From assembly GCA_002049545.1 (NCBI GenBank), contig LLYT01000001.1, positions 5,605-69,604 on the forward strand: a stretch of DNA of 64,000 nucleotides, in the 5' to 3' direction. Positions 1-64,000 of the stretch are shown here, piece after piece. Position numbers and translations under genes: made by a program. Numbering within the stretch: position 1 is the first letter of the stretch; each line of letters begins with the position of its first letter. The DNA comes from Deltaproteobacteria bacterium tcs-42. Lineage in GTDB: Bacteria; Desulfobacterota; Desulfuromonadia; Desulfuromonadales; Geopsychrobacteraceae. The notes beneath the pieces are model-generated. The model was not told the origin of the DNA. It did not search any database and saw only the letters and a program-made list of their open reading frames with translations.

Positions 1-1
1 G

Positions 2-283
2 GTGATCCGTGCAGAGATGGCTCGACCGGAAGTCTCTGTTATCATAACGAACCGGCCATGTATGCTGGTGCCGCGAGATAATCCGATTCCACGGCCGCCC
101 TTGCTTGTTGATCACGATAAGTGTACGGGCTGCCGCGCTTGTCTGCAGATTGGTTGTCCGGCCATTATCTGGGACGCAGAGAAGAAAAAGTCGATCGTTG
201 ACCCGATTATTTGTACCGGTTGCAAGGTTTGCCTGCAAACCTGTAAATTTGATGCCTTTTCGGAATGTGGTGATAAATCATGA
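2..283 (+). CDS. iorA: Indolepyruvate ferredoxin oxidoreductase alpha subunit, C-terminal part (5' end outside window)
   Basis: Two ferredoxin motifs (CTGCRACLQIGC, CTGCKVCLQTC); stop overlaps the iorB start. Confidence 0.85.
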   Translation: MIRAEMARPEVSVIITNRPCMLVPRDNPIPRPPLLVDHDKCTGCRACLQIGCPAIIWDAEKKKSIVDPIICTGCKVCLQTCKFDAFSECGDKS

Positions 284-867
284 GTCAAATAAACAATATT
301 CTATTGGCAGGTGTTGGAGGACAGGGGATTCTTTTGGCGAGTGAAGTTATCTCCGAAGTGATGCTCCTGGCGGGTCACGATGTTAAAAAGAACGAAATTC
401 ACGGCATGTCACAGCGGGGTGGCAGTGTTGTTTCCCATCTTCGTTATGGCGAAAAGGTCTATTCTTCAATTATTCCGGAAGGTGAAGTCGATATTCTATT
501 CAGCTTTGAATTGCTTGAAACTTGTCGATATCTCCCCTTATTGCGTCAAAACGGACAAGTTGTCGTCAGTGACTGGAAAATTGCTCCACCGGCGGTTGCT
601 CGGGGTGTGCAACCCTATCCGGAAAATCTGGCAGAGAAAATTTGTCAGCAGTTCCCTGCATCTGTCGTTGTTGATGGCTTGAATCTGGCACTCGCTGCAG
701 GCAATGCAAAAACTGTCAATACGGTCCTGCTTGGTGCCTTATCAAATATTCTCGACTATGATCGTGAATTATGGCTGACAGCACTACAAAAAATGATCCC
801 GGCGCGTCTCCTCGATGTCAATCTGAAGGCGTTTGAAGCAGGCTGTCAGGCCAGGTCAATCAGGTAG
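280..867 (+). CDS. iorB: Indolepyruvate ferredoxin oxidoreductase beta subunit
   Basis: AGVGGQG and HGMSQRGGSV motifs of IorB/POR-gamma family. Confidence 0.9.
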   Translation: MSQINNILLAGVGGQGILLASEVISEVMLLAGHDVKKNEIHGMSQRGGSVVSHLRYGEKVYSSIIPEGEVDILFSFELLETCRYLPLLRQNGQVVVSDWKIAPPAVARGVQPYPENLAEKICQQFPASVVVDGLNLALAAGNAKTVNTVLLGALSNILDYDRELWLTALQKMIPARLLDVNLKAFEAGCQARSIR

Positions 868-935
868 ATCAACACAACAGGACGGAAGCGGTTTAGACTG
901 AAAAGCCTATAAAGCCCACACGGAGGTCATAATCA

Positions 936-2243
936 ATGATCTGGAATGATGATTTTGAAACGTTACCGCGAGAAGCGCTCAAGTCTCTACAGCTGAAGCG
1001 CCTCCAGCAGACGGTTGAAAAGGTTTATGCAGCAGTTCCGTTTTATCGTAATTGTTTCGATAAATCGGGAATCAAGCCTGCTGATATCAAAAGTCTGGAT
1101 GATCTTCAGCGTTTACCGTTTACTTTAAAACAAGATATGCGTGACAGCTATCCCTATGGTCTGTTTGCCGTCCCGTTAGAGCAGATCGTGCGGATTCATG
1201 CCTCTTCCGGCACTACTGGCAAACCGACAGTGGTCGGTTACAGTCGGCGCGATATTGACAATTGGACCGAGTTGATGGCGCGATCTTTCGTTGCTGCCGG
1301 AACGAATCGTGGCGATATTATTCATAATGCCTACGGTTATGGATTATTTACCGGTGGCCTGGGGGCACATTATGGCGCTGAGCGAGTTGGCGCGTCAGTT
1401 ATCCCTATGTCGGGTGGAAACACAAAGAAACAACTGATGATCATGCACGATTTTGGTTCGACAGTTCTCACCTGCACACCCTCTTACAGTTTATATCTGG
1501 CTGAGGTTGCAGCGGACGAGGGAATCGATATCCGCCAATTGAAGCTCAAAGTTGGTATTCTTGGCGCCGAACCCTGGAGTGAGAATATGCGTCAGGAAAT
1601 TGAAAACAAACTCAACATCAAGGCAATTGATATTTATGGTTTATCAGAAATTCTCGGTCCGGGTGTCGGAATCGAATGTATTGAAGCACAAAACGGACTG
1701 CATATCTGGGAAGATCACTTTATCCCGGAAATTATTGACCCCGAAACAGGCGAAGTGTTACCCGATGGTGAAAAAGGTGAACTGGTCATTACCACAATCA
1801 CCAAAGAAGGAATTCCACTGATCCGTTACCGAACCCGTGACATCACCAGATTGATCAAGGAACCTTGCATCTGTGGCCGTACCCACGCACGCATTGAACG
1901 ACTCAGTGGTCGTAGCGATGATATGATGATTATTCGCGGCGTTAATGTTTTCCCAAGCCAGATCGAGTCGGTCCTCTTCAATATCGAAGGTGTTGAGCCC
2001 CATTATCAATTGATTATTGAACGGGATGGCAATCTTGACACCCTTGAGATTCAGGTTGAAGTCAACGAACAGACATTCTCGGATGAAATCAAGATACTGC
2101 AAGGGCTATCCAACAAAATAAAAAAAGACATCAAGGACTTGCTTGGTGTGACCTGTAAGGTTCGATTAGTCGAACCCAAAACAATTGCCCGCAGTGAAGG
2201 TAAGGCCAGGCGAGTGATTGATAACCGTCAAAAAGAATCGTGA
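936..2243 (+). CDS. paaK: Phenylacetate--CoA ligase family protein (paralog 1)
   Basis: [15 protein letters not shown] and RYRTRD adenylate-forming motifs; GGAGG RBS upstream. Confidence 0.9.
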
Positions 2244-2253
2244 GGAGGTCAGC

Positions 2254-2685
2254 ATGAAGGTTGAACAGATTTCGATTTTTATTGAAAATAAATCGGGACG
2301 TCTGGCAGAGGTTACCGGTGTTCTTGGTGATAACGGAATCAACATCCGAGCTCTGTCATTAGCTGACACCTCTGACTTTGGTATCCTCCGGTTAATTGTT
2401 GATGATAGTGAAAAAGCTCTCAAGGTGTTGAGGGAACAACAGTTCACCGTCAGCATTACTCATGTTATTGGCGTGGCCGTTCCCGATTCACCTGGCGGAT
2501 TAACGACTATATTGCAGATTCTCGATAAAAGTGGCGTCAATGTTGAATATATGTACGCTTTTGTTGAGCGCTCTGGAGATAATGCCGTTATTATTTTCCG
2601 CTTTGATGATATTGATGAGGCGATAACGGCCTTGGCAAATAATGGAATCAACATCTTGCCAAGCGAGCGGATCACCTCAATATAG
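2254..2685 (+). CDS. Tandem ACT domain protein
   Basis: [20 protein letters not shown], typical of ACT proteins next to paaK; GAGGAGG RBS before ATG 2254. Confidence 0.85.
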
Positions 2686-2749
2686 TACCTATTTTTGAGG
2701 TGTTCATTGTATGGACTTAAATAAAAAGATTAAGGTTTAGCAGCATACT

Positions 2750-4063
2750 ATGGATGTGCCGGTTAAGATCTGGAATCGAGAAGCTGAGTGTCTGCCCCGG
2801 GAAGAGCTACGTCAACTGCAGCTCAAACGTCTGCAGCAGACTCTAACTCTGGTTGCCAATAATGTTCCTTGCTACCAGGCAAAGTTCAAAGAATCGGGTT
2901 TCCAACCCGGTGACCTGAAAACCCTGAAAGATTTACAGCATCTTCCATTTACCAGCAAAGAAGATCTGCGGGTCAATTATCCCTATGGGATGTTTGCCGT
3001 CCCGATGCGTGAAGTGGTCAGAATTCATTCTTCATCGGGGACAACCGGCAAGCCGACCGTTGTCGGTTATACCAAAGCCGACATTAATACCTGGACCGAA
3101 CTGGTTGCCCGCTTTATGACCGCCGCTGGAGTCACCCCGGAAGACATCGTCCATATCGCGTTTGGTTATGGTCTCTTCACCGGTGCTTTTGGACTCCATT
3201 ATGGCTCTGAGGCCATTGGAGCCTCTGTTATCCCCATCTCTGGCGGCAATACTGAAAAGCAATTGATGATCATGCAGGATTACCGTTCCTCGGCGCTCGT
3301 CTGTACCCCCTCATACGGGTTGACACTGGCTGATCGAATCGAAAAACAGGGGATTGACCCACGCTCCCTCGCATTACGGGTTGGGCTGTTCGGAGCAGAA
3401 CCCTGGAGTGAGCAGATGCGGGTTGAACTTGAACAGCGTCTGGGAATTCTCGCAACCGACAATTACGGCCTGTCCGAAATTATGGGCCCCGGAGTGGCCG
3501 GGGAGTGCCTTTTCAAGCAGGGGATGCATTTAGCCGAAGATCACTTTCTCGCCGAGATCATCGATCCTGATACAGGTGAGGTCTTGCCTGACGGCTCTGT
3601 CGGAGAACTGGTCATCACCAGTCTGACCAAACAGGCATTTCCGATGATCCGCTATCGAACTCGAGATATCACCCGATTAAACTATGCTGTTTGCGAATGT
3701 GGCCGCACATTGGCGAGAATGGAAAAAACCCGTGGCCGAACCGATGATATGTTGATTATCAAAGGGGTCAACGTTTTCCCGACGCAGATCGAAGAAGTCC
3801 TGTTCCAGATCGAAGGGTGTGAACCCCATTACCAATTGATTGTTGATCGTGCCAACAACATGGATTCACTTGAAGTCCAGGTGGAGGTGAATGAAAACAT
3901 CTTTTTTGATGAGATGAAACAACAACGTCAATTTGTTGTTCAGGCAGAAAAACGGCTGGCGACTGTTCTGGGTGTCAGTGCCAAGGTTAAACTGGTGGAA
4001 CCGGCGAGCATCACACGCCACGAAGGAAAAGCGGTCCGGGTTATCGACCGGCGACAGCAATAA
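2750..4063 (+). CDS. paaK: Phenylacetate--CoA ligase family protein (paralog 2)
   Basis: [21 protein letters not shown] motifs; clearly homologous to 936-2243. Confidence 0.88.
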
Positions 4064-4133
4064 CCGCCAATTTTCTTGACAAGACAGGACGAATAAAAGA
4101 TAATTCGCGGCGTTTGAAGAAACAAAACAATAA

Positions 4134-4210
4134 CGGGATGTGGCGCAGTCTGGTAGCGCACTTGACTGGGGGTCAAGGGGCCGGAGGTTCAAATCCTCTC
4201 ATCCCGACCA
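4134..4210 (+). tRNA. tRNA-Pro(GGG)
   Basis: CGGGATG...CATCCCG acceptor stem, D loop GTCTGGTAG, anticodon arm CTTGA-CTGGGGG-TCAAG, GGTTCAAATCC T arm, encoded CCA end. Confidence 0.97.
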
Positions 4211-4215
4211 ATAAA

Positions 4216-4258
4216 AACAAGGACTTACCCTTTTAGGTTGAGTCCTTGTTCTGTTTTT
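4216..4258. terminator. Probable bidirectional intrinsic terminator after the tRNA
   Basis: AACAAGGACT...AGTCCTTGTT stem flanked by A and T runs, between convergent tRNA and kinase gene. Confidence 0.65.
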
Positions 4259-4274
4259 GAGTACATCTCACGTT

Positions 4275-6281
4275 TCATGATGAGGGAATATATTCAGAGT
4301 CAAGAACGGCCCTGGTTGTTTGCAGCAGCACAGATAACTTCAAGGGCTTTAAACAAAAGGCCCTCACACCAAGCTCCTTGGCAGATTTGTCGTCAATTTT
4401 TGTACTGTACCCTGTGCATAGAATTGTTGGTAGATCGGGTCTGATCTTCAGCAGCTCCTTAATTAAGTCATTACCACAAAGATCGGGCATGGTTTGATCG
4501 GTAATAACTAAATCAAAATAAGCTTGGTTAGCCGCAAACAACTTCAGCGCTTCTGTACTTTCCGTCATGGTCGTCACTTGGTAACCTGCTTGAGAAAGCA
4601 TCTGATTTCCCAATTTAGCCAACATCTCATCATCATCAATAAAAAGTATTTTTTCTGTCCCCTGGGGGAGGTCTTGATTCACGGATATCGTTTCTGCTGC
4701 CTGGGGCTGCTCTATTACAGGGAAAAAGAGTTCAAAGGTTGTCCCATTGCCGAGGCCACTTTCAAATTTTATAAATCCGCCATATTGCTCCATAATTCGA
4801 TAGACTGTCGCTAGTCCCATCCCCGTTCCGACACCAACATCTTTGGTTGTAAAAAAGGGATCAAAAATTTTCTGCTGAATTTCTTCCGACATCCCGGTGC
4901 CACTATCTCTAACACTGAGTTTGGCATAATATCCGGACTTGCACTCATGTACCGCCGGGATGTCTTGAGGCAGCAACTCAACAGTCCGCAGTGAAACTAT
5001 CAAGTCCCCCTTTTCATCCATAGCCTGTATGGCATTATTACAGAGGTTGAGAAGCATTTCTTGAATCTGTGATGAATCGGCGTTGATAGTGGCATCACCA
5101 TGACTAGATTCAATCTGCTTTTGCAGGTTAATTGTGCTGGGAATGGTCGAATTTAATAGCTTCAAGGTTTCATCAACAATTGGTGCCAGCTGAATCGGCA
5201 AGACATCCTTGTTTTCCTTACGGCTGTATAACATGATCTGTTCAATCAAGTCACGAGATCGGTGGACAGCGATTTTAGCGTTCTCAAGATAATCAACAAC
5301 ATTGCTACCTACGGGCAATTTAATCAGGCCAAGTTCAATATTCCCAAGAATAATCGCCAGATGGTTATTGAAATTATGAGCCATTCCACCAGCCAACATA
5401 CCCACCGCTTCCATTTTTTGTGATTGCAACAGTTGCTCCTGAAGCTTCTTCATCTCAGTGATATCGTGGGCAATTCCATAAATAGAGGCTATTTGACCTT
5501 GCTCATCATAATGAAAGTTAGCAGTCCACAACAGGTCATGAACACCACCGGTGATCGGGTTAACCTGACGGTTCTCGATGTTTCCCTGAATCAATTTTTT
5601 CCCCAGACAATCCTTTAGCCAGGCTTCTGTTTTTTCGCGATCGTCAGGATGGACAAACTGCAAGGCATTCTGTCCTATAAGCTGATCAAGATCAGAACCA
5701 AAAAACAATTTTCCCATATGGTTCACGTAAATCAGGTTTCCTTCTGCATCCATCTGGGTTATAAGATCTGTCGTTCCTTCCACTAGTTCCTGATAAGTTC
5801 GGGTCAGCTTTTCACGCTCGGCCATTTCTTCCTGCAGTTGAGCTGTCCGTTCCTTGACCATTGATTCAAGTTTTTTATGGTATTCTTGCAACTCCTCTTC
5901 GTTCTGTTGGCGTTTCAAAGCTAGTTCCACTGTGGTCGGAAGCACTCTGATATAAAATCCCTCTGGATCTTTAATCAGATAATCACTGGCTCCAAGCTTC
6001 ATCGCCTTAACCGCAACATCCTCATCGCCACTCCCGGTTGTGATAATAATAGGGGTTCCTTTGTAGGCATCAAACAACTCAAACGAGGTACCATCTCCAA
6101 GCATATAGTCAGAGATAATGATATCAAAATTATTCGTTTTTAATACCTCAAAAGCCTCAGCAACAGATCCGGCAATCTTATAGTCGTAGGGAAGGTTTTC
6201 GCGTTTTACGAACCGCTCAAACGACATTTGATCCACTTTGTCATCCTCAACAAGGAGAATACGGGTTGTTGCATCTGGCAT
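4275..6281 (-). CDS. Hybrid sensor histidine kinase (REC-PAS-HisKA-HATPase-REC)
   Basis: N-terminal ILLVEDD receiver, PAS, GGMAHNFNN H-box, FDPFFTTK and GTGMGL boxes, C-terminal receiver; start moved to ATG 6281 (GGAGG RBS). Confidence 0.9.
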   Translation of the reverse strand: MPDATTRILLVEDDKVDQMSFERFVKRENLPYDYKIAGSVAEAFEVLKTNNFDIIISDYMLGDGTSFELFDAYKGTPIIITTGSGDEDVAVKAMKLGASDYLIKDPEGFYIRVLPTTVELALKRQQNEEELQEYHKKLESMVKERTAQLQEEMAEREKLTRTYQELVEGTTDLITQMDAEGNLIYVNHMGKLFFGSDLDQLIGQNALQFVHPDDREKTEAWLKDCLGKKLIQGNIENRQVNPITGGVHDLLWTANFHYDEQGQIASIYGIAHDITEMKKLQEQLLQSQKMEAVGMLAGGMAHNFNNHLAIILGNIELGLIKLPVGSNVVDYLENAKIAVHRSRDLIEQIMLYSRKENKDVLPIQLAPIVDETLKLLNSTIPSTINLQKQIESSHGDATINADSSQIQEMLLNLCNNAIQAMDEKGDLIVSLRTVELLPQDIPAVHECKSGYYAKLSVRDSGTGMSEEIQQKIFDPFFTTKDVGVGTGMGLATVYRIMEQYGGFIKFESGLGNGTTFELFFPVIEQPQAAETISVNQDLPQGTEKILFIDDDEMLAKLGNQMLSQAGYQVTTMTESTEALKLFAANQAYFDLVITDQTMPDLCGNDLIKELLKIRPDLPTILCTGYSTKIDDKSAKELGVRAFCLKPLKLSVLLQTTRAVLDSEYIPSS

Positions 6282-6294
6282 GGTTGCCTCCAAT

Positions 6295-7677
6295 TTAGGA
6301 TTGCTGTTTTGAATTTTTTTCTGCTTCAAGAACCCTGATTCTTTCCTTGAGATCCTTAATTCTGAATTCACGATCAGCAAAAAGTTCATTCATTTTTTCA
6401 AGAGAAGCATTCTTTGATTCCAGTTCGGTAGTTCTCTCTTTAATCAAAGTTTCGAGCTTTGCGTGGTATAGTTTTAATTCTTCTTCTATTTTTTTACGCT
6501 CAGTTATATCACGGAAAAAATCCAGTTTACCCTGACTGCCATCTGCAAGCTTTATTGGGGTGTCCAGCAAATCGTATGTTTTGCCATCTTTTTCAGAGAA
6601 CCATTCCCACTGAACCGCTTTCCCCGCTTTGATCTCCTGGAATTTACACCAGGGACAAACGTTATCGAGGCCATAAAGATACTTATAGCATTTAACCCCT
6701 TCGAAGGAGCCAAGCCCGTTTTCCACAACCGGATTTACGTACTGGATATCAAACTGTCCATTAACAATATAAATTCCATCCTCCATACAATCGAGGATGT
6801 TAAGTAAATTATTTCTTTCTAAACGCAGATCCATTTCCGTCTGTTGTCGTTTCTCGACCATGTGTTTAAATGCAGCCGCAAGATCCCCCAGTTCATCACG
6901 GCTGGTCACTGGTATCGGAACCGTGTAGTTGCCGACAGCAATCTCTCCAACGGCTGAATTCAGTGAGGTCAAACGTTTGATGACCAATCGGTTCAATAAC
7001 CATCCCCCAAAAAAGAAAACAAGGAGAAAGCCGAACAAATGCTTCCCTGCCATTTGTAACCGGGCATCAATAATGTCCTGGAGTACCAATGAGACAGGGA
7101 GTTTGATGCTCATCACACCACGGAGTTCCCCAAGTTTATAATCAAACGAGGTATAGTAAGCCTTGCTGATCTCATCCGGGGCCTCTTCAGATGCTCCGTG
7201 GCATTTCAAGCAGTATTTCTCGACAAAGATAGGGGCAGTGAAATGATAAAAATTATCCCCCTGTTTATTTTTGAAATAGGTCATTCGCTCTTTTTCACCG
7301 GGGTTTTCACGAAAATAGGCCATTGCCTGCAGCTCAAGATCATCTGCCTGATTCCCCAGATTGCGGGGGCGATCACTCACATTGTTGAAGGTTAATCCAC
7401 TATTGCTCCAATTGAGAAAATCGCTCGAGATGCGACTGAGGGCATGGGCAGGAAGAAAACCCAGGGTTTTATCGCTGAGCGACACACCACTATCGATAAA
7501 TTGGTAGTGGTAGACCCGCCGGACCGCCATCAGGATGTGCCTGATTTCCCTTGCATTCTGGCGTAGTTCAAGTGCTATCCGTTTGCGGGCTTGTTGATAA
7601 CCTAAGAGTTCAATACCGGCAAATGTTACAATCAGCACCAATCCAAAGGAGAGCAATAATTTCAATTGAAGTTTCAT
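6295..7677 (-). CDS. Membrane sensor: periplasmic c-type heme (DUF3365-like) domain, HAMP, PAS, coiled coil; no kinase domain
   Basis: N-terminal TM, CLKCH heme motif, second TM, HAMP (SRDELGDLAAAFKHM), PAS-like segment, coiled-coil end. Confidence 0.75.
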   Translation of the reverse strand: MKLQLKLLLSFGLVLIVTFAGIELLGYQQARKRIALELRQNAREIRHILMAVRRVYHYQFIDSGVSLSDKTLGFLPAHALSRISSDFLNWSNSGLTFNNVSDRPRNLGNQADDLELQAMAYFRENPGEKERMTYFKNKQGDNFYHFTAPIFVEKYCLKCHGASEEAPDEISKAYYTSFDYKLGELRGVMSIKLPVSLVLQDIIDARLQMAGKHLFGFLLVFFFGGWLLNRLVIKRLTSLNSAVGEIAVGNYTVPIPVTSRDELGDLAAAFKHMVEKRQQTEMDLRLERNNLLNILDCMEDGIYIVNGQFDIQYVNPVVENGLGSFEGVKCYKYLYGLDNVCPWCKFQEIKAGKAVQWEWFSEKDGKTYDLLDTPIKLADGSQGKLDFFRDITERKKIEEELKLYHAKLETLIKERTTELESKNASLEKMNELFADREFRIKDLKERIRVLEAEKNSKQQS

Positions 7678-7734
7678 AGTATAAGCTCATTACAGACTGA
7701 TTTATGGCTGAAACTTTTGGCTCAGCTATTCAAA

Positions 7735-8148
7735 TTAACCAGGCAGCTCGCTCAAGGTCCAATACAGATCAATTGTTTTGACCACCTCAACAAATTTCAA
7801 ATAATCAACTGGCTTGATCATGTAGCCGGCAACCCCTAAATTGAAGCTGTCCACCTTATCCTGGTCTTCTTTGGATGTTGTCAGGACAACCACCGGGATA
7901 TTTTTAAGATCGTCGTCTTGCTTGGCAATTTCAAGAAATTCAATACCATTCATTTTGGGCATATTGAGATCGAGCAGGATAATCCCCGGTTGTTCGTTGT
8001 CCGAGTTTTGTAGAAAAGCCAGTGCTTCTTCACCATTATTAGTGATGTCCAGTCGATTCGTGACATTGATTTCTTTTAACGCCCGTTTGACTGTCATGGC
8101 ATCGACCTGATCATCCTCCACCAGCAGAATCGGTTTAGTGCTTCTCAT
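7735..8148 (-). CDS. Single-domain response regulator (Rcp1/CheY-like)
   Basis: ILLVEDD, ILLDLNMPKMNG, VVVLTTS, YMIKP. Confidence 0.9.
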   Translation of the reverse strand: MRSTKPILLVEDDQVDAMTVKRALKEINVTNRLDITNNGEEALAFLQNSDNEQPGIILLDLNMPKMNGIEFLEIAKQDDDLKNIPVVVLTTSKEDQDKVDSFNLGVAGYMIKPVDYLKFVEVVKTIDLYWTLSELPG

Positions 8149-10828
8149 CTGTTATCTCCTTATCGGGCAAAGTAAAAAAGAATGTTGTCCCGTGACCCTC
8201 TTCCGCTTCTACCCAGATTTCACCACCATAAATACTCACTATCTTTTTAACTAAGGCCAGCCCAATACCGGTGCTTTCATTTTCGTCACGGGGTGATAGT
8301 GTCTGGAATATTTGAAAAATTTTGTCGTGGTATTTTTTACTGATGCCAGGTCCATTATCTGAAATCGTGAATTGCCAGAAATTTTCCTCTTTTGTGCAGT
8401 TAATTTCTACCACACCTTTATCTTTATCCATATATTTGATGGCATTTTCGATAAGATTCTGAAAGAGCTGTCCAACTCGAAGCGTATCCAGATAAACAAC
8501 CGGTAACTCATTTGCGATAGAGATCTGAATCGTCTCTGGCGGAGCAATACTGGCGACAAGCTCAGCTATAAGTTCGTTCAAGTCGATCCGTTCCATTTTA
8601 CCCCTGATTTGGCCAATGCGTGAGTAACGGAGAATCCCCTCTATCAGACTATCCATCCGTTTAACTCTCTGCAGGATCAAGTCCATCTGCATCCTGCCGT
8701 CTTCATCAAATGCGTTTGCGTAATCTTCTGCAATCCAGTGGGTCAACTGGCTGATGGCGCGCAAAGGGGCTTTCAAATCGTGAGATACAATATAGGCGAA
8801 CTCTTTTAATTCGGTGTTAATGGCCGCATATTTGCTGTTCAGACTCTGAAGTTCGGCTCTGGATTCGTTGACGTCTTCCACGAGGTGGATGAGTGCTTGC
8901 TCTGACTTTTCAAGTTGGCCCGTTTTTGTTTCCAATGTATCGACCTTGTTTTCAAGGTCCTTCGTCTGCTCGTTAATAAGATCTTCAAGGTGCATTTTGT
9001 TCTCGAATAATTCATTTTCTACCTGTTTAAGTTCCGTAATATCGTAAACAACACCTTCATAATGGGTAATTTCACCACTGGGATTTCTACGCATATAGGT
9101 TGTATCGTTCACCCATTTTACCTCACCATTTTGCGTCAAAATCCGATAAGGTTTATGGGTAAATGTATTCTGCGTTCTCTTTTGGCTGTTGCTGACAACT
9201 TCTCCGGTGACCCTTTCTTGATCGTCAGCGTGAATTAATTCCAGATAACGGACCTTTCCCGACCGGAAATCCAGTGAAGAGTACCCAAATAACATCTCAA
9301 CATTGCCGGATACATAATCGACGGGCCAACCATCTTCATTTCGCCACAAGAAAGCGACTGCCGGGCTCCGGTTAATAATTGTATTGGCTTCTAAAAGAGA
9401 CGCCTGAGCACTCTTGCGGTCGGTCGTGTCAGTGATTATCCCAACCATTCCAATCAAGCGGCGATGGTGATCATAAAGCCCGGTTCCTGAAAGTTCCCCC
9501 CAGAAAACACTGCCATCTTTACGGATGTAACGTTTTTCTCGTTGAAACGTCTGTTGATCTACGTTTTCTGCCAACCTTTCAATTATCGGCGTTTGTAACT
9601 GTTCATCCGGGTAGCTCAGATCACGAAAATTCATGGTCAGAAGTTCATCCCGGCTGTAGCCCGTCATCACTTCCCATTGTCGATTGATCTGTTTATAGAA
9701 GCCTTCTGCATCTAAAGTGACCATCCCAGTCAATTTGTTATCATAAATCGCCTTTAATGCCTCCTCGGTTTTCTTTTTTTCCTCCAATGTGGATTGCAGG
9801 GAAGCTCGATAAATCAGGATTGCAAGGAGAACCGTCCCGGTCAAAAGGAAATAAATCAAGAATTGATCAGCCAGTTTTTCAATGTTTGGTTCCGATGTGA
9901 AACCAATCAGATAACCACTTTTTTCATAGCTGATATCCGCTACAGGATGAAAGACAACTGAAAAGGATTTATTGTTATTGGTCACAGAAAGGTTAAACGC
10001 TACTCCTTGCGACATATTTTTTTGCACCCGAGGGTTATTTTTCAGTTGTGCAAATAAATTGTGTATTTCGGTTGGAATTTCCTCCTTCTGCTCCTGATCT
10101 TGAAAAAGTTCCGAAATATATTTGGAGCGGATAAAGTCCGGGTGGATTTCGTTGGCAACATAGTAAAGTTCATTCTCTGCAAACGACTTTTCTAGACCCC
10201 CTTGTTTTTTCTGAAAAAAAACAAACTGCGTCTGCTGAGCAGTTTCAAGCTGTTGAACCTTGTGATAAATCTTACGATAAGGGTTACTGACTTCAACGGA
10301 TCCAATGTGTTCACCATGATAAAGAAGCGGGTAGACATGCCGATACCCATTGATATAACGACCAGGCTCATAACCGTGAACCGGAAGAAGAGAGCTATTT
10401 ACCAGTGCAATTGCAGGACGTATATCGGTGAGATCATCACCAACATTTTGCGGAAGATGAAACCGCAGTAAAGAGCGATTGTCCGGAAAGTGAAAGTGGA
10501 GGATTTTGACAACATTCTTCTTGCTGCGTTGATAGGTTGCAGACAAAGCTCTGTAGAGCAGGCCACGTTGAATAATCTGTTCATCACCTTCGCTGTGAAC
10601 TATTTTATGAACCAGAGCGAGAATTTTTTCCTGATTTAAAACCTCGTGATAAAATGTATCTGCCAATATTTTGTTGGATTGCAAAACGCTGGAGTAAGCA
10701 ATTTTCTGAGTTTCAGTGCGTTGTGTCAGGATATTAACCCTTAAATTTTTATAGGTTGTTTGTAGAACAAAACCGATCACGAGCATTGCCAGGAGATAAA
10801 ATAACAGAAGTTTGAGCCAGTTTTTCAT
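8135..10828 (-). CDS. Membrane sensor histidine kinase with periplasmic Cache-like domain and two PAS domains
   Basis: Two TM segments, PAS/PAC repeats, FAYIVSHDLKAPL H-box, LIENAIKY, DNGPGI, STGIGL. Confidence 0.9.
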   Translation of the reverse strand: MKNWLKLLLFYLLAMLVIGFVLQTTYKNLRVNILTQRTETQKIAYSSVLQSNKILADTFYHEVLNQEKILALVHKIVHSEGDEQIIQRGLLYRALSATYQRSKKNVVKILHFHFPDNRSLLRFHLPQNVGDDLTDIRPAIALVNSSLLPVHGYEPGRYINGYRHVYPLLYHGEHIGSVEVSNPYRKIYHKVQQLETAQQTQFVFFQKKQGGLEKSFAENELYYVANEIHPDFIRSKYISELFQDQEQKEEIPTEIHNLFAQLKNNPRVQKNMSQGVAFNLSVTNNNKSFSVVFHPVADISYEKSGYLIGFTSEPNIEKLADQFLIYFLLTGTVLLAILIYRASLQSTLEEKKKTEEALKAIYDNKLTGMVTLDAEGFYKQINRQWEVMTGYSRDELLTMNFRDLSYPDEQLQTPIIERLAENVDQQTFQREKRYIRKDGSVFWGELSGTGLYDHHRRLIGMVGIITDTTDRKSAQASLLEANTIINRSPAVAFLWRNEDGWPVDYVSGNVEMLFGYSSLDFRSGKVRYLELIHADDQERVTGEVVSNSQKRTQNTFTHKPYRILTQNGEVKWVNDTTYMRRNPSGEITHYEGVVYDITELKQVENELFENKMHLEDLINEQTKDLENKVDTLETKTGQLEKSEQALIHLVEDVNESRAELQSLNSKYAAINTELKEFAYIVSHDLKAPLRAISQLTHWIAEDYANAFDEDGRMQMDLILQRVKRMDSLIEGILRYSRIGQIRGKMERIDLNELIAELVASIAPPETIQISIANELPVVYLDTLRVGQLFQNLIENAIKYMDKDKGVVEINCTKEENFWQFTISDNGPGISKKYHDKIFQIFQTLSPRDENESTGIGLALVKKIVSIYGGEIWVEAEEGHGTTFFFTLPDKEITDEKH

Positions 10829-11679
10829 TCGCTGATCCCGCTGATATGAATTTTACTGAGCAGATCGGTAAATATTGTGAAATCATTTTCTGTGACCGGA
10901 GTCGCCCCATGTTTAATCAGGGCTCCCCAGTCTTTGGTCAATTCAGCCGCTTGTTGGTTCTCCAACGGTTTTAACTGAAGTAGATATTTTCTAACGTTGT
11001 CTATTTCAGTCGCATTGAGGGTATGGCGATTGGCAACTAGGACAAAACTAGGTACCGTTTGACTTTCAGCAATCAAATCCAGACCGAGGGGACGAAATTT
11101 TTTGCCAATTGAGGTCTTTATGCCGCAGGCATTGAACCGGCCATCAATAACAGCCAAGGCACAATCGGGGTGTTTACCGATGTATTCGAAGATATTATCC
11201 GTAAGACTTTTCCCCTCTTGGTTGAGCATGTGCTCGGTCATCAAAAAGCCACAGGTGGAGTAGGGGCGGGTCAAAGCAATCTTTTTTTTGCTGAGATCTT
11301 TCATTTGCAAATGATCGCCAGCAAACACACCCACTGAACATGTATAGCCAACGCTGCCATCAGGGTTTAAAAATTGCAGCAAAGGAATAATATCAGGGTC
11401 TTGCTGTGAAATGACCGCGAAAGGTAAGGGGCCGAGAAATGCCAAATCAATTTCGTCTGTTTTCAGCCCTTCTATGACATCTTTGTTATTGTGTCGGTAG
11501 GCGAACTGGACAGATTTCTGAAGAATCTCTTCCAGGTATTTTATGAAGGGATAAAACTCTCGGCGTATATAGTCTTCACTGTGCATGGGTAGCGGAGCAA
11601 AGCGAACCGGTTCCGCAAATATGAGTGAAGGCTGAACAAGGCAGATAAAGATGAAGGGGAGAATAACCCGAAACCACAT
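10825..11679 (-). CDS. PhnD/SsuA-like periplasmic substrate-binding protein
   Basis: Signal peptide; PhnD-like pattern (DEIDLAFLGP, YSTCGFL); overlaps the kinase start. Confidence 0.7.
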   Translation of the reverse strand: MWFRVILPFIFICLVQPSLIFAEPVRFAPLPMHSEDYIRREFYPFIKYLEEILQKSVQFAYRHNNKDVIEGLKTDEIDLAFLGPLPFAVISQQDPDIIPLLQFLNPDGSVGYTCSVGVFAGDHLQMKDLSKKKIALTRPYSTCGFLMTEHMLNQEGKSLTDNIFEYIGKHPDCALAVIDGRFNACGIKTSIGKKFRPLGLDLIAESQTVPSFVLVANRHTLNATEIDNVRKYLLQLKPLENQQAAELTKDWGALIKHGATPVTENDFTIFTDLLSKIHISGISE

Positions 11680-11914
11680 AGAGCGCTCCTGACAAATATT
11701 ATCTACAGAAAACTACGAAGTGCTATTCTTTTATGATTCTAGACCTCATGCAAAACAATTTACGCCATACGAATGTATTTCTATTCCAATATTCACTCAT
11801 AATTTTGAGTGTTTAAGTAGACCATATTTTTCCATTAAGGTCAAAATTGTTTGCCTCAACCCCCTCATCTCATATACGATCTTGTCGCTATAAATCGATT
11901 CGAAAGGACAAACC

Positions 11915-12352
11915 ATGACAAAACTCGATGAAGCCATCAAACTTGGCTTTGAGGACCAGACAAAACAGCCCCTCTTTTACGACCTGTTTCTCAACTCAAT
12001 TTTTTATGTTCCGGTGATTAAAGAGGAGGAAAAAGATAAAAATGAAGAGGGTGAACTTCCTCTGCTGGTTGAAGCGAACGATAAAACCTATCTGATGTTG
12101 TTTGATACCATCAAAAGATTGACCGATTGGGCTGATGAAAAAACCAACTACCTGCCTGTGCAAGGTCATGCGATAACCGAACTCTCTTCATCAAATATCT
12201 ATTGGGCGCTGAACTACGGAACTGAATTACAGAAGTTTTTTGATCCCGATGAAATCAAATGGCTTAAGGTTATCGTGCAGCAGACCAAGGAGGACAGTCA
12301 GAAACAATCAGCAGAAGCCGATCCCGAACAACAACAGTACAAGGAGGAATAG
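11915..12352 (+). CDS. SseB-family protein
   Basis: FYDLFLNSIFYVP ... YLMLFDTIKRL ... WALNYGT pattern; AAGGA RBS. Confidence 0.6.
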   Translation: MTKLDEAIKLGFEDQTKQPLFYDLFLNSIFYVPVIKEEEKDKNEEGELPLLVEANDKTYLMLFDTIKRLTDWADEKTNYLPVQGHAITELSSSNIYWALNYGTELQKFFDPDEIKWLKVIVQQTKEDSQKQSAEADPEQQQYKEE

Positions 12353-12365
12353 GTCTGGAATCGTG

Positions 12366-12878
12366 ATGAAAAAAATCTACCTGGCGGGCCCTGATGTTTT
12401 TGAACCCAACGCCGTTGAAGTGGGTGCACAGTTGAAGCAACTTGCAGCAGAGTATGGCTTTATTGGCCTTTTTCCCCTTGACAATGCTATTTCTGCCAAA
12501 CAAACACCCCATGAAACCGCCAGAGCGATCCGTGATGCCAATATCAAACTGATAGAATCAGCAGATATCATCATGGCCAACCTGAACCCGTTTCGTGGTG
12601 TGGAACCAGACTCTGGAACTGTTTTTGAGGTTGGCTTCGCGACAGCACTGAAAAAACATGTTTACTGCTATGCGGCGGATTGTCGTGAAATGATCGAAAG
12701 AATACGCGACAAACAACAATTGTCTGCCGCTGCAACATGCTGTCAAGATGGAAAACTTATTGAAGATTTCAACCTTTCGCACAATTTGATGATGATCGAT
12801 CTGGTGGTGGCGGTGAATGCTGAATCGTGTTTAGCGTATATCGCAAAGGAGCAGGGTACGGGGAAAAATGAGATTTGA
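12366..12878 (+). CDS. Nucleoside 2-deoxyribosyltransferase family protein
   Basis: KIYLAGPDVF, DSGTVFEVGFA, NLMM motifs; start moved to ATG 12366. Confidence 0.85.
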   Translation: MKKIYLAGPDVFEPNAVEVGAQLKQLAAEYGFIGLFPLDNAISAKQTPHETARAIRDANIKLIESADIIMANLNPFRGVEPDSGTVFEVGFATALKKHVYCYAADCREMIERIRDKQQLSAAATCCQDGKLIEDFNLSHNLMMIDLVVAVNAESCLAYIAKEQGTGKNEI

Positions 12879-13095
12879 CCCGGATCGCCACTCCATCCGC
12901 TTGCGGAATTACATTTATTCTACCCTTGATGCTTTCCCATGGGATGTTTCGGATAACGCCCCTTTATTTCATTTTAACAGGCAGGTTCATGAGTTCAGTT
13001 CAGTGTGAAGTAGCTTGAACTTGCTTCCCAGTTTTTTTTAAAGAATCTTCAAATGTGGTGATCGGTTTTGTCTCTTTTGCCACCTATCTTGCCTT

Positions 13096-13995
13096 TTATG
13101 CTTGCTTAAGTTTAGATTTCAGCGGCCAGCGTGCGATCAAAACGATCAGGCCTGAAAAAATCAACCCTATGCCACTAAGGGCTTGGCCATTAAGCTGCTC
13201 ACCGAGAACGACGATCCCTAACAGCGCCGCAGTCATCGGCTCAGCCAGAGTCAGGGTCACAGTTGTCGATAATTGCACCGTTTTCAGACCACGGACAAAC
13301 AACCAATAGGAAAGTGCCATTGTCGCAATCCCCAAGTGGAGAACCACACCGATTGCCCGAGGTTGCAATAGCCAGTTTATGTCACAATTGAGCAGAAGCG
13401 GGGATAAAATAATCGCTCCGCCACAGACTACCAGTGCCATCACCGCATTTGGTGGGTGTTTCTCCACCAGCCCCTTGATCATCAAGGAGTAGGTTGAGTA
13501 GGATGCCCCCGCGCCTATAGCCAGCACGATACCGACAAAATCAATGCGGATATCACCACCGTTAAAGCTGAGGAACATACAGCCACAAACCGCCAGCACG
13601 GTCGCTGCGTACCAGCGCCTACTCAAGCGCTCTCGGCGAAAGACCCGCCCCAGAATACCACCAAAGACAGGAGCACTGCCGATACCGATGATCGTGCCAA
13701 TGGCAACACCTGTTTTGGCTACGGCAGCAAAGAAGCATAACTGATAGCTGGCGGTAAAAGCTGCAGCCCCCAACAGGAGCGTCCAGTTCCAATCTTTGAA
13801 CGCACCCAGCTCTCGGTTGTATAACGCTAAAATGAGCAAAGCAACGCCTCCGATCAGAAGACGCATTGCGCCGATAACCTTTGGATCAAAACCAAGCGGC
13901 GAAAAAGCCTGCGCCGTGCCGGTCGTTCCCCAGAGCAGGGCTGCTCCAAGGATATACCAGATCCCGGCATAAGAGTGCTGCCTATGCATAATCAA
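13096..13995 (-). CDS. EamA/DMT family transporter
   Basis: About 10 hydrophobic helices, LWGTTG and LAEPMTA motifs; GGGAGG RBS. Confidence 0.85.
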   Translation of the reverse strand: MIMHRQHSYAGIWYILGAALLWGTTGTAQAFSPLGFDPKVIGAMRLLIGGVALLILALYNRELGAFKDWNWTLLLGAAAFTASYQLCFFAAVAKTGVAIGTIIGIGSAPVFGGILGRVFRRERLSRRWYAATVLAVCGCMFLSFNGGDIRIDFVGIVLAIGAGASYSTYSLMIKGLVEKHPPNAVMALVVCGGAIILSPLLLNCDINWLLQPRAIGVVLHLGIATMALSYWLFVRGLKTVQLSTTVTLTLAEPMTAALLGIVVLGEQLNGQALSGIGLIFSGLIVLIARWPLKSKLKQA

Positions 13996-14017
13996 TATTA
14001 CCTCCCATGATGACTAG

Positions 14018-14176
14018 TGTCGTGTCATGCATGTGATGGCAGAAAATTGCGCCGGGATTCTGCGTGTCAACAAGGTGTGGTTTTCGCTGCATAGCCATAG
14101 CTATACAGCGGTAAACGTAACGCAGTTGACGCGTAAAAGAACCAGCAAGTACCGACACTTCATGGGTGACACGACA
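14018..14176. mobile_element. MITE-like 159-bp element with terminal inverted repeats TGTCGTGTCA...TGACACGACA
   Basis: Perfect 10-bp terminal inverted repeats; left 32 bp recur at 17845-17876; no coding capacity; no clear target-site duplication. Confidence 0.5.
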
Positions 14177-14242
14177 CTGGTTTTAATCTGTCATACCAAG
14201 AGGGCGGTGCCCCGATCTTGTACAAAATTGACTTCCTGGGAA

Positions 14243-15073
14243 TTAACTGTTCAATACCTGCTGTTTGTAGTTGCCGGGGGTAACACCGAATTTTTGTTTA
14301 AAGTGTCTTGTCAGGTGACTTTGATCCGTAAAACCTGAAGAGAATGATGCGTCAACCACGCTTACCCCACGCCGCAAGAGACTCCTGGCTTTTTCCAAAC
14401 GGAGTTGGATGAGGTAAGCATGGGGAGTTAAACCGACCGCTTTTTTGAAGAAACGGATCAAATGGTATGAAGTGCAATCAACCTGCCTGGCCAATTCGTC
14501 AAGCCGCATATCATCACCCAGGTGCTGATGAAACAGCTCGATAATTTTGGCTACCCGTTCTTTCTCGTGGCTGACCGGGGTTTCCCGATAGGGAGAAGTT
14601 GCATAGCGGTTTATCAGGAGAGCCAAGGTACTGTAAAGGGATGTTTGCAGCTCCAGTGTGGAATTGGACCGCCGAAGGATCTGCCACAAAGAAAAAAGCT
14701 CCGTAAAAAGTTCCTTGTCGGTATGAAAGTCGGTGCGAATTTCCGTAGAAAAATCCAATCCATCCAGGATATCAGCAGAAATTTTACGCAGTGAAGAATC
14801 ATCCAGATAGAATGTCAGCAGTTGCCGAGAATCTGCTGCAAATGCTGTATTGTTGGAGTGAACTTCTCCCGGCGCAATGATGCCGATTTCTCCAACCGAC
14901 AGGAGACCAGTGTTTCCCTTGTGGGTATAGGCTTCAGCACCGCGAGCACTGAGCCAGATGCAATAGGAATCATGAAAATGGGGCGTAAAATGGTAGCTGG
15001 TGTCAGAACATGATAATAGCTCTAAGCCGTCTATCTTTTCAGGGATGTAATACTGAACCCTAGATTCTTTCAT
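14243..15073 (-). CDS. AraC family transcriptional regulator
   Basis: N-terminal PHFHDSY cupin; C-terminal double HTH (GFTDQSHLTRHFKQKFGVTPG). Confidence 0.92.
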   Translation of the reverse strand: MKESRVQYYIPEKIDGLELLSCSDTSYHFTPHFHDSYCIWLSARGAEAYTHKGNTGLLSVGEIGIIAPGEVHSNNTAFAADSRQLLTFYLDDSSLRKISADILDGLDFSTEIRTDFHTDKELFTELFSLWQILRRSNSTLELQTSLYSTLALLINRYATSPYRETPVSHEKERVAKIIELFHQHLGDDMRLDELARQVDCTSYHLIRFFKKAVGLTPHAYLIQLRLEKARSLLRRGVSVVDASFSSGFTDQSHLTRHFKQKFGVTPGNYKQQVLNS

Positions 15074-15103
15074 GCCACCTCATTTACAATTTGCAATATT
15101 AAC

Positions 15104-15170
15104 TGCATATCCTGGTGAAACTGGCCCATCGATTCTGAGGCAAAGTGGACCACCTGAGCGACGCTGGAGT
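15104..15170 (+). mobile_element. Probable orphan IS21-family terminal repeat
   Basis: TGCATATCCTGGTGAAACTGGCCCATCGATTCTGAGGCAAAGTGGACCACC: TG start and two tandem sub-repeats, resembling IS21-type ends from memory; no transposase follows. Confidence 0.45.
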
Positions 15171-15412
15171 CTTTTTGTAAACTGACTGTCAACTTTGGTC
15201 AAGTATTATGACATTGCGATGGGGACTTGAATTCAGTAAGGTGTATTTGATCAAGATGTCGTTATGATCCCTGCTGAAACGGTTTTAAAAGTCATGGTCT
15301 TCACCAGTGTGATGGGACAGTAAAGCAAACTCGGTAAATGGAATTTCCAATAATTTCTCAGAAGTTGAGTGAAGCAGATATAGTCGACTGAATGATATAA
15401 GGGGGGCAAACA

Positions 15413-16450
15413 ATGGCCAATATCGTTGTCTGTGCAGATGGAACCTGGAATCGTCCGGAAGAGGATATTGAAAAGGATTTTCCGACAAATGTTTTGAGGC
15501 TGGCTCGGGTTATCAAGCCTTCTGCTGATGGAGTCAAGCAGCATGTCTTTTATGACTGGGGATTGGGCTCGTACCATCACACTTTGACTGCCGGAGCAAC
15601 CGGCCGCGGCATACATAAAAATATTTTGGATGGGTATCGTTATATCGTTCAAAACTATGCCCCCGATGACAACATTTATCTGTTTGGTTTCAGCCGCGGC
15701 GCCTATACCGTAAGGGCACTGTGCGGCCTGATCAACAACTGCGGTATTTTGCATCGCCCCGATGCCAATCTTATTTCCGCCGCCTGGAAAATCTATAAAA
15801 GCCCGGCCTCTAAAAACCGGCCGAAGGGGGAAGCGGCTCGTCTTTTTCGTAAAAACCACTGTCATCCTGCCAGAAAAGTACATTTTATCGGGGTCTGGGA
15901 CACCGTCGGTGCTTTGGGAATCCCTTTCAGTCTGATGGGGCTGTTCGAGAATAACGATGAATTTTATGACACAAAAATGGGTTCAAATGTCGCATTTGCC
16001 CGCCATGCATTGGCAATTGATGAGCAACGGGAAGATTTTACCCCAACAATCTGGACACCCAGACCCAACGTGAACCTCAAACAGGTCTGGTTTGCCGGGA
16101 CCCATTCGGATGTCGGCGGATCCTATCCTCCCGACAAAGAAACAGGAGTCAGGGTTTGCGATGCACCGCTGGGATGGATGCTGGATGAAGCGACAACGGC
16201 AGAATTGAAATTCGAACCCCACATAAAAGAATCACTGACGGACGGTAGCCGCGGGAAACTGCACAAATCGCGCAACCATGTATATCGATTGAAGTCTCCC
16301 TTGCACCGACCATTGATTGTTGATGGCCAGCCTACTATGGTTCATGCCAGCGTTAAGGACCGTTACCTGTCTGATAGTGGTTATCGTCCGCCACAATTGA
16401 AAAAGCTGGTTGAGGAGACCGGGTGGGAGAATTTAAATGTGCAGCTGTGA
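15413..16450 (+). CDS. DUF2235 alpha/beta-hydrolase (Tle1-like)
   Basis: VVCADGTWN, FGFSRGAYTVR (GxSxG), FIGVWDTVGALG, WFAGTHSDVGG. Confidence 0.88.
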   Translation: MANIVVCADGTWNRPEEDIEKDFPTNVLRLARVIKPSADGVKQHVFYDWGLGSYHHTLTAGATGRGIHKNILDGYRYIVQNYAPDDNIYLFGFSRGAYTVRALCGLINNCGILHRPDANLISAAWKIYKSPASKNRPKGEAARLFRKNHCHPARKVHFIGVWDTVGALGIPFSLMGLFENNDEFYDTKMGSNVAFARHALAIDEQREDFTPTIWTPRPNVNLKQVWFAGTHSDVGGSYPPDKETGVRVCDAPLGWMLDEATTAELKFEPHIKESLTDGSRGKLHKSRNHVYRLKSPLHRPLIVDGQPTMVHASVKDRYLSDSGYRPPQLKKLVEETGWENLNVQL

Positions 16451-16602
16451 CCTGAAAAAAATCTGTAGGCTTGAGATCCGTATAGTCCGACAGCCTCCTG
16501 GGCGAGCATGTCCAGCTGATGCCTCGTTATTCAGGAGATACTGCTGATCCGCTTGGCGGTATTCGCCGGGTTATGTCGAATAGCAAGTCAATTTCGTGGG
16601 GT

Positions 16603-17556
16603 ATGATTTATATGCTGTACCAGTTCAATAACAAGTTGTCCCGGTTAACCCGACTGTTACTTATTACTCTCACCATCAATTGCTGTTTTACAGCAATCGC
16701 TAGTGGGCAGATGTACAGGTGGGTCGATGAAAATGGACAGCTGAATTTTTCCAATTCACCGCAGGATGTCCCTGCTGAAGTTCGTAATAAAAACAATGAA
16801 TATAAACCAAGTAGTTCAAGTATTACTATAAGTCCTAAAAACAAGGAATCTGCCGCCAGGCAGTCTGACTTGAGTCGCAACAAATCAACCAATCAAAACT
16901 CTATCACCATCCCATACACCGCCAAAGAGGGCTTAGCCAACCGGGTCATTATCGATGTCACTTTCAATGGTCAAGTCACGGTTCCAATGATGGTTGATAC
17001 CGGTTCCCCCGGTTTAGTTATTTCCAACAGACTGGCAGACCAACTTAATCTGTTTGATGAAGAGGGCGGCAGACTCATGGTGGTTATTTCGGGTATTGGC
17101 GGTCAAAAAATTGCGACCAAGACCATTATTGACAAGTTGACTTTAGGTGGAATAACCGAAAAGTTCATTCCAGCCCATATCGTTTCGGGCATGTCGTCGA
17201 ATCACTATCATGGATTGATCGGTATGGATGTCTTGTCAAGCTACACCATCACGATTGATCCGACACAACATAAACTGGTCGCGAATTTGCTGCCATCAGC
17301 GCAAAATTTGCCAGCAGGACGCAGCAGATCATGGTGGATGGCCAACTTCAGGGAGTTTGGTTTTTATACCAACTACTGGAAACAACAAGGGGACCTGATC
17401 GGCAAAAGTGATTCGCCATATGCACGACTTTCCAGCAGTGAAAAAGAAAAGATAAAAAAATTTATTCAGCAGCAGAAAAATATAGCAGAAGAGTTGTTTG
17501 ACAAGTTGGAACGATATGCTCGCTGGAATAGTGTTCCACGGCACTGGCGGCGGTAG
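16603..17556 (+). CDS. Exported DUF4124 + retropepsin-like aspartyl protease protein (start uncertain)
   Basis: Signal peptide, MYRWVDENGQLNFSNSP (DUF4124-like), MMVDTGSP catalytic DTG, GLIGMDVL. Confidence 0.7.
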   Translation: MIYMLYQFNNKLSRLTRLLLITLTINCCFTAIASGQMYRWVDENGQLNFSNSPQDVPAEVRNKNNEYKPSSSSITISPKNKESAARQSDLSRNKSTNQNSITIPYTAKEGLANRVIIDVTFNGQVTVPMMVDTGSPGLVISNRLADQLNLFDEEGGRLMVVISGIGGQKIATKTIIDKLTLGGITEKFIPAHIVSGMSSNHYHGLIGMDVLSSYTITIDPTQHKLVANLLPSAQNLPAGRSRSWWMANFREFGFYTNYWKQQGDLIGKSDSPYARLSSSEKEKIKKFIQQQKNIAEELFDKLERYARWNSVPRHWRR

Positions 17557-17700
17557 AGGGGGAGGGGGACGATTAATCAATCTCGCTGATTTTGCTTTTG
17601 ACTCTAAATCTATGTTTATCTCCTTTGGTTGCTGAATTTCTCCCCATTATTTCAGTGATAGCGTCTATCAGCGTGGCGGGGTTCGCAAAAAGACCGCCTG

Positions 17701-17844
17701 GCAATAATAAAGGCGGCAAAGGCAATTGAAAATCATCTTGCCCGGTTGCAAACTGAACCTGATTCGGGTCGACCGGTGGAAAGTCACATAGACCTGCGTG
17801 AGCTGATCATCTCTTTTGGCAATACCGTCTACGTTGCACTCTAA
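17701..17844 (+). pseudogene. RelE/ParE-type toxin fragment
   Basis: Frame reads ...KAAKAIENHLARLQTEPDSGRPVESHIDLRELIISFGNTVYVAL*, resembling ParE-like toxins; no start codon; ends where the 32-bp repeat begins. Confidence 0.45.
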
Positions 17845-17876
17845 TGTCGTGTCATGCATGAGATGGCGGAAAATTG
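17845..17876 (+). repeat. 32-bp direct repeat of the MITE-like left end (30/32 identical to 14018-14049)
   Basis: TGTCGTGTCATGCATGAGATGGCGGAAAATTG vs TGTCGTGTCATGCATGTGATGGCAGAAAATTG. Confidence 0.9.
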
Positions 17877-18264
17877 AATAACCCGGTTTTTAAACCCCTC
17901 GAATTCGAGGGGTTTAAAAATAAGGCTGGCCTGAATAGCTTTGTTCTTACCCCGACTCAGTGGATTAGAGCAATTGGAGCTACTGGAATCATATCAAGAA
18001 GGGGTCGCTACGGCGGCACTTTTTGCCATGACGGCGAAGCAGTGGCGCGAAGCCCATCCCGAAGACAAAGGGAATATTCGCGACCATGCCAACGCCGCAC
18101 AACTTGTGTGCCTGTCCAATCTGGAAAACCTTAATGCCCATTTTATCGCAGACGGATTGGAACGGAGCGATAGGTTGAAAAAGCTCAACGCTATCGCCAT
18201 CCGGCAGATGGAGCTGTTGAGCATGGATTCCGGCGTGAAATGGCTGGAAAATGATAAGAGCTGA
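17874..18264 (+). pseudogene. KilA-N-domain DNA-binding protein remnant (5'-truncated, internally deleted, frameshifted)
   Basis: Frame 1 NPVFKPLEFEGFKNKAGLNSF...GRYGGTF; frame 2 ALFAMTAKQWREAHP...QLVCLSNLENLNA; both resemble parts of one KilA-N family. Confidence 0.65.
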
Positions 18265-18519
18265 TGTTTATGTCGTCGTTCAAGGCATAATCCGTCCGCA
18301 GCAGCTTTGATTTTTAACTCATAATTCAGCATTCATAACTCATAATTGCTCTTTGCCCTTTTCTTTCCCGCTGAAATGGCCTACATTATATGCGTTTTTA
18401 TATGATTTGCTTGGAGGGTTGAAATGTGTATTTGCGAGGGGACAATTGAAGCACTTGAGAATCGTCTGTGCCGGACTATACTGGTGTAGGCGGTTTTTCT
18501 TTTTCAGGAGGGAGATCTT

Positions 18520-21414
18520 ATGACGCCCGCACCCGAAGCGGAAGCGCGTGTAAAGATCGATGAGTTGCTTACGGCAGCCGGATGGGATGTGCAGGACATG
18601 AATGCTGTCAACATCCATGCTGCTCGTGGTGTGGCTATTCGTGAATTCCCTCTGGCTTCTGGCCATGGTTTTGCTGATTACTTGCTTTATGTTGACGGCA
18701 AGGCCTCAGGCATCATCGAAGCGAAAAAGGTCGGCACCACGCTGACCGGGATTGAAATCCAGTCCGATAAATACACCAAAGGTCTTCCCGCAGGCCTCCC
18801 GCGCTGGCACAATCCGCTGCCATTCTCCTATCAGTCAACCGGGGTTGAAAATCGCTTCACCAACGGCCTCGACCCCAATCCCCGCTCACGCAACGTCTTT
18901 GCTTTTCATCGGCCGGAACAGCTTGCCAGCCTCATTGGCTCTGCAATTGTGGATCAGGGACTGCCTGCCGATCTGGGTGGAGCATCGTTTGCCGCTGAAA
19001 CTCTGCCGCAAACCTTCCTTGCCCGCCTGCAGAAGATGCCGCCATTAGTTGAAGAAGGTCTCTGGCCGGCTCAGATCAAAGCGATTACCAACCTCGAAGC
19101 TTCTCTGCGTGCCAATCATCCACGTTCGCTGATTCAGATGGCGACCGGTAGCGGTAAGACGTTCACCGCCATCAACTTCATCTACCGGTTGATCAAGTTT
19201 GCCGGGGCGCGGCGGGTGCTGTTCCTGGTCGATCGGGGCAACCTTGGGCGGCAGACCCTCAAGGAATTTCAACAATACGTTTCTCCCTACAACAACTTCA
19301 AGTTCAGTGAAGAGTACATCGTCCAGCATCTCAACTCGAACGTCCTCGATACCACCGCACGAGTGTCTATCTGCACCATCCAGCGACTCTATTCGATGCT
19401 CAAAGGACGTGACCTGCCCGAAGATCTGGATGAGGAATCGGTCGAGTTTGGGAGTTTGTTCAAGGAACCGGAGCCGATTGAGTACAACCCCGATATTCCT
19501 ATTGGCACTTTTGATGTTATCGTCACCGACGAGTGCCATCGTTCCATTTACAACCTCTGGCGGCAAGTGTTGGAATATTTTGATGCCTCCCTCATCGGTC
19601 TTACCGCCACCCCCAGCAAGCAGACCTTCGGTTTTTTCAATCAGAATCTGGTGATGGAGTACGGCCACGAACACGCCGTCGCCGATGGGGTCAATGTCAA
19701 CTACGATGTCTATCGCATTAAGACCGCCATTACAGAACAGGGCGGAGAAGTTGAGGCTGGTTATTACGTCGACAAGCGTGACCGTGACACCCGCCAGGTG
19801 CGTTGGGAGCAGTTGGATGATGATTTTGCCTACGAGGCCAAGCAGCTTGATCGGGATGTGTTTGCCGTTGACCAGATTCGCACGGTGATTCAGACCTACC
19901 GGAACAAACTGTTCAGCGAAATTTTCCCTGGTCGAACCGAGGTGCCAAAAACGCTGATTTTTGCCAAGGATGATTCCCACGCCGAGGATATCGTCAAAAT
20001 TGTCCGTGAGGAGTTCGGCAAGGGGAACGACTTTGCCCAGAAGATCACCTATCGTACTACTGGCGCCAAGCCGGAAGATCTGATTGCCTCATTTCGTAAT
20101 AGTTATTTCCCCCGCATTGCCGTCACTGTCGATATGATCGCCACCGGCACCGACATCAAGGCGTGTGAGTGTGTTTTCTTCATGCGTACCGTCAAGTCCC
20201 GCGCTTATTTTGAGCAGATGAAGGGTCGCGGGGTGCGGATCATCAATGACAACGACCTGCAAGCGGTGACCCCCGATGCTGTCACCAAAGATCATTTCAT
20301 CATTGTCGATGCCGTTGGTGTTTGTGAGATGGATCAGACCGATTCACGCCCCATGGAGCGCAAGAAGAATGTCGGTTTCGAAAAACTGCTGCAGGCGGTT
20401 GCTTTCGGCAATGCGGAAGCCGAGGTGATATCATCCGTCGCCGCCCGTCTGGCGCGGATGGAGAAGAAACTGACCGCCGAAGAGCATCAGCAGGTGGATA
20501 AGCTGCTCGACGGCAAAAGCCTCAAACAGCTTACCGGTGATCTGGTCGATGCCCTTAATCCGGATAATCATATCAGTGAGGTTTACCTGCGCCGAGCGGA
20601 GCAAGGCAGGCAGGCCGATACAACCGACCCGACACCGGAGGAAATTAAACAATCCGCCATTAAGCTGGTCGGTGAAACGGTTAAACCGCTCTGTAACCCG
20701 AATCTGCGTGAGCTGTTGCTGGAGATCAAAAAGAAGAACGAGCAGATTATCGACACGGTCAGTCCCGATACGCTCATTTTCGCTGGTTTTACAGAGGAGA
20801 AGGCCAAGGGCGTGGTCGAGTCGTTTGAGCAGTTTATCGCTGACAACAAAGATGAGATCACCGCATTGCAGGTACTGTACAGCAAGCCGTACAAGCAGCG
20901 GTTACGGTTTGAGGATGTACGTGAGTTGGCAGAGAAGCTGGTTGCCCAAGTGGAACAGTTGCGGGTTTACCAAACCCATCCGCAAGATTGGGAAAAACGG
21001 GTGCCGAATGAGCTGTGGCAGGCTTACCAGAAGCTGGAAGCAAGCAAAGTACGTGGCGCTGCAGCCAGCCATATTTTGACCGATCTGGTGTCACTGGTCC
21101 GTTTTGCCATGCATCAGGAGAATGAGTTGGTACCGTTTCCTGAGCGGGTCAATGCTAATTTCAAGGCATGGATGGCACAGCAGGAAAGCTCGCCTGCGCC
21201 CGGAGGGCAGGTAGGCGGCAAAAGCTTTACCGATGAGCAGCGCAAGTGGCTGGAGATGATTCGTGACCACATTGCCGCGAATCTGCTGATTGAGACGGAT
21301 GATTTTGATTATGCGCCTTTTGCGCAAGAAGGTGGGATAGGGAAGGTTTGGCAATTGTTTGGGGATGATTTGAGTAAGATACTTGATGAATTGAATGAGG
21401 CATTGGCGGCGTGA
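18520..21414 (+). CDS. hsdR: Type I restriction enzyme R subunit (EcoEI/EcoAI-like)
   Basis: ADYLL...IIEAKK nuclease motif, MATGSGKT Walker A, DECHR, EcoEI-type C-terminus; GGGAG RBS. Confidence 0.92.
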   Translation: MTPAPEAEARVKIDELLTAAGWDVQDMNAVNIHAARGVAIREFPLASGHGFADYLLYVDGKASGIIEAKKVGTTLTGIEIQSDKYTKGLPAGLPRWHNPLPFSYQSTGVENRFTNGLDPNPRSRNVFAFHRPEQLASLIGSAIVDQGLPADLGGASFAAETLPQTFLARLQKMPPLVEEGLWPAQIKAITNLEASLRANHPRSLIQMATGSGKTFTAINFIYRLIKFAGARRVLFLVDRGNLGRQTLKEFQQYVSPYNNFKFSEEYIVQHLNSNVLDTTARVSICTIQRLYSMLKGRDLPEDLDEESVEFGSLFKEPEPIEYNPDIPIGTFDVIVTDECHRSIYNLWRQVLEYFDASLIGLTATPSKQTFGFFNQNLVMEYGHEHAVADGVNVNYDVYRIKTAITEQGGEVEAGYYVDKRDRDTRQVRWEQLDDDFAYEAKQLDRDVFAVDQIRTVIQTYRNKLFSEIFPGRTEVPKTLIFAKDDSHAEDIVKIVREEFGKGNDFAQKITYRTTGAKPEDLIASFRNSYFPRIAVTVDMIATGTDIKACECVFFMRTVKSRAYFEQMKGRGVRIINDNDLQAVTPDAVTKDHFIIVDAVGVCEMDQTDSRPMERKKNVGFEKLLQAVAFGNAEAEVISSVAARLARMEKKLTAEEHQQVDKLLDGKSLKQLTGDLVDALNPDNHISEVYLRRAEQGRQADTTDPTPEEIKQSAIKLVGETVKPLCNPNLRELLLEIKKKNEQIIDTVSPDTLIFAGFTEEKAKGVVESFEQFIADNKDEITALQVLYSKPYKQRLRFEDVRELAEKLVAQVEQLRVYQTHPQDWEKRVPNELWQAYQKLEASKVRGAAASHILTDLVSLVRFAMHQENELVPFPERVNANFKAWMAQQESSPAPGGQVGGKSFTDEQRKWLEMIRDHIAANLLIETDDFDYAPFAQEGGIGKVWQLFGDDLSKILDELNEALAA

Positions 21415-22832
21415 GCAATAAGCAAAAAGAACTCCCTCAGACTTTGCCACGTTGGGAAGTGCCTGACAGTTGGAAATGGGTCAGTCTTGCTGATGTTGGG
21501 CAGGTTATTACAGGTAATACCCCTCCGACTTCTGACAAAAATAATTATGGGAATGATATCCCCTATGTAAAACCCCCGGAACTGGTGGATCGTGGGATTT
21601 GGACAACGCCCAATGGTTTGTCTGAAAAGGGTGCTTCCATTGCAAGAACCCTTCCTGCTGGTGCTGTACTTGTCTCTTGTATTGGCGGCCTTGGGAAAAC
21701 GGGTCTTGCAAAAGTACCAGTCGCATTCAATCAACAAATTAACGCAATCATTTTCAATGAGTGTGTCATTCCTGAATATGGTTTCTACTATGCTCAAACC
21801 TTAAATGAATGGCTCCAGGGGGTTTCCTCTGCGACTACTCTTCCGATAGTAAATAAGGGTAAATTTCAAAGAGCACCAATTCCTATTGCTCCTCCAGAGC
21901 AACAAAAAAGCATCGTTGCGGAAATCGAAAAGCAATTCTCCCGCCTCGACGAAGCCGTCGCCAATCTCAAGCGCGTCAAGGCCAACCTCAAACGCTACAA
22001 AGCCGCCGTCCTCAAAGCCGCCGTCGAAGGCAAGCTCACCGAAGAATGGCGTAAACAAAACCCCGATGTTGAACCAGCCGAGAAACTGCTGGAGCGGATT
22101 CTTGCCGAACGGCGTGAGAAATGGCAGGGGAGAGGGAAGTACAAAGAACCCGCTGCGCCGGATACCACCGATCTGCCGGAATTGCCTGAGGGGTGGGGTT
22201 GGTCCAACTTTGAGCAGCTCTCAGAAGCGATTCCCAATTCGCTTAAGGCTGGCCCATTTGGATCAGCTTTAAAGAAGTCCTTTTATGTTCCAGAAGGTTA
22301 TAAGGTTTATGGTCAGGAGCAAGTCATACGCGAAGACCCATATTATGGTGACTACTTCATTGACGAAGAACGTTATGAAAGCCTTAAATCTTGCGCCATC
22401 AAGCCGGGAGATATGCTTATAAGCTTGGTTGGGACAATTGGTCGTGTACTGATTTTGCCAGAAGATAGCGAGCCGGGAATAATCAATCCTCGCTTAGTAA
22501 AAATAAGTCTAAATACAGATATTGTTGAGCCTTTGTATATCAAGATTTTTCTCCAATCTCCGTTTGTAAAATACCTCTTCGCCCTGGCTTCCCATGGTGG
22601 AACTATGGATATTTTAAATCTTGGAATCTTGAAGGGAATACCTGTCCCTATTCCGCCTCTTCTAGAGCAAAAAGCAATATTGAATGAATTCGCTAGTTTT
22701 TCTTCGGTTGAGGAGAGATTGGAAGATACGGTGGGGGCAAATCAGGCGAGAAGTAATAGGTTGCGTCAGTCAATTTTGAAAAAAGCTTTCTCCGGTCAAC
22801 TGCTGCCAAGTTCTTACGTCGCTGAGAAGTAA
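21411..22832 (+). CDS. hsdS: Type I RM specificity subunit with two TRDs
   Basis: IPIAPPEQQKSIVAEIEKQFSRLD central region; PVPIPPLLEQ...LRQSILKKAFSG C-terminal region; GTG start overlaps hsdR stop. Confidence 0.92.
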   Translation: MSNKQKELPQTLPRWEVPDSWKWVSLADVGQVITGNTPPTSDKNNYGNDIPYVKPPELVDRGIWTTPNGLSEKGASIARTLPAGAVLVSCIGGLGKTGLAKVPVAFNQQINAIIFNECVIPEYGFYYAQTLNEWLQGVSSATTLPIVNKGKFQRAPIPIAPPEQQKSIVAEIEKQFSRLDEAVANLKRVKANLKRYKAAVLKAAVEGKLTEEWRKQNPDVEPAEKLLERILAERREKWQGRGKYKEPAAPDTTDLPELPEGWGWSNFEQLSEAIPNSLKAGPFGSALKKSFYVPEGYKVYGQEQVIREDPYYGDYFIDEERYESLKSCAIKPGDMLISLVGTIGRVLILPEDSEPGIINPRLVKISLNTDIVEPLYIKIFLQSPFVKYLFALASHGGTMDILNLGILKGIPVPIPPLLEQKAILNEFASFSSVEERLEDTVGANQARSNRLRQSILKKAFSGQLLPSSYVAEK

Positions 22833-22843
22833 AGGGGTTTGCT

Positions 22844-23545
22844 ATGAAATCTGAAAAGCTATGTCACATCAATATTTATTGCGACGAAAGCAGGCACACT
22901 TCTAACAGTGAAGATCCCTATATGGTTATTGGCGCTCTCGCCTGTACGCGTGAAAAAAAACAGGAAATTTATCACGTCATAAACCTGCTAAGAAAAAAGT
23001 ACAATGTTTGGAAAGAATTCGGCTGGAAAACTTTGTCGCCAAGTCGGAAGGATTTTTATTGGGAACTGCTTGAGCTTTTCCGTAATTCTGCTGATTTGAG
23101 TTTTCGCTGTCTTGTAGTCGATAGGAATGTTCTGGATCATGAGCAATACAGCGACGGTGATTCAGAGCTTGGTTTTTACAAGCTTTATTACCAGATGTTA
23201 GTGCATTGGTTGCAGCCGCAATGTGCTTATCACCTTTATCTTGATTGGCAGCAGAACAGAGAACAGGGACGTTTTCGGGATTTAGGTCATATTCTAGAGC
23301 GAAAGCTTTCTGGCCGAGCCAAAATTGAATGTCTTGAGCCGGTAAGCTCCAAAGAGCAGCACCTTGTCCAATTGTGTGATCTGTTTATTGGGGCGGTTGG
23401 ATACGCTTGGAATACCAGGGCGGGAAGTGACACCAAGGTTGAGTTTTGCAATGCATTGGCCGCGAACATGGAAATGTCTTCTTTGAAGGTGAGTACCTAC
23501 AAAAGTGAACAGAAATTCAATATCTTTCATTTTATAGGTCGCTGA
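22844..23545 (+). CDS. DUF3800 domain protein (RNase H-like acidic motifs)
   Basis: IYCDES N-terminal motif, YLD mid motif, VQLCDLFIGA C-terminal motif. Confidence 0.8.
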   Translation: MKSEKLCHINIYCDESRHTSNSEDPYMVIGALACTREKKQEIYHVINLLRKKYNVWKEFGWKTLSPSRKDFYWELLELFRNSADLSFRCLVVDRNVLDHEQYSDGDSELGFYKLYYQMLVHWLQPQCAYHLYLDWQQNREQGRFRDLGHILERKLSGRAKIECLEPVSSKEQHLVQLCDLFIGAVGYAWNTRAGSDTKVEFCNALAANMEMSSLKVSTYKSEQKFNIFHFIGR

Positions 23546-23546
23546 A

Positions 23547-24065
23547 ATGTCTGAACATCTCTGGTCTTTACTGAGGCTAAAGGCTGAATCGGGTGATGAA
23601 GTAAAGCAGGCATATTTTAAGAAATATCTTGAAATCTATGTACGCACTTCCGATGGGCAAACGGTCGAAATTTTCGATTGGTTAGGCAATCGAATTTTTT
23701 TCAATCCGCATTTTAATTCTTTTGATCACGCGTTTACTGAGAACAGGAATTACCGTCATAGTCATGGAGTGCATTCAAAAAAGTTATGTAAAAACCGTGC
23801 GAGACGGCTTCTCTGGATAAAGGAAACTCTCAAAGGAGAAGTAGGGACGATTGAGCGTCGGCAAGAGTTTCGAGAAGACAGTCGAGGGCGGATGAAAAAG
23901 AGACGGACTCTGGTTGTGTTGGAAGAGCTATATGTAGTTGTTCTGGAGGAGAGAGAGGGGCGCAATGGGTATGATTTTGTTTCCGCATTCCCTGCTGACG
24001 CAGATTATCTTCGGAAAATACGAAAAAGAAGTACTCTGCTGGAAACAAAAAAGCCCCAGTCTTAA
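23547..24065 (+). CDS. Basic hypothetical protein, possibly BECR/RelE-fold RNase
   Basis: 172 aa, Arg/Lys-rich; FDHAF, RARRLLWIK, YVVVLE, FVSAFP resemble PBECR-type nucleases from memory; starts 1 nt after the DUF3800 stop. Confidence 0.5.
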   Translation: MSEHLWSLLRLKAESGDEVKQAYFKKYLEIYVRTSDGQTVEIFDWLGNRIFFNPHFNSFDHAFTENRNYRHSHGVHSKKLCKNRARRLLWIKETLKGEVGTIERRQEFREDSRGRMKKRRTLVVLEELYVVVLEEREGRNGYDFVSAFPADADYLRKIRKRSTLLETKKPQS

Positions 24066-24129
24066 CGGCGACTGAGGCGCTGCCACGGTCCTGAGCCTTA
24101 AGCAAAGGGCCAACAGCCTTACGGCTTAA
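24043..24129 (-). ncRNA. Predicted ~85-nt small RNA convergent on the 23547-24065 gene
   Basis: Own sigma70-like promoter upstream, two hairpins, intrinsic terminator (fully paired with a U-G wobble only on the minus strand, followed by TTTTTTGTTT). Confidence 0.6.
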
Positions 24130-24134
24130 TTTAA

Positions 24135-24163
24135 ATATTACCCGACCTCGGCTTTCTGTGCAA
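24135..24163 (-). promoter_or_regulatory. sigma70-type promoter TTGCAC-N17-TAATAT for the predicted sRNA
   Basis: Plus strand ATATTA 24135-24140, 17-bp spacer, GTGCAA 24158-24163. Confidence 0.6.
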
Positions 24164-24209
24164 CAAAAATGTTGATTCAGTAAACAACCGACTCAAATGG
24201 ACAATAGAT

Positions 24210-24314
24210 ATGATTCCTGCAGCAACCATGTTAATACTCTGGAATTATTGTAATGCCCTCCCTGTCTGCCTCATTGTTTTCAGCGCGGGCAATCGCGATT
24301 TTTCGTGGAAGTAG
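24210..24314 (+). pseudogene. Degenerate hsdM 5' remnant #1 with a 33-nt palindromic insert
   Basis: MIPAATMLILWNYCNAL-[11 codons]-RD aligns to MTPAAIVSKLWNYCNVLRD of intact hsdM. Confidence 0.7.
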
Positions 24315-24420
24315 AATACGACACCTGTAGCTATTGTTAAGTAAGTATTGGATTTTGTTCGGGACACAATATTTGATTGCCCGGATCAATAAACGCTTAC
24401 GGCGGATAAAGGTATGATAA

Positions 24421-25422
24421 ATGAACCCTCAAACTGAACAGAATGAGATTGTTCTCTTTCAGACGGACGATGGTCAGACGCAGCTTAAAGTTCAGCTTGA
24501 CCATGATACCGTCTGGCTGAGTCTCTATCAAATGGCAGAGCTTTTTCAGCGGGACAAATCAGTCGTCTCCAGGCACGTGAACGCTATTTTTAAAAGTGGC
24601 GAATTGGTGCGAGAGACAACTGTTGCAAAAAATGCAACAGTTCAGATTGAAGGCGGGCGTGAGGTCCAAAGGAGCATCGAATACTTTAATCTTGATGTTA
24701 TTATCTCCGTCGGCTATCGCGTCAATTCCAAACTCGGAATTCTGTTCCGCCAATGGGCTACCCGCGTTTTACGTGACCACCTGGTCAAAGGCTACAGCAT
24801 CAATGAACAGCGTTTGCGTGAAGAGACTGCCAAGTTGCGGGAAATGCAACAGACTGTCGATTTGCTTGCACGCACCCTGACCACTCAGGAATTGATCACT
24901 GCCACCGGTAAAGATGTGTTGCGTGTCATCAGTGACTATGCCTACGCACTGGCCACGTTGGATCGTTATGATCACGGCAGCTTGATTATTGATAAAACCA
25001 CCGCCAAAGTCTTGCATGTCATCGACTACGAGGAAGGCATTGCTCTGGTCAGGTCGATGAAAGGGGAGTTTGACGGTCTGTTTGGCATCGAAAAAGATCA
25101 GGGGTTCAAGAGTGCTCTTGGCACCATCTACCAGACATTTGATGGTAAAGAACTCTATCCCAGTGTCGAGGAAAAAGCCGCCAATCTGCTCTATTTTGTG
25201 GTGAAAAATCACGCATTCAGTGATGGCAACAAGCGTATAGCTGCGGCAATATTTATCTATTTTCTCGCTGCCAACGGTATTTTGTATCGTCCCGATGGCT
25301 CCAAGCGCCTTGCCGACAACGCTTTAGTGGCATTGACCCTGTTGATTGCCGAAAGTCGGCCTGAAGAGAAAGAGACGATTGTCAAAGTCATCATCAACCT
25401 TATCAACCGGAGTAACGACTAA
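24421..25422 (+). CDS. RhuM-like DNA-binding domain fused to Doc-type Fic domain
   Basis: TVWLSLYQMAELF, YFNLDVIISVGYRVNS (RhuM-like); HAFSDGNKRIA (Doc-type motif). Confidence 0.85.
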   Translation: MNPQTEQNEIVLFQTDDGQTQLKVQLDHDTVWLSLYQMAELFQRDKSVVSRHVNAIFKSGELVRETTVAKNATVQIEGGREVQRSIEYFNLDVIISVGYRVNSKLGILFRQWATRVLRDHLVKGYSINEQRLREETAKLREMQQTVDLLARTLTTQELITATGKDVLRVISDYAYALATLDRYDHGSLIIDKTTAKVLHVIDYEEGIALVRSMKGEFDGLFGIEKDQGFKSALGTIYQTFDGKELYPSVEEKAANLLYFVVKNHAFSDGNKRIAAAIFIYFLAANGILYRPDGSKRLADNALVALTLLIAESRPEEKETIVKVIINLINRSND

Positions 25423-25427
25423 ATATT

Positions 25428-25661
25428 ATGACCTCAGCTGCAATTGTATCCAAACTTTGGAATTTCTGTAACGTTCTTCGCGACGATGGCATGAGCTACC
25501 TGTCTGCGTGCGGTCACGCACAGGCAGGCGGCGACTACGTCCCTGCCTGCATTTCATGCGCAGGCAAGGAACAGTTCACCTATCTGCTTTTTCTCAAAAT
25601 GGCAGACGAGCGAACCAAACCGCCCTACAACCAGCTAAGCAATATCCCGAGTCATTGTTGA
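25428..25661 (+). pseudogene. hsdM 5' remnant #2 with two in-frame palindromic inserts (30 and 27 nt)
   Basis: Collinear with the first ~56 codons of intact hsdM apart from inserts LSACGHAQAG and PACISCAGK; homology stops just before the fic gene. Confidence 0.9.
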
Positions 25662-25662
25662 T

Positions 25663-26304
25663 ATGATGTCCCCTTCAGTTCGCTACGACACATCCGGCTT
25701 GCCGGAAGACCAATATGAACCCGGTTCAGATAGATCTGTTCTGAAAAATCTGCGTGGAATTACCTCTTCGGAAGAGATGCAGATTGTTGAGACAGAGGAA
25801 TTGTGGCGAACACAAGAATATCTATTGGGAGAGATTGAACAAGATCAGAAATTCACTGTTAATGATATCTATGAAATGCATCGAATCTGGCTCGAAACGG
25901 TTTATTCGTGGGCCGGAAAAGATCGTCAGGTCAATATCAGCAAAGGCGGGTTCGATTTCGCCATGGCTCGGGTGATTCCGAACATGATGGCGGAGTTTGA
26001 GCGGAAACAGTTGGCGGTACATACCCCGTGCCAATGTACCGATATAAATGAAATCGCTCAGGCTCTGGCGCAAGTGCATGTAGAGCTGATGCTGATACAC
26101 CCCTTTCGTGAGGGGAACGGTAGACTCGGTCGTTTATTTGCCACACTGATGGCATTGCAGGCAGGTTTGCCGCTACTTGATTTCAGTGATTGGTCAGGAT
26201 TAAAGAGAGAAGAATACTTTGCTGCGGTTCGTGCAGGCATGGATATGAAATATGATCCGATGAGGCAACTATTTCTTGAGGTGATAGAAGGTTCAGGCAG
26301 ATAA
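25663..26304 (+). CDS. Fic-domain AMP-transferase (class I FicT-like toxin)
   Basis: Canonical HPFREGNGRLGR motif; YEPGS...VLKNLRGI N-terminus. Confidence 0.9.
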   Translation: MMSPSVRYDTSGLPEDQYEPGSDRSVLKNLRGITSSEEMQIVETEELWRTQEYLLGEIEQDQKFTVNDIYEMHRIWLETVYSWAGKDRQVNISKGGFDFAMARVIPNMMAEFERKQLAVHTPCQCTDINEIAQALAQVHVELMLIHPFREGNGRLGRLFATLMALQAGLPLLDFSDWSGLKREEYFAAVRAGMDMKYDPMRQLFLEVIEGSGR

Positions 26305-26317
26305 CGGAAGAGGCCGG

Positions 26318-26536
26318 TTAAGATTTCTTTGAGGTGTTGTAGTTCGTCCCGGAGGTAGATTCGTGGACGCAGTTTGTCGAGCTGCTGTTCTTGGATACGA
26401 ACTGTCCCGTAACAGCATCACGCTTGACGCTAATCCCTTCAATTGCGGAAGACGATTCTATGTTGCGAGTCATCGATTTTTCACGAATTGAGCGGTTTTG
26501 AAGATGTCGATTGGTTGTTAATAGTGACTTTTTCAT
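26318..26536 (-). CDS. Small putative Fic antitoxin (FicA-like)
   Basis: 72 aa with SSAIEG matching the (S/T)xxxE(G/N) inhibitory motif; ends 13 nt from the fic stop. Confidence 0.6.
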   Translation of the reverse strand: MKKSLLTTNRHLQNRSIREKSMTRNIESSSAIEGISVKRDAVTGQFVSKNSSSTNCVHESTSGTNYNTSKKS

Positions 26537-26600
26537 GTCGCTAATTATACAAGAAGCAACAATTTTTATCAGTAAAATAATAAACAGGACAGGAACTTAA

Positions 26601-28136
26601 ATGACACCTGCAGCAATCGTATCAAAACTCTGGAACTACTGTAACGTCCTCCGCGACGACGGCATGAGCTACGGCGACTATGTCGAACAGCTCACCTATC
26701 TGCTTTTTCTCAAAATGGCAGACGAACGGACCAAGCCGCCGTACAATCAACCGAGCAATATCCCGGCTGAATATTCATGGGCAACACTGGCGAAGAAGGA
26801 CGGTGACGAACTGTTCGACCACTACCGCCATACCCTGGAAAACCTCGGCAACGAAAAAGGTCTGCTCGGTCTGATCTTTAACAAGTCGCAGAACAAATTC
26901 CAAGACCCTGCCAAACTGCGTCGCCTGATTGTCGATTTGATCGACAGTGAAAACTGGTCGGTGATGAGCGCCGATGTCAAAGGTGATGCCTACGAGGGGC
27001 TGCTGGAGAAAAATGCTCAGGACACCAAGAGCGGTGCCGGGCAGTATTTTACCCCGCGTCCGCTGATTCAGGCGATAGTTGATGTGGTTGCTCCCAAACC
27101 GGGGGAGACCATCAGTGACCCGGCCTGCGGAACCGGTGGTTTCTTGCTTGCGGCGCACGACAGCCTGGTCGACAACCATCCGCACATGACCAAAGACGAG
27201 CGGAAAAAGCTTAAGGAGGGGACCTTCAAGGGTTGGGAGTTGGTGCAGTCGACAGCACGGCTCTGTGCCATGAACCTGATGCTGCATGGTATCGGTGCCG
27301 GTAATGGCAGTACGAATCTTCCTTTAGTCGTCTCTGATTCTCTAGCGGCTGATCCGGGCGACCGTTTCGACATCATCCTCACCAATCCCCCCTTCGGAAA
27401 GAAGAGCAGTACTACCATTGTTGGTGAAGACGGCAAGGTTGCCAAAGAGAAGGAAACCGTTGAGCGTGACGACTTCTGGGCAACAACCTCAAACAAGCAG
27501 CTCAACTTCATCCAGCACGTCAAAACCCTTCTCAAACAGCATGGCCGTGCCGCCGTAGTTGTGCCGGACAACGTGCTGTTCGAAGGCGGAGCAGGGGAGA
27601 CCATCCGCCGCAAGCTGCTGCACGAATGCGATGTTCACACCATCCTGCGTCTGCCGACCGGACTCTTCTACGCCCAAGGGGTCAAAGCGAACGTTATCTT
27701 TTTCGACCGCAAACCAGCCAGTGAAACGCCCTGGACAAAAAAGCTATGGATTTACGATCTGCGCACCAATACGCACTTCACCCTGAAAACCAATCCGCTC
27801 AAACGCAGTGATCTGGATGATTTTGTCGCTTGCTATTCTGCGGGGAACTTGAAAGCTCGCAAACCGACTTGGACGGAAAATATGAAGGACGACTTGCCTG
27901 CGCAAAACGACAGTTTTGCAGGCAGGTGGCGCAGTTACGACTACGAAGACTTGATCGCCCGCGACAAAGCCAGCCTCGATATCTTCTGGCTCAAGGATGA
28001 TTCGCTGGAGGATTCAGACAACCTTCCAGAGCCGGGTGTACTGGCTGCAGAGATTGTTGAAGATCTGCAGGCGGCTTTGGAGCAGTTTAGGGAGATTGCT
28101 GAGGATTTGGGCGAAGACGAGTTTGTTGCCGAATAA
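26601..28136 (+). CDS. hsdM: Type I RM N6-adenine methyltransferase
   Basis: GQYFTPR, DPACGTGGFL (motif I), NPPF (motif IV); AGGA RBS. Confidence 0.95.
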   Translation: MTPAAIVSKLWNYCNVLRDDGMSYGDYVEQLTYLLFLKMADERTKPPYNQPSNIPAEYSWATLAKKDGDELFDHYRHTLENLGNEKGLLGLIFNKSQNKFQDPAKLRRLIVDLIDSENWSVMSADVKGDAYEGLLEKNAQDTKSGAGQYFTPRPLIQAIVDVVAPKPGETISDPACGTGGFLLAAHDSLVDNHPHMTKDERKKLKEGTFKGWELVQSTARLCAMNLMLHGIGAGNGSTNLPLVVSDSLAADPGDRFDIILTNPPFGKKSSTTIVGEDGKVAKEKETVERDDFWATTSNKQLNFIQHVKTLLKQHGRAAVVVPDNVLFEGGAGETIRRKLLHECDVHTILRLPTGLFYAQGVKANVIFFDRKPASETPWTKKLWIYDLRTNTHFTLKTNPLKRSDLDDFVACYSAGNLKARKPTWTENMKDDLPAQNDSFAGRWRSYDYEDLIARDKASLDIFWLKDDSLEDSDNLPEPGVLAAEIVEDLQAALEQFREIAEDLGEDEFVAE

Positions 28137-28158
28137 AAAATGAGAAGGGTACATTTAA

Positions 28159-29061
28159 ATGCAATCCATAATTTCTATTGCGACGCCTGCAGCTCTTTAC
28201 CTACTAGGTGTTTTCCTCTTTACCTTTCCGCTTGTCTGGCTACAGAAACGCAAGCAGAAAGGTAAAAGATCACCTTTAAGTGGTCATTTGTTGCGTAGTC
28301 CTGGCACTTCATTGCAGAGCCGGATCGAAGAATTGAGTTTGGATATCATGGCATATATTGCTATTTTTCCTGCCTTCCCGCTGCTGATTTATTCGTTTTA
28401 TCTCCCATTGATTCATGCTCAAAAGACCACGACCTATAGTGTTTTGATCATCATTGGTATCGTGATTGTAGTGTTACTTTGGATTGGCATTAAGGTCTAT
28501 CGATTGATGACGGAAAGAAATAACTGTCGCTTGGGTCTCGATGCAGAAATGGCGGTAGGTCAAGAACTTAACCAGCTTATGTTTAATGGGTTTCGAGTTT
28601 ATCATGACTTTCCGGCGGAAAATTTCAACATTGATCATGTCGCGGTTGGTCCGACAGGCGTCTATGCCGTTGAGACGAAAGGGAGGACAAAGGCGATTAG
28701 AAAGGCCGGAAAGGTTGAGGCGACTGTCGTTTATGATGGAAAGACACTGCAATTTCCAAGTTGGTATGAAACCGAACCGTTACTGCAGGCACAACGTCAA
28801 GCCGACTGGCTCAGAAAATGGCTAACCAGTGCAGTTGGCGAGCCGGTGTATGTGCAAGCAGTTTTGGCTCTCCCAGGATGGTATGTTGTACGTAAAGCTG
28901 ATCGACCAATAAAACTGATCAGTGGTAAAGAAGCCTATTCCCTGGCAAAACCAAGCGGCATTACCCTTCTTGGTAACGACATGATCCAACGGATTTCCCA
29001 TCAGGTCGAACAGCGTTGTCGGGACGTTGAACCGGTTGCTTACCGAAAAGAAAAGAAATAA
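28159..29061 (+). CDS. Membrane-anchored NERD (nuclease-related) domain protein
   Basis: N-terminal TM helices, GLDAEMAV, YHD, NIDHVAVGPTGVYAVETK. Confidence 0.8.
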   Translation: MQSIISIATPAALYLLGVFLFTFPLVWLQKRKQKGKRSPLSGHLLRSPGTSLQSRIEELSLDIMAYIAIFPAFPLLIYSFYLPLIHAQKTTTYSVLIIIGIVIVVLLWIGIKVYRLMTERNNCRLGLDAEMAVGQELNQLMFNGFRVYHDFPAENFNIDHVAVGPTGVYAVETKGRTKAIRKAGKVEATVVYDGKTLQFPSWYETEPLLQAQRQADWLRKWLTSAVGEPVYVQAVLALPGWYVVRKADRPIKLISGKEAYSLAKPSGITLLGNDMIQRISHQVEQRCRDVEPVAYRKEKK

Positions 29062-29113
29062 CCGGGACGCTCTTAAATAATTAATAAGCAAAAAATGTTA
29101 ATTGATTATTTAA

Positions 29114-29407
29114 GAGAATGTCCCACCGTCCACAGTTGCAAAGGTTAGGGAGGAGGTAGCTGACGCGAAGAAGACACAAAAGATAGACACTGGGATTGAG
29201 GCCCAAGCCAAGGTTCTAGAGTTTTCTGGTCAGCAGTGGGCTTTCATTATGGTGGAGGGGGCAAGTAAGGGACTCTTCACTCCAAAAGAGATGGGGATAC
29301 TAAGCTCTGCGACTAAGATCCCGAACGTAATTCCATCTGAAAAACAATCAAAGATTCTGGTTGATGTTTTAGGTAAGTCTGAAATGGAAGGTATAACAGT
29401 ACCATGA
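29114..29407 (+). pseudogene. Start-less 3' gene fragment, possibly AIPR C-terminus
   Basis: Open frame ...DAKKTQKIDTGIEAQAKV...IPSEKQSKILVDVLGKSEMEG* resembles AIPR C-termini from memory; in-frame stop directly upstream. Confidence 0.35.
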
Positions 29408-29471
29408 TTCAGCTCTGCCACAAGAATTCTGGTGACATAATATACTTGGGATAATCCTGTCCGGTTGCATC

Positions 29472-29744
29472 ATGACTCCGCAGAAAGACCAGAACACACG
29501 CAGCACCGCTGCGGATATGGTTGACGGCAAGACCTGCAGCGGGTTGATTCATTTTATGTCGAAGGCGGTCAGCTTTATCTGGAACTGCCACGTGACAGTG
29601 GTTCTTTATGGAAATCCGTCGTCAACCACCGACCTGGAAGAAAAACTTGCAGCTGGACAGATTGTACTAGGTGGCTGCACTTTTGAGAGTGACGCACCAG
29701 CCTGGCGCTGTGTTGATTGTGATGAAGATTTTTATAAGGGTTAA
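29472..29744 (+). CDS. Small Cys-containing hypothetical protein or remnant
   Basis: C-terminal VLYG...IVLGGC...WRCVDC resembles small Zn-binding proteins, but the N-terminal CxxC is absent. Confidence 0.3.
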   Translation: MTPQKDQNTRSTAADMVDGKTCSGLIHFMSKAVSFIWNCHVTVVLYGNPSSTTDLEEKLAAGQIVLGGCTFESDAPAWRCVDCDEDFYKG

Positions 29745-29854
29745 CGAGAGTCTAAACCGGTCATCTATAAATAGCATGCCGGAAGCAGGGGGCAGAATAA
29801 ACAGGGTAAACGGTCAAATCATTTAGAGCAATAGTTATCACAGCTCACCACACA

Positions 29855-29882
29855 ACGTCGCATAATGTATATTATGTAAACT
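29855..29882 (+). other. dif: Chromosomal dif site (XerC/XerD recombination site)
   Basis: ACGTCGCATAA-TGTATA-TTATGTAAACT vs E. coli GGTGCGCATAA-TGTATA-TTATGTTAAAT; intergenic. Confidence 0.88.
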
Positions 29883-29909
29883 AAAACATATTCTCGCCTA
29901 ATACTGAAT

Positions 29910-30875
29910 CTATGGAAGCAAGATGATCTTCCCATTCACCCCATCTTGCATCACTAAATCATGAGCTTTTCCAGCAGCAGATAGTGGCATTTCAGAATGG
30001 ATGACCGGTTTATATCGCCCATCAATCAGCCCGGCTTTGATTTCCGCATGGATTTGATTCAACTCTTTGATGCTGGCATTAAAGAGTGACATGCCAAGGA
30101 TCGATCCGTTTTTTCCCATGGTGTCACGTGGATCAATTTCAATTCTGCCACGATTGCCGATGACAACAACACGACCAAACTTTGCAAGAAGTTTGAGGTC
30201 TTTGTCCAGGTTGACATTGGCAAGCATCTCCAGAATAACATCAACACCTTGACCGCAGGTCAACCCATCAATGGCATCGAGATAATTCTCACTATTATGA
30301 TTCAGTGCAGCGATAACACCCTGTTCCTTTAACAGTGCCAATCCGTGTTCAGTTCCAGCAGTGCCGATAACCCGCATACCGTTTGCTTTTGCAATCTGGA
30401 TGGCGGCAATTCCAACGGCTCCACTGGCACCATGAATCAGTAACGTTTCACCCGGCAATGCAGCGGCGCGATAATTCAAGGCGAAAGAAGCTGTACTATA
30501 TGGCACCCCCAATGCCGCTCCGGAACTAAAAGTTATATTATCAGGAAGAATATAGGCCTGATCCTCTTCACAAATAAGGCTTTCCGCATAGCTTCCAGAT
30601 ACACTGCCACAGACATAAACTCGCTCGCCAACCTTTCTGTGTTTCACTTCCGGGCCAATTTCCGTAATGATTCCGGCAGCATCCTTCCCTGGAGTATATG
30701 GGAGCTGAGGTTTTATCGGATAAATCCCCGCGCGGATATACGTATCAACCGGATTGACGCCAATGGCTTTAACTTGAATTTTTAGTTGGTTTTTACCCGG
30801 GGCGAGATCAGGGATGTTATCCAGCTTCATCACCTCTGACCCGCCAAATTGATGAACTTGTATCGCTTGTCGCAT
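29910..30875 (-). CDS. qor: NADPH:quinone reductase (zeta-crystallin-like)
   Basis: GVNPVDTYIRAG, LIHGASGAVG, GKIILLP. Confidence 0.88.
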   Translation of the reverse strand: MRQAIQVHQFGGSEVMKLDNIPDLAPGKNQLKIQVKAIGVNPVDTYIRAGIYPIKPQLPYTPGKDAAGIITEIGPEVKHRKVGERVYVCGSVSGSYAESLICEEDQAYILPDNITFSSGAALGVPYSTASFALNYRAAALPGETLLIHGASGAVGIAAIQIAKANGMRVIGTAGTEHGLALLKEQGVIAALNHNSENYLDAIDGLTCGQGVDVILEMLANVNLDKDLKLLAKFGRVVVIGNRGRIEIDPRDTMGKNGSILGMSLFNASIKELNQIHAEIKAGLIDGRYKPVIHSEMPLSAAGKAHDLVMQDGVNGKIILLP

Positions 30876-30897
30876 GCTAGCCTCCAGTCAAAAAAAT

Positions 30898-30922
30898 GTA
30901 GAGGCGATTTACGAATCGCCCT
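30898..30922. repeat. GTAG-type REP-like hairpin
   Basis: GTAGAGGCGATTTACGAATCGCCCT; related to 33328-33355. Confidence 0.5.
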
Positions 30923-30940
30923 TTCGTCATAATAATTCTA

Positions 30941-33094
30941 TCAGCCAATCGCTGCTAATTCCAGCCTGCCACCCCAGCGTCGAATCAGTTCCTGTTTTAC
31001 TGGTTCAGCCTCTTCAGTACTGAGTCGTTGCGTTTTTTCTACAAAGTCAAAGGCCTCCTGGCGGGCGGTTTCGAGAAGGCGCATATCCTTCAATAGACTG
31101 GCAACACGAAAATCGGCAAGCCCCGCCTGACGAGTACCGATAAAATCACCGGGGCCGCGAATCTCCAGATCGGCTTCGGCAATACGGAAGCCGTCATTTG
31201 TTTTGACCATAACCTGCAATCGACGTGCAGCATCTTCACTGTAATGTTCTGATGGAATCAGGAGACAATAACTCTTATCAGCTCCTCGACCAACTCGCCC
31301 ACGCAATTGATGTAACTGGGAAAGACCAAAACGATCGGCATGTTCGATCATCATAACTGTCGCATTCGGCACATCAACTCCGACTTCAATAACAGTTGTC
31401 GAGACTAAAAGCTGGGTTTCTCCCTGTCTGAATGAATTCATCACTGCATCTTTTTCGACAGTTTTCATCTGGCCATGGAGAAGCCCAACTCTTGAACCGG
31501 GGAATATCTCGTTGGCCAAAGATTCAGCTGCCGATGTTGCCGCCTGCAGATCACTTTTTTCCGACTCTTCTACCAGAGGGTAAACAACATAGACCTGTCT
31601 CCCCTCTTCTAGCTCTCGCTGAATTGTCTGGTAAGCCTGGTGTCGCTGCGACGAACGAAATAGTTGGGTAACAACCGGTTTTCTTCCGGGAGGTAATTGG
31701 TCGATGACGGAAACCGAAAGATCACCATAAAGGGTCATTGACAGGGTGCGTGGAATCGGCGTTGCCGTCATCACCAGAATGTCCGGATTCACCCCTTTGT
31801 GTTTAAGCAGACTTCTCTGACGGACACCAAAGCGGTGTTGTTCATCAACAATCCCCAGCCCCAGATAATGGAATTCAACCCCTTCCTGCAGGATTGCGTG
31901 GGTTCCAACAACCAGATCGATGTCACCATGAGCTATCTGTTCCAGCATGTTTCGTTTTGCCGCCGCGGGCATGCTTCCTTGTAATAATCCAGCCTTTAAA
32001 TCAAGCCTGTTCAGCCAGTTACTGAAGGTCTGATAATGTTGCTCTGCCAGTATTTCGGTTGGAGCGACAACGGCAACCTGCGCCCTGTTTTCTATAGCGA
32101 TCAACGCGGCCATCAAAGCAACCAGGGTTTTACCGCTGCCAACATCGCCTTGCAGTAATCGGTGCATCGGCTGTGAGGCCATCATGTCGTGTTTGATTTC
32201 ACCAAGAACCCGACGTTGTGCCTCAGTCAGTTTAAATGGAAGCATTTTATTCAGCGGGATGGTGAATTTATGCTCAAATTTGAAAGCAATCCCCACTTCC
32301 AGTTGCACCCCTGCCCGTTTTAGTGCCAGCCCAAGTTCCAAAAAGAAAAATTCATCAAAAACCAGAGACTTGCGGGCACTGTCTTTGCCCTGTTCCAAAT
32401 CCCGCAAATCAACCATTTCGTCGGGCCAGTGAATTTGTTGCAGAGCTTCTGAAATGGTTTTTAAATGGTATTTTTGTCTGATGGGTTCAGGGACAAAGCT
32501 CTGGGACAGGTTGGCAAAATTATGCACCAGATGATACCAGATTTTACGAGCTTGTTTTTGACTCAAACCTTCGGTGAGAGCATAGACAGGGAGGATTCTA
32601 CCGTAATCAAGGGGATCGGACTGTAGTAACTGCTGTAGATCTGTATCAGAATCTATGAGTTCAGAATCGGGGTGATGAATTTCACGGATAGCGGAGAAAC
32701 GCTTAACTTCGCCGATGAAAATAGCTTTTTGTCCGACTGGATAACGTTTTTGCAGCCAGGGCTTACGATACCGAAACCATTTGAGAGATATTTTTCCGGT
32801 ATCATCTCCGACAATAACTTCATAGATACGTCGCCGACTGCGAGTTGTGACCGTTTCACCTGAAGCGAGGACAGATCCGACAAAAACTTCCTGCTGGTTA
32901 TCAGTCAGATGATTGATTGTTTTGAACTGACGGCGGTCTTCATAACGAAGCGGAAGATGATACAGGGCATCTTCAATGCTATTGAGTCCGAGTTTTTTTA
33001 GTTTGGGAACCATTCGTGGCCCGACACCCGGGAGGATATCGAGCTTTTGATCGAGCCTGGATTGATAGTCAAGGTGTGAGTTGCGCGCTGACAT
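30941..33094 (-). CDS. recG: ATP-dependent DNA helicase RecG
   Basis: LLQGDVGSGKT, DEQHRFG, MTATPIPRT, QLRGRVGRG, RGPGDFIGTRQAG. Confidence 0.97.
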   Translation of the reverse strand: MSARNSHLDYQSRLDQKLDILPGVGPRMVPKLKKLGLNSIEDALYHLPLRYEDRRQFKTINHLTDNQQEVFVGSVLASGETVTTRSRRRIYEVIVGDDTGKISLKWFRYRKPWLQKRYPVGQKAIFIGEVKRFSAIREIHHPDSELIDSDTDLQQLLQSDPLDYGRILPVYALTEGLSQKQARKIWYHLVHNFANLSQSFVPEPIRQKYHLKTISEALQQIHWPDEMVDLRDLEQGKDSARKSLVFDEFFFLELGLALKRAGVQLEVGIAFKFEHKFTIPLNKMLPFKLTEAQRRVLGEIKHDMMASQPMHRLLQGDVGSGKTLVALMAALIAIENRAQVAVVAPTEILAEQHYQTFSNWLNRLDLKAGLLQGSMPAAAKRNMLEQIAHGDIDLVVGTHAILQEGVEFHYLGLGIVDEQHRFGVRQRSLLKHKGVNPDILVMTATPIPRTLSMTLYGDLSVSVIDQLPPGRKPVVTQLFRSSQRHQAYQTIQRELEEGRQVYVVYPLVEESEKSDLQAATSAAESLANEIFPGSRVGLLHGQMKTVEKDAVMNSFRQGETQLLVSTTVIEVGVDVPNATVMMIEHADRFGLSQLHQLRGRVGRGADKSYCLLIPSEHYSEDAARRLQVMVKTNDGFRIAEADLEIRGPGDFIGTRQAGLADFRVASLLKDMRLLETARQEAFDFVEKTQRLSTEEAEPVKQELIRRWGGRLELAAIG

Positions 33095-33103
33095 GCAGCA
33101 GGT

Positions 33104-33307
33104 TCAATCTTCAAAAATGGCATTCAGCGCAGCAAGAATTTCATCGACGTCAAGACCATGAGCCCTGACACCTTGAGCAATAGACTCAGTTGTTGCACCA
33201 AGACAGCCAACGCACCCCAGATTGAATTGTTCAAGAACTTTGGCTGTCTCAGGATTCATCTGTAGAACCTGATCAAAGGTCATATCTTTCGTGATTTTCT
33301 GACTCAT
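33104..33307 (-). CDS. DUF1858 (hybrid-cluster-associated redox disulfide) protein
   Basis: ITKDMT...LGCVGC...HGLDVDEIL. Confidence 0.8.
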   Translation of the reverse strand: MSQKITKDMTFDQVLQMNPETAKVLEQFNLGCVGCLGATTESIAQGVRAHGLDVDEILAALNAIFED

Positions 33308-33327
33308 GGAGATCTCCGTTAATTACG

Positions 33328-33355
33328 GTAAGGGCGATTCATGAAACGCCCTTAC
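33328..33355. repeat. GTA(A/G)-type REP-like hairpin
   Basis: GTAAGGGCGATTCATGAAACGCCCTTAC inverted repeat. Confidence 0.55.
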
Positions 33356-33410
33356 GTTTCTGTCGTGTTTATCGAATTGTTCCAGAAGACGTGTGAAAAT
33401 GCAAGAAAAA

Positions 33411-33440
33411 CGGGGCATTGCCAATAATGACAATGCCCCG
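33411..33440 (-). terminator. Probable terminator downstream of greA
   Basis: CGGGGCATTG-N10-CAATGCCCCG followed on the minus strand by a T-rich run. Confidence 0.65.
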
Positions 33441-33493
33441 GCAACAAGAGACAGCAAGATAAGGATGAGGCAATCACTACAGCCTACAAGCCT

Positions 33494-33970
33494 TCAACTA
33501 TATTCAATATCAGTGATTTCATAAACTTTGACGCCAGAGGGGACATTAATGTTCACTTCTTCATCAACTTTGTGACCAACCAGTGCCCTGCCCACAGGAG
33601 AAGTGATAGATATTTTACCGACCTTGATATCTGCCTCATCAACGCCAACAATCTGATAAGTGACCTCTTTTTCGGTGTCGATATCGAACAGAGTCACTTT
33701 TGCACCAAAAACAATTTTATCACTCTTGATCGTGGCCGGATCAATCACCTGTGCAACAGCAATCTTATGATTCAGTTCCTTGATCCGCCCCTCAACAAAC
33801 CCCTGCCGATCTTTGGCAGCATCATACTCTGCATTTTCAGAGAGATCACCGTGACTACGTGCCTCAGCAATATCCTGAACAACCTTCTGACGTTCAAATC
33901 TCACCAGGTTTTTTAATTCGTCCTGCAGACGCTGATGCCCCTCTGTTGTCATCGGAACCGTTTCTTCCAT
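33494..33970 (-). CDS. greA: Transcription elongation factor GreA
   Basis: HGDLSENAEYDAAK, SITSPVGRAL. Confidence 0.97.
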   Translation of the reverse strand: MEETVPMTTEGHQRLQDELKNLVRFERQKVVQDIAEARSHGDLSENAEYDAAKDRQGFVEGRIKELNHKIAVAQVIDPATIKSDKIVFGAKVTLFDIDTEKEVTYQIVGVDEADIKVGKISITSPVGRALVGHKVDEEVNINVPSGVKVYEITDIEYS

Positions 33971-34050
33971 ACTGGTTACTCCTCAAAAAAACAGTGGACG
34001 GAAAAACCGCCCACTGGGTTATAACTCAATCTTGTCTTGCTTCAATGGGC

Positions 34051-37000
34051 TTAATAGTACTCCTGTAGGGGCTTAACGTCAAGGTTTTCTCTTTGCATCG
34101 CCAGAATCCCGTCGGTTCCTGCCCTGATTCCTTCCATTGTCGTGAAGTAGGCGATCTCATAAATGATCGCAGAACGCCGAATTGAATAAGAATCGGAAAT
34201 CGATTGTGCGCCCATGGTGGTGTTAAAAACCAGACAAAGATCACCACTTTTTATGGCATCAACACAGTGGGGTCTCCCCTCTTTGACTTTGTTGATTTTC
34301 TCAGCTGTAATGCCGTTTTGATTAAAAAAGTCAGCGGTTCCACCTGTCGCCACAATAGAGAATCCGGCAGCGACCAGCTTGCGGGTCGGTTCGAGGATCA
34401 TTTCTTTATCCGCGTCTTTCACACTGATAAATATTTTCCCGCTGTGTGGCAATTTGACCCCGGCGCCCAGCTGCGACTTGGCATAAGCATAACCAAAATC
34501 GTAGTCGATCCCCATAACTTCGCCGGTCGATTTCATCTCTGGACCAAGCAGTGTATCAACACCGGGAAATTTGACAAACGGGAACACGGCTTCTTTGACC
34601 GAAATATAATCGGGGACAATATCGCCAGAAACACCCAATGCTGCCAGACCTTTTCCAGCCATCACTTTTGCCGCCACCTGTGCCAGAGGTCGCCCGGTTG
34701 CTTTAGAAACAAACGGAACCGTGCGGCTGGCTCGTGGATTGACTTCGAGTAAATAGATGGCACCATCCTTGATCGCAAACTGAATATTCATCAGCCCGAT
34801 AACTTTTAATTCGAGAGCAAGAGCAATGGTTTGACGGCGAATCTCGGCAATAATCGCATCCGGAAGTGAAAACGGCGGTAAGGTACAGGCAGAATCTCCC
34901 GAATGGATACCGGCTTCTTCGATATGCTGCATGATCCCGCCGATGACCACTTCACTTCCATCTGACAGAGCATCGACATCAACCTCAATGGCATTCTGTA
35001 AAAATTTATCCACCAGAACCGGATGTTCAGGGGATGCATCAACGGCATACTGCATATAATCGCGTAGTCGCTCGATATCGTAAACAATCTCCATGGCGCG
35101 GCCACCCAGGACATACGAAGGCCTGACAACCACCGGATAGCCGATTCGTGCAGCGATAACCTCCGCTTCGTCATACGTACTGGCGATACCGTTCTGTGGT
35201 TGAAGCAGGTTGAGTTTATTCAATAATGCCTGAAAACGTTCGCGGTCTTCTGCTCTGTCAATGGCATCGGGAGATGTTCCGATGATCGGCACCCCAGCTT
35301 GTTCTAATGCGACAGCAAGTTTCAGTGGTGTTTGTCCCCCATATTGAACAATCACCCCTTCCGGACGCTCCGTTTCAACTATTGCCAATACATCTTCGAG
35401 GGTCAGTGGCTCAAAATAAAGACGATCAGAGGTGTCATAATCTGTCGATACCGTCTCGGGGTTACAATTGATCATGATCGTTTCAAACCCGTCAGACGCT
35501 AACGAAAAGGCGCCGTGGACACAACAGTAATCAAATTCAATACCCTGCCCGATCCGGTTCGGCCCACCACCGAGGATGATGATCTTAGGTTTGTCGGTCG
35601 GCTCTGCTTCACATTCTGATTCATAGGTCGAATAGAAATAAGGGGTAAAAGCTTCAAACTCGGCGCCACAAGTATCAACTCGTTTGTAAACGGGAAGGAC
35701 AGCAAGCTTGTGCCGCTTTTCGCGAACATCACCCTCCGTAATTCCCCAGAGGAAAGCGAGCCGTCGATCAGAAAATCCATACTGTTTTGCGTCGCGCAAC
35801 AGGTCAGTAAAATCATCCGAGTCGCTATTCAGTTGATCACGATGGGACAATAAAACTGATTCCATCTCAACTATCTGGGCGATATTTGACAGGAACCATG
35901 GGTCGATTCCACTCAACTGATAAATTTGATCAATACTGAAACCGGCCCGGATTGCATCGGCCAGGTACCACATCCGTTCCCAGCTGGGCACCTGTAATTT
36001 ATTAATCAGATCATCACGTTCCCGGGAGGTTATCTGGCGAACATAATCGGCCGGATTTTTGAAGATCTGACTTTCAAAACCGTAGGAACCAATTTCGAGA
36101 GAACGCAGTGATTTTTGCAGACTTTCTTTAAACGTACGTCCAATCGCCATAGCTTCGCCGACCGATTTCATTTGTGTGGTCAGGGTCGCATCCGATTGTG
36201 GAAATTTTTCAAATGTAAAACGGGGGACTTTGGTGACGACGTAATCGATTGTCGGCTCAAATGATGCGAGGGTTTCGCGAGTAATGTCATTTTGAATTTC
36301 ATCAAGGCGATAACCGACAGATAATTTCGCTGCAATTTTGGCAATTGGAAATCCGGTCGCTTTTGATGCCAGCGCAGAGGATCGAGATACCCGGGGGTTC
36401 ATTTCGATCACCACCATGCGTCCGTTTCTTGGATTAACACCAAACTGAATATTTGAACCACCGGTTTCAACCCCGATTTCCCGGATAATTTTCAAGGAGG
36501 CTTCACGTAAAAGCTGATACTCTTTGTCGGTCAAAGTCTGGGCCGGAGCAACAGTAATAGAGTCACCGGTATGGACACCCATGGCATCAACGTTCTCGAT
36601 CGAACAAATAATGACGACGTTATCGGCGAGATCACGCATCACTTCAAGTTCATACTCTTTCCAGCCGATAACCGACTCTTCGATCAAAATCTCACTGGTT
36701 GGCGACGCATCAATTCCGACCACGGCCATCCGCTCAAACTCTTCACGATTGTAGGCAATCCCGCCACCAGTCCCCCCCAGGGTAAAGGAAGGGCGAATTA
36801 TCGCTGGAAAACCTATCTCAGCAACAACCTCCTGCGCTTCCTTGAAGCTATGAGCCAGGCCTGAACGTGGAACAGCAACGCCAATCTTTTCCATTGCCTG
36901 TTTAAACAACGTACGGTCTTCAGCTTTTTTAATCGGCCCAAGCTTTGCGCCAATCATTTCAACGTTATACTTTTTCAGCACACCAGACTCAGCAACAGAA

Positions 37001-37299
37001 ACAGCCGTATTGAGGGCAGTCTGGCCGCCTAAGGTTGGCAATAAAGCATCGGGACGTTCTTTTGCAATGATTTGGGTGAGAACTTTGGGGGTCACCGGTT
37101 CAATGTAGGTCCTATCGGCAAAATCGGGATCGGTCATGATGGTTGCCGGATTAGAATTCAGCAGGACAACCTCGTACCCCTCCTCTTTTAAAGCCTTACA
37201 AGCCTGGGTCCCCGAATAATCAAATTCACAGGCCTGACCGATAACAATCGGTCCAGCACCAATAATCAGAATCTTTTTCAAGTCTGTCCTTTTAGCCAT
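34051..37299 (-). CDS. carB: Carbamoyl-phosphate synthase large subunit
   Basis: [17 protein letters not shown]; second [15 protein letters not shown]; 1082 aa. Confidence 0.98.
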
Positions 37300-38431
37300 T
37301 TTGACCCCCCTTTTTGTGCTCTTTCATCAAATCGATAAAACGCTCAAACAGATATTGAGCATCGTGAGGCCCTGGTGAGGATTCAGGGTGATATTGTACA
37401 GAATAGGCTGGAGACGACAGAAGTTGTATCCCTTCAACGGTCTTATCATTCAAATTAATATGGGTCACCTTGATGTTATCATCCAGGCTGTTTTCATCTA
37501 CGGCAAAGCCATGATTCTGCGAGGTTATCTCAACCTGTTGCCGTTTATGATCCAGAACCGGCTGGTTGCCGCCGCGATGACCAAACTTGAGCTTGTAAGT
37601 TCGTCCACCCGATGCAATTGAAAGCAGCTGATGACCGAGACAGATACCAAAAACCGGCACCTTGCCAAGTAAATTGCGAATATTCTCCTGGGCATAATGG
37701 AGTGGTTCCGGATCTCCCGGTCCATTACTCAAAAACACACCGTCTGGATTCATTTCCAGGACATCTTCAGCCGACGTTGTTGCTGGAACCACCTTCACAT
37801 CACAGCCAAGAGTCGCTAGATTCCGTAAAATGTTGCGCTTAATACCAAAATCATAAGCAATAACTCTATAGGGCGATGGTGTCTGACTGCAATCAGCATA
37901 GCCTTGCCCCAGAGACCAGAGCCCTTCGGTTGGCTGATATGGCTCTCGACAGGTGACTTCTTTCACCAGATCACGTCCAACAATAGAAGGGGCTTTGCGT
38001 GCCTTCTCAATTAAACTTTCGGGATCTGTATCGGTTGAAGAAATGATTCCTGTTTGTGCCCCAAAAGTCCGGATGTGGCGCACCAGAGCCCGGGTGTCGA
38101 TTGCTTCGATACTGACAATATTATTATTTTTCAGATAAGCATCGAGACTCACCTCGGAACGAAAATTACTGGGGAAAGGACACGCTTCTTTGACCACAAA
38201 ACCAGACAGAAAAGGTCGACCAGACTCAATATCCTCAGGATTAATCCCGTAATTTCCGATTTGAGGATAAGTCATAGTGACAATTTCACCATGATAAGAG
38301 GGATCGGTCAAAATTTCCTGATAACCTGTCATACTGGTATTAAAAACGACCTCACCTGTGACCTCACCAACTGCACCCAGTGCTTTTCCAATAAAATACT
38401 TGCCATCGGCAAGAGCTAATACTGCTTTCAT
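37292..38431 (-). CDS. carA: Carbamoyl-phosphate synthase small subunit
   Basis: [33 protein letters not shown]. Confidence 0.98.
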
Positions 38432-38548
38432 TGAGACCTCTTGTGTTATATGTTTAAGCCGTAAGGCTTCAGGCTATACAAAGCTGTGCAGGCTCAGGTT
38501 TAAAACCTGTCAGCCTGAAACCTGCAGACTTGTTTTGCCACTTTTCAG

Positions 38549-39820
38549 TTATCTTTCAAAAACCGTCTTTCCTGCCAGAATTGTCCGAACGGCATAGCCG
38601 CGTAAAGTCTGACCGCTGAAAGCGGTATTTTTACTTTTGGAATGGAGTTCGTCGGCTTTCACAAGCCACTCCTTATTCGGATTAATCAGAGTCATGTCGG
38701 CAACAGCACCAACGGTGAGAGTTCCACGATCAATACCGAGAATGTCTGCCGGCTGACAGGTCACCAGTGCAATCGCCTGCGACAGGTCAAGAACCTTTTC
38801 AGAAACCAGTTTAAGGGTCAACGGTAGCAAGGTTTCAAGTCCAACGACACCATTCAATGCGACCGCAAATTCAACATTCTTCTCATCGATATGGTGTGGT
38901 GCATGATCGGTCGCTATAGCGTCGATAGTTCCGTCAGCCAGACCAGCACGGACCGCATCAACATCGTCTTGCGAACGCAGTGGTGGGTTCATCTTGAAAT
39001 TAGCGTTGTAACCGCGAACCGCCTCATCGGTCAGCATGAAATGGTGCGGAGTCGCTTCACAGGTGATCCGCACGCCGCGCGCTTTGGCATGCCGCACCTG
39101 TGCAATACTCCCCCTGGTGGAGACATGACAAACGTGCAGGTGTGCACCTGTGAGTTCAGCCAGCATAATATCTCTGGCCGTAACGGCATCTTCGGCAACC
39201 CAGGGAATCCCCTTGAGTCCCAGTTCAGTAGCCACCGGACCTTCGTTCATACTACCACCGGCAACCAGACTGAGATCCTCGGCATGGGTAAAGATTGGCA
39301 CGCCGAAGGTATTGGCGTATTCCAGACCACGACGCATCATTTCACCATCGACAACCGGAAGTCCATCATCGGAGAATCCGACGCAACCACCCTCCTTAAG
39401 TTCACCCATTTCAGTCAGTGTGCCACCTTTCATCGCTTTGGTGATCGAACCAATCGGGAAAACGTTGGCACTGCCCTGGGCCTGCGCTTTGTTGATGATA
39501 TATTTTGTAATCGCAAGATTGTCATTGACCGGGCTGGTGTTAGGCATGCAGGCAACCGATGTCACCCCTCCGGCGGCAGCCGCACAGCTGCCACTGATGA
39601 TATCCTCTTTATACTCATATCCCGGATCGCGTAAATGGGTGTGCATATCGACCAGACCGGGGGTAACAATCAACCCCGCAGCATTGATGACATCGGCATC
39701 GCCGGGATCAATATTTGCGGCCAATTCTGCAATTTTTCCGTCAATCACCAGAATGTCGAGTTTTTCGTCTATTTTGTTAGCGGGATCGACAACTCGTCCC
39801 GATTTAATCAATGTTTTCAT
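38549..39820 (-). CDS. pyrC: Dihydroorotase
   Basis: [29 protein letters not shown]; start chosen by RBS spacing. Confidence 0.95.
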
Positions 39821-39856
39821 TATCATCACCTTTTATTTATAAAATTGTTCAGTCCA

Positions 39857-39957
39857 TTCTCTCTGGAGGAGAAGGTGCCCATCAATGGATGAAGAGCTTT
39901 ACGGGGAAATTCCCTTAACCCGTCGCTTCGCCTCACCGCTTTGCCAAAGGGAGAGGG
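39857..39957. repeat. Degenerate CCCTCACCC/GGGAGAGGG-type palindromic repeat between pyrB and pyrC
   Basis: CCCTTAACCCGTCGCTTCGCCTCACC...GGGAGAGGG, decayed form of a common REP-like family. Confidence 0.35.
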
Positions 39958-39964
39958 AAATACC

Positions 39965-40900
39965 TCATTCACCTTTCAGCTTCTCACCACCCGAAACCAG
40001 GTAGAGCAGTGCCATGCGTACAGCAACACCGTTTTCCACCTGATCGAGAATCACGTTCTGCGATCCATCGGCAATGGCAGTCCCCAGTTCAACACCACGG
40101 TTGATTGGTCCAGGGTGCATCACAATGGCATCTTTCTTTGCCAGTTCCATCTTATTTCCGTTGAGTCCGAAGAAACGTGCATATTCACGCACCGAAGGGA
40201 TCAACGGTGCCCCCTGTCGTTCCCGCTGGATCCGCAGCATCATAACAACGTCGGCATTACGGATGGCATCCTCGAGATTATTGAAAACCTCACAGCCCAT
40301 TTTTTCTATACCCGGCGGCAGCATGGTTCCCGGACCAGCCAGACGAACCCTGGCTCCCAGCTTGTTCAGACAATAGATATTGGAACGAACCACCCGGCTG
40401 TGGGTAATATCACCGACAATCGCCACCGTCAGTCCTGCGATCGACCCCTTGTGTTCGCGGATGGTCAAAGCGTCCAGAAGCGCCTGACTCGGGTGTTCGT
40501 GCATCCCATCTCCGGCATTAATCACCGAACAATCGAGCCGGTCAGCAAGATATTGGCAGGAACCTGAGGCGTTGTGGCGCATAACGATGATATCGGGATG
40601 CATGGCTTGAATATTTTTTGCCGTATCCTCCAGCGTTTCCCCTTTGGCCACCGAAGATCCCGAAGCACTGATATTGACGGTGTCCGCAGAAAGTCGCTTG
40701 CCGGCAATTTCAAAGGAAGTCCGGGTTCGGGTGCTCGCTTCATAAAACAGGTTGATAATGGTTTTACCCCGCAGAGTCGGTACTTTCTTGATTTGCCGGG
40801 TATTGATCTCTTTAAAGCTTTGAGCTGTATCAAGGATGAAATTGATCTCTTCAGCGGTCAAACTTTCTATTCCAAGGATATGCTTCGGATTGAAAGACAT
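39965..40900 (-). CDS. pyrB: Aspartate carbamoyltransferase catalytic subunit
   Basis: [30 protein letters not shown]; GGAGG RBS before ATG 40900. Confidence 0.97.
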
Positions 40901-40916
40901 ACTGATAGCCTCCACA

Positions 40917-41453
40917 TCAAGTTCTAAGTAAATGAACAGCCTGAGCAGTATTACGGTCATCAAAATCGACCTCAATCTGTTCATTTCGAGCCGTTGGCAG
41001 GTTGCGGCCGATATAATCGGGACGAATTGGTAATTCTCGGTGGCCCCGATCTATGAGGATAGCCAGCTGGATGAGTTCCGGACGACCGATATCCATGACA
41101 GCTTCCATTGCGGCACGGATAGTGCGCCCGGTAAACAGAACATCATCGACCAGAATAACTTTACGGTCACCGAGTGGAAATGGAATATCGGTGAGGCCAA
41201 CTGCCAGATTGTTCCGTGACGCAAGATCATCCCGATACAGTGTGACATCAATGGTGCCGAACAGGACATCTTGCCCTTCAATCTCAGCAATCTTCTGTTG
41301 CAACTGGGCTGCAAGGTGTGCCCCACCCGTCCTGATTCCAACCAGCACCAGATCCTCAACCCCTTTGTTTTTTTCAAGAATCTCATGCGCTATTCGGGTT
41401 ATTGCCCGATTGACTCCATCAGAGTCGAGTATTTCAATTTCTTCCGCTGCCAT
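40917..41453 (-). CDS. pyrR: Pyrimidine regulatory protein / uracil phosphoribosyltransferase PyrR
   Basis: [29 protein letters not shown]. Confidence 0.96.
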
Positions 41454-41477
41454 AAAAACCTCCCGGGAAAAAGGCAT

Positions 41478-41516
41478 AAAAAAACACCTGCACAAGTTAT
41501 CTTATGCAGGTGTTTT
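41478..41516 (-). terminator. Attenuator terminator in the pyrR leader
   Basis: AAAACACCTGCA-N12-TGCAGGTGTTTT with U-tract on the minus strand, 25 nt upstream of the pyrR start. Confidence 0.8.
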
Positions 41517-41552
41517 GATTGGTTTTTTAACTGTATCAGTCATTATTGCATT

Positions 41553-41584
41553 CCCTTGCCAATCTCTCGGATTGGTTTAAAGGG
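41553..41584 (-). promoter_or_regulatory. PyrR-binding RNA element
   Basis: Minus strand CCCUUUAAACCAAUCCGAGAGAUUGGCAAGGG matches the PyrR binding loop pattern (CUUUAA...ARUCC.GAGAG...AAGG). Confidence 0.8.
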
Positions 41585-41611
41585 TTAACTTGATGTCAAT
41601 TTCGGCTCACA

Positions 41612-41641
41612 ACACTACCAACGTAGCAACAGAGATGTCAA
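41612..41641 (-). promoter_or_regulatory. Candidate sigma70 promoter for the pyr operon (TTGACA-N18-TAGTGT)
   Basis: Perfect -35 and TAnnnT -10 upstream of the PyrR element. Confidence 0.45.
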
Positions 41642-41655
41642 TCATAGATTTTGTC

Positions 41656-42336
41656 TCAATCTATGGGACGTCCAATCCGGTTAAATCTGATTTTATGCAG
41701 CAAATCGGCCTTGGAATTCCATGACCAGTATTTTATAAAAGCGAGTCCCTTGATTTTTGATTTATGGACATAGCCCCAGAAACGGCTGTCAAATGAGAAA
41801 TCACGATTATCCCCCATCACAAAATAGTTATCATCGGGGACTTTGATCGGACCGACAAAATCGCGCGGACTGGCACCGGACGGAATCATTTCCTGATCTT
41901 TATGCAACTCCTGAGGTATGGAGAACGGTTGGCCGTTAACATAAACCTGCTTGGCTTTCACTTCTATCATGTCACCGGGCAATCCAATCACCCGCTTGAT
42001 AAAATCACGCCGCTTGAAATAAGATTTTCCTTCATCTTCAGGAAACTCAAACACAACCACATCGCCACGCTCAGGATCACGGATCGAAAGATAACGTTCA
42101 TCACTCCCCGGAATTTTAGTTCCATAGATAAACTTGTTAACCAGTAAATGATCGCCAATCAACAGGGTATCAAGCATCGATCCAGAAGGAATTTTAAAGG
42201 CCTGGAAGAGGAAGGTGCGGATGATCAATGCCAGCACAACGGCAACAATCAGTGCCTCCGACCATTCGCGATACCAGGGCTTTTTCGGGCCTACAGCTTT
42301 CTTCTTTTTAAAAATTGCCATAATTGATGCACTCAC
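41656..42336 (-). CDS. lepB: Signal peptidase I
   Basis: IPSGSM catalytic Ser, FIKRVIGLPGD catalytic Lys, GDNRDFSFDSRFWG. Confidence 0.96.
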   Translation of the reverse strand: MSASIMAIFKKKKAVGPKKPWYREWSEALIVAVVLALIIRTFLFQAFKIPSGSMLDTLLIGDHLLVNKFIYGTKIPGSDERYLSIRDPERGDVVVFEFPEDEGKSYFKRRDFIKRVIGLPGDMIEVKAKQVYVNGQPFSIPQELHKDQEMIPSGASPRDFVGPIKVPDDNYFVMGDNRDFSFDSRFWGYVHKSKIKGLAFIKYWSWNSKADLLHKIRFNRIGRPID

Positions 42337-42368
42337 AAAATAACATTGGATGGCGTCGCCATCATAAT

Positions 42369-44168
42369 TCAGTCTTTAACCTTGAGAATTGCCAGAAAAG
42401 CATCCTGGGGCAGTTCAATGCTCCCCACCTGTTTCATCCGTTTTTTTCCAGCTTTCTGTTTTTCCAACAGTTTCCGTTTTCGGGTGATATCACCACCATA
42501 ACATTTGGCAGTCACATCTTTTCTTAACGCTTTGACCGTAGAACGGGCAATAACCTTGTTACCAATAGCAGCCTGGATCGCAACCTCATACTGTTGCCGG
42601 GGGATGAATTCCTTCATCTTTGAGACCAGTTCACGACCTCGAAATTGCGCTTTGTCCTGATGCACAATCAAGGATAAGGCATCAACGATATCACCATTGA
42701 TCAACACATTTAAGCGAACCAGCCTGCTGATTCTGAAATCAAGGTGCTCATAATCAAGGGAAGCGTAACCGCGGGTTATTGATTTGAGGCGATCGAAGAA
42801 ATCGAGGACGATTTCATTGAGCGGCATTTCGTAAACAACCATCACTCGATTCGCAGTCAGGTATTTCAGTTCTCGCTGCGTTCCACGCTTTTCAATACAC
42901 AAGCTCAAGACCGCACCAACAAATTCATTCGGGACATGAATCGAAGCCAGAATAAAGGGCTCCTCGATCTTTTCGATCAACTGAACGTCAGGAAGCATGT
43001 TGGCACTTTCAACTTCCAATAATTCCCCTTTTGTCGTCGTGACGCGATAAACAACTGTCGGAGCTGTGGTAATCAGCTCTACACCAAATTCCCGCTCCAA
43101 ACGCTCCTGGATGATTTCCATATGGAGCAGGCCAAGAAAGCCACAACGGAAACCAAAGCCCAACGCTACCGAATTTTCAGGTTCAAATGAAAAAGCAGCA
43201 TCATTCAGACGCAACTTTTCAATAGCATCGCGCAGATTATCATAATCTGCGGCATCGATCGGGTAGAGGCCGGAGAAGACCATCGGCTTGACTTCCTGAT
43301 AACCAGGAAGTGCCATCTCTGCCGGATTGTGCAAATGGGTGATGGTATCGCCAACCTTTGCATCGTCAACAACTTTTATGCCCGCAATGACAAAACCGAC
43401 TTCACCGGCAGATAACTGGTCCAAACTGACGGGATTAGGGGTAAAAGCTCCAACCTTCTGAACCTCGTAAACCCCGCCGGTCGCCATCAACTTGATTTTA
43501 TCCCCTTTCCTAACGGTGCCATCGAAAATTCGCACCAGGATAATAACGCCCTGATAGGCATCGTACCAGGAGTCAAAAGTCAGAGCTTTCAACGGGGCTT
43601 GGGGATCCCCTTGCGGGGCTGGGATTCTTTCAACCACAGCCTCAAGAATTTCATCGATTCCAATACCTTCTTTAGCACTGGAAAGGATCGCATCACTGGT
43701 ATCGATACCAATGATCTCCTCAACTTCTTCTTTGATTCTTTCGGGCTCGGCACTGGGTAAATCTATTTTGTTGATAACCGGAAAGACTTCCAGATCGAGA
43801 TCAATCGCCAAATAGACATTGGCAAGAGTCTGTGCCTCAACACCCTGAGCAGCATCAACCACCAGCATTGCACCTTCACAGGCCGAAAGAGAGCGACTGA
43901 CTTCATACGAAAAGTCGACATGGCCAGGGGTATCAATCAAATTAAGGATATAATCCTGTCCATCCCTGGCCTTGTAGGGAAGCCGGACCGATTGTGCCTT
44001 GATGGTGATGCCACGCTCTTGCTCCAACTCCATCTTGTCCAGAAACTGATCAGACTTTTCCCGATCAGACAATGCCCCTGTTGTTTCCAGCAAGCGATCA
44101 GCGAGGGTCGATTTACCATGGTCAATGTGGGCAATAATGGAAAAATTACGGATATTTCTCTGCTTCAT
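42369..44168 (-). CDS. lepA: Translation elongation factor 4
   Basis: [38 protein letters not shown]. Confidence 0.98.
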
Positions 44169-44273
44169 AAATTCTCTACTGCAAATGGTTGAAATAACCT
44201 TTTATATTAGGCTTGGAATTTGGTTGATGTAAAGATAAAAAAGAGACAATGTTTTTGTTGATTGCCATAGAGG

Positions 44274-45188
44274 TTAATTGAGGGATGGTTTTTCAGGCAT
44301 AAATAGTGGCCAGGCCTCCGCAAAAATCATCCCGAAAACAATCAGAGCACCTCCAAACCAACCCAGTACAGTTAATCTATCACCGGCTAACCAGATCGAG
44401 AATAGTGCTGCAAAGACCGGTTCAAGTGTATAGATAAGTGCCGCCCTGGTTGGAGTTGTGCGGTTTTGAAAAGTTGTCATAGCCCAGAAAGCATAGACCG
44501 TAGCAAATAACGAGGTAATGACAAAGGCGAAGATCAACGACCCACTCCAGGTCTGCGGCCAGGAAACCGGCTCAAAAAACAGACTGCCAGTTAAATACAG
44601 CAACGTCGCTGTGGCAATCTGGACAAAGGTGAGAGCCTTACCATCATACCCCTTGGTGAAAACATCCAGTCCAAGGATGTGCAAAGCTATGAATACTGAA
44701 CATATCATTACCAGAAGATCGCCAAAATTGATTATCCAAGGGGTATGCCAGGTTAGTAGTAACAATCCAGGAAGGGCAAAACAGACCCCGATTTTCGACC
44801 CTAAAGCTGCTGGTTTTTTCAACAACGCCCCTGCCATCAAAGGAACCCACACAACCCCGAGACCGGTCAGAAAGCCGGCGTTGGCGGAAGATGTCAGTTC
44901 CAGTCCAAAGGTCTGGAAGATAAAAGCAAGCGCCAGCAGGGCCCCAAGGAGAATGCCCACCGTCCAACCACGTCGATCTAAAGTGGCAAAACCAGTTCGC
45001 CCCGCTAAGAATGCCAGTACGATTGCAGCAATAGCAAATCGCATCCAAAGAAAAGCCATTACCGGCATTTCGGTGATCGCATCTTTAACAATTGGAAAAG
45101 TGGCACCCCAGAACAAGGTGACAGACGCCAGAATCAACTCAGCAGATAATTGCTGCTTGTTTATTTTATGGGTTTTTATCGCAGTCAT
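44274..45188 (-). CDS. EamA/DMT family transporter
   Basis: LFWGATFP, about 10 TM helices, LEPVFAALF. Confidence 0.85.
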   Translation of the reverse strand: MTAIKTHKINKQQLSAELILASVTLFWGATFPIVKDAITEMPVMAFLWMRFAIAAIVLAFLAGRTGFATLDRRGWTVGILLGALLALAFIFQTFGLELTSSANAGFLTGLGVVWVPLMAGALLKKPAALGSKIGVCFALPGLLLLTWHTPWIINFGDLLVMICSVFIALHILGLDVFTKGYDGKALTFVQIATATLLYLTGSLFFEPVSWPQTWSGSLIFAFVITSLFATVYAFWAMTTFQNRTTPTRAALIYTLEPVFAALFSIWLAGDRLTVLGWFGGALIVFGMIFAEAWPLFMPEKPSLN

Positions 45189-45296
45189 GTAAATACAAAC
45201 ATTGTTTGTTAGTCTCTTGTTGCAGGGGAAGAGCTATGGTATAAGCATAATTCTTTGAATACAATGATATTCTGATTGATTTTATGGAGATAGGAC

Positions 45297-45461
45297 ATGG
45301 ACCGTACGGATCGTTCAAAACAAGAACCTGTTGAGGTGATCTGCCCCAAATGTCGCTACATTGAAATCATTTATCTCCCTGTTGACGATTTACCCTGCTG
45401 TCCTTTATGCAACACGCAAATGTCGATATCAGAACTTCTGGACGAAGGGAAGTCTTATTAA
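45297..45461 (+). CDS. 54-aa zinc-ribbon-like small protein (missing from the ORF track)
   Basis: MDRTDRSKQEPVEVICPKCRYIEIIYLPVDDLPCCPLCNTQMSISELLDEGKSY; CxxC...CxxC; GGAG RBS. Confidence 0.7.
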   Translation: MDRTDRSKQEPVEVICPKCRYIEIIYLPVDDLPCCPLCNTQMSISELLDEGKSY

Positions 45462-45527
45462 ATTCAACCTGACCTGCCGATAGGGATCGGCTCGACTTTC
45501 ATCACTATTTAATGAGGAGGAAAAACA

Positions 45528-46331
45528 ATGAAACTGGTAAAACTTGCACTTGCTTGTCTGTTGGCTTTTGGTGTTGTGATTCCAGGTGTTGCCACCGCTG
45601 ACACCCTGGATGATATTCAGGCTCGTGGCGTTCTGAAGGTTGGTATGGAGCCTGGCTACATGCCCTTCGAGATGACCAACCAAAAAGGGGAAATCATTGG
45701 TTTTGACGTCGATATGGCAAAAGGTATTGCCAAAGCTATGGGTGTCAAGCTGGAGCTGGTCAATACTGCCTGGGACGGTATCATCCCCGCCCTGCTCACC
45801 AAAAAGTTTGACATGATCATGAGTGGCATGACGGTCACCCAGGAGAGAAACCTGAAAATCAATTTTGCCGACCCCTACATTGTCATCGGACAAACGATTC
45901 TGATCGGGAAAGAGCACGCTGCTGATGTTAAATCCTACAAGGATCTTGACAAGAAAGGGTACAAGGTTGGTTCCAAGCTTGGCACCACCGGTGAAAAAGC
46001 AACCCATAGGATGATCCCGAACTGTTCTTATATATCATTTGATACCGAGCAAGAAGGAATTACTGACCTGGTAAACGGCAAGATCGATGCGTTTGTTTAT
46101 GACCTCCCCTACATGGAAATTGCATACGCCCAAAAAGGGAAAGGGAAACTTACCTATCTTAACAAGCCATTCACTTATGAGCCTCTGGCCTGGGCAATCC
46201 GTCGCGGCAACCATGACTTCCTCAACTGGCTGAACAACTACATGGCTCAGGTTAGAAGTGATGGGACCTACGACAAAATTTATGCGAAGTGGATCCAGAG
46301 TGACGCTTGGTTGAAACAGATCCAGAAGTAA
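45528..46331 (+). CDS. Polar amino acid ABC transporter substrate-binding protein
   Basis: Signal peptide, PFEMTNQKGEIIGFDVD, WDGIIPAL; GAGGAGG RBS. Confidence 0.93.
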   Translation: MKLVKLALACLLAFGVVIPGVATADTLDDIQARGVLKVGMEPGYMPFEMTNQKGEIIGFDVDMAKGIAKAMGVKLELVNTAWDGIIPALLTKKFDMIMSGMTVTQERNLKINFADPYIVIGQTILIGKEHAADVKSYKDLDKKGYKVGSKLGTTGEKATHRMIPNCSYISFDTEQEGITDLVNGKIDAFVYDLPYMEIAYAQKGKGKLTYLNKPFTYEPLAWAIRRGNHDFLNWLNNYMAQVRSDGTYDKIYAKWIQSDAWLKQIQK

Positions 46332-46344
46332 TTTGATCAAATAT

Positions 46345-46386
46345 ATGGAGGATGCAGTTTATTTATAATTGCATCCTCCATTTTTT
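46345..46386 (+). terminator. Intrinsic terminator
   Basis: ATGGAGGATGCA...TGCATCCTCCAT followed by a T run. Confidence 0.75.
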
Positions 46387-46475
46387 ATCAATCTTGATGG
46401 CGTCGCCATCCCATAAGTTTTTTTGCGAAAGCATCAATCTTTCATTTTAATTTAATTCTAGAAAGACCCAGTCAA

Positions 46476-47435
46476 GTGAATAAAAAAACCAATAACGGAC
46501 TTTGGTGGGCTCTCACAATATTAGTTTTAGCACTGATTGTTTTTGGTCTTTGGGTTGCGACCAAAAGAATCGACTATACCTGGCGCTGGAATCGAGTTCC
46601 ACAATACTTTGTCTATCTCGACAAAGATGTAAAATCGGCAACCTCTAATGGCACCGTGACCCAGCTCGAAAATAATGGTGACCAAACAACTGTAACGGTT
46701 CAGGGTGAGGATGGTGAAGAGAGCACCTATATTATTGATAGCAAAACTGCCAACCTGAAAGTTGACGAATACCTTTTAGAGGATGATACAGTTGGATCTA
46801 TTGGAGAGTGGAAAGCAGGCCCGCTAAGTGTTGGTCTCTGGGTCACTCTCTGGATATCGGCTATTGCCAGCGTCATTGGCCTGGTTATTGGTGTCATAAC
46901 CGGTTTGTGCCGGGTATCTCAAAATCTGACCCTGCGCCAACTCTCCATCACCTACATAGAAATAATTCGCGGCACACCGCTGCTGGTTCAGCTTTTTATC
47001 TTTTATTTTTTCCTGGGTACCGTTCTCGATATCGGGAGAATCCCTTCTGGAATTGGTGCACTGGCCGTTTTTGCCGGAGCTTATGTCGCTGAGATTATTC
47101 GTGCCGGAATTCAGTCAATCCCCAAAGGGCAGATGGAAGCATCGCGCTCACTGGGTATGAATGTCCCCCAGGCGATGACGTATATTATCCTGCCGCAGGC
47201 GTTTAAACGAACCCTGCCGCCACTGGCTGGCCAGTTTATCAGCCTGATTAAAGATTCATCGCTGGTTTCAGTCATTGCCATCACTGACCTGACTAAAAGT
47301 GGTCGTGAAGTTATCACTTCAACCTTTGCGGTCTTTGAAATCTGGTTTGTTGTGGCATTTCTCTATCTGATATTAACATTCAGCTTATCGCAAGTGGTTG
47401 CCTGGGTTGAGCGGAGGCTAGCAGTCAGTGATTAA
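46476..47435 (+). CDS. Polar amino acid ABC transporter permease
   Basis: [34 protein letters not shown]. Confidence 0.93.
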
Positions 47436-48162
47436 AACAGTTGGTTTAGAAAAAGTATTTGTTGTTCGTGATCAAGAAGTGCGTGCCGTCGATGGCATCT
47501 CCTCCCACATCAAGTCTGGCGAAGTTGTCGTTGTTATTGGCCCTTCTGGTTCAGGGAAATCGACATACCTGCGTTGTTTGAATGGTCTCGAAACCTTAAC
47601 CGGTGGCCATGTTCATATTGATGGAATCGATCTCGCTGATCGAAAAACCGACATGAATAAAGTGCGTCGTGAAGTGGGGATGGTGTTTCAACAATTCAAC
47701 TTGTTCCCCCACAAAACAGTTCTTGAAAATCTGGTTCTGGCACAAATGAAGGTCCGGAAACGGAAGCGCTCTGAGGCCGAAAAAACTGGTCGTGCCCTGC
47801 TCAAAAAAGTTGGTATTTCGGAAAAAGAAGCGAACTACCCAAGTCAACTCTCCGGTGGTCAACAACAACGTGTCGCTATTGCCCGCGCATTGGCGATGGA
47901 ACCGAAAGTGATGCTGTTTGACGAACCAACCAGTGCCCTCGATCCGGAAATGGTTGGTGAGGTCCTTGAAGTCATGAAACAGCTTGCCCGTGAAGGGATG
48001 ACTATGGTCGTTGTCACCCACGAGATGGGTTTCGCCCGCGAAGTTGCCGACCGTGTACTGTTTATGGATTACGGCAAGCTGGTCGAAGAAGGGACTCCTG
48101 AGCATTTCTTTACCGATCCGCAGGAAGAGCGGGCCAAGTTATTCCTCAGGCAGGTTTTGTAG
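47428..48162 (+). CDS. Polar amino acid ABC transporter ATP-binding protein
   Basis: [35 protein letters not shown]. Confidence 0.95.
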
Positions 48163-48182
48163 TTTTTGACAAGGAACGTTTC

Positions 48183-48208
48183 AGGGCGCCTTTCGGGCGC
48201 CCTTTTTT
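48183..48208 (+). terminator. Intrinsic terminator
   Basis: AGGGCGCC-TTTCG-GGCGCCCT followed by T run. Confidence 0.85.
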
Positions 48209-48218
48209 GTGGTAAACC

Positions 48219-48935
48219 ATGGATCAGCGCGACACATCAAACCCTTCCCTGCGGTCTGACATTCTACGTCAAGGAGCCGCCGCCGCCTGGCCAATCTGTC
48301 TTGGGTATTTCCCCATTGGTTTGGCTCTTGGTGTCTTAGCCCGACAAGCAGGCTTGCACTGGTGGGCGGTGGCACTGATGTCAATTATGGTCTTTGCCGG
48401 GAGTGCTCAATTTATCTGTGTTGCCATGCTCGCGGCAGGTGCATCGGTTCCATCAATTATTTTCACGACTCTGGTCGTAAACCTGCGCCACACCCTGATG
48501 AGTTCAGCCCTGGCGGTCTACCTGGCCGGCGTTAATCAAAAATTTCTGGCTGTTTTTTCTTACGGTATCACCGATGAAAGCTTTGCCGTCAACATGACCC
48601 AATTCAAAAAGGGGCATTGGGATCGATGGCGGGCACTGGTGGTTAACCATCTGGCAAATTCGGTCTGGATTCTGGCTACGGTGGCCGGAACGCTGGTCGG
48701 GCAATTTGTTCCTCAAGGCGCTTTTGGTATCGATTACGCACTGACCGGAATGTTTATCTGCTTATTGGTTTTTCAGCTACAGGGGCGGATATATCTTCTG
48801 ACCGGTCTTCTTGCCGCAGTGTTTTCGGTGGTATGGTATCTGTTGATTCCGGGAGATTCCTACATTGTCGGTGCTTCGGTTTGTGCGGCAACTCTCGGCT
48901 ATCTACTGAAACGACGCTATCGGAGGAAAAAATGA
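48219..48935 (+). CDS. azlC: AzlC family branched-chain amino acid exporter
   Basis: FAGSAQF, VNLRHTLMS, ITDESFAV. Confidence 0.9.
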   Translation: MDQRDTSNPSLRSDILRQGAAAAWPICLGYFPIGLALGVLARQAGLHWWAVALMSIMVFAGSAQFICVAMLAAGASVPSIIFTTLVVNLRHTLMSSALAVYLAGVNQKFLAVFSYGITDESFAVNMTQFKKGHWDRWRALVVNHLANSVWILATVAGTLVGQFVPQGAFGIDYALTGMFICLLVFQLQGRIYLLTGLLAAVFSVVWYLLIPGDSYIVGASVCAATLGYLLKRRYRRKK

Positions 48936-49255
48936 CTTTCTCCGATTATTTTTTTCTCTTCGCCGGGATGGGTCTGGTCACATATCTGCCACGCACCCTG
49001 CCGTTACTTTACCTTGCCCACAAACAACTTCCTCAATGGATGATTGACTGGCTCAGCTTGATTCCTGTTGCGGTATTGAGTGCTCTGTTGGCTCCCTCTT
49101 TATTTGTTGATGCCGAACACCGCAGTTTTTCACTGGGAAAGCCAGAACTCATCGTTGCAATTCCGACATTGATCTTTGCCTTGAAAACCCGTAGCCTCGG
49201 CGGCACCGTTCTGGTTGGTATGTTTTTGTACTGGTTGGCGGGAATTTTTATGTAG
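48932..49255 (+). CDS. azlD: AzlD family protein
   Basis: VTYLPRTLP, IPVAVLSALLAP; ATGA overlap with azlC. Confidence 0.88.
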   Translation: MTFSDYFFLFAGMGLVTYLPRTLPLLYLAHKQLPQWMIDWLSLIPVAVLSALLAPSLFVDAEHRSFSLGKPELIVAIPTLIFALKTRSLGGTVLVGMFLYWLAGIFM

Positions 49256-49318
49256 GGGCGCTGCTTGCCGCGCCCTTTTTTTGGTGACACCGACAGGGCG
49301 CAGCAAGCAGCGCCCCAC
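49252..49318. repeat. GTAG-type REP doublet (REPIN-like)
   Basis: GTAGGGGCGCTGCTTGCCGCGCCC ... GGGCGCAGCAAGCAGCGCCCCAC inverted pair. Confidence 0.75.
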
Positions 49319-49335
49319 ACACAGGAACACAACTA

Positions 49336-49638
49336 ATGAAATTAACCGGAAAACAAGCGCGTTATTTGCGCGGTTTGGGACATCACTTAAAACCAGTTGT
49401 CATGATCGGCAAAGACGAGGTCAACGAAGCCATTATTACCGCAACCGATGAAGCTTTGACGATTCATGAGCTGATAAAAGTAAAACTGCAGGATGGGTGC
49501 CTGGGGGATCGGAAAGATATTGCCGCAGAACTGGCAACAGCGACGGATTCGAGCGTTGCCCAAATTCTGGGGAAAAATTTCCTGTTGTATCGGCAATCAG
49601 AAGACCAGAAGATCAAACTTCCAGCTGGCAAATCATGA
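49336..49638 (+). CDS. yhbY: YhbY/CRM RNA-binding protein
   Basis: LTGKQARYLRGLGHHLKPVVMIGK, HELIKVK. Confidence 0.93.
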   Translation: MKLTGKQARYLRGLGHHLKPVVMIGKDEVNEAIITATDEALTIHELIKVKLQDGCLGDRKDIAAELATATDSSVAQILGKNFLLYRQSEDQKIKLPAGKS

Positions 49639-49641
49639 CCC

Positions 49642-50265
49642 ATGTTCCATTTTGATCTAACTCAAGAGCCACTGACAAACCGGGAACTGGAAGCAGAACG
49701 GCAGTCCATCAAAGAAATGCGCAGAACCCAGATCAAATACTCCTGTATTTCAGATGTACTGCACGCATTTGTCTTTATCGGTCTCTATTTCAATCATTTT
49801 CTTTCGGGATACGCGATTCTGCTTGCCGTTGCTCTAAGCACTGTCATTGCCCTTGTCCTGTCCACAACCTGTCGTGACAACCTGAAGGTAACCGACCAGA
49901 TTGCTATCGGAATCCTCTCGTTGGCGACGGCCAGCACCACCATGATAATTCTTGTCATGGCAATGCAACAAGCTCTTACCGGGAGTATTATAGCCGGCTT
50001 AACCACCGGCTCAATTGTTATTGTCGGAGCGACACTGGGTCGAAAAATCAAAAAGGTGCTGGCGACAATCGAAGCGATGAAGCCGATTATCGATGACAAT
50101 ATCGCGCACCAGGAAGTCATGACCCTCTGCCGCAAGTTTCCAGAATTGGAGACTTACCGCGAGTCAGCCGCTCGGTATCTGCGTCCTCACCTCACCTACG
50201 GAGAGTTGGAAGAGATGCGTAAGTGGATGGAAGGAAAACAGCAGAATAAAGCTGAAGCCGTTTAG
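49642..50265 (+). CDS. Hypothetical membrane protein
   Basis: Four hydrophobic segments; in operon with yhbY. Confidence 0.6.
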   Translation: MFHFDLTQEPLTNRELEAERQSIKEMRRTQIKYSCISDVLHAFVFIGLYFNHFLSGYAILLAVALSTVIALVLSTTCRDNLKVTDQIAIGILSLATASTTMIILVMAMQQALTGSIIAGLTTGSIVIVGATLGRKIKKVLATIEAMKPIIDDNIAHQEVMTLCRKFPELETYRESAARYLRPHLTYGELEEMRKWMEGKQQNKAEAV

Positions 50266-50309
50266 CCCTCCCCTTTTCAGTCTACCAGCCCTCAGCCTGC
50301 CGCCTGATT

Positions 50310-51443
50310 TCAAGCTCTCTCAAACGGCTCATACAGCTTTTTATACTCATCCTGAGCATAACGATCGGTCATGCTGGCAATGTAGTCACAAATCACCCGT
50401 TCGGTTCCATATTTTTCAAATCTTTGTTGATGTCGTTCCGGCAACAGGGTTGGGTTTTGTATATAATTTTCAAACAACAGGGTCAGAAAACGCTCAGCCT
50501 TGACTCTCATCCGCTCAACTTTTGAATGTCGGTAAAGACGCTGGTAGAGAAATTTTTTCAATTGCTGATTCATCTCACTCATACCAGGGCTGAAACTGAC
50601 AAGATTTTCAGGCTGCCTACGAACATCTTCCAACGTTGAAATCTGATGATGTTGCAGGTTGCCCGTTGTCGTATTCACCAGATCATGAATCAATTCGCCA
50701 ATCAGGTAGCTGATCGTTTGCAGAATCTGGCGTTTATCATCTAATCCCGGAAACTTTTCCCCGATCATCAAGTAGGTCTGCTGCCACAATTCAACCTCTT
50801 CAAGATCTTTCAGCGTAATGTATCCAGCCATCAAACCATCATCGATATCGTGGTTGTTGTAGGCAATTTCATCGGCCAGATCGATAATTTGCGCTTCAAG
50901 GGGGGCCCGTTGTTCAGGATCATAAGGGAGAATCGCCTTTTTGCCAGCCCGGTCATAATCGGATGAATGTTTGATGATCCCCTCTCTGGTTTCCCAGCTC
51001 AGATTAAGACCGTCAAAACCGGGATAGCGTTGCTCAAGGTGTTCCACAATCCGCAATGATTGTTGATTGTGCTCAAAGCCACCAAAATCTTGCATCAGTC
51101 GTTTGAGAACATGTTCACCGGTGTGCCCGAATGGAGTATGCCCAAGGTCATGCGACAATGCCAGTGCCTCAACCAGATCTTCGTTCAGATGTAAATTCCG
51201 GGCAATACCACGGGCGATCTGCGCAACCTCCAGAGAGTGGGTCAAACGGGTGCGATAATAATCCCCTTCATGATTGACAAAAACCTGAGTTTTATATTCC
51301 AGCCGCCGAAATGCCGCACAATGGATAATTCGATCCCGATCCCGTTCAAATACCAACCGTTCATCCTTAAACGGCTCATCATACTCACGACCACGACTTT
51401 GATCACTGCGAGCGGCAAAATCTGCTAATCCATGTTCACGCAT
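50310..51443 (-). CDS. dgt: Deoxyguanosinetriphosphate triphosphohydrolase
   Basis: RRLEYKTQVF, RTRLTHSLEV, HDLGHTPFGH (HD), DYIASMTD; start moved to ATG 51443. Confidence 0.95.
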   Translation of the reverse strand: MREHGLADFAARSDQSRGREYDEPFKDERLVFERDRDRIIHCAAFRRLEYKTQVFVNHEGDYYRTRLTHSLEVAQIARGIARNLHLNEDLVEALALSHDLGHTPFGHTGEHVLKRLMQDFGGFEHNQQSLRIVEHLEQRYPGFDGLNLSWETREGIIKHSSDYDRAGKKAILPYDPEQRAPLEAQIIDLADEIAYNNHDIDDGLMAGYITLKDLEEVELWQQTYLMIGEKFPGLDDKRQILQTISYLIGELIHDLVNTTTGNLQHHQISTLEDVRRQPENLVSFSPGMSEMNQQLKKFLYQRLYRHSKVERMRVKAERFLTLLFENYIQNPTLLPERHQQRFEKYGTERVICDYIASMTDRYAQDEYKKLYEPFERA

Positions 51444-51593
51444 AAAAAACCTCCTACTGATCCTAACTTGATTACAAATCAAAGAATACACTATCAGCAT
51501 GACAAAATAAGTCACACTTAAAATCAGTTGATTTTGGTAGTATATCAGGAGGGTATCCCGTCCAGGCAATCATTCAATGCTTGCGATAATAAA

Positions 51594-51629
51594 ATGAACG
51601 ACCCTGCAGCAAGCAGCAGGGTCGTTCAT
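51594..51629. terminator. Strong hairpin downstream of rocD (terminator or REP-like)
   Basis: ATGAACGACCCTGC-N8-GCAGGGTCGTTCAT perfect 14-bp stem. Confidence 0.55.
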
Positions 51630-51705
51630 CAGTTACGGGCGTGGTAGTTATTGACTTTTTTTTCAAAACCGTTGGACACTGAATGCAAACAATACTGCTG
51701 AATAT

Positions 51706-52980
51706 CTACAGAAGAACCCGCTCCAGGTGTTTAACCAGAAAATCAATCTCTTCATCGCTGATATTAAGTGGTGGGGAAATGCGGATTGTGTGACCATGAC
51801 TGTCATTGACAATCAATCCAAGATCGAGAAGCTGACGACAGAAATCCATAGCATTTCCTTTAACAACTTCGATCCCGATAAACAGCCCTTTCCCGCGCAC
51901 TTCTTTGACATGTGGAGATTTTTCGGCAATTTTTTCGATGGCTGCTTTCAGTTTTTTCCCCTGCAGGGCTGAACTTTCAACCAGTTTTTCTTCTTCTATG
52001 ACGGTCAGAGCAGCAATCCCGGCAATGCAGGCGAGTGGGTAGCCACCGAAAGTCGACCCATCAGAACCGACCTTGAACGCCATATCCATCAACTCACTGT
52101 TGGTCATGAAAATCGACAGTGGCACCAAACCACCCGATAAAGCCTTTCCAAGAACCAGACCATCAGGTACGACATTTTCATGCTCAAAGCAGAAACGTTT
52201 TCCGGTACGCCCCAGACCAACCTGAATTTCATCAAAAACCAGCAGCAGATCTTCTTGATCAGCAATATCCCTTAAACCTTGCAGAAATCCCTGCGGGGGA
52301 ACCAGCATACCGCCCTCCCCTTGCATCGGCTCAACCAGGATACCGCAGGTGTTTTTATTCACCAGTTTTTTAACATCTTCAAGATTGCCGAATTCTGCCG
52401 AAACAAATCCGGGTGTCAGCGGCCCGAACCCTTCCCGGTATTTTTTTGTCGAGGAGAAAGAAATAACGGTGATCATGCGACCGTGAAAATTATTGTCGAA
52501 GATGATAATTTCTTGTTTGCCATCTTCAATCCCTTTTTTCTTCCAGCCGTAATAACGCATCATCTTGATGGCCGTTTCAACCGATTCTACCCCTCCGTTC
52601 TTGGGCAACACCTTATTCCCTTTATTACCGAAACGGGGAGCAAGCTGCGGAGCAAAATTGGCGGCTTTTTCAAGGAAGACACCAAGGGGATCGGTATAGA
52701 CAACATTTGAGATAACTGATGCATAGTTACCAATCAATGCTTCAGTCATAGCATGAACTATTTTCGGATGATGATGTCCAGGATTTGCTGCCGAATAAGC
52801 CGCCAGACAATCAAGATACTGACGTCCGCTGGCATCGGTCAACCAACATCCTTTAGCCTGACGTACAACCAGATTCAGCCGGTCGTAATGGTGGGCACCA
52901 TAAGTTTCCTCAAAATTAACAATTTTATCGTCAGCTACCGTTGCGCAGGCTGACATTAAACCGATATTGGGATTATACAT
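51706..52980 (-). CDS. rocD: Ornithine aminotransferase-like class III omega-aminotransferase
   Basis: AYSAANPGHHHP, NFHGR, EPMQGEGG, DEIQVGLGRTG, LGKALSGG; AAGGAG RBS before ATG 52980. Confidence 0.85.
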   Translation of the reverse strand: MYNPNIGLMSACATVADDKIVNFEETYGAHHYDRLNLVVRQAKGCWLTDASGRQYLDCLAAYSAANPGHHHPKIVHAMTEALIGNYASVISNVVYTDPLGVFLEKAANFAPQLAPRFGNKGNKVLPKNGGVESVETAIKMMRYYGWKKKGIEDGKQEIIIFDNNFHGRMITVISFSSTKKYREGFGPLTPGFVSAEFGNLEDVKKLVNKNTCGILVEPMQGEGGMLVPPQGFLQGLRDIADQEDLLLVFDEIQVGLGRTGKRFCFEHENVVPDGLVLGKALSGGLVPLSIFMTNSELMDMAFKVGSDGSTFGGYPLACIAGIAALTVIEEEKLVESSALQGKKLKAAIEKIAEKSPHVKEVRGKGLFIGIEVVKGNAMDFCRQLLDLGLIVNDSHGHTIRISPPLNISDEEIDFLVKHLERVLL

Positions 52981-53138
52981 GGCGACTCCTTGATGAAAAA
53001 TCATACAAACAGTATGTGTTGCTACCTAGATAACAACATACCATAAAGAGAGTATTTGTCAATAATTTTGCTAACTATGCTATGCTTGGCTGGTGTCACA
53101 TTTGACGGCAAGTTGGCTGCTGTATTGAAGGAGAGTAA

Positions 53139-53927
53139 ATGGTGGAATCATACATAATGACTGAATTTGGTTTTTCACAGTATGAAACATCCTGCTATAT
53201 GGCGCTGGTAGCTCACCATCCATCAAATGGATCGCAGCTGAGCAAGCTTTCAGGAATTGCCCGATCCCGAATTTATGATGTACTGAACACCCTGAGTCGC
53301 AAAGGGCTGGTTTTTGAAATAGAACAGGGGAAGTATGTTCCGTTGCCACCCCAGGAACTGAAAAAACGGCTGAAAAGCCGATTCGAATCAAATCTTCACA
53401 GTTTTGCAGAAGAGCTCGAAGCAGCGACAACTGTGACAGAATACGAATATATTCTAACCCTGAGGGGATATGACGAAGTCATTCAAAAAGCTATTGAAAT
53501 TATTGATCATGCTGAAAAAGAACTCTATATCAGGCTATTTCCACCCTGCGGAAAAAAACTTGCCCCGCATATAGATAAAGCCGCCGCACGGGGGGTCGGA
53601 ATCCGCTATGTCTGCATGGGTTCCATGGTGCACAATTTTGAGATTCAGATCGAGCATCCCGATTCACAGGAGCTGATTCATAAAATTGGCGGAGAGTCGG
53701 TTGATATCATTGCTGATAAAGAAGAAGCGCTGATCGGGATGTTCGAACTGGGGAAAGAAGACCTTTCCCCGTTTATCTGGACCAAGAACAAATGGTTTGT
53801 GATCGGCAATCGTGACAGTTTGCGGCACGATTTTTACCACTATTTTCTCAATAAAACCTATGACTGCAACGAACAACTTACCGTTGAGGAAAAGAACATC
53901 TACGAATTTATCAAAGCTGATGAGTGA
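53139..53927 (+). CDS. TrmB family transcriptional regulator
   Basis: FGFSQYETSCY, SGIARSRIYDVLNTLSRKGLV wHTH plus effector domain. Confidence 0.85.
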   Translation: MVESYIMTEFGFSQYETSCYMALVAHHPSNGSQLSKLSGIARSRIYDVLNTLSRKGLVFEIEQGKYVPLPPQELKKRLKSRFESNLHSFAEELEAATTVTEYEYILTLRGYDEVIQKAIEIIDHAEKELYIRLFPPCGKKLAPHIDKAAARGVGIRYVCMGSMVHNFEIQIEHPDSQELIHKIGGESVDIIADKEEALIGMFELGKEDLSPFIWTKNKWFVIGNRDSLRHDFYHYFLNKTYDCNEQLTVEEKNIYEFIKADE

Positions 53928-53986
53928 TGGTTTTCACTCCCGGATGACGCTGCCGGAATGAAACAGGTTATTTGAGAGATTTCAGC

Positions 53987-54106
53987 AAAATCGGGACTGT
54001 CCCCGCATGGGGGCTGTCCCAGACTTTTGCGGCGCAACCCACTACAGTTTCATGATCCGTAAATATCCGGGACTGCCCCCGATGAACCCGGGACAGTCCC
54101 GAATTT
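53987..54106. repeat. Palindromic element with four GGGAC(T/A)GTCCC-type motifs
   Basis: Copies at 53993, 54010, 54069, 54090; outer arms AAATCGGGACTGTCCC / GGGACAGTCCCGAATTT inverted. Confidence 0.7.
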
Positions 54107-54107
54107 A

Positions 54108-55307
54108 CTACACCCGTTCAAGAACCAGAGAAACTCCCTGTCCGACCCCAACACACATAGTACACAAAGCCCGCTTGGCACCGCTGTGCAAAAGCTGATG
54201 AGCCGCCGTGGTCGCAAGCCGGGCACCACTCATTCCCAAAGGATGTCCCAGAGCAATAGCCCCACCAAGAGGATTGATCCGCAGGTCATCATCGGCAATA
54301 CCAAGCTCACGGGTACAGGCCAGAGATTGCGCTGCAAAAGCTTCATTCAATTCGATAATATCAAAATCATTAAACCCCAGACCAAGCCGTTTTAACAATT
54401 TTTGTGTCGCTGGAACCGGGCCGAGCCCCATGATACGCGGTGGCACACCGGCCGAAGCCATACCACATATCCTGGCTACAGGCTTGAGGTTATACCGCGT
54501 GGCAGCCTGCTCCGAAGCAATCAGCAATGCTGCCGCACCATCATTAACCCCAGATGCATTCCCCGCAGTAACCGTACCGTCAGGAAACAGAACTTTGAGT
54601 TGACTCAACTTTTCCAGTGAAGTTAAACGCGGATGTTCATCCTTATCAACAATCACAGCCTCACCTTTACGCTGCGGAACCCGGACCGACACAATCTCAT
54701 GCGCCAACCGTCCGTCAGCCTGGGCAGCAGCCGCCTTGCTCTGGCTCCAATGGGCAAATTGATCCTGATCTTCACGACTGATTTTGAATTCACGAGCGAG
54801 ATTCTCTGCCGTTTCGGGCATTGAATCGGTACCGTAGAGAGCTTTGAACTGCGGATTAATAAAGCGCCAGCCAATGGTCGTGTCATAAACCTCGGCGTTG
54901 CGGGAGAAAGCAGTTGTCGCCTTGCCGATAACAAAAGGGGCCCTGGACATGCTCTCTACACCACCGGCAATAATCAATTCAGCATCTCCGGCTTTGATTG
55001 CCTGAGCAGCACTACCAACAGCATTAAGACCAGAAGCACAGAGGCAATTGATGGTACTGGCAGGTACACTGACAGGTAATTCTGCCAGCAGTGAAGCCAT
55101 CCGAGCCACATTGCGATTATCTTCACCCGCCTGGTTAGCACAACCAAGAACCACATCATCAACCGCTTCCCAGTCGACATCAGGATTGCGTGCCATCAAT
55201 GCTTTGAGTGGGACGACAGCCAGATCGTCAGGACGCACAGAAGAAAGTGAACCGCCATAGCGTCCGACGGGAGTACGGATTGCATCACAAATAAATACTT
55301 CACTCAT
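54108..55307 (-). CDS. pcaF: 3-oxoadipyl-CoA thiolase-like (PcaF/PaaJ clade)
   Basis: GCANQAGEDNRNVARM, ESMSRAPFV, DTTIGWRF, NEAFA, GHPLGMSG, CVGVGQG. Confidence 0.85.
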   Translation of the reverse strand: MSEVFICDAIRTPVGRYGGSLSSVRPDDLAVVPLKALMARNPDVDWEAVDDVVLGCANQAGEDNRNVARMASLLAELPVSVPASTINCLCASGLNAVGSAAQAIKAGDAELIIAGGVESMSRAPFVIGKATTAFSRNAEVYDTTIGWRFINPQFKALYGTDSMPETAENLAREFKISREDQDQFAHWSQSKAAAAQADGRLAHEIVSVRVPQRKGEAVIVDKDEHPRLTSLEKLSQLKVLFPDGTVTAGNASGVNDGAAALLIASEQAATRYNLKPVARICGMASAGVPPRIMGLGPVPATQKLLKRLGLGFNDFDIIELNEAFAAQSLACTRELGIADDDLRINPLGGAIALGHPLGMSGARLATTAAHQLLHSGAKRALCTMCVGVGQGVSLVLERV

Positions 55308-55342
55308 AAATCAAGCTCCAATGGGCAGGTTTTCAACCAATG

Positions 55343-56671
55343 TTACAGCTTTGCCTTAATTTTACGGAAGCCACCAAGCATAACCTCAGTCAGGATATCA
55401 ATTTCATTATCAGTGATTGCCGTCGAGAGAACTCCGGAGCAGGTATTGATCATCATCAGGCCGTTATCAAACAGGTGATCGAGCATGATTTCAAGGTGAC
55501 GATTTTCAGCTTCGCTCATGAATGCTTCACGGTAATTCGCCGGGGCAGTTGCTTTCATATGGACCCGGAACATCGATCCGCCACCTGTGACGCAGGCGGG
55601 AACAGCGGCAATATTTATTGCTTCAGCGATACTGCTACGAGCTCGGTCTGCCAAACGGTTAAGTTTCTCCACCGCGGCTTGATCAAACAACTCCATCGAA
55701 ACCCGTCCTGCGGTCATGGTGATTGGGTTTGCAGAGAAAGTTCCGGAAAGGGGAAAAACTATATTATCAACCAGAGGATTCATCACCTCCATAATCTCTT
55801 TTCGACCAGCGATAGCTCCAACCGGGAACCCGCCACCGATCATCTTTCCCATGGCAGTCAAGTCTGGATGAATATCGTACCACTGTTGCGCACCACCATA
55901 ATTGGAACGAAATGAAATCACTTCGTCATACACCAGCAGGGTATTATTTCTACGAGTCCAATCGTAAAGAGCCTGGATAAAATCTGCAGTGGCAGGGACA
56001 AGTCCGACCCGGTGGGGCAGTAGATCAATCAATACACAGGAGAGCTCAGCAGCATGATGATCAAGAATTTCAATCGCCCTTTCTGGATCATTAAAAGGGA
56101 TGATAACGACATCATTCAGCGCAGAAGCTGGGGTCCCCCGGGAGACGGTAACACTTACGGGGTTTTTCGCATCACCCCAGTTTGACGGCGCTGCCGTCTG
56201 GCTGACTTCAGCATAATCGTAGAGCCCGTGGTAAGCCCCTTCCACCTTGGCAATTTTGGGTCGACCGGTATAAGCTCTGGCTGCCTTCAGGCAACTCATC
56301 ACCGCCTCGGTTCCGGAATTAACAAACCGAACCTTATCAAAGCCGCGATTACGACTGCACAGATGCTCGGCATAGAGAATCTCTGCTTCGGTTGCCAGGG
56401 TGAATGCTGTCCCCTTCTGCAATTGTTCTGTAACGGCTGCAATAACTTGTGGATGAGCGTGGCCATGAATCAAGGACGCCATATTGTTGGCAAAATCGAT
56501 CCGCTTGACTCCCTCAATATCGGTGACGTAGCAACCCTCGCCCCGTTCAGCGTACAGGGGATGTGGGCTACGTAGCACCGTATTGCGACTGACCCCGCCA
56601 GGCATAACCTGACAACCACGTTGATAGAGTTTTGCACTTCTGGAGGGTTCTGTTTTGATGCCATTTTCCAT
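55343..56671 (-). CDS. Class III PLP aminotransferase, GSA-aminomutase/beta-transaminase-like
   Basis: MPGGVSR, FVNSGTEA, YHG, DEVISFR, AMGKMIGGGFPVGA, SGTFSANP; divergent from true HemL. Confidence 0.8.
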   Translation of the reverse strand: MENGIKTEPSRSAKLYQRGCQVMPGGVSRNTVLRSPHPLYAERGEGCYVTDIEGVKRIDFANNMASLIHGHAHPQVIAAVTEQLQKGTAFTLATEAEILYAEHLCSRNRGFDKVRFVNSGTEAVMSCLKAARAYTGRPKIAKVEGAYHGLYDYAEVSQTAAPSNWGDAKNPVSVTVSRGTPASALNDVVIIPFNDPERAIEILDHHAAELSCVLIDLLPHRVGLVPATADFIQALYDWTRRNNTLLVYDEVISFRSNYGGAQQWYDIHPDLTAMGKMIGGGFPVGAIAGRKEIMEVMNPLVDNIVFPLSGTFSANPITMTAGRVSMELFDQAAVEKLNRLADRARSSIAEAINIAAVPACVTGGGSMFRVHMKATAPANYREAFMSEAENRHLEIMLDHLFDNGLMMINTCSGVLSTAITDNEIDILTEVMLGGFRKIKAKL

Positions 56672-56680
56672 ATGCGAAAC

Positions 56681-57337
56681 CTACCCTTTTGCAGGCAATA
56701 ATTTGCCAGCTGTTCTCTGCTGGACGTAATCAAAACTGACACCTGGAGCCAATTCCAAAACCTTGAAACCTGCCGGAGTCACGTCCAGTACCGCAAGGTC
56801 GGTGTAAATTCGATCAACAACATTTTTCCCGGTGAGTGGATAGGTGCACGATTCAACCAGCTTAGGACCTCCATCCGTGGTACAGTGCTGAGTGATAACA
56901 TAAATAGTTTTAACCCCGGCGACCAGATCCATGGCGCCACCCACTGCAGGAATGGCATCAGGTTCACCGGTTGACCAGTTAGCCAGATCCCCCTGTTCGG
57001 AAATCTGCATTGCCCCCAAAACACAAACATCGATGTGCTGGCCACGAATCATAGCGAAGCTGTCGGCATGGTGAAAGAATGCGGCGCCAGGAATTGTGGT
57101 CACTGCCTTCTTCCCCGCGTTGATCAACTCTGGATCTTCTCCCCCTGAAGCAGGAACAGGCCCCATTCCCAGCAGACCATTTTCGGTATGATAGATCACC
57201 TCACGCCCTTCCGGGACATGCTGGGCAACCTTCTCGGGGATACCAATACCCAGATTGACATACGAACCATCAGGAATATCCAAGGCAGCCCGTTTGGCCA
57301 TCTCATCCCTGTTCCAGCCGATAATATCTGCTGTCAT
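56681..57337 (-). CDS. pcaJ: 3-oxoacid CoA-transferase subunit B (PcaJ-like)
   Basis: VNLGIGIP, HTENG catalytic Glu, VGGAMDLV. Confidence 0.82.
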   Translation of the reverse strand: MTADIIGWNRDEMAKRAALDIPDGSYVNLGIGIPEKVAQHVPEGREVIYHTENGLLGMGPVPASGGEDPELINAGKKAVTTIPGAAFFHHADSFAMIRGQHIDVCVLGAMQISEQGDLANWSTGEPDAIPAVGGAMDLVAGVKTIYVITQHCTTDGGPKLVESCTYPLTGKNVVDRIYTDLAVLDVTPAGFKVLELAPGVSFDYVQQRTAGKLLPAKG

Positions 57338-58044
57338 GGATAAAATCTCCCTTCAGCAACCAGCTTTGATTCCTGCTCCGGGTTAGCGACAGTGACAATA
57401 CGGTCAACAAAAATTCCAGGGGTCACAACAATTTCGGGATCAATCTCACCAGCGGTAACCATCCTCTCGGCCTGAACAATCGTGGTCTCTGCCGCCATCG
57501 CCATGATCGGGGCAAAGTTACGTGCGGTTTTGTTGTAGATCAGGTTGCCATAGCGATCGGCCTGTTTAGATTTAATCAGGGCAAAATCGGCTTTCAAACC
57601 ATATTCCATAACGTAGTCACGACCAGCAAAATGACGTTGCTCTTTTCCCTCTGCCAGCGGGGTTCCAACAGAAGTCGCAGTGTAAAAAGCCGGAACACCA
57701 GCACCACCGGCACGAATCCGTTCAGCCAGGGTTCCCTGGGGTACCAGTTCCAGATCTATTTTGCCGCTGCGGTACAATTCGGGGAATACCTTGGAACCGA
57801 CGGTGCGTGGATAGGAGCAGATCATTTTGGCGACCCGGCCATTTTCAATCAAAGCTGCCAACCCGACGTGACCGCTGCCGGTATTATTATTCACCACGGT
57901 CAGGTTTTGAGCCCCTTGATCAATCAAGGCATGGATCAGCTCAATCGGACTTCCTGCCTCACCGAATCCACCAATCATCACGGTCGCGCCATCAAAGATA
58001 TCGGCAACCGCTTTCGCCGGTGAATCAACTTGTTTATCAATCAT
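57334..58044 (-). CDS. pcaI: 3-oxoacid CoA-transferase subunit A (PcaI-like)
   Basis: DGATVMIGGFG, PQGTLAERIRAGGAG, KTARNFAPIMA; start moved to ATG 58044. Confidence 0.82.
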   Translation of the reverse strand: MIDKQVDSPAKAVADIFDGATVMIGGFGEAGSPIELIHALIDQGAQNLTVVNNNTGSGHVGLAALIENGRVAKMICSYPRTVGSKVFPELYRSGKIDLELVPQGTLAERIRAGGAGVPAFYTATSVGTPLAEGKEQRHFAGRDYVMEYGLKADFALIKSKQADRYGNLIYNKTARNFAPIMAMAAETTIVQAERMVTAGEIDPEIVVTPGIFVDRIVTVANPEQESKLVAEGRFYP

Positions 58045-58118
58045 CTTGAAAAACCATCCGTTTATCCATATCAGGGGCGAGCCACCGTCCCCGTCCATTT
58101 TTTGATCCCGACATTATC

Positions 58119-58152
58119 CATCGATGGACAACCACGGGGGGGCTGCACCTAC
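58119..58152. repeat. Degenerate GTAG-type REP
   Basis: Minus strand GTAGGTGCAGCCCCCCCGTGGTTGTCC; decayed partner near 58073-58096. Confidence 0.35.
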
Positions 58153-58158
58153 AACAAA

Positions 58159-59760
58159 TCAGGCTAAACGTTTACGTAATGCTTCAGACAGGTTCTCTTC
58201 TATTTCTTTCAACTCATCCTCGAAAAAATAGTTTTCAGTGTCAAACGGAAGCAACAAGTCGATCTTGTTTTTTTCCTCATCGTATTTAGCGTGAAATACG
58301 CGATTCATCCACTCCATATTGCGTGCTTCAGTAAACTGCAGGGCAAAACATTTCTCACCACCAATAACCGAGGTGCCAAGAATTGCCAGTTTGCCTGCCG
58401 AAATAGTCATCGAAATATGTCTTGATGGACGGTTGATTGAGGCCAGAGAATTGTAAATTTTACTAAAAACCCGTTCGATATCGGCCATTGGCGCGGCGAA
58501 GTAAAGGTGTTCACCGGTCGGGCGAGCGGCATACATAGAATGGAATCCAATCCCCAGCATCGCCAGGATATTAGCCAGATCAATCCAGTTCTGTGCCGAT
58601 TTATTGACATCAACTTTGCCATTTTTATCGGTAAATAAGCTGATGTGGTTCATGATCGGGCTCTGACTGCGAACCATGACTCCATGCGCCTTCAGTCGCC
58701 TGATAGCGGCAATAGTGCGCGGATTCAGTAATTCGCGCGGGGTAGAAAAATGAGCCATCCACGCCATCTGGATACCATTCTCATAAAGGAGGTCGTAAAG
58801 TTCGAACATCTTCTCGAATTTTTTGGTCAGGATCATCTCTGGTTGAAACGTCAACGCACGAGAACCAAGCCTGATGGTACGGATATGAGACAGTTCCGGA
58901 TCCTCAATAATCGGGGTGATATACTGGGCAAACCGACTGGCTGGCATAAAGCCGCCATCACCACCGGTAATCAGGATATCGGTCACCCCTTTATGGAGCT
59001 TCAGATAGTTGTGCAGCTGAGCTATGTCTTTCTGCAGAAACATATCTTCATCTCCACGCACCTGGGCGTGGCGGAAACAATAGGTACAGAATGAAAAACA
59101 ATTCTGGGTCGTCGTATCAAACACCAGCTGACATTGGGGATATTTGTGCTGACTCCCCTCAAGAAACTCAACCTCCCCCCTATCGTTGTCAAACCAGGGC
59201 TTGTTCAGCTGCTGATTGCCATCGTGAGGATTGGTCTTTTCACTGTAATCGACAACAATACGAGCCCGCTCTTCTGCAGTTTCTGCCTCAACATAAGCCC
59301 TGGTTGCTTCGGGGTCGATCATCCCCGGCTGCGGCAACACCAGTTGATAAAGCGAATCAGTTTTGTAATTATCCCAGTTGATAATATTTAACGAATGGCT
59401 GGTAGCGAGAAACCGATAGACCTCGATATAAAATTCCCGTTCCTTAATTTTATCCAGCTTGACCCCATTTTCTTCAAGGATCTGACAGACTTTTCTGAAT
59501 CCATCAAGCCCGGCGTAATTACTGCCAGCTTTAAAGAGAAATGGTCTGGTTTCACGTAACCCGGAGTGCTGCGGATAATTCACCTCAAGCCGGTTCAAAA
59601 CCCCAGCCGGCAACAGCCGTTCCAACTTGACAATATTGCGGGCCTCTTCACTGAAGTGGTAACGCTCTATCAATGCATTAATATCATCCCCGTTAAAAGA
59701 AGGGTTCACACTGCCTGAAGTTGCCTGGCTTACAATCGAAAGGTTGCCTGGACTTACCAT
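58159..59760 (-). CDS. KamA-like radical SAM/PLP 2,3-aminomutase (non-canonical, 533 aa)
   Basis: HKYP...CFSFCTYCFRH (CxxxCxxC), ILITGGDG, IRLGSR, AHFSTPREL, SAGK candidate PLP Lys. Confidence 0.8.
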   Translation of the reverse strand: MVSPGNLSIVSQATSGSVNPSFNGDDINALIERYHFSEEARNIVKLERLLPAGVLNRLEVNYPQHSGLRETRPFLFKAGSNYAGLDGFRKVCQILEENGVKLDKIKEREFYIEVYRFLATSHSLNIINWDNYKTDSLYQLVLPQPGMIDPEATRAYVEAETAEERARIVVDYSEKTNPHDGNQQLNKPWFDNDRGEVEFLEGSQHKYPQCQLVFDTTTQNCFSFCTYCFRHAQVRGDEDMFLQKDIAQLHNYLKLHKGVTDILITGGDGGFMPASRFAQYITPIIEDPELSHIRTIRLGSRALTFQPEMILTKKFEKMFELYDLLYENGIQMAWMAHFSTPRELLNPRTIAAIRRLKAHGVMVRSQSPIMNHISLFTDKNGKVDVNKSAQNWIDLANILAMLGIGFHSMYAARPTGEHLYFAAPMADIERVFSKIYNSLASINRPSRHISMTISAGKLAILGTSVIGGEKCFALQFTEARNMEWMNRVFHAKYDEEKNKIDLLLPFDTENYFFEDELKEIEENLSEALRKRLA

Positions 59761-59955
59761 GAGAACTCCTTGTCTGCCTATATTGTGCTACTATTTTAAA
59801 AGTTTATTATGTAGCTGTGATGGTGTAAAACGATATAAACATATATTGATGACTTTGATGCATCAATATTGACAGATGCCCTCTGCTGCACCTGGCTTTC
59901 CGTCCAGATGCCTGGAATAACTGCAATACCCTTTACCGATTCTCAATGCCAGGCC

Positions 59956-61488
59956 TTAAATATCAAACTTGATCCCTTGGGCTAATGGCAATGTCCTGCC
60001 GTAATTAATGGTGTTAGTCTGACGCCGCATATACGCCTTCCAGGCATCAGAGCCCGATTCACGGCCACCACCAGTCTCTTTTTCACCACCAAAGGCTCCG
60101 CCGATTTCAGCCCCAGAAGTTCCAATATTGACGTTGGCAATACCACAATCTGAACCAGCTGCAGAGAGGAATTCTTCAGCTTCCAAGAGGTTCTGGGTAA
60201 ATATGGCAGATGACAATCCCTGCACAACGCAATTATGTAATTCAATCGCATTTTCAACGTCACCCCGATACTTGATCAGATAAAGAATTGGCGCAAAGGT
60301 CTCTTCCTGGACAATTTCGTAACTGTTTTCAGCCTCTACAACGGCTGGATTCACGTAACAGCCCGATTCATAACCTTCCCCCTCAAGAACTTCACCACCA
60401 CAAATAACCGAGCCCCCCTCGTCCTCTGCGCGTTCAAGAGCCCTTTTGAATTCACCAACGGCAATTGTATCAATCAGCGGGCCAACATGATTGTTTTCAT
60501 CCAACGGATCACCGATCTTCAGGCCACTGTAGGCTTTGACAATGGTTTCCTTGATCTTGTCGTAGATTGATTCATGAATAATAAGCCGGCGAGTTGAAGT
60601 ACAACGCTGACCGGCGGTGCCCACCGCGCCAAAAACGATGGCTGGCAGTGCAACTTTAAGATCTGCATTTGGAGTCAGAATAATTGCATTGTTGCCGCCA
60701 AGTTCGAGTATCGATTTACCAAACCGTTTAGCGATGATTTGCGCACCGCGCCGCCCCACCTCGGTCGAACCGGTGATCGATATCAAAGGCACCCGTTTGT
60801 CGTTGAGCAGTTTTTCTCCGACAGAAGACCCACGTCCGATAATCAGGCTGAATAATCCTTCGGGAAGGTCATTGGCCTTAATAACCTCTGCCAGAATATT
60901 TTGTACCGCGATGGCCGTCAGAGGCACCTTCGATGAGGGTTTCCACAAGTTTGTGTCGCCACAAACCGTGGCAATCATGGTGTTCCATGACCACACTGCA
61001 ACAGGAAAATTGAACGCGGTGATTGTGCCAACGATTCCAAGCGGATGGTATTGATCGTACATTCGATGTTGTTCACGTTCTGAAACCATCGTGGAACCGT
61101 AAAGCTGCCGAGACTGACCAACCGCGAAGTCACAGATATCAATCATCTCCTGAACCTCGCCCTTCCCTTCCTGTAGTGATTTGCCCATTTCGTAGGAAAC
61201 AAGAGCACCAAGAGCATCTTTATATCTGCGCAGTTGTAAACCAATCTGGCGAACAATTTCACCCCGTTTCGGTGCTGGGACTACTTTCCATTGCTTGAAC
61301 GCCTCAACTCCCCTGGCAACCAGCTTGTCGTAGTCTTCTTCCGAGGCAAGGTAAACACTGGCGATATACTTGCCATCAACGGGTGAAACAATCTTCAATT
61401 CCCCCTGATCGGTAGTGTCATTCCATTCAATACCGGTCGAAGCACCAAAATTCTTTTCCTTAATGCCGAGCTCTTGCATAAAATCCAT
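59956..61488 (-). CDS. Aldehyde dehydrogenase, ALDH7 / aminoadipate-semialdehyde (P6C) dehydrogenase-like
   Basis: [68 protein letters not shown]. Confidence 0.88.
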
Positions 61489-61660
61489 TCTATTTCTCCT
61501 TGATCAAAAATATGGATACGCCGATTTTCTAGTTTTTCAAAGGATAAGAAAAAACGAACTAAAGGTGAAATATTGTTTTCCTTTGAGGGATAAATGTATA
61601 AACTATAGCTCTTACCTCAATCAAAATTGTTTAACTAGCACTGAAGAGAGCGATATTGCG

Positions 61661-62506
61661 TTGGAACTTCGAGCCCTACGATATTTTGTTTCTGTCTATG
61701 AAGAATTGAGTTTGAGCCGTGCTGCAAAACGGTGCTTTGTAGCGCAACCATCAGTTTCAGCAGCGATTCATCAGCTGGAATCAGAACTCGATTGCCAGTT
61801 GTTTATTCGTCACTCCAAAGGAGTGAGTCCCACCCGGGATGGAAAAACCTTCTATCCCCATGCTATCAAAGTGATGGGCGATATCCAGGCGATGCAGCAG
61901 TTATTTCAAAATAAAGTTCCGTTACTGCCATTAAAAATCGGCCTCATGCCATTTTTATCCGGGGAGCGGATTGGACAAATTATCAAGGGATGGCTGGACA
62001 ATATTCAGGGATTGGACTTGACTGTTGTAGACTGGAACGAAGAGGCAGACGCAAGGATTGTTTCGAGCACAATGGTTTCGCAGAATGAAAGTTTCAACAA
62101 ACTCTGGTGTGATGAATATGTTCTCGCCATGCCGGCAGGACATCCACTGTCTCTGCAGAAAACTGTCAAGTTACGCCAACTGGATGGAGTCCCTTTTATC
62201 AGTCGAACTTTTTGTGATGCACTCGATTCGTGGAATTTTGCCATCCAGAAACAAAACATCCAGATCAATACGAAAGCGACCTTCAGTACTGAAGAATACG
62301 CACTGGATCTGGTTGCAGCAGGTCTCGGTATTTCGTTGGTTCCAAGTCATTCCACAACCCTGCGCACCGACATTATCACCCGGGAAATAAGTGATATACA
62401 CCTTGAACGTATCGTCGGGCTGGCATATAAAATTGATCATCCCCTGCCATCGCAACTATTAACCACGATCGACAAATTTAAAGATCGTATCGAAAGTGTC
62501 ACCTGA
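61661..62506 (+). CDS. LysR family transcriptional regulator, divergent from the ALDH gene
   Basis: (M)ELRALRYF...SLSRAAKRCFVAQPSVSAAIHQLE; TTG start after GAGAG. Confidence 0.92.
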   Translation: MELRALRYFVSVYEELSLSRAAKRCFVAQPSVSAAIHQLESELDCQLFIRHSKGVSPTRDGKTFYPHAIKVMGDIQAMQQLFQNKVPLLPLKIGLMPFLSGERIGQIIKGWLDNIQGLDLTVVDWNEEADARIVSSTMVSQNESFNKLWCDEYVLAMPAGHPLSLQKTVKLRQLDGVPFISRTFCDALDSWNFAIQKQNIQINTKATFSTEEYALDLVAAGLGISLVPSHSTTLRTDIITREISDIHLERIVGLAYKIDHPLPSQLLTTIDKFKDRIESVT

Positions 62507-62507
62507 T

Positions 62508-63068
62508 ATGCGCATCATCAGTGGAACTGTACGCGGACGTCAATTGACCCCCTTCTCCGGTAAAGAGATCAGGCCGACTCCGGATCGAGTCCGTGAGGCC
62601 CTTTTCAGTATATTAACCAGCCGCTTCGGATCTTTTAATGGTCTCAATATTCTAGAGCTCTTTGCTGGAAGTGGTGCACAAGCACTCGAAGCGCTGAGTC
62701 GCGGAGCGAAATCGGCAGTCCTGGTTGACTCAGGCGATGTCGCCGCAAAAACGATCGTCGAAAATATTAAATGTTGTCGGTTTGAATCGAGTGCCCGTTT
62801 TATCATGCAAGATGTTTTTGCGGCACTACCACAGCTGCCCCCTGCGGCTCCCTTCGATCTGATTCTCCTCGATCCCCCCTATCACCAGAATTTACTACCA
62901 CAAGTTATCGAAAAGATTGCGCACTTGAATTTGCTGGCAGAAAATGGAATAATCTGTGCCGAATCTGCCAAAGATGAAGAACTGAGCGATATCGGGTCGT
63001 TGAGTTTAATTGAAAGCAGAGTCTACGGCTCAACCAGAATCTATCTTTATCGCATGAGCAAAGGTTAG
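62508..63068 (+). CDS. rsmD: 16S rRNA m2G966 methyltransferase
   Basis: MRIISGTVRGR, RPTPDRVREALF, LFAGSG, DPPY. Confidence 0.95.
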   Translation: MRIISGTVRGRQLTPFSGKEIRPTPDRVREALFSILTSRFGSFNGLNILELFAGSGAQALEALSRGAKSAVLVDSGDVAAKTIVENIKCCRFESSARFIMQDVFAALPQLPPAAPFDLILLDPPYHQNLLPQVIEKIAHLNLLAENGIICAESAKDEELSDIGSLSLIESRVYGSTRIYLYRMSKG

Positions 63069-63070
63069 AC

Positions 63071-63568
63071 ATGAATCGTCATATTGCTATTTATCCCGGT
63101 TCTTTTGATCCCCTGACCAATGGACATATGGACATTGTCCGGCGCGGTCTCAAAATTTTTGACACGGTGATCATAGCCGTTGCCAATAATTCCGAAAAGA
63201 ACAGCCTGTTCACGGCTGCTGAGCGGGTTGATATCCTCATGAAATTAACGGCTGACAACCCGCGATTGAAGGTTGAGTCTTTCGATGGTTTACTCGTCAA
63301 TTATGTGGTTGAAAAAAAAGCACGGGTGATCTTGCGGGGATTGCGAGCTGTGACAGACTTTGAATTTGAGTTCCAATTAGCCCAAATGAATCATACCGTC
63401 TGTGAACAGGTAGAGACGTTGTTTATGATGACATCGCCTAAATTCGCTTATCTAAGCTCATCTATCGTCAAAGAGGTTGGTCGATTAGGCGGTGACATCA
63501 GCAAGTTTGTGCCACCCCTGGTCAGAGATGAATTATTGAATAAGTTTGGCCAGAGCGAAATGAAATAG
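63071..63568 (+). CDS. coaD: Phosphopantetheine adenylyltransferase
   Basis: YPGSFDPLTNGH, LRGLRAVTDFEFE, SSSIVKEV. Confidence 0.97.
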   Translation: MNRHIAIYPGSFDPLTNGHMDIVRRGLKIFDTVIIAVANNSEKNSLFTAAERVDILMKLTADNPRLKVESFDGLLVNYVVEKKARVILRGLRAVTDFEFEFQLAQMNHTVCEQVETLFMMTSPKFAYLSSSIVKEVGRLGGDISKFVPPLVRDELLNKFGQSEMK

Positions 63569-63591
63569 TTAAAGTATATCCCTAAGAAATA

Positions 63592-64000
63592 TCACAGAAC
63601 ACCCAGGAATCTATGGGTTTGTGGGATTACCCTCAAGTTTGGATTGATATCTGCGATGAGAGCCTGCATCTGCAAAAGACGGGTTGTAGAAATTCCGATT
63701 TTGTTATCCAAGGTGACTGGCTGCAGAATCATAGGGATATCCTTTGATACCCCTGACACCAGATCCGCTGCCAATTGCAGCTCCAGATCTGGCGTTTGTT
63801 CACCGACGACCAGTTTTACATAACAATCAGCCTCCATTGCTATTTCAAGAAACCTGCGATGCGTCTCCCAGTCAGTTCTTTCACCAGTCAGTGAATGTAG
63901 CTTGATATCCATAGAAACCCAGTCAAGATACTCGACCAAAGATTCTAGCTGGTTGGGTAAAGTACCGTTCGTCTCAAGAAAAACAGGGAGAATTTTACTC
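63592..64000 (-). CDS. queE: 7-carboxy-7-deazaguanine synthase QueE-like radical SAM protein, C-terminal part (5' end outside window)
   Basis: FLETNGT, WVSMDIK, ILQPVT, RVIPQTHRFL. Confidence 0.8.
   Translation of the reverse strand, partial: SKILPVFLETNGTLPNQLESLVEYLDWVSMDIKLHSLTGERTDWETHRRFLEIAMEADCYVKLVVGEQTPDLELQLAADLVSGVSKDIPMILQPVTLDNKIGISTTRLLQMQALIADINPNLRVIPQTHRFLGVL

Follow-up and report, generated by a model that had tools for sequence, protein, structure and literature searches.

Truncated hsdM starts between defence cassettes of a type I restriction-modification operon suggest repeated recombination at the hsdM 5' end

Results

The window analysed here, 64,000 nucleotides of a contig from Deltaproteobacteria bacterium tcs-42, contains a type I restriction-modification (RM) operon in the order hsdR, hsdS, DUF3800 with an RNase (PDC-M04), a first truncated hsdM start (stub1), RhuM-Doc (PDC-S23), a second truncated start (stub2), Fic (PDC-S04) with a convergent small ORF, intact hsdM and a NERD gene. 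On the plus strand, hsdR (18520..21414) encodes a restriction subunit of 964 aa (Pfam ResIII, Helicase_C, HSDR_N and EcoEI_R_C; 60-86% aa identity across related loci), and its stop is overlapped by the start of hsdS (21411..22832, plus strand), which encodes a 473-aa specificity subunit with two stretches of Methylase_S. Only the central conserved region of hsdS (21880-22200) is found at 85-94% identity in relatives. The intact hsdM (26601..28136, plus strand; 511 aa, HsdM_N and N6_Mtase) is shared with 80 loci from several phyla at 72-90% aa identity, and the NERD-domain gene 3' of it (28159..29061, plus strand; Pfam NERD) has homologues downstream of hsdM in L006, L023 and L032.

Three sets of cargo lie between hsdS and hsdM. 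The first (22844..24065, plus strand) comprises a DUF3800 protein (22844-23545; Pfam DUF3800; PADLOC PDC-M04A, E=7e-75) and a 172-aa partner, p172 (23547-24065, plus strand; PDC-M04B, E=6e-73), and is collinear with Desulfuromusa kysingii (L002) at 83% nt identity. It is followed by a conserved block of about 85 nt (24043..24163, minus strand); the stretch 24044-24128 has counterparts at 80-87% identity in L007 (two copies), L041 and L063, and a consensus scan placed a minus-strand terminator-like hairpin within the block at 24078-24053. The second cargo (24421..25422, plus strand) is a 333-aa RhuM-Fic/Doc fusion (Pfam Virulence_RhuM and Fic; PDC-S23, E=2e-136). The third pairs a 213-aa Fic-domain protein (25663..26304, plus strand; Pfam Fic; PDC-S04, E=1e-74; NCBIfam VbhT/Fic-like match below cut-off) with a 72-aa ORF (26318..26536, minus strand) that is convergent with Fic and divergent from hsdM. 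This ORF had no family match in Pfam, NCBIfam or PADLOC searches, but has homologues in the same-genus genome G007 (97% aa) and in L011, L051, G051, G032 and G021 (43-65%), with a Fic neighbour in every case. From its position it is a putative antitoxin or regulator, and the consensus scan gave a promoter-like site beside it (26572-26544, minus strand).

An initial annotation had proposed hsdM starts at 24210, 25428 and 26601, each behind a different cargo, and blastn, nhmmer and Pfam searches found all three at these positions, behind DUF3800 with the 172-aa protein, the RhuM-Fic/Doc fusion, and Fic with the small convergent ORF, respectively. Stub1 (24210..24261, plus strand; MIPAATMLILWNYCNAL) begins at the ATG and is 79% identical to hsdM nt 1-52 over its 52 nt. 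It was detected by blastn against the whole genome (E=1.4e-5) and by nhmmer with the hsdM family 5' profile (E=0.0015 in the window; 0.06 genome-wide, the third-best match in 2.55 Mb). Its position has independent confirmation: L002 and G025 can be aligned collinearly with the window across the end of p172, the block of about 85 nt and the spacer, and their intact hsdM has its ATG at the same place; such loci carry the DUF3800 cassette only. Differences from the resident hsdM fall 1/5/5 by codon position, the pattern of a decayed copy. Directly 3' of stub1 lies CTGTCTGC, the start of a palindromic mini-element motif, and a putative terminator-like hairpin with a T run follows at 24284..24307 (plus strand; consensus scan only). 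A further candidate, a fourth mini-stub at 24318-24365, gave no nhmmer hit and was left out of the count.

Stub2 (25428..25661, plus strand) corresponds to hsdM nt 1-165 and consists of nt 1-72 (83% identity), a 30-nt palindromic insert (25500-25529), 12 nt of hsdM, a 27-nt palindromic insert (25542-25568) and nt 85-165 (89%). Both inserts are in frame, and the whole forms an open frame of 77 aa that begins 5 nt past the RhuM-Doc stop and has its last base one before the Fic ATG. Detection was strong in blastn against the whole genome (E=7e-19 and 1e-8) and with the nhmmer family 5' profile (E=1.7e-39). The claim that the copies differ at many synonymous sites held for stub2, which differs from the resident hsdM at 24 sites distributed 3/3/18 by codon position (binomial p=3.6e-5; 16 synonymous and 5 non-synonymous codons). 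The resident hsdM is no nearer to stub2 than are the alleles of other genomes.

In other genomes, the cargo of the window meets intact hsdM directly: p172 and the block in L002 and G025; RhuM-Doc, at 72-78% aa identity, in G015, G053, G059, G037 and L013; and Fic with its ORF in G007, G051, L011 and L051. The spacing and sequence from RhuM-Doc to stub2 are collinear with those from RhuM-Doc to hsdM in G015, G046, G053, G059, G037 and L013. By sequence comparison, then, every cargo-hsdM junction at the window stubs exists natively elsewhere with an intact hsdM, in line with the proposal that the cargo came from related hsd loci. Since these junctions are conserved across deeply diverged genomes, the cargo-hsdM units probably pre-existed and were imported together.

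G007 shares with the window stub2 (both inserts, same junction), Fic (90.6% aa identity), the small ORF and hsdM; its upstream part carries PifA and a different hsdS. Identity to the window is about 94% over Fic and the ORF, about 87% over the hsdM body and 78% over hsdR. The two stubs differ at 0/28 amino acids in the first half and 13/28 in the second (Fisher p=4e-5), and the 13 substitutions introduced neither a stop nor a frameshift and left the same end. The first 72 nt of the G007 stub thus look freshly replaced, and so new cargo could be placed 5' of an existing stub by recombination inside it; stubs can double as landing pads. The order proposed initially, oldest on the left, is therefore not established, and left-to-right decay in multi-stub loci shows a mixed trend.

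The pattern recurs well beyond the window, as the initial idea of array-like accumulation anticipated. A DNA profile of hsdM nt 1-240 found 33 extra 5' copies in 23 of 81 loci, 32 of them upstream of the intact hsdM and all 33 on its strand, whereas a profile of nt 600-840 found no extra copy and one of the last 240 nt found a single copy. Stub-bearing operons span several phyla, and unbiased sampling of the order to which the window belongs gave adjacent stubs in at least 8 of 41 genomes with this hsdM. Throughout this hsdR-hsdS-[cargo]-hsdM family, cassettes of defence or toxin-antitoxin type lie directly 5' of hsdM, and the cassette stop and the hsdM start are mostly close together or overlapping; roughly half of the stubs begin no more than 10 nt from a plus-strand ORF's stop, often with an ATGA overlap. 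Truncation points range from nt 34 to 462 of hsdM, so the cut is not site-specific; stub ends also cluster at nt 52, adjoining the recurring palindromic mini-element. Many stubs contain stops or frameshifts (L006, L018, L044, L069). In mirror image, nine hsdR 3' stubs occur in 8 loci, 3' of cargo placed between hsdR and hsdS, and all nine keep the hsdR 3' end beside hsdS; extra hsdR fragments numbered one for the 5' end and none for the middle.

Cargo sets vary between strains. The systems between stubs include patatin with SMODS (CBASS), a nucleotidyltransferase set and AbiEi/AbiEii in L024; DarT with macro (DarTG), DUF5615 and DUF6883 in L014; and ApeA-HEPN, then DUF4145, DUF6933 and AbiEi-NTase, then unknown genes in L006. 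The repeat extends upstream of the ATG by 139 nt in L007, where it takes in the second copy of the conserved block, and by 45 nt in L004.

Compared with their own intact hsdM, stubs differ by codon position 0/0/9 in L007, 1/1/11 in L013, 1/1/14 in L009, 0/0/6 in L015 and 0/0/4 in L004. Pooled with stub2 of the window, the third-position excess is significant (p=2.6e-11) against a null of 0.46 estimated for duplication with neutral decay. This bias supports the view that the stubs are what remains of functional hsdM alleles and not simple local duplicates that decayed afterwards, and it agrees with the earlier suggestion that the copies are not a recent tandem duplication. In a tree built on 165 nt, most stubs group with the resident hsdM of their locus, to which several stubs are 92-97% identical, as would be expected if the donors are close relatives or gene conversion acts.

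Discussion

The stubs are real, come from functional alleles and keep native junctions to old cargo; the pattern is widespread, one-sided and co-oriented, with no recombinase gene nearby. We consider it probable that they are recombination scars, left where incoming cargo-hsdM units of related loci displaced the old hsdM and its 5' end was retained. This suggests that such operons gather defence genes without an integrase, through recombination events that recur at the conserved hsdM start.

The candidate molecular routes that we infer are homology-facilitated illegitimate recombination and a single crossover involving a circularised fragment, which is equivalent in topology. DNA of a related locus with a different cargo-hsdM unit would enter the cell, the highly conserved hsdM sequence would supply a homologous crossover, and the second end would be joined illegitimately within the resident hsdM, in its 5' part. 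That hsdM would be displaced, its first 20-460 nt remaining attached to the old cargo, and the incoming cargo and hsdM start would take over. Repetition would give stacked cassettes with hsdM stubs between them, and the presumed outcome in the window is DUF3800 module, stub1, RhuM-Doc, stub2, Fic with small ORF, and hsdM. An existing stub would then be a patch of hsdM homology at which later exchanges may cross over, and hsdS or cargo could be gained or swapped upstream with no loss of the cassette behind the stub.

Alternatively, cargo could have been inserted into the 5' region of the resident hsdM, with that region duplicated on both sides and the copies diverging later as the intact one underwent allelic exchange and gene conversion. 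Such events, with repeats 46-423 bp long, are documented for RM units (PMC2853133), and the stubs of L004, L007, L009 and L013 are 92-97% identical to their own intact hsdM, with the next best allele at 80-92%. The repeats reaching 139 and 45 nt 5' of the ATG in L007 and L004, and the clustering of stubs with the resident hsdM on the tree, point the same way. However, differences are almost purely at third positions even in the most similar pairs, which is not predicted for a dead copy decaying in place, the junctions from cargo to hsdM start are conserved over deeply diverged genomes, and stub2 of the window is as near to foreign alleles as to the resident hsdM. We therefore regard this explanation as unlikely. 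Of the two findings that together would have spoken for simple local duplication, clustering with the resident hsdM is mostly seen and invariant cargo clearly is not; overall, the initial interpretation is partly supported. [quoted passage not shown]

A second proposal, compatible with any origin of the stubs, is that they are retained as useful, either as short translated leaders through which translation of one cassette is coupled to that of the cassette before it or as N-terminal HsdM peptides. The open frame of stub2 fits between the RhuM-Doc stop (5 nt) and the Fic ATG (one base), its 30- and 27-nt inserts are both in frame, and the second half of the G007 stub changed 13 times yet acquired no stop or frameshift and kept the same end. 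However, many other stubs (L006, L018, L044, L069) are interrupted by stops or frameshifts, stub1 is followed by unrelated sequence and the terminator-like hairpin, and an open frame across 84 decayed nt may be chance. We consider such retention unlikely.

It is very unlikely that the palindromic CTGCCTGC...GCAGGCAG mini-elements are attC-like or REP-like hairpin sites for an enzyme encoded elsewhere, with stubs as by-products at preferred hsdM positions. The element, which is predicted to fold as a hairpin, does lie exactly 3' of nt 52 in five independent stubs from two phyla (stub1 of the window in part, L014, L051 twice and L069), ends another L069 stub, occurs at nt 72 and 84 in stub2, and by a rough count is about 30-fold enriched in or beside stubs relative to 1.5 Mb of loci. 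However, most stub ends (nt 34-462) are away from any element, the stub2-Fic junction is 84 nt past the last one, and elements also occur in frame within intact hsdM and hsdR, with no regular placement at cassette ends. No further copies were found in the window's genome, and the ORFs tested between 12 and 31 kb of the window contained no recombinase gene and no integrase or transposase domain, consistent with the integrase-free process first envisaged. The clustering of stub ends at nt 52 by the mini-element is an observation that recombination scars do not predict and that counts against them. Equally remote is the idea that two or three full hsd systems of the same family once stood in tandem and that deletions from inside one hsdM to the next cargo left the stubs: adjoining type I systems are frequent in defence islands (e.g. 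Xylella) and variable deletion end points would be expected, as seen, but intermediates are absent because a second hsdM middle region occurs in 0/81 loci and a second 3' end in one only, no hsdR or hsdS remnants were found between the window stubs, and it is left unexplained why deletions should always begin in the first ~460 nt of hsdM.

Recombination scars at hsdM have parallels in the orphan-module arrays of Rhs, CDI and T6SS effector-immunity loci, which arise by displacement (Jackson 2009; Poole 2011; Koskiniemi 2014; Kirchberger 2017, PMC5361080) and for which homology-facilitated illegitimate recombination is the proposed route (PMC5361080). In both cases a conserved gene part serves as homologous anchor, incoming modules push the old variable part aside, where it stays with a conserved-gene remnant, and arrays form by repetition without an integrase. 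In Rhs, CDI and T6SS loci, conservation lies in the 5' core of a toxin gene, displaced 3' tips accumulate downstream and variants of one toxin-immunity pair are retained, whereas in hsd operons the anchor is the hsdM 5' end (and the hsdR 3' end), displaced starts accumulate upstream and the retained cassettes are unrelated defence or toxin-antitoxin genes. According to work cited in PMC5361080, homology-facilitated illegitimate recombination was demonstrated with marker DNA in Acinetobacter, Streptococcus and Pseudomonas (de Vries and Wackernagel 2002; Prudhomme 2002; Meier and Wackernagel 2003). One homologous anchor with an illegitimate joint nearby is the geometry that a 5' stub requires; unlike in those experiments, in hsd operons the route is read from scars only.

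RM gene units also insert with long target duplication, and the direct repeats that flank them measure tens to hundreds of bp (Nobusato 2000; Furuta, Abe and Kobayashi 2010, PMC2853133). That process is likewise integrase-free, and L007, L004 and L013 resemble it. There, it is the RM unit that inserts, and the repeated sequence is host DNA present only once at the empty site; in hsd operons, in contrast, the end of an RM gene is what is repeated and the inserted DNA carries other defence genes, and the repeats differ by synonymous changes, like two alleles. Integron arrays similarly form an ordered stack of promoterless or operon-embedded cassettes by a fixed gene, newer ones pushing older ones along, but the hsd locus has no nearby intI-type integrase and no attI or attC at cassette borders, and its junction positions vary.

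The embedding of defence genes in RM systems is already known. Such genes occur within type I RM, BREX, DISARM and Hma systems (Payne et al. 2024, bioRxiv 10.1101/2024.01.29.577857), and other cases are PrrC in EcoprrI and DarTG2 in an EPEC RM island, where the embedding site has been termed a potential recombination hotspot (PMC12255303). These papers catalogue embedded genes and test defence (Payne et al. 2024; PMC12255303); the preprint of Payne et al. 2024 does not mention recombination, truncated genes or the origin of embedding. Our literature searches found no description of displacement arrays in RM operons, nor of stub scars and the stacking mechanism. The three cargo sets of the window match the embedding-defined PADLOC candidates PDC-M04, PDC-S23 and PDC-S04, and the stubs are physical evidence on how embedding arises.

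A type I restriction-modification operon with three sets of cargo

By its domain content, the one type I operon of the window, on the + strand, is a restriction-modification operon with the order hsdR-hsdS-...-hsdM and an HsdR of the EcoEI_R_C type. The hsdR gene (18520-21414, +; Pfam ResIII 2e-36, Helicase_C, HSDR_N and EcoEI_R_C 4e-41) is followed by hsdS (21411-22832, +; two stretches of Pfam Methylase_S), for which locus comparison revealed a central conserved region common to its relatives and a remainder that differs. Downstream lie the intact hsdM (26601-28136, +; a 511-aa open frame with Pfam N6_Mtase 3e-69 and HsdM_N 1e-13) and a NERD-domain gene (28159-29061, +; Pfam NERD).

About 3.8 kb of non-hsd genes, here termed cargo, separates hsdS from hsdM and comprises three sets: a DUF3800 protein with a 172-aa partner (PADLOC PDC-M04A E=7e-75, PDC-M04B E=6e-73), a RhuM-Fic/Doc fusion (PDC-S23, E=2e-136), and a Fic protein (PDC-S04, E=1e-74) with a convergent 72-aa ORF. 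Their matches to the PADLOC PDC-M04, PDC-S23 and PDC-S04 models make these candidate defence genes. The 72-aa ORF (26318-26536) matches no Pfam, NCBIfam or PADLOC family and is better conserved than Fic (97% versus 91% aa identity to G007, a genome of the same genus). Since the ORF and hsdM diverge, and the interval contains a promoter-like site, the ORF could encode a regulator instead of, or besides, an antitoxin.

Upstream of the operon, at 15413-17556, are a protein with a Tle1-like phospholipase domain and another with a retropepsin-like aspartyl protease domain and DUF4124. A strong dif-like site, CGCATAATGTATATTATGTAAA, lies at 29859-29880, 0.8 kb past the NERD gene; the hsd island adjoins the probable replication terminus. 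There is no second dif-like site in the window, and for this reason we rejected the idea that the island is bracketed by Xer sites.

Two hsdM remnants separate the cargo sets

The initial annotation described hsdM starts between different cargo sets, and this was borne out by blastn, nhmmer and collinear alignment. The more complete remnant, stub2 (25428-25661, +), contains an open 77-aa frame and was recovered by blastn genome-wide (E=7e-19 and 1e-8) and by nhmmer (E=1.7e-39). It consists, in order, of hsdM nt 1-72, a 30-nt palindrome, 12 nt of hsdM, a 27-nt palindrome and hsdM nt 85-165, with a tail of 13 unrelated bases ending one base ahead of the Fic start. In the window, stub2 begins 5 nt past the RhuM-Doc stop. 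Its frame is kept in two species (window 25428-25665; 15752-15990 in the G007 locus, L093), in each with a TGA stop that a single base separates from the Fic ATG. Judging from this arrangement, translation of stub2 may today form a bridge from RhuM-Doc to Fic.

The other remnant, stub1 (24210-24261, +), is a short 52-nt stretch 79% identical to the start of hsdM, with a weaker profile match (nhmmer E=0.0015 in the window, 0.06 genome-wide). Nevertheless, stub1, like stub2, is real: the stretch made up of the 172-aa gene's end, a conserved block of ~85 nt and the spacer aligns position by position with Desulfuromusa kysingii and G025, and in both of these the ATG of the intact hsdM occupies the stub1 position. 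A fourth mini-stub (24318-24365; 18 nt, 83%) was dropped, having been missed by the family profile search.

Remnants recur across the operon family

We catalogued cargo and stubs in a single hsdM family, fetching 80 related loci (HsdM 72-90% identical) from Desulfuromonadales, Nitrospirota, Beta- and Gammaproteobacteria and others, many of them metagenome bins. Wherever hsdR and hsdS fell within the fetched flank, the order was hsdR-hsdS-[0.1 to about 7 kb]-hsdM. A DNA profile of the hsdM 5' end (nt 1-240) found 33 extra copies in 23 of 81 loci, all co-oriented with the intact gene and all but one (32/33) upstream of it. Over the same 81 loci, profiles of nt 300-540, nt 600-840 and the 3' end found seven, zero and one extra copies. 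The end points of the stubs are spread over hsdM nt 34 to 462, and about half of the stubs start no more than 10 nt from the stop of the preceding gene, often with an ATGA overlap. Within the taxonomic order of the window, at least 8 of the 41 genomes with this hsdM have adjacent stubs. Stubs are a general property of this hsdR-hsdS-cargo-hsdM operon family.

Different known systems lie between the stubs. Stub-separated sets are patatin with SMODS/AGS-C (CBASS), HTH-nucleotidyltransferase and others, and AbiEi-AbiEii in one locus (L024); DarT with a macro domain, DUF5615, and DUF6883 in another (L014); and ApeA-HEPN, then DUF4145, DUF6933 and AbiEi-NTase, then three unknown genes in a third (L006). 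Plasmid records searched with the HsdM N-terminus yielded distant relatives only (<60% identity) and no multi-copy record.

A mirror image exists at hsdR. Nine hsdR 3' stubs, all with the 3' terminus adjoining hsdS, occur in eight loci (L010 5538-5696 and 7242-7355; L014 3429-3561; L022 5869-5956; L032 5419-5574; L078 1982-2065; also L008, L015 and L024). They come after cargo, often RhuM or RhuM-Doc, inserted past hsdR, and preserve the native hsdR-hsdS junction; extra 5' or middle pieces of hsdR are nearly absent.

Pre-existing cargo-hsdM units and divergent alleles

Each cargo set of the window is found elsewhere beside an intact hsdM. The DUF3800 gene, 172-aa gene, ~85-nt block and intact hsdM form a native junction in D. 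kysingii (L002) and G025; RhuM-Doc precedes intact hsdM with a gap of 6-9 nt in G015, G053, G059, G037 and L013, and G046 has a stub with the same RhuM-Doc junction; Fic, the small ORF and intact hsdM occur together in G007, G051, L011 and L051. Because the window's cargo-hsdM junctions recur in these loci at 50-80% identity, the linkages are, on this comparison, far older than the window's array. Since each cargo elsewhere directly precedes an intact hsdM with the same junction, we read the array as three ready-made cargo-hsdM units joined together, of which the last alone retains a whole hsdM.

The initial annotation held that synonymous divergence sets the copies apart from recent tandem duplicates, and for stub2 this was upheld. 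Stub2 differs from the resident hsdM at 24 sites, distributed 3/3/18 over codon positions 1/2/3 (p=3.6e-5), with just five amino-acid changes over 56 codons, which points to divergence while each copy encoded a working protein. The differences of stub1 (1/5/5) are plain decay. The same codon-position test was run on 22 stubs of other loci and agreed with stub2 even where stub and gene are very similar, with 0/0/9 (L007), 1/1/11 (L013), 1/1/14 (L009), 0/0/6 (L015) and 0/0/4 (L004). Pooled, the third-position bias reached p=2.6e-11 against 0.46, the value we estimated for a stub that decays neutrally after duplication. Remnant and intact hsdM thus appear to come from different functional alleles. 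These differences may also be compatible with a local duplication whose intact copy later received a new allele. A phylogeny of the three 5' ends, built on 165 nt, left 13 of 24 forks open and the origin of stub2 undecided, and nearest-allele ranking of the stubs gave a mixed outcome.

Palindromic mini-elements and in-frame inserts

The palindromes of stub2 belong to a palindromic mini-element consisting of CTGCCTGC, 4-20 nt and GCAGGCAG. Five independent stubs, drawn from Desulfuromonadales and Nitrospirota, carry it directly behind hsdM nt 52. Stub2 has it at nt 72 and nt 84, and intact hsdM and hsdR genes contain in-frame copies. Copies are located at 24262-24275, 25500-25529, 25542-25568 and 27894-27925 of the window, and elsewhere at L014 8955-8987, L051 1974-2008 and 2991-3025, L069 866-890, L050 9882-9909 and L097 (G001) 3461-3494. 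Copies in Sulfuricaulis (L050) and in the same-genus G001 share 94-97% identity with the first stub2 insert. Searches of the window's own genome with the stub2 inserts, allowing up to 6 substitutions, found no further copies, and a dispersed repeat of the host genome was rejected on that ground.

A few recurrent positions in the HsdM N-terminal domain tolerate short in-frame inserts. The inserts occur near codon 48 of intact hsdM in L014, L015 and L093, with similar inserts in stubs (L024 4649-4983, L035 7843-8019), and resemble translated palindromic or REP-type repeats (e.g. LPASGAGK, VPASGAHK). In L007, from Nitrospirota, a repeat (6608-7010 and 9861-10264) flanks inserted cargo. Besides hsdM nt 1-208, the repeat includes the ~85-nt block of the DUF3800 cassette, which is thereby present twice, and the two hsdM copies share an 8-aa REP-like in-frame insert, PSTSLRTG.

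Discussion

We propose that the stubs arise by displacement: one homologous crossover in a conserved hsd gene, combined with one illegitimate joint near the edge of the homology, would insert a new cargo-hsdM unit and leave the old gene start behind. The route, inferred from the remnants, would be homology-facilitated illegitimate recombination or an equivalent single crossover of a circularised fragment. We favour this model because the remnants are one-sided, the cuts vary within the first third of hsdM, the differences are allelic, the junctions are native both where old cargo meets the stub and where new cargo meets the intact gene, and no recombinase is found. Integrase-free accumulation, as initially suggested, is likewise in keeping with the ORFs tested from 12 to 31 kb of the window, none of which has an integrase, transposase or recombinase domain.

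Insertion with long target duplication (PMC2853133) fits the geometry of L007, L004 and L013 and agrees with the 165-nt tree. Direct repeats flank the cargo and are single-copy in cargo-poor relatives; the repeats differ like alleles, and the right-hand one is natively linked to the insert. Such duplication would not readily account for the allelic differences or the conserved cargo-hsdM linkages. The placement of palindromic mini-elements behind nt 52, seen in five stubs of two phyla, hints at a site-specific system based on them, but most junctions lack a mini-element, and the absence of a recombinase from the 12 to 31 kb ORFs also speaks against it. Tandem hsd systems reduced by deletion lack any intermediate in the 81 loci, where the nt 600-840 profile found no extra hsdM copy and the 3' profile a single one.

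The displacement model follows a recombination logic already put forward to explain the orphan toxin-immunity arrays of Rhs, CDI and T6SS loci (PMC5361080). As in those arrays, co-oriented remnants of one gene end lie on one side of an intact gene, and each retained module is elsewhere the active module beside an intact gene. In contrast to them, the array lies in a restriction operon and collects unrelated defence systems. It also differs from an integron, having neither an IntI tyrosine recombinase among the ORFs from 12 to 31 kb nor an attC-type site at every cassette end: not every cassette border has a mini-element, and stubs break off anywhere between nt 34 and nt 462.

Defence genes embedded in type I operons are already known; the window cargo all match candidates from 10.1101/2024.01.29.577857, a preprint that makes no mention of recombination, truncation or origin, and the embedding site has been termed a potential recombination hotspot (PMC12255303). 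Our literature searches found no account of hsdM or hsdR stubs as cassette-stacking scars. What appears to be new is the displacement-array logic in a restriction operon that gathers unrelated defence systems, which would tie restriction operons to the displacement logic of polymorphic toxin loci. Embedding in restriction-modification, BREX and similar operons now serves the discovery of new immune systems, and orphan gene starts and ends offer a simple sequence signature for bounding cassettes and finding new ones. Under the displacement model, the stubs are a readable record of cargo-hsdM units moving between related operons by recombination at conserved gene ends, with old cassettes retained and not replaced, and provide a concrete, testable mechanism for the growth of defence islands without mobile-element enzymes.

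A bolder reading, which we consider rather unlikely, is that the hsdM 5' end and its stubs act as a generic 'attachment site' for host recombination. A cassette lying between a stub and the intact hsdM start would loop out as a circle, or move in linear form, and enter another operon of the family, whichever it may be, by a single RecA-dependent crossover; the mini-elements at nt 52, 72 and 84 of stubs might be break-prone hot spots that set off such events. If true, type I operons would be an integrase-free cassette-capture platform common to several phyla.

Order of events and apparent mobility of stub-bearing blocks

In G007 the order is hsdR (78% nt identity), a different hsdS, PifA, stub2, Fic, the small ORF and hsdM. 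Its stub2 has both palindromes and a junction identical to that of the window. Fic and the small ORF are 90.6% and 97% identical in amino acids, and nucleotide identity is ~94% from Fic through the ORF to nt 100 of hsdM and ~87% over the remainder of hsdM. Of the hsdM codons in the G007 stub, the first 28 show no change and the last 28 have 13 substitutions (p=4e-5); over nt 1-72 it differs from the window stub at eight sites, mostly synonymous, by our own count on the alignment. The simplest reading is that an incoming hsdS-cargo-hsdM-start segment overwrote the G007 stub ahead of its first palindrome, and that stubs are re-usable crossover sites at which cassettes can join to the left of an existing unit. 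With such re-use, a left position does not imply the oldest cassette, and the initial claim that the oldest lie on the left is not deducible from position. The decay trend is also mixed: among multi-stub loci, the left stub is the more decayed in the window, L006, L024 and L051, equally so in L014, and less so in L069. The window and G007 have no hsd-locus flanks in common, and PifA has no homologue in the other loci.

A block at 7378-9297 of L100 (G032:C37) contains RhuM-Doc, a ~40-nt hsdM start, Fic and the small ORF in the window's order, at 65-70% nt identity to the window. Because this block sits outside the present hsdM family, adjoining large helicase-like genes, it looks as though whole stub-bearing blocks can move to other contexts.

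Follow-up and report, generated by a model that had tools for sequence, protein, structure and literature searches.

A conserved gene cluster predicted to channel 2-aminoadipate into 3-oxoadipate by means of a remote homologue of lysine 2,3-aminomutase

Described routes and the predicted pathway

Known catabolism of 2-aminoadipate runs through 2-oxoadipate to glutaryl-CoA and crotonyl-CoA or, in Pseudomonas putida, through HglS to 2-hydroxyglutarate. Lysine fermentation (KamA, KamDE, Kdd, Kce, Kal) and the beta-lysine route of Pseudomonas B4 employ a radical-SAM 2,3-aminomutase, by which an alpha-amino acid is turned into a beta-amino acid, followed by beta-keto-type cleavage to acetyl-CoA-level products. 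In the lower beta-ketoadipate pathway, PcaIJ and PcaF convert 3-oxoadipate via 3-oxoadipyl-CoA to succinyl-CoA and acetyl-CoA.

Elements of these systems are combined in a gene cluster (54108-62506) of the 64,000-nucleotide stretch of DNA analysed here (the window), which shares a predicted aminomutase and its logic with the beta-lysine routes, and two enzyme families with PcaIJ-PcaF and with PaaJ of phenylacetate catabolism. Our comparative analysis suggests that the cluster probably encodes a catabolic route from 2-aminoadipate through 3-oxoadipate to succinyl-CoA and acetyl-CoA. We infer the substrate and every chemical step; this pathway, as put forward in the initial annotation, survived in each testable part and is the best explanation of the locus.

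The route would begin with the oxidation of 2-aminoadipate semialdehyde/P6C to L-2-aminoadipate by ALDH7, after which a radical-SAM, PLP-dependent KamA-like enzyme would shift the C2 amino group onto C3. The resulting 3-aminoadipate would be converted to 3-oxoadipate by a beta-transaminase-like class-III aminotransferase, activated to 3-oxoadipyl-CoA by a PcaIJ/ScoAB-type CoA-transferase, probably from succinyl-CoA, and split by a PcaF-type thiolase into succinyl-CoA and acetyl-CoA. The predicted net conversion is that of 2-aminoadipate, an amino acceptor and CoA to succinate, acetyl-CoA and an amino acid.

With known 2-aminoadipate catabolism the predicted route would share its entry, from lysine via aminoadipate semialdehyde/P6C to 2-aminoadipate by ALDH7, LAT or LysDH. 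Unlike the known routes, it would operate without 2-oxoadipate dehydrogenase, glutaryl-CoA dehydrogenase or the O2-dependent HglS, lose no CO2, be redox-neutral and deliver an anaplerotic C4 product. In contrast to lysine fermentation, the cluster lacks a 5,6-aminomutase as well as Kdd, Kce and Kal, and transamination rather than dehydrogenation or a lyase would remove the amino group. The substrate is predicted to be a dicarboxylate, 2-aminoadipate, with C6 already oxidised, and the products succinyl-CoA and acetyl-CoA. Unlike in the aromatic route, 3-oxoadipate would derive from an amino acid: ring-cleavage, cycloisomerase, lactonase and paaABCDE (paa-epoxidase) genes are absent from the window, as initially annotated for all but the cycloisomerase and upheld by a Pfam or NCBIfam scan of nearly all other ORFs, and from the recurrent neighbours. 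If the prediction is true, 2-aminoadipate, the intermediate shared by the breakdown of lysine and of pipecolate, enters central metabolism without oxidation or decarboxylation. A full-text literature search found no published description of such an aminoadipate-to-oxoadipate route, in agreement with the earlier view that it is undescribed.

Gene layout and enzyme families

Pfam and NCBIfam profile matches confirmed that all seven annotated genes are present and intact at the positions first given, with a LysR gene divergent from six co-oriented genes encoding ALDH7, a remote KamA homologue, CoA-transferase subunits A and B, a class-III aminotransferase and a PcaF-type thiolase. The last four are as tightly packed as had been noted, with a 4-bp overlap between the CoA-transferase genes, 9 bp between subunit B and the aminotransferase and 35 bp between the aminotransferase and the thiolase; wider gaps precede them (60-114 bp between the radical-SAM and subunit A genes, 195 bp between the ALDH and radical-SAM genes). 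The genes are presumably induced by the divergently transcribed LysR-type regulator (61661-62506, plus strand, 281 aa; Pfam HTH_1 and LysR_substrate). Its ORF as listed starts at a GTG (61415) and overlaps the ALDH gene; since the HTH domain of this ORF does not begin until residue 85, translation most likely starts at the TTG (61661), so that a divergent intergenic region of 172 bp remains (61489-61660), the presumed LysR/ALDH promoter and operator. A consensus promoter scan of this region gave nothing above chance.

The first co-oriented gene (59956-61488, minus strand) encodes an ALDH7-type protein which, at 806.7 bits against a cutoff of 730 (NF050084), belongs with L-piperideine-6-carboxylate/2-aminoadipate-semialdehyde dehydrogenases. 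This agrees with the initial assignment; orthologues stand beside the radical-SAM operon in 11 loci of five lineages.

The radical-SAM protein (58159-59760, minus strand, 533 aa) is named 'L-lysine 2,3-aminomutase' in source annotations. Its matches to curated KamA models are weak (TIGR00238, 62 bits against a cutoff of 199); among the curated aminomutase models those for lysine and arginine score best, ahead of that for glutamate 2,3-aminomutase (51.7 bits). KamA (2A5H) is its sole PDB match, by sequence and by fold (Foldseek E 7e-9, 430 columns), and hhalign against six canonical KamA-family proteins gave a probability of 99.5% (E 3.5e-22) over the full KamA length, at about 17-21% identity to KamA. 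Over the whole length of KamA, the protein has the fold of that enzyme and its characterised relatives EpmB, glutamate 2,3-aminomutase and the arginine 2,3-aminomutase BlsG. Shared with them are the [4Fe-4S] motif CX3CX2C (C221/C225/C228, in CFSFCTYC), the GGD motif for SAM (T265-G-G-D268), R230 and K457, all invariant in 28 family members; by alignment, R230 corresponds to the alpha-carboxylate-binding Arg134 of KamA and K457 to its PLP-binding Lys337. With fold and motifs in common, the same mechanism is expected, namely a 1,2-amino shift in a PLP aldimine initiated by a SAM-derived 5'-deoxyadenosyl radical. Judged by these comparisons, the protein is a true but remote full-length KamA homologue of a new clade, which bears out its initial reading as a KamA-like aminomutase, and its predicted function is that of a 2-aminoadipate 2,3-aminomutase.

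Unlike KamA, the protein does not reach the cutoff of the NCBIfam KamA-family model and carries an N-terminal extension of about 120 residues ahead of the KamA-aligned part, where AF2 confidently places a helical domain (residues ~21-170). It also lacks the Asp293/Asp330 pair that holds the epsilon-ammonium group of lysine in KamA (A412 or R413 at the first position; S450 or a gap at the second), and lysine is therefore disfavoured as the substrate. The AF2 model is of moderate quality (pLDDT 66.6), with low values at the cluster loop and at the loops carrying R413 and K457; because confidence is low exactly there, no distal-carboxylate site could be defined in the model, nor were C6-dicarboxylate-specific residues definable from it or from residue mapping. 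The orthologues form a separate, tightly conserved group (at least 61% identity across phyla) within a wider uncharacterised clade, whose paralogues (25-42% identity) lie in secondary-metabolite-like clusters. R413 is conserved across that wider clade and is not proven to be a specificity determinant.

Both subunits of the 3-oxoacid CoA-transferase are encoded on the minus strand: subunit A (PcaI/ScoA family; 57334-58098), whose nearest PDB entry is the succinyl-CoA:3-ketoacid CoA-transferase A 3CDK, and subunit B (PcaJ/ScoB family; 56681-57337), with the catalytic Glu in a TENG motif. They score 349.6 bits (TIGR02429, cutoff 128.5) and 299.3 bits (TIGR02428, cutoff 243.55), respectively, in NCBIfam models that do not separate 3-oxoadipate (PcaIJ) from acetoacetate (ScoAB) transferases. 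The true start of subunit A is probably M19 (58044), giving a protein of 236 aa like its homologues.

The class-III aminotransferase (55343-56671, minus strand; Pfam Aminotran_3) has a glutamate-1-semialdehyde (GSA) aminomutase-like fold, retains the GK-IGGG PLP-lysine region and lies below every NCBIfam equivalog cutoff. HemL, its best NCBIfam match, stays far short of its threshold (329 against a cutoff of 527). It is about half identical over its full length to 6K8H (374 bits) and ForI (348 bits), compared with at most 226 bits for GSA aminomutases, and so sides with beta/gamma-amino-acid transaminases, as had been supposed; we predict that it acts as a beta-transaminase. The structure 6K8H is an omega-transaminase of Sphaerobacter thermophilus used on beta/gamma-amino acids (PMC10589169), and the substrate of ForI (6SSD) is unconfirmed (PMC6927412). 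The substrates used in studies of these relatives and of the Mesorhizobium enzyme 2YKU, which share the fold, were aromatic or aliphatic beta/gamma-amino acids or a heterocycle, and none of these enzymes is tied to 3-aminoadipate or to a comparable catabolic operon.

The thiolase (54108-55307, minus strand) exceeds the curated cutoffs for 3-oxoadipyl-CoA thiolases of the PcaF/PaaJ type (NF006551, 702.1 against 605; TIGR02430, 681.8 against 597), in accordance with its earlier description as PcaF-like.

Conservation of the core and its neighbours

The radical-SAM protein is encoded in 439 species genomes. The initial annotation had staked its pathway on co-occurrence of the genes elsewhere, and they do co-occur: the order radical-SAM protein, CoA-transferase A, CoA-transferase B, aminotransferase and thiolase is colinear in 57 of the 71 loci with enough flanking sequence (57-90% identity), across at least 11 phylum-level lineages. 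With the same order recurring so widely, the arrangement is far beyond chance. Carriers are found among Desulfuromonadales, Desulfocapsaceae, Gamma- and Betaproteobacteria, SAR324, Sumerlaeota, Krumholzibacteriia, Bacteroidales, Edwardsbacteria, Verrucomicrobiota, Planctomycetota and Acidobacteria. They are mostly anaerobes or facultative anaerobes, a lifestyle that fits an oxygen-sensitive radical-SAM enzyme. Since no more than about 11 of the 83 loci include ALDH7 in the cluster, the five-gene core from the radical-SAM protein to the thiolase is the universal unit.

Genes for making aminoadipate nevertheless recur beside this core, with ALDH7 in five separate lineages, accompanied by LAT in one and by a LysDH-like gene in two. 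An orthologous LysR gene (58-84% identity) is divergent from ALDH7 in six loci (L002, L006, L011, L016, L018, L045). In Geopsychrobacter and relatives, ALDH7 and a saccharopine-dehydrogenase-fold gene sit between LysR and the radical-SAM gene; the top PDB match of the latter neighbour is 3ABI, the lysine 6-dehydrogenase of P. horikoshii. A Motiliproteus operon (L045) is flanked by LysR-ALDH7 and a LysDH-like gene, and ALDH7 directly follows the aminotransferase in Rhodocyclaceae (L064). Divergent from the operon in a Verrucomicrobiae locus (L066) are genes for a lysine 6-transaminase (TIGR03251, 564 against 520.8) and a P6C dehydrogenase (792 against 730). Lysine 6-transaminase, LysDH-like proteins or, in the window, possibly an OAT-like transaminase may act as lineage-specific front ends supplying aminoadipate semialdehyde.

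Alternative readings and accessory genes

The same sequence of alpha-to-beta shift, beta-transamination, CoA transfer and thiolysis could act on another substrate, such as glutamate (via beta-glutamate and 3-oxoglutarate to malonyl-CoA and acetyl-CoA), 2-aminopimelate or leucine/beta-leucine, with ALDH7 an occasional neighbour whose role is unrelated or merely upstream. We regard this as unlikely. About 72 of 83 loci have no ALDH7 nearby, in most loci nothing points directly to the substrate, Motiliproteus loci have a BCCT transporter, a 4HBT thioesterase and a class I/II aminotransferase in its place, and the radical-SAM protein offers no identifiable C6-dicarboxylate-specific residues; glutamate 2,3-aminomutase, moreover, likewise replaces both KamA Asp residues. 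Against this stand the thiolase scores above the 3-oxoadipyl-CoA equivalog cutoffs and the recruitment of ALDH7, LAT or LysDH genes beside or into the operon in five unrelated lineages. Glutamate in particular is disfavoured by the low score of its aminomutase model, under those for lysine and arginine, and by the lack of a conserved malonyl-CoA-handling gene in the operon.

It is rather improbable that 3-aminoadipate (or 2-aminoadipate) is activated first and transaminated as its CoA ester, an order with unchanged substrate and products that would have a parallel in Kat, the transaminase acting on 3-aminobutyryl-CoA in the alternative pathway of lysine fermentation. The CoA-transferase genes do precede the aminotransferase gene, a free beta-keto acid would be avoided, and acyl-CoA beta-transaminases reportedly exist within class III. 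However, the transferase belongs to the 3-oxoacid family, the nearest solved relative of the aminotransferase works on free beta/gamma-amino acids, and 3-oxoadipate is a stable, well-known free intermediate.

The initial annotation had also entertained an order starting with lysine and beta-lysine. This would be a variant of known beta-lysine routes in which the radical-SAM enzyme is a lysine 2,3-aminomutase and C3 transamination to 3-oxo-6-aminohexanoate is followed by activation and cleavage to 4-aminobutyryl-CoA and acetyl-CoA. There is precedent for a beta-lysine derivative being transaminated at the beta position and then cleaved thiolytically, and both the source annotations and the top-scoring lysine and arginine models point that way. 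This order is nonetheless disfavoured, and we consider it very improbable: both Asp residues binding the epsilon-ammonium group are invariantly replaced, ALDH7, LAT and LysDH, which work at C6 of lysine, would serve no purpose, the thiolase belongs to the PcaF type that forms succinyl-CoA, and kamDE, kdd, kce and kal are missing from the window and the recurrent neighbours.

Hardly credible is the reading that the radical-SAM protein performs other radical chemistry, or that the module is biosynthetic and supplies 2-aminoadipate (from succinyl-CoA and acetyl-CoA via 3-oxoadipate and 3-aminoadipate) or a beta-amino acid, for although the KamA similarity is remote, every proposed step is chemically reversible and the paralogues in secondary-metabolite-like clusters presumably supply a building block, every catalytic hallmark of KamA, the PLP lysine among them, is invariant, biosynthetic consumer genes are not conserved among the recurrent neighbours, and the operon is accompanied by catabolic front ends (LAT, oxidative ALDH7, amino-acid transporters) and LysR activators.

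With regard to the preferred aminoadipate route, the window encodes no enzyme that would clearly turn lysine into aminoadipate semialdehyde. Beyond the thiolase lies an ornithine-aminotransferase-like class-III gene (51706-53004, minus strand; TIGR01885, 375.4 against a cutoff of 378.4), paired with a TrmB-like regulator gene (53139-53927, plus strand), both possible accessories. The aminotransferase, 28.5% identical to a bona fide LAT, is possibly a candidate source of the semialdehyde from lysine. The same pair lies directly beside the thiolase gene in two Desulfuromusa MAGs (L006, L007), and in another locus (L005) the TrmB gene is found at the contig end.

Gene content and conservation of the cluster

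An ORF map combined with Pfam and NCBIfam scans bore out, gene by gene, the content assigned to the cluster at positions 54108-62506 of the window by the initial annotation. Six genes lie on the minus strand: an ALDH7 or L-piperideine-6-carboxylate (P6C) dehydrogenase (59956-61488; NF050084, 806.7 against an equivalog cutoff of 730), a radical-SAM protein of 533 aa with a CFSFCTYC motif and weak KamA-family matches (58159-59760), subunits A (57334-58098; TIGR02429, pcaI/scoA, 349.6 against 128.5) and B (56681-57337; TIGR02428, pcaJ/scoB, 299.3 against 243.55) of a 3-oxoacid CoA-transferase, a class-III aminotransferase (55343-56671) and a PcaF-type thiolase with Thiolase_N and Thiolase_C domains (54108-55307; TIGR02430, 681.8 against 597; NF006551, 702.1 against 605). 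The genes from the CoA-transferase to the thiolase are closely packed, with a 4-bp overlap followed by gaps of 9 bp and 35 bp, and subunit A probably starts at M19 (58044), in agreement with its 236-aa homologues. The LysR gene on the plus strand most likely starts at TTG 61661; an ORF extended back to 61415 runs into the start of the ALDH gene and would have its HTH domain only from residue 85 onwards. A scan for promoters and terminators yielded nothing exceeding shuffled expectation.

The aminotransferase had HemL as its top NCBIfam model, and its identification as HemL was rejected at a score far under the cutoff (TIGR00713, 329.4 against 527.3), GSA aminomutases reaching at most 226 bits. 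Its best solved relatives were 6K8H (374 bits) and ForI (348 bits), a Mesorhizobium beta-transaminase scoring 194. The former is an omega-transaminase of Sphaerobacter thermophilus employed on beta- and gamma-amino acids (PMC10589169), and ForI is a transaminase whose heterocyclic substrate is unconfirmed (PMC6927412). The CoA-transferase is of the succinyl-CoA:3-oxoacid type, with B. subtilis ScoA (3CDK) as the top PDB match and the catalytic Glu of the (S/T)ENG motif present in subunit B as T-E52-N-G; the joint NCBIfam model for this class covers enzymes of 3-oxoadipate (PcaIJ, EC 2.8.3.6) and of acetoacetate (ScoAB/AtoDA) alike. Its matches on plasmids all carry the generic label '3-oxoacid CoA-transferase'.

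For the synteny analysis, ORFs were called in 84 fetched loci encoding relatives of the radical-SAM protein and searched with the window proteins; 71 of these loci extend at least 4.3 kb downstream of the radical-SAM gene. The core, in which CoA-transferase A and B, aminotransferase and thiolase follow the radical-SAM gene, is colinear and co-oriented in 57 of the 71, at 57-90% identity to the window proteins. Five of the 71 lack the adjoining thiolase alone, and an operon without an adjoining thiolase is also what a Rhodocyclaceae locus (L064) carries. In a further 9/71 (Colwellia, Litorilituus) the radical-SAM gene lies about 7 kb away from a thiolase-aminotransferase-transferase block; in these Colwelliaceae (L063, L074 and seven others) the radical-SAM gene stays with LysR, the block is on the opposite strand and AraC, MFS and other genes fill the space between, so that the operon is split in this lineage. 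Colinear loci occur in Desulfuromonadales, Desulfocapsaceae, SAR324 and many Gammaproteobacteria (Shewanella, Photobacterium, Pseudoalteromonas, Motiliproteus, Gallaecimonas), and further in Sumerlaeota, Krumholzibacteriia, Bacteroidales, Lentimicrobiaceae, Edwardsbacteria, Verrucomicrobiota, Tepidisphaeraceae and Acidobacteria. A divergent LysR gene precedes the operon in most loci, in two subtypes (31 and 27 loci). The conserved order across lineages together with the divergent LysR indicates that the five-gene core is a real functional unit, and the co-occurrence of these genes elsewhere, on which the initial annotation had staked its proposal, is clearly established.

Family and catalytic residues of the radical-SAM protein

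The structure of lysine 2,3-aminomutase KamA (2A5H) was the sole solved structure found with the radical-SAM sequence (E 3.9e-9, and 4.3e-10 with the family profile). A Foldseek search likewise returned 2A5H alone at E < 1e-3 (7e-9, 430 columns, TM 0.54 target-normalised) for the AF2 model, which is of moderate quality, with a pLDDT of 66.6 and values below 50 at residues 195-244, 412-422 and 447-459. The family alignment was compared by hhalign with six canonical KamA-family sequences taken from annotated records (Fusobacterium and Bacillus KamA, Ilyobacter AblA, Xenorhabdus BlsG, E. coli EpmB and a Deinococcus homologue), and the match spanned the entire KamA length at query residues 121 to 524 (probability 99.5%, E 3.5e-22). 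The best score against curated NCBIfam models was 62 bits, the cutoff of TIGR00238 being 199.2, and scores for the Lys, Arg, Glu and EpmB equivalogs fell far under theirs. Being below every KamA-family cutoff, the protein appears to be a remote relative or to represent a new clade outside any curated subfamily. In its N-terminal region (residues 1-175), about 120 residues precede the KamA-aligned part, and the AF2 model predicts with confidence a helical domain at residues 21-170 (pLDDT 74-93) that would reach into the start of the aligned part.

The cluster-binding motif C221-F-S-F-C225-T-Y-C228 (CX3CX2C) aligns with CSMYCRHC of KamA, and T265-G-G-D268 with its SGGD SAM-binding motif. R230 (CFRH) aligns with KamA Arg134, the binder of the substrate alpha-carboxylate, and K457 (ISAGK) aligns in both hhalign and MAFFT with Lys337 (PGGGGK), the PLP-binding lysine of the C. 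subterminale enzyme. None of these residues (C221/C225/C228, R230, T265-G-G-D268 and K457) varies in 28 family members or in an alignment of 31 distant paralogues, and this invariance supports an amino-shift mechanism that depends on PLP and SAM.

The protein is most similar (81-88% identity) to sequences of Desulfuromusa, Geopsychrobacter and other Desulfuromonadales MAGs. The family has 1332 matches in a 90%-clustered database, and a relative is encoded on 439 stretches in a collection with one genome per species. At 50% clustering the entire family forms one cluster, with the next relatives merely 25-42% identical, which indicates a sharply delimited and strongly conserved orthologue group. 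The source records name these proteins 'hypothetical protein' or 'L-lysine 2,3-aminomutase'.

A profile search for the distant clade mostly retrieved the main family again, with only three distant members. The contexts of these and two plasmid contexts are unrelated, secondary-metabolite-like neighbourhoods, silent on the substrate of the cluster described here. Paralogues at 25-42% identity that keep all catalytic residues (L092 from Rhodococcus sp. DK17 pDK3, 6857-8185; L091, 223-1629; and L093) are accompanied by ATP-grasp, AMP-binding, PCP, N-hydroxylase, tRNA-ligase-like, Lant_dehydr_N and MbtH genes, and the wider KamA-like clade probably makes beta-amino acids for natural products.

Substrate of the core and the predicted route

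The strongest evidence on the substrate comes from genes recruited next to the core. ALDH7 stands immediately upstream of the radical-SAM gene, under the divergent LysR, in the window and in three other Desulfuromonadales loci (L012, L016, L018). Geopsychrobacter electrodiphilus and relatives (L002, L011) carry between ALDH7 and the radical-SAM gene a saccharopine-dehydrogenase-fold gene with 3ABI, the L-lysine 6-dehydrogenase (LysDH) of P. horikoshii, as top PDB match, and nearby three further genes of this fold, an amino-acid permease and an L-2-hydroxyglutarate oxidase. Lysine 6-transaminase (LAT; TIGR03251, 564 against 520.8) and P6C dehydrogenase (792 against 730) are encoded divergently from the operon in a Verrucomicrobiae MAG (L066), and in a Motiliproteus locus (L045), which has a TRAP transporter too, the operon is bordered by a LysR-ALDH7 pair (796 against 730) and by a LysDH-like gene. 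ALDH7 is found inside the operon, after the aminotransferase, in the Rhodocyclaceae MAG (L064), and adjoins a PRK06148-type aminotransferase in SAR324 (L043, 2-2922); this aminotransferase, of a family related to 5-phosphohydroxylysine phospho-lyases, is a possible further source of aminoadipate semialdehyde. LAT or LysDH followed by ALDH7 is the textbook two-step conversion of lysine to 2-aminoadipate. The recruitment of ALDH7 in five unrelated lineages, sometimes with LAT- or LysDH-like genes, thus argues that 2-aminoadipate feeds the core operon.

From 2-aminoadipate, a 2,3-shift by the radical-SAM enzyme would yield 3-aminoadipate, and beta-transamination of the latter would give 3-oxoadipate, on which the transferase and thiolase are predicted to act. 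The carbon balance would be C6 = C4 + C2, with the succinyl-CoA spent in the transferase step recovered in the thiolase step, so that 2-aminoadipate, an amino acceptor and CoA would be converted in sum to succinate, acetyl-CoA and an amino acid. The overall scheme, in which an aminomutase, a beta-transaminase, a CoA-transferase and a thiolase work together, is likely correct as judged from the sequences, and the specific sequence of 2-aminoadipate, 3-aminoadipate and 3-oxoadipate is reasonably probable. This order of intermediates was the main proposal of the initial annotation, and it gains support from the independent comparative evidence of synteny, catalytic residues and front-end genes. 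A plausible sub-variant keeps the same enzymes in another step order, with transamination taking place on the CoA ester.

It is possible that the core acts on glutamate or another substrate. ALDH7 adjoins the core in only 11/83 loci, and most loci (Shewanella, Bacteroidales, Sumerlaeota and others) consist of the core and a regulator only; a substrate other than 2-aminoadipate would, however, leave unexplained both the recruitment of ALDH7, LAT and LysDH and the presence of a PcaF-type thiolase. Four Motiliproteus loci (L031, L041, L044, L051) have a BCCT-family transporter and a 4HBT thioesterase before the operon, a class I/II aminotransferase after it and a PreA-like DHO_dh/Fer4 gene close by, a neighbourhood that may point to the import of another substrate, instead of 2-aminoadipate or besides it.

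The alternative order put forward in the initial annotation, in which the canonical KamA reaction from lysine to beta-lysine comes first, is disfavoured. The front-end enzymes oxidise C6, the thiolase is of the succinyl-CoA type, and the residues expected for lysine binding are missing. In KamA, with numbering and roles taken from the work of Frey and Ringe, Asp293 and Asp330 hold the epsilon-ammonium group of lysine; both positions were verified on the Fusobacterium KamA sequence (YQCD293LS, VVD330APGGGGK). In the family alignments the place of Asp293 is taken by A412 (hhalign) or R413 (MAFFT with intermediates) and that of Asp330 by S450 or a gap, the AF2 model being unreliable at exactly the loops carrying these positions, and no aligned member of the radical-SAM family has an Asp at either of them. 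The lack of conservation of this pair argues against lysine as substrate of the radical-SAM enzyme. R413 was considered as a carboxylate-specificity residue and set aside as not proven, because it is conserved across the entire paralogous clade. A radical-SAM protein that is no aminomutase, or a biosynthetic role of the module, is unlikely, since the catalytic residues are invariant and the surrounding genes are catabolic.

A search of the window for LysDH, saccharopine dehydrogenase, LAT, LhgO and the second LysR type returned only a weak LAT-like match, an OAT-like gene. This class-III transaminase (51706-53004; TIGR01885, 375.4 against a cutoff of 378.4; 28.5% identity to a genuine LAT) directly adjoins the thiolase gene together with a divergent TrmB-like regulator (51706-53927 for the pair), the same pair being present beside the operon in two Desulfuromusa MAGs (L006, L007), and it might convert lysine to aminoadipate semialdehyde. 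A polar amino-acid ABC transporter (Lys/Arg/Orn-type binding protein, permease, ATPase) and an AzlC-like gene occupy 45528-49255, 5-9 kb from the cluster, and a similar ABC transporter lies between ALDH7 and the radical-SAM operon in L006. The dapF gene adjoining the operon of L006 suggested meso-diaminopimelate as substrate, a candidate rejected as a single locus with an opposite-strand housekeeping neighbour.

Relation to known pathways and other features of the window

The cluster differs from aromatic beta-ketoadipate and paa clusters in the absence of upper-pathway genes. No ring-cleavage dioxygenase, cycloisomerase, enol-lactonase or PaaABCDE gene was found in the 64-kb window, where nearly all other ORFs were scanned and the earlier statement to this effect held, or among the recurrent neighbour families of the 84 loci. 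It differs as well from the lysine fermentation cluster kamA-kamDE-kdd-kce-kal, since no gene for the B12-dependent 5,6-aminomutase, Kdd, Kce or Kal was present either in the window or in the recurrent neighbour families. The component kinds, namely a KamA-superfamily aminomutase, a beta-transaminase, PcaIJ/ScoAB, PcaF and ALDH7, are known; what appears to be new is their combination and the predicted chemistry, a route of catabolism assembled from familiar enzyme families, with a new aminomutase clade among its parts. We lean slightly towards the view that these loci encode a widespread, previously undescribed route of 2-aminoadipate degradation via 3-aminoadipate that is O2-independent, redox-neutral and conserves all carbon, and that is opened by a new 2-aminoadipate 2,3-aminomutase activity.

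To our knowledge, an aminoadipate 2,3-aminomutase has no EC entry and none of the routes of lysine degradation in the standard compilations runs via 3-aminoadipate, and we know of the steps between 2-aminoadipate, 3-aminoadipate and 3-oxoadipate only as postulates in retrosynthetic designs for adipate-family chemicals. A full-text search over about 8.3 million papers and preprints, including only a minority of subscription-journal papers, found no description of the route; one match to 'beta-aminoadipic' was a typo in a reference list, and a review of synthetic pathways was unrelated.

Lysine catabolism is patchily understood beyond a few model organisms, above all in anaerobes, and the known fates of 2-aminoadipate are oxidative decarboxylations (2-oxoadipate dehydrogenase, glutaryl-CoA dehydrogenase) or the O2-dependent HglS. 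If correct, the 2-aminoadipate route would explain the use of lysine or aminoadipate without those enzymes by anaerobes and facultative anaerobes of sediments, gut and deep sea (Desulfuromonadales, Bacteroidales, Sumerlaeota, Shewanella, Colwellia, Photobacterium) and would open a way into the lower beta-ketoadipate pathway that does not start from aromatic compounds. It would also assign a function to a family that, in at least 439 species genomes, is labelled 'hypothetical' or wrongly named lysine 2,3-aminomutase, correcting a widespread annotation error, add a new substrate class to the few characterised radical-SAM aminomutases, and supply natural enzymes for interconverting 2-aminoadipate, 3-aminoadipate and 3-oxoadipate.

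Several further features were observed in the window. At 280-4063, about 50 kb from the cluster and without paa epoxidase genes, two phenylacetate-CoA-ligase-like genes (AMP-binding and AMP-binding_C_2) stand on either side of an ACT-domain gene and adjoin a gamma-type subunit of pyruvate/indolepyruvate:ferredoxin oxidoreductase, as is typical for the anaerobic metabolism of arylacetates or aromatic amino acids. The region 18520-29061 looks like a small defence island, with a type I restriction-modification system (hsdR 18520-21414, hsdS 21411-22832, hsdM 26601-28136) broken up by DUF3800, RhuM/Fic and Fic genes, after which comes a NERD-domain gene. An ORF at 15413-16450 has a catalytic domain like that of the T6SS phospholipase Tle1 (279 bits), with no other T6SS genes seen nearby.

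Follow-up and report, generated by a model that had tools for sequence, protein, structure and literature searches.

A distant KamA-superfamily protein at the head of a conserved beta-ketoadipate-type gene cassette, a candidate 2-aminoadipate 2,3-aminomutase

Introduction

Lysine 2,3-aminomutase of Clostridium subterminale (LAM; KamA, EC 5.4.3.2; structure 2A5H) belongs to the KamA family (TIGR00238), which includes AblA, EpmB, and the glutamate and arginine 2,3-aminomutases. In LAM, we take Arg134 to bind the alpha-carboxylate of the substrate, Asp293 and Asp330 to bind the epsilon-ammonium group of lysine, and Lys337 to be the PLP lysine, roles that reportedly go back to studies of 2005 and 2007. 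Glutamate 2,3-aminomutase (Eam) of Clostridioides difficile offers a precedent within the family for an acidic substrate, and is said to carry Lys and Asn in place of the two lysine-binding aspartates.

Lysine fermentation (KamA, KamDE, Kdd, Kce, Kal or Kat, AtoAD, thiolase) leads from an aminomutase through a beta-amino acid and a beta-keto acid to acetyl-CoA units and yields butyrate, acetate, and ammonia; one variant reportedly uses a class III beta-transaminase (Kat). The canonical route for 2-aminoadipate, in turn, runs via 2-oxoadipate and glutaryl-CoA. We describe here a gene locus that shares elements with lysine fermentation and with the end of the beta-ketoadipate pathway (PcaIJ, PcaF), and that is headed by a gene for a divergent KamA-like protein. 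The window analyzed is a stretch of 64,000 nucleotides from Deltaproteobacteria bacterium tcs-42, and the positions of the features in it are collected in Table 1.

Table 1. Positions in the window of the aminomutase-like gene, its sequence motifs, and the neighboring genes
Feature	Position	Strand	Evidence
KamA-superfamily radical SAM / PLP enzyme, 533 aa (P0001), predicted 2-aminoadipate 2,3-aminomutase	58159..59760	-	ORF, hhalign, AF2, Foldseek
Shine-Dalgarno AAGGAG, 5 nt 5' of ATG	59766..59771	-	sequence reading
CFSFCTYC, residues 221-228, CxxxCxxC [4Fe-4S]/SAM cluster motif, aligns to C125/C129/C132 of 2A5H	59077..59100	-	
Arg230, invariant, aligned to LAM Arg134	59071..59073	-	alignment
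GGD 266-268, invariant SAM-binding motif	58957..58965	-	alignment
Arg413 at LAM Asp293 position, invariant in own family and sister family	58522..58524	-	hhalign
Lys457 of SAGK, invariant, aligned to PLP lysine LAM Lys337	58390..58392	-	alignment
L-piperideine-6-carboxylate (2-aminoadipate semialdehyde) dehydrogenase	59956..61488	-	NF050084 806.7 bits vs 730
3-Oxoacid CoA-transferase subunit A	57334..58098	-	TIGR02429 349.6 vs 128.5; best PDB match 3CDK, SCOT subunit A
3-Oxoacid CoA-transferase subunit B, catalytic TENG motif	56681..57337	-	TIGR02428 299.3 vs 243.55
Class III aminotransferase, GSAM / beta-transaminase group, predicted 3-aminoadipate transaminase	55343..56671	-	Pfam PF00202
3-Oxoadipyl-CoA thiolase (PcaF/PaaJ type)	54108..55307	-	TIGR02430 681.8 vs 597; NF006551 702 vs 605
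LysR-type regulator, divergent from P6C dehydrogenase gene	61415..62506	+	PF00126, PF03466
Ornithine-aminotransferase-like class III transaminase	51706..53004	-	TIGR01885 375.4 vs 378.4 cut-off

Results

Sequence features of the encoded protein

The reading frame on the minus strand has a good ribosome-binding site and translates into a protein of 533 residues, in agreement with a preliminary description made from the sequence of the window. The gene is real, more than 1300 homologues being found, with 55 to 88% identity across phyla. A scan of the region for terminators and promoters returned sites no more frequently than in shuffled sequence.

The CFSFCTYC motif noticed in that description is confirmed, and its cysteines C221, C225, and C228, together with G266-G267-D268, are invariant across 37 family sequences and match the corresponding LAM residues in the alignment. 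The protein contains cysteines at positions 92, 210, 221, 225, 228, and 471 only, so that past residue 228 the sole cysteine is C471, which is not invariant; the Cys cluster that forms the Zn site at the C terminus of LAM is missing, as had been observed, and it is equally absent from three of the four canonical KamA paralogues encoded in the same genome. Relative to LAM, where it starts at C125 (2A5H), the cluster motif is shifted by about 96 residues toward the C terminus. The profile alignment divides this shift between about 35 extra residues at the N terminus and an insertion of about 30 residues (residues ~148 to 199), which bears an invariant TNPHDGxQxLNKPW motif. SAGK does stand at residues 454 to 457 in place of GGGK, but the substitution is not unusual in itself, since three of the four canonical paralogues lack GGGGK and carry EGKGK, TNIGK, or HDIGK.

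Placement in the KamA superfamily

The comparison by hhalign with the canonical KamA paralogues gave a probability of 99.3% over 303 columns (residues 114 to 480) and set C221/C225/C228, R230, GGD, and K457 against the equivalent residues of LAM, K457 falling on the GGGGK lysine of the genome's own AblA. The AF2 model (pLDDT 83, pTM 0.86) has LAM 2A5H as its top PDB match in Foldseek (E 3e-13, 432 columns, target-normalized TM-score 0.63), the next family being RlmN (E 3e-4). Sequence identity to LAM is 16%, and none of the curated models reaches its cut-off: the scores are 62 bits versus 199.2 for the KamA family (TIGR00238), 20.2 versus 29.5 for Radical_SAM (Pfam PF04055), 56.5 versus 525.4 for AblA (TIGR03820), 42 versus 369.3 for EpmB (TIGR03821), and 51.7 versus 650 for glutamate 2,3-aminomutase (TIGR04368), the specific NCBIfam equivalogs thus being missed by a factor of 9 to 13 in bits. 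Judging from profile alignment and structural modeling, the protein is a member of a distinct, unnamed clade of the radical SAM, PLP-dependent KamA superfamily. It has in common with LAM the fold, the CxxxCxxC, GGD, and HxYP motifs, the alpha-carboxylate arginine, and the PLP lysine, from which it follows that the radical/PLP 1,2-amino shift is presumably the same.

The putative substrate site and the sister family

Different from LAM, both aspartates involved in lysine binding are lost: hhalign aligns Asp293 with Arg413 and leaves Asp330 opposite a gap, between S450 and M451 of our protein. Subtraction of 26 from the positions of L081 gives 2A5H numbering, and the numbers of the LAM residues match the alignment exactly. 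The arrangement differs also from that of Eam, with an arginine plus a deletion at the two positions, and with downstream enzymes that indicate a C6 rather than a C5 acid.

A large sister family of about 450 residues (31 to 34% identity; Ectothiorhodospira, Thiohalobacter, and others), annotated as "KamA family radical SAM protein," shares with our protein an NPHxxGQ insertion as well as R230, R413, R444, R447, K457, and R480. However, it lacks the first ~80 residues, and it presents ARDTGA where the family of the 533-residue protein has ARPTGEH; no conserved gene context was found for its members, the gene being solitary. Since Arg413, together with Arg444, Arg447, and Arg480, is invariant in the sister family too, Arg413 alone cannot define specificity for 2-aminoadipate, and its role may be a different one. 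A search of 401 genomes of the window's phylum returned an orthologue in the source genome only, the 12 other matches belonging to the sister family.

The gene cassette and its conservation

Within 8 kb of the aminomutase-like gene are found genes for L-piperideine-6-carboxylate (P6C) dehydrogenase, CoA-transferase A and B, a class III aminotransferase, a thiolase, LysR, TrmB, an ornithine aminotransferase (OAT)-like transaminase, and a dGTPase. In line with what the preliminary description had reported for kamB-E, ablB, and efp, these neighbors include no kamDE, ablB, or efp. The gene lies in a beta-ketoadipate-type catabolic cassette, a context different from those of LAM and the KamA family. 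The cassette comprises, in this order, the genes for the aminomutase, CoA-transferase A and B, the class III transaminase, and the PcaF-type thiolase, with gaps of 60, -4, 9, and 35 bp, the two CoA-transferase genes thus overlapping by 4 bp. The real start of subunit A is probably Met19 (about position 58044), and that of LysR probably lies near 61661, since its HTH begins at residue 83.

The thiolase retains the Cys90 nucleophile and is much closer to the beta-ketoadipyl-CoA thiolase 6PCA (E 9e-169) than to acetoacetyl-CoA thiolases (about 1e-95). The cassette aminotransferase reaches no equivalog cut-off; its best PDB match is 6K8H (E 6e-111), an omega-transaminase of Sphaerobacter which has been applied to beta- and gamma-amino acids (PMC10589169). 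The OAT-like transaminase, whose position is kept in two Desulfuromusa loci, may supply the semialdehyde from lysine.

In the loci of the 80 species surveyed, which represent about ten phyla, the aminomutase-like gene heads the cassette, and order and strand are shared by CoA-transferase A in 79 loci, CoA-transferase B in 77, the aminotransferase in 74, and the thiolase in 67, most of the misses corresponding to contig ends. Carriers available in culture include Draconibacterium orientale DSM 25947, Marinifilum fragile JCM 15579, and Shewanella corallii DSM 21332. No dedicated transporter is conserved beside the cassette across these loci. In Shewanella and Photobacterium, the flanks contain LysR, universal stress proteins, a chemoreceptor, a generic ALDH, and an amino-acid permease, and pathway-specific genes were not found among them.

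Association with lysine degradation genes

P6C dehydrogenase is encoded within 8 kb of the cassette in 20 of the 80 loci, that of the window included, and in 17 loci saccharopine dehydrogenases also flank the cassette. In Draconibacterium and Maribellus, two saccharopine dehydrogenases plus P6C dehydrogenase bracket the cassette. The source genome has a single P6C dehydrogenase above the cut-off, the one adjoining the aminomutase-like gene, and no 2-aminoadipate transaminase above the cut-off.

At the genome scale, a strong association of the cassette with P6C dehydrogenase was expected, but the one observed is weak and only partial. P6C dehydrogenase was detected in 29 of 50 other cassette genomes (26 above the cut-off), versus 1 of 14 control genomes; it was not found in the remaining 21 of these diverse genomes, including the seven searched from Shewanella and Photobacterium; the organisms in question would have to import 2-aminoadipate or to make it differently. 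Among Bacteroidales, it occurs in 7 of 18 cassette-positive and 64 of 233 cassette-negative genomes (odds ratio 1.7, Fisher p 0.29).

Discussion

Proposed substrate and reaction sequence

From the sequence comparisons and the gene context we infer the substrate, the order of the steps, and the role of Arg413 that follow. We consider it probable, with considerable room for doubt, that the aminomutase-like gene encodes an amino acid 2,3-aminomutase whose most likely substrate is L-2-aminoadipate, converted into 3-aminoadipate. The same compound had been put forward as the substrate best fitting the neighboring genes, a proposal that gains support from the conserved cassette, from the thiolase score, from the P6C and saccharopine dehydrogenases present in some lineages, and from the replacement of Asp293 by arginine, but that is weakened by the incomplete co-occurrence with P6C dehydrogenase across genomes.

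By analogy with lysine 2,3-aminomutase, the [4Fe-4S] cluster held by the CxxxCxxC motif would cleave SAM reductively to the 5'-deoxyadenosyl radical, while the substrate would be bound as an external aldimine on PLP freed from Lys457. Arg230 would hold the alpha-carboxylate, and Arg413 the distal carboxylate, at the site where LAM employs Asp293 for the ammonium group of lysine; migration of the amino group from C2 to C3 would follow. The GSAM-like beta-transaminase would convert the resulting 3-aminoadipate into 3-oxoadipate, the PcaIJ/ScoAB-type CoA-transferase would form 3-oxoadipyl-CoA with succinyl-CoA as the donor, and the PcaF-type thiolase would release succinyl-CoA and acetyl-CoA. In the source genome, 2-aminoadipate would be supplied by the P6C dehydrogenase encoded directly upstream, under the divergent LysR. 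From 2-aminoadipate on, such a route would need no oxygen and would be redox neutral, which would suit an anaerobe. With a confidence slightly better than even, we propose that the protein is the first member of an enzyme activity not described so far, 2-aminoadipate 2,3-aminomutase, and that, joined to a beta-transaminase and the PcaIJ/PcaF steps, it constitutes a branch of lysine catabolism via 3-aminoadipate and 3-oxoadipate that is widespread, independent of oxygen, and redox neutral.

The CoA-transferase subunits and the thiolase belong to the same families as those at the end of the beta-ketoadipate pathway; different from that pathway, 3-oxoadipate would derive from an amino acid via a beta-amino acid and not from aromatic ring cleavage, and no pca or cat ring-cleavage genes were found near the cassette. 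The logic resembles that of lysine fermentation, but the cassette does not contain 5,6-aminomutase, 3,5-diaminohexanoate dehydrogenase, or Kce, its substrate would be 2-aminoadipate, an oxidized product of lysine, and its products would be succinyl-CoA and acetyl-CoA.

Alternative explanations

It could also be supposed, although we regard it as unlikely, that the enzyme acts as a 2,3-aminomutase on some other amino acid, and that the cassette degrades the matching beta-keto acid. The candidates include glutamate (via beta-glutamate, then 3-oxoglutarate or acetoacetate), meso-diaminopimelate (via 3-oxo-6-aminopimelate, then acetyl-CoA and gamma-glutamyl-CoA), and another acidic or neutral amino acid. 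The five-gene core has no lysine-pathway gene nearby in 60 of the 80 loci, the cassette often occurs in genomes where P6C dehydrogenase was not found, genes for peptidases, dipeptidases, and Mur ligases lie near some loci, and an arginine in the distal site would be compatible with any substrate having a second carboxylate. However, the thiolase scores above the cut-off of the equivalog for 3-oxoadipyl-CoA thiolase and is about 70 orders of magnitude nearer to PcaF than to acetoacetyl-CoA thiolases, which argues for a C6 dicarboxylate; moreover, the pathway-specific neighbors, where present, invariably prove to be the saccharopine and P6C dehydrogenases. The low score with the glutamate 2,3-aminomutase model speaks against glutamate in particular, and 2-aminoadipate, being isosteric with lysine, would fit the one-for-one exchange of Asp for Arg.

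A rather improbable explanation is that the protein, in spite of its KamA fold, does not catalyze the alpha-to-beta amino shift, and that it performs, for example, another migration, an epimerization, or a reaction of the lyase type, with an intermediate of the cassette or a CoA ester as its substrate. The 16% identity to LAM, the scores below all curated thresholds, the extra N-terminal domain of about 80 residues, the invariant NPHDGxQ insertion, and the absence of an aminomutase-type context in the sister family would be consistent with such a divergence in function. Yet the residues on which LAM chemistry depends (cluster cysteines, GGD, PLP lysine, and alpha-carboxylate arginine) are all invariant, the neighboring beta-transaminase-like enzyme requires a beta-amino acid, such as an aminomutase would supply, and every other step of the cassette already has an enzyme.

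Finally, an ordinary but sequence-divergent KamA/AblA or EpmB, as the "L-lysine 2,3-aminomutase" labels of some homologues in JGI and UniRef and the common fold and cofactor motifs might suggest, is very hard to reconcile with the scores of the AblA and EpmB models, with the loss of both lysine-binding aspartates, one of them now an arginine, with the presence elsewhere in the genome of a true AblA (774 bits) and of an Asp/Asp-containing paralogue, and with neighbors among which kamDE, ablB, and efp/epmA were not found, so that the earlier view of the protein as neither a classical lysine 2,3-aminomutase nor an AblA for osmolyte synthesis nor an EpmB is borne out.

Novelty and possible significance

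Our literature search on an aminoadipate aminomutase route to succinyl-CoA and acetyl-CoA found no paper, and no curated protein family was found either; in the search for 3-aminoadipate or beta-aminoadipate, no biochemical reference was retrieved. The single match to "beta-aminoadipic" is apparently a misprint for alpha in the title of a reference.

If the assignment to 2-aminoadipate is correct, the enzyme would represent a fourth substrate class of radical SAM/PLP aminomutases besides lysine, glutamate, and arginine, and 3-aminoadipate would be a new metabolite node. Furthermore, many anaerobes and facultative anaerobes could send lysine carbon to succinyl-CoA and acetyl-CoA while bypassing the oxidative decarboxylation and the flavin-dependent steps of the established route. 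The present annotations as "hypothetical protein" or "lysine 2,3-aminomutase" would have to be corrected, and the enzyme would be of use in the biocatalytic preparation of beta-aminoadipate, which as a building block is related to the precursors of nylon. The organisms concerned would include Desulfuromusa, Shewanella, Photobacterium, Draconibacterium, and Marinifilum, as well as the Planctomycetota, Acidobacteria, and Sumerlaeota represented by MAGs. Cultured organisms are among the carriers of the cassette.

The KamA-like gene and its operon

The KamA-like ORF is a real gene and not a chance reading frame. AAGGAG lies 5 nt upstream of its ATG, copies of the protein at 55 to 86% identity are encoded by genomes of 80 species, and more than 1,300 homologues occur in the protein database, mostly unnamed or labelled "hypothetical protein" or "L-lysine 2,3-aminomutase." The preliminary description of the ORF, which omitted the strand, is borne out by its coordinates and length, by its motifs (CFSFCTYC, residues 221 to 228; GGD, 266 to 268; SAGK, 454 to 457), and by its cysteines (92, 210, 221, 225, 228, and 471 only). 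The long N-terminal extension noted there does correspond to excess length, but this is split into about 35 extreme N-terminal residues and a separate insertion of about 30 aa, which precedes the HKYP motif and, in the profile alignment of 37 family members, bears an invariant TNPHDGxQxLNKPW. Residues 21 to 80 are predicted to form a folded helical unit.

The gene belongs to a co-directional row, with a LysR regulator gene divergent from that of the L-piperideine-6-carboxylate (P6C) dehydrogenase. The thiolase matches the beta-ketoadipyl-CoA thiolase 6PCA with an E value of 9e-169, versus about 1e-95 for acetoacetyl-CoA thiolases. The closest solved structure to the aminotransferase (E 6e-111) is 6K8H, an omega-transaminase of Sphaerobacter thermophilus used on beta- and gamma-amino acids (PMC10589169), followed by ForI, GSA aminomutases, and the beta-transaminases of Mesorhizobium and Variovorax. 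The P6C dehydrogenase is the sole copy in the genome, in which we found neither a saccharopine dehydrogenase nor a 2-aminoadipate transaminase over the cut-off.

Positions of the genes and elements discussed (in the window unless a contig or locus is named)
Feature	Position	Strand	Remarks
P6C/2-aminoadipate-semialdehyde dehydrogenase	59956-61488	same as KamA-like gene	NF050084, 807 bits vs 730
Palindrome	59855-59866		perfect, 12 bp
KamA-like gene	58159-59760	minus	single ORF, 533 aa; 195 bp from P6C dehydrogenase
3-Oxoacid CoA-transferase A	57334-58098	co-directional	TIGR02429 over cut-off
3-Oxoacid CoA-transferase B	56681-57337	co-directional	TIGR02428 over cut-off; TENG motif
Class III aminotransferase	55343-56671	co-directional	nearest solved relative 6K8H
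3-Oxoadipyl-CoA thiolase	54108-55307	co-directional	TIGR02430, 682 bits vs 597
Ornithine-aminotransferase-like transaminase	51706-53004		375.4 bits, just under cut-off of 378.4
Same transaminase with TrmB-family regulator	51706-53927
Sister-family gene (example)	L087:7791-9185	plus
KamA paralogue, 375 aa	L083:1145-2272
Possible second lysine- or beta-lysine-related locus	C56:3043-22876
True AblA	C56:12449-13423
Class III aminotransferases	C56:3043-4263, 8449-9690
Aldehyde dehydrogenase	C56:21545-22876

Family placement and active site

No curated model in Pfam or NCBIfam accepts the protein: Pfam Radical_SAM gives 20 bits (cut-off, 29.5), the NCBIfam KamA family 62 (cut-off, 199), and the AblA, EpmB, glutamate, and arginine aminomutase equivalogs 42 to 58 (cut-offs, 369 to 650). 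The sole PDB match by plain sequence search is lysine 2,3-aminomutase (LAM; 2A5H), over residues 201 to 372. The profile of the 37 members aligns with that of the four canonical KamA paralogues of the same genome at 99.3% probability (residues 114 to 480), and the confident AlphaFold model built on the 37-member profile (pLDDT 83.3, pTM 0.86) has 2A5H as its best PDB match (E 3e-13, 432 columns), other radical SAM proteins matching only from about 3e-4. It follows that the protein branches deeply within the KamA superfamily and lies outside the KamA family as curated.

Since the genome's own AblA (TIGR03820, 774 bits) is offset by exactly 26 residues from the 2A5H numbering, LAM residues could be traced into the KamA-like protein. 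C125/129/132, Arg134, and Lys337 align to C221/225/228, Arg230, and Lys457, while Arg413 occupies the position of Asp293 and Asp330 is unmatched, at a single-residue gap flanked by S450 and M451; the three cysteines, Arg230, Arg413, and Lys457 are invariant in all 37 sequences. In LAM, Arg134 reportedly contacts the alpha-carboxylate, Lys337 the PLP, and Asp293 and Asp330 the ammonium group, and in the glutamate enzyme these lysine-site aspartates are said to be replaced by Lys and Asn. As judged from the aligned residues, the loss of both ammonium-binding aspartates and the gain of an arginine speak against lysine and favour a substrate whose distal end bears a carboxylate; 2-aminoadipate, isosteric with lysine and of opposite charge at the distal end, would fit such a site. 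SAGK in place of GGGK and the missing Zn-site cysteine cluster, to which attention had been drawn earlier, are both confirmed but less telling, because GGGGK is missing from three of the genome's four canonical paralogues, and the cluster likewise from three.

No further orthologue was found in 401 genomes from the phylum to which the window belongs, 12 of which carry a sister family (L086 to L093) of about 450 aa and 31 to 34% identity. The two families have in common the NPHxxGQ insertion and the invariant residues R230, R413, R444, R447, K457, and R480; however, the sister family lacks the first 80 or so residues and is encoded by a solitary gene with variable neighbours. The sister family is very large and labelled only "KamA family radical SAM protein" or "lysine 2,3-aminomutase." Being common to both, Arg413 is no private signature of the cassette family. 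Next to it, ARPTGEH in the cassette family contrasts with ARDTGA in the sister family, and these cassette-specific residues may matter more than Arg413 itself.

The canonical paralogues, on contigs C56, C63, C84, and C35 (L081 to L084), comprise a true AblA/LAM of 453 aa with GGGGK and the Cys cluster, a 350-aa Asp/Asp form with EGKGK, and two with non-lysine distal-site residues (TNIGK and HDIGK). A glutamine-synthetase-like gene directly follows that of the 375-aa paralogue, hinting at a function of the latter with beta-amino acids or osmolytes. On contig C56, the true AblA, two class III aminotransferases, and an aldehyde dehydrogenase may form a second lysine- or beta-lysine-related locus.

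Conservation of the cassette

The context of the gene was surveyed in 80 loci, one per species. As shown by tblastn with the window's proteins, the gene is followed at once, with order and strand preserved, by CoA-transferase A (79/80), CoA-transferase B (77/80), the aminotransferase (74/80), and the thiolase (67/80), most missing genes being due to contig ends; further recurrent partners emerged when all flanking ORFs were clustered. The loci come from Desulfuromusa, Shewanella, Photobacterium, Motiliproteus, SAR324, Sumerlaeota, Planctomycetota, Acidobacteria, Aminicenantes, Actinomycetes, Rhodospirillaceae, and many Bacteroidales. P6C dehydrogenase is a recurrent partner (19 to 20 loci), and saccharopine dehydrogenase-family genes (PF16653, PF03435) adjoin the cassette in 17; Draconibacterium and Maribellus show the arrangement SacDH< aminomutase> CoAT-A> CoAT-B> AT> thiolase> P6CDH> SacDH>. 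Pathway-specific neighbours, where there are any, always belong to the lysine-to-2-aminoadipate branch. Regulators nearby are PuuR-like XRE-cupin (13 loci) and LysR (about 12) proteins, and two loci have a polar amino-acid ABC transporter.

One locus alone, L019 from a Desulfobulbia MAG, has a homologue (66% identical) without the downstream CoA-transferase, transaminase, and thiolase genes; a P6C dehydrogenase is nevertheless encoded 3 kb upstream, a different aminotransferase gene standing between the two. In five Shewanella loci (L009, L010, L013 to L015), the genes bordering the cassette encode two or three universal stress proteins, a LysR regulator, and a methyl-accepting chemotaxis protein, and an ALDH7-type P6C dehydrogenase was not found in their genomes; L009, L013, and L015 have a generic aldehyde dehydrogenase about 3.5 kb upstream.

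Among 251 Bacteroidales genomes (aminomutase in 18, P6C dehydrogenase in 71), the dehydrogenase occurs in 7 of 18 aminomutase carriers versus 64 of 233 non-carriers (odds ratio 1.7, p 0.29). It was detected in 29 of 50 further carriers from many phyla (26 over the cut-off) versus 1 of 14 control genomes, was absent from all six Shewanella and Photobacterium genomes among those 50, and was not found in that of Shewanella corallii; in Marinifilum fragile it lies elsewhere in the genome, apart from the cassette. MAG incompleteness explains only part of these absences. The incomplete co-occurrence weakens the case for 2-aminoadipate, as carriers without the dehydrogenase would either obtain this compound otherwise or use another substrate.

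Proposed pathway and alternatives

The simplest scheme, which we consider reasonably probable, leads from lysine to succinyl-CoA and acetyl-CoA. Lysine would be converted to 2-aminoadipate semialdehyde/P6C, which an ALDH7-type dehydrogenase would oxidize to 2-aminoadipate; the KamA-like enzyme would yield 3-aminoadipate, the beta-transaminase 3-oxoadipate, the CoA-transferase, with succinyl-CoA as donor, 3-oxoadipyl-CoA, and the thiolase succinyl-CoA plus acetyl-CoA. From 2-aminoadipate on, the route would involve no redox step and need no oxygen. The cassette, its lysine-branch neighbours, and the Asp-to-Arg change thus support 2-aminoadipate, the substrate already favoured in the preliminary description, as the best available inference.

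Glutamate, diaminopimelate, or some other acid as substrate would suit the many carriers without P6C dehydrogenase, but we regard this as unlikely, since the thiolase is of the PcaF type and every pathway-specific neighbour belongs to the lysine branch. Non-aminomutase chemistry on a KamA fold, which would leave the beta-transaminase without a source of substrate, appears quite improbable. An ordinary LAM or EpmB, dismissed from the outset, is effectively excluded by AblA and EpmB scores far under their cut-offs and by the loss of both aspartates.

The enzyme represents a new clade, diverged in its substrate, within an already known kind of enzyme. The catabolic module holding it appears undescribed: our literature searches, of incomplete coverage, returned no paper connecting aminoadipate with either an aminomutase or 3-oxoadipate and no biochemical mention of 3-aminoadipate.

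Features adjoining the operon

An ornithine-aminotransferase-like transaminase and a TrmB-family regulator adjoin the operon, a position kept in two Desulfuromusa MAGs (L002 and L003). Since the genome lacks a saccharopine dehydrogenase, our guess is that this transaminase may act as a lysine 6-transaminase, producing the semialdehyde from lysine. Finally, the 195 bp that separate the aminomutase gene from that of the P6C dehydrogenase contain the palindrome TTGATGCATCAA, part of a longer AT-rich repeat (TCAATATTGATGCATCAAAGTCATCAATAT). This palindrome lies upstream of promoter-like hexamers and might serve as the operator of an internal promoter.
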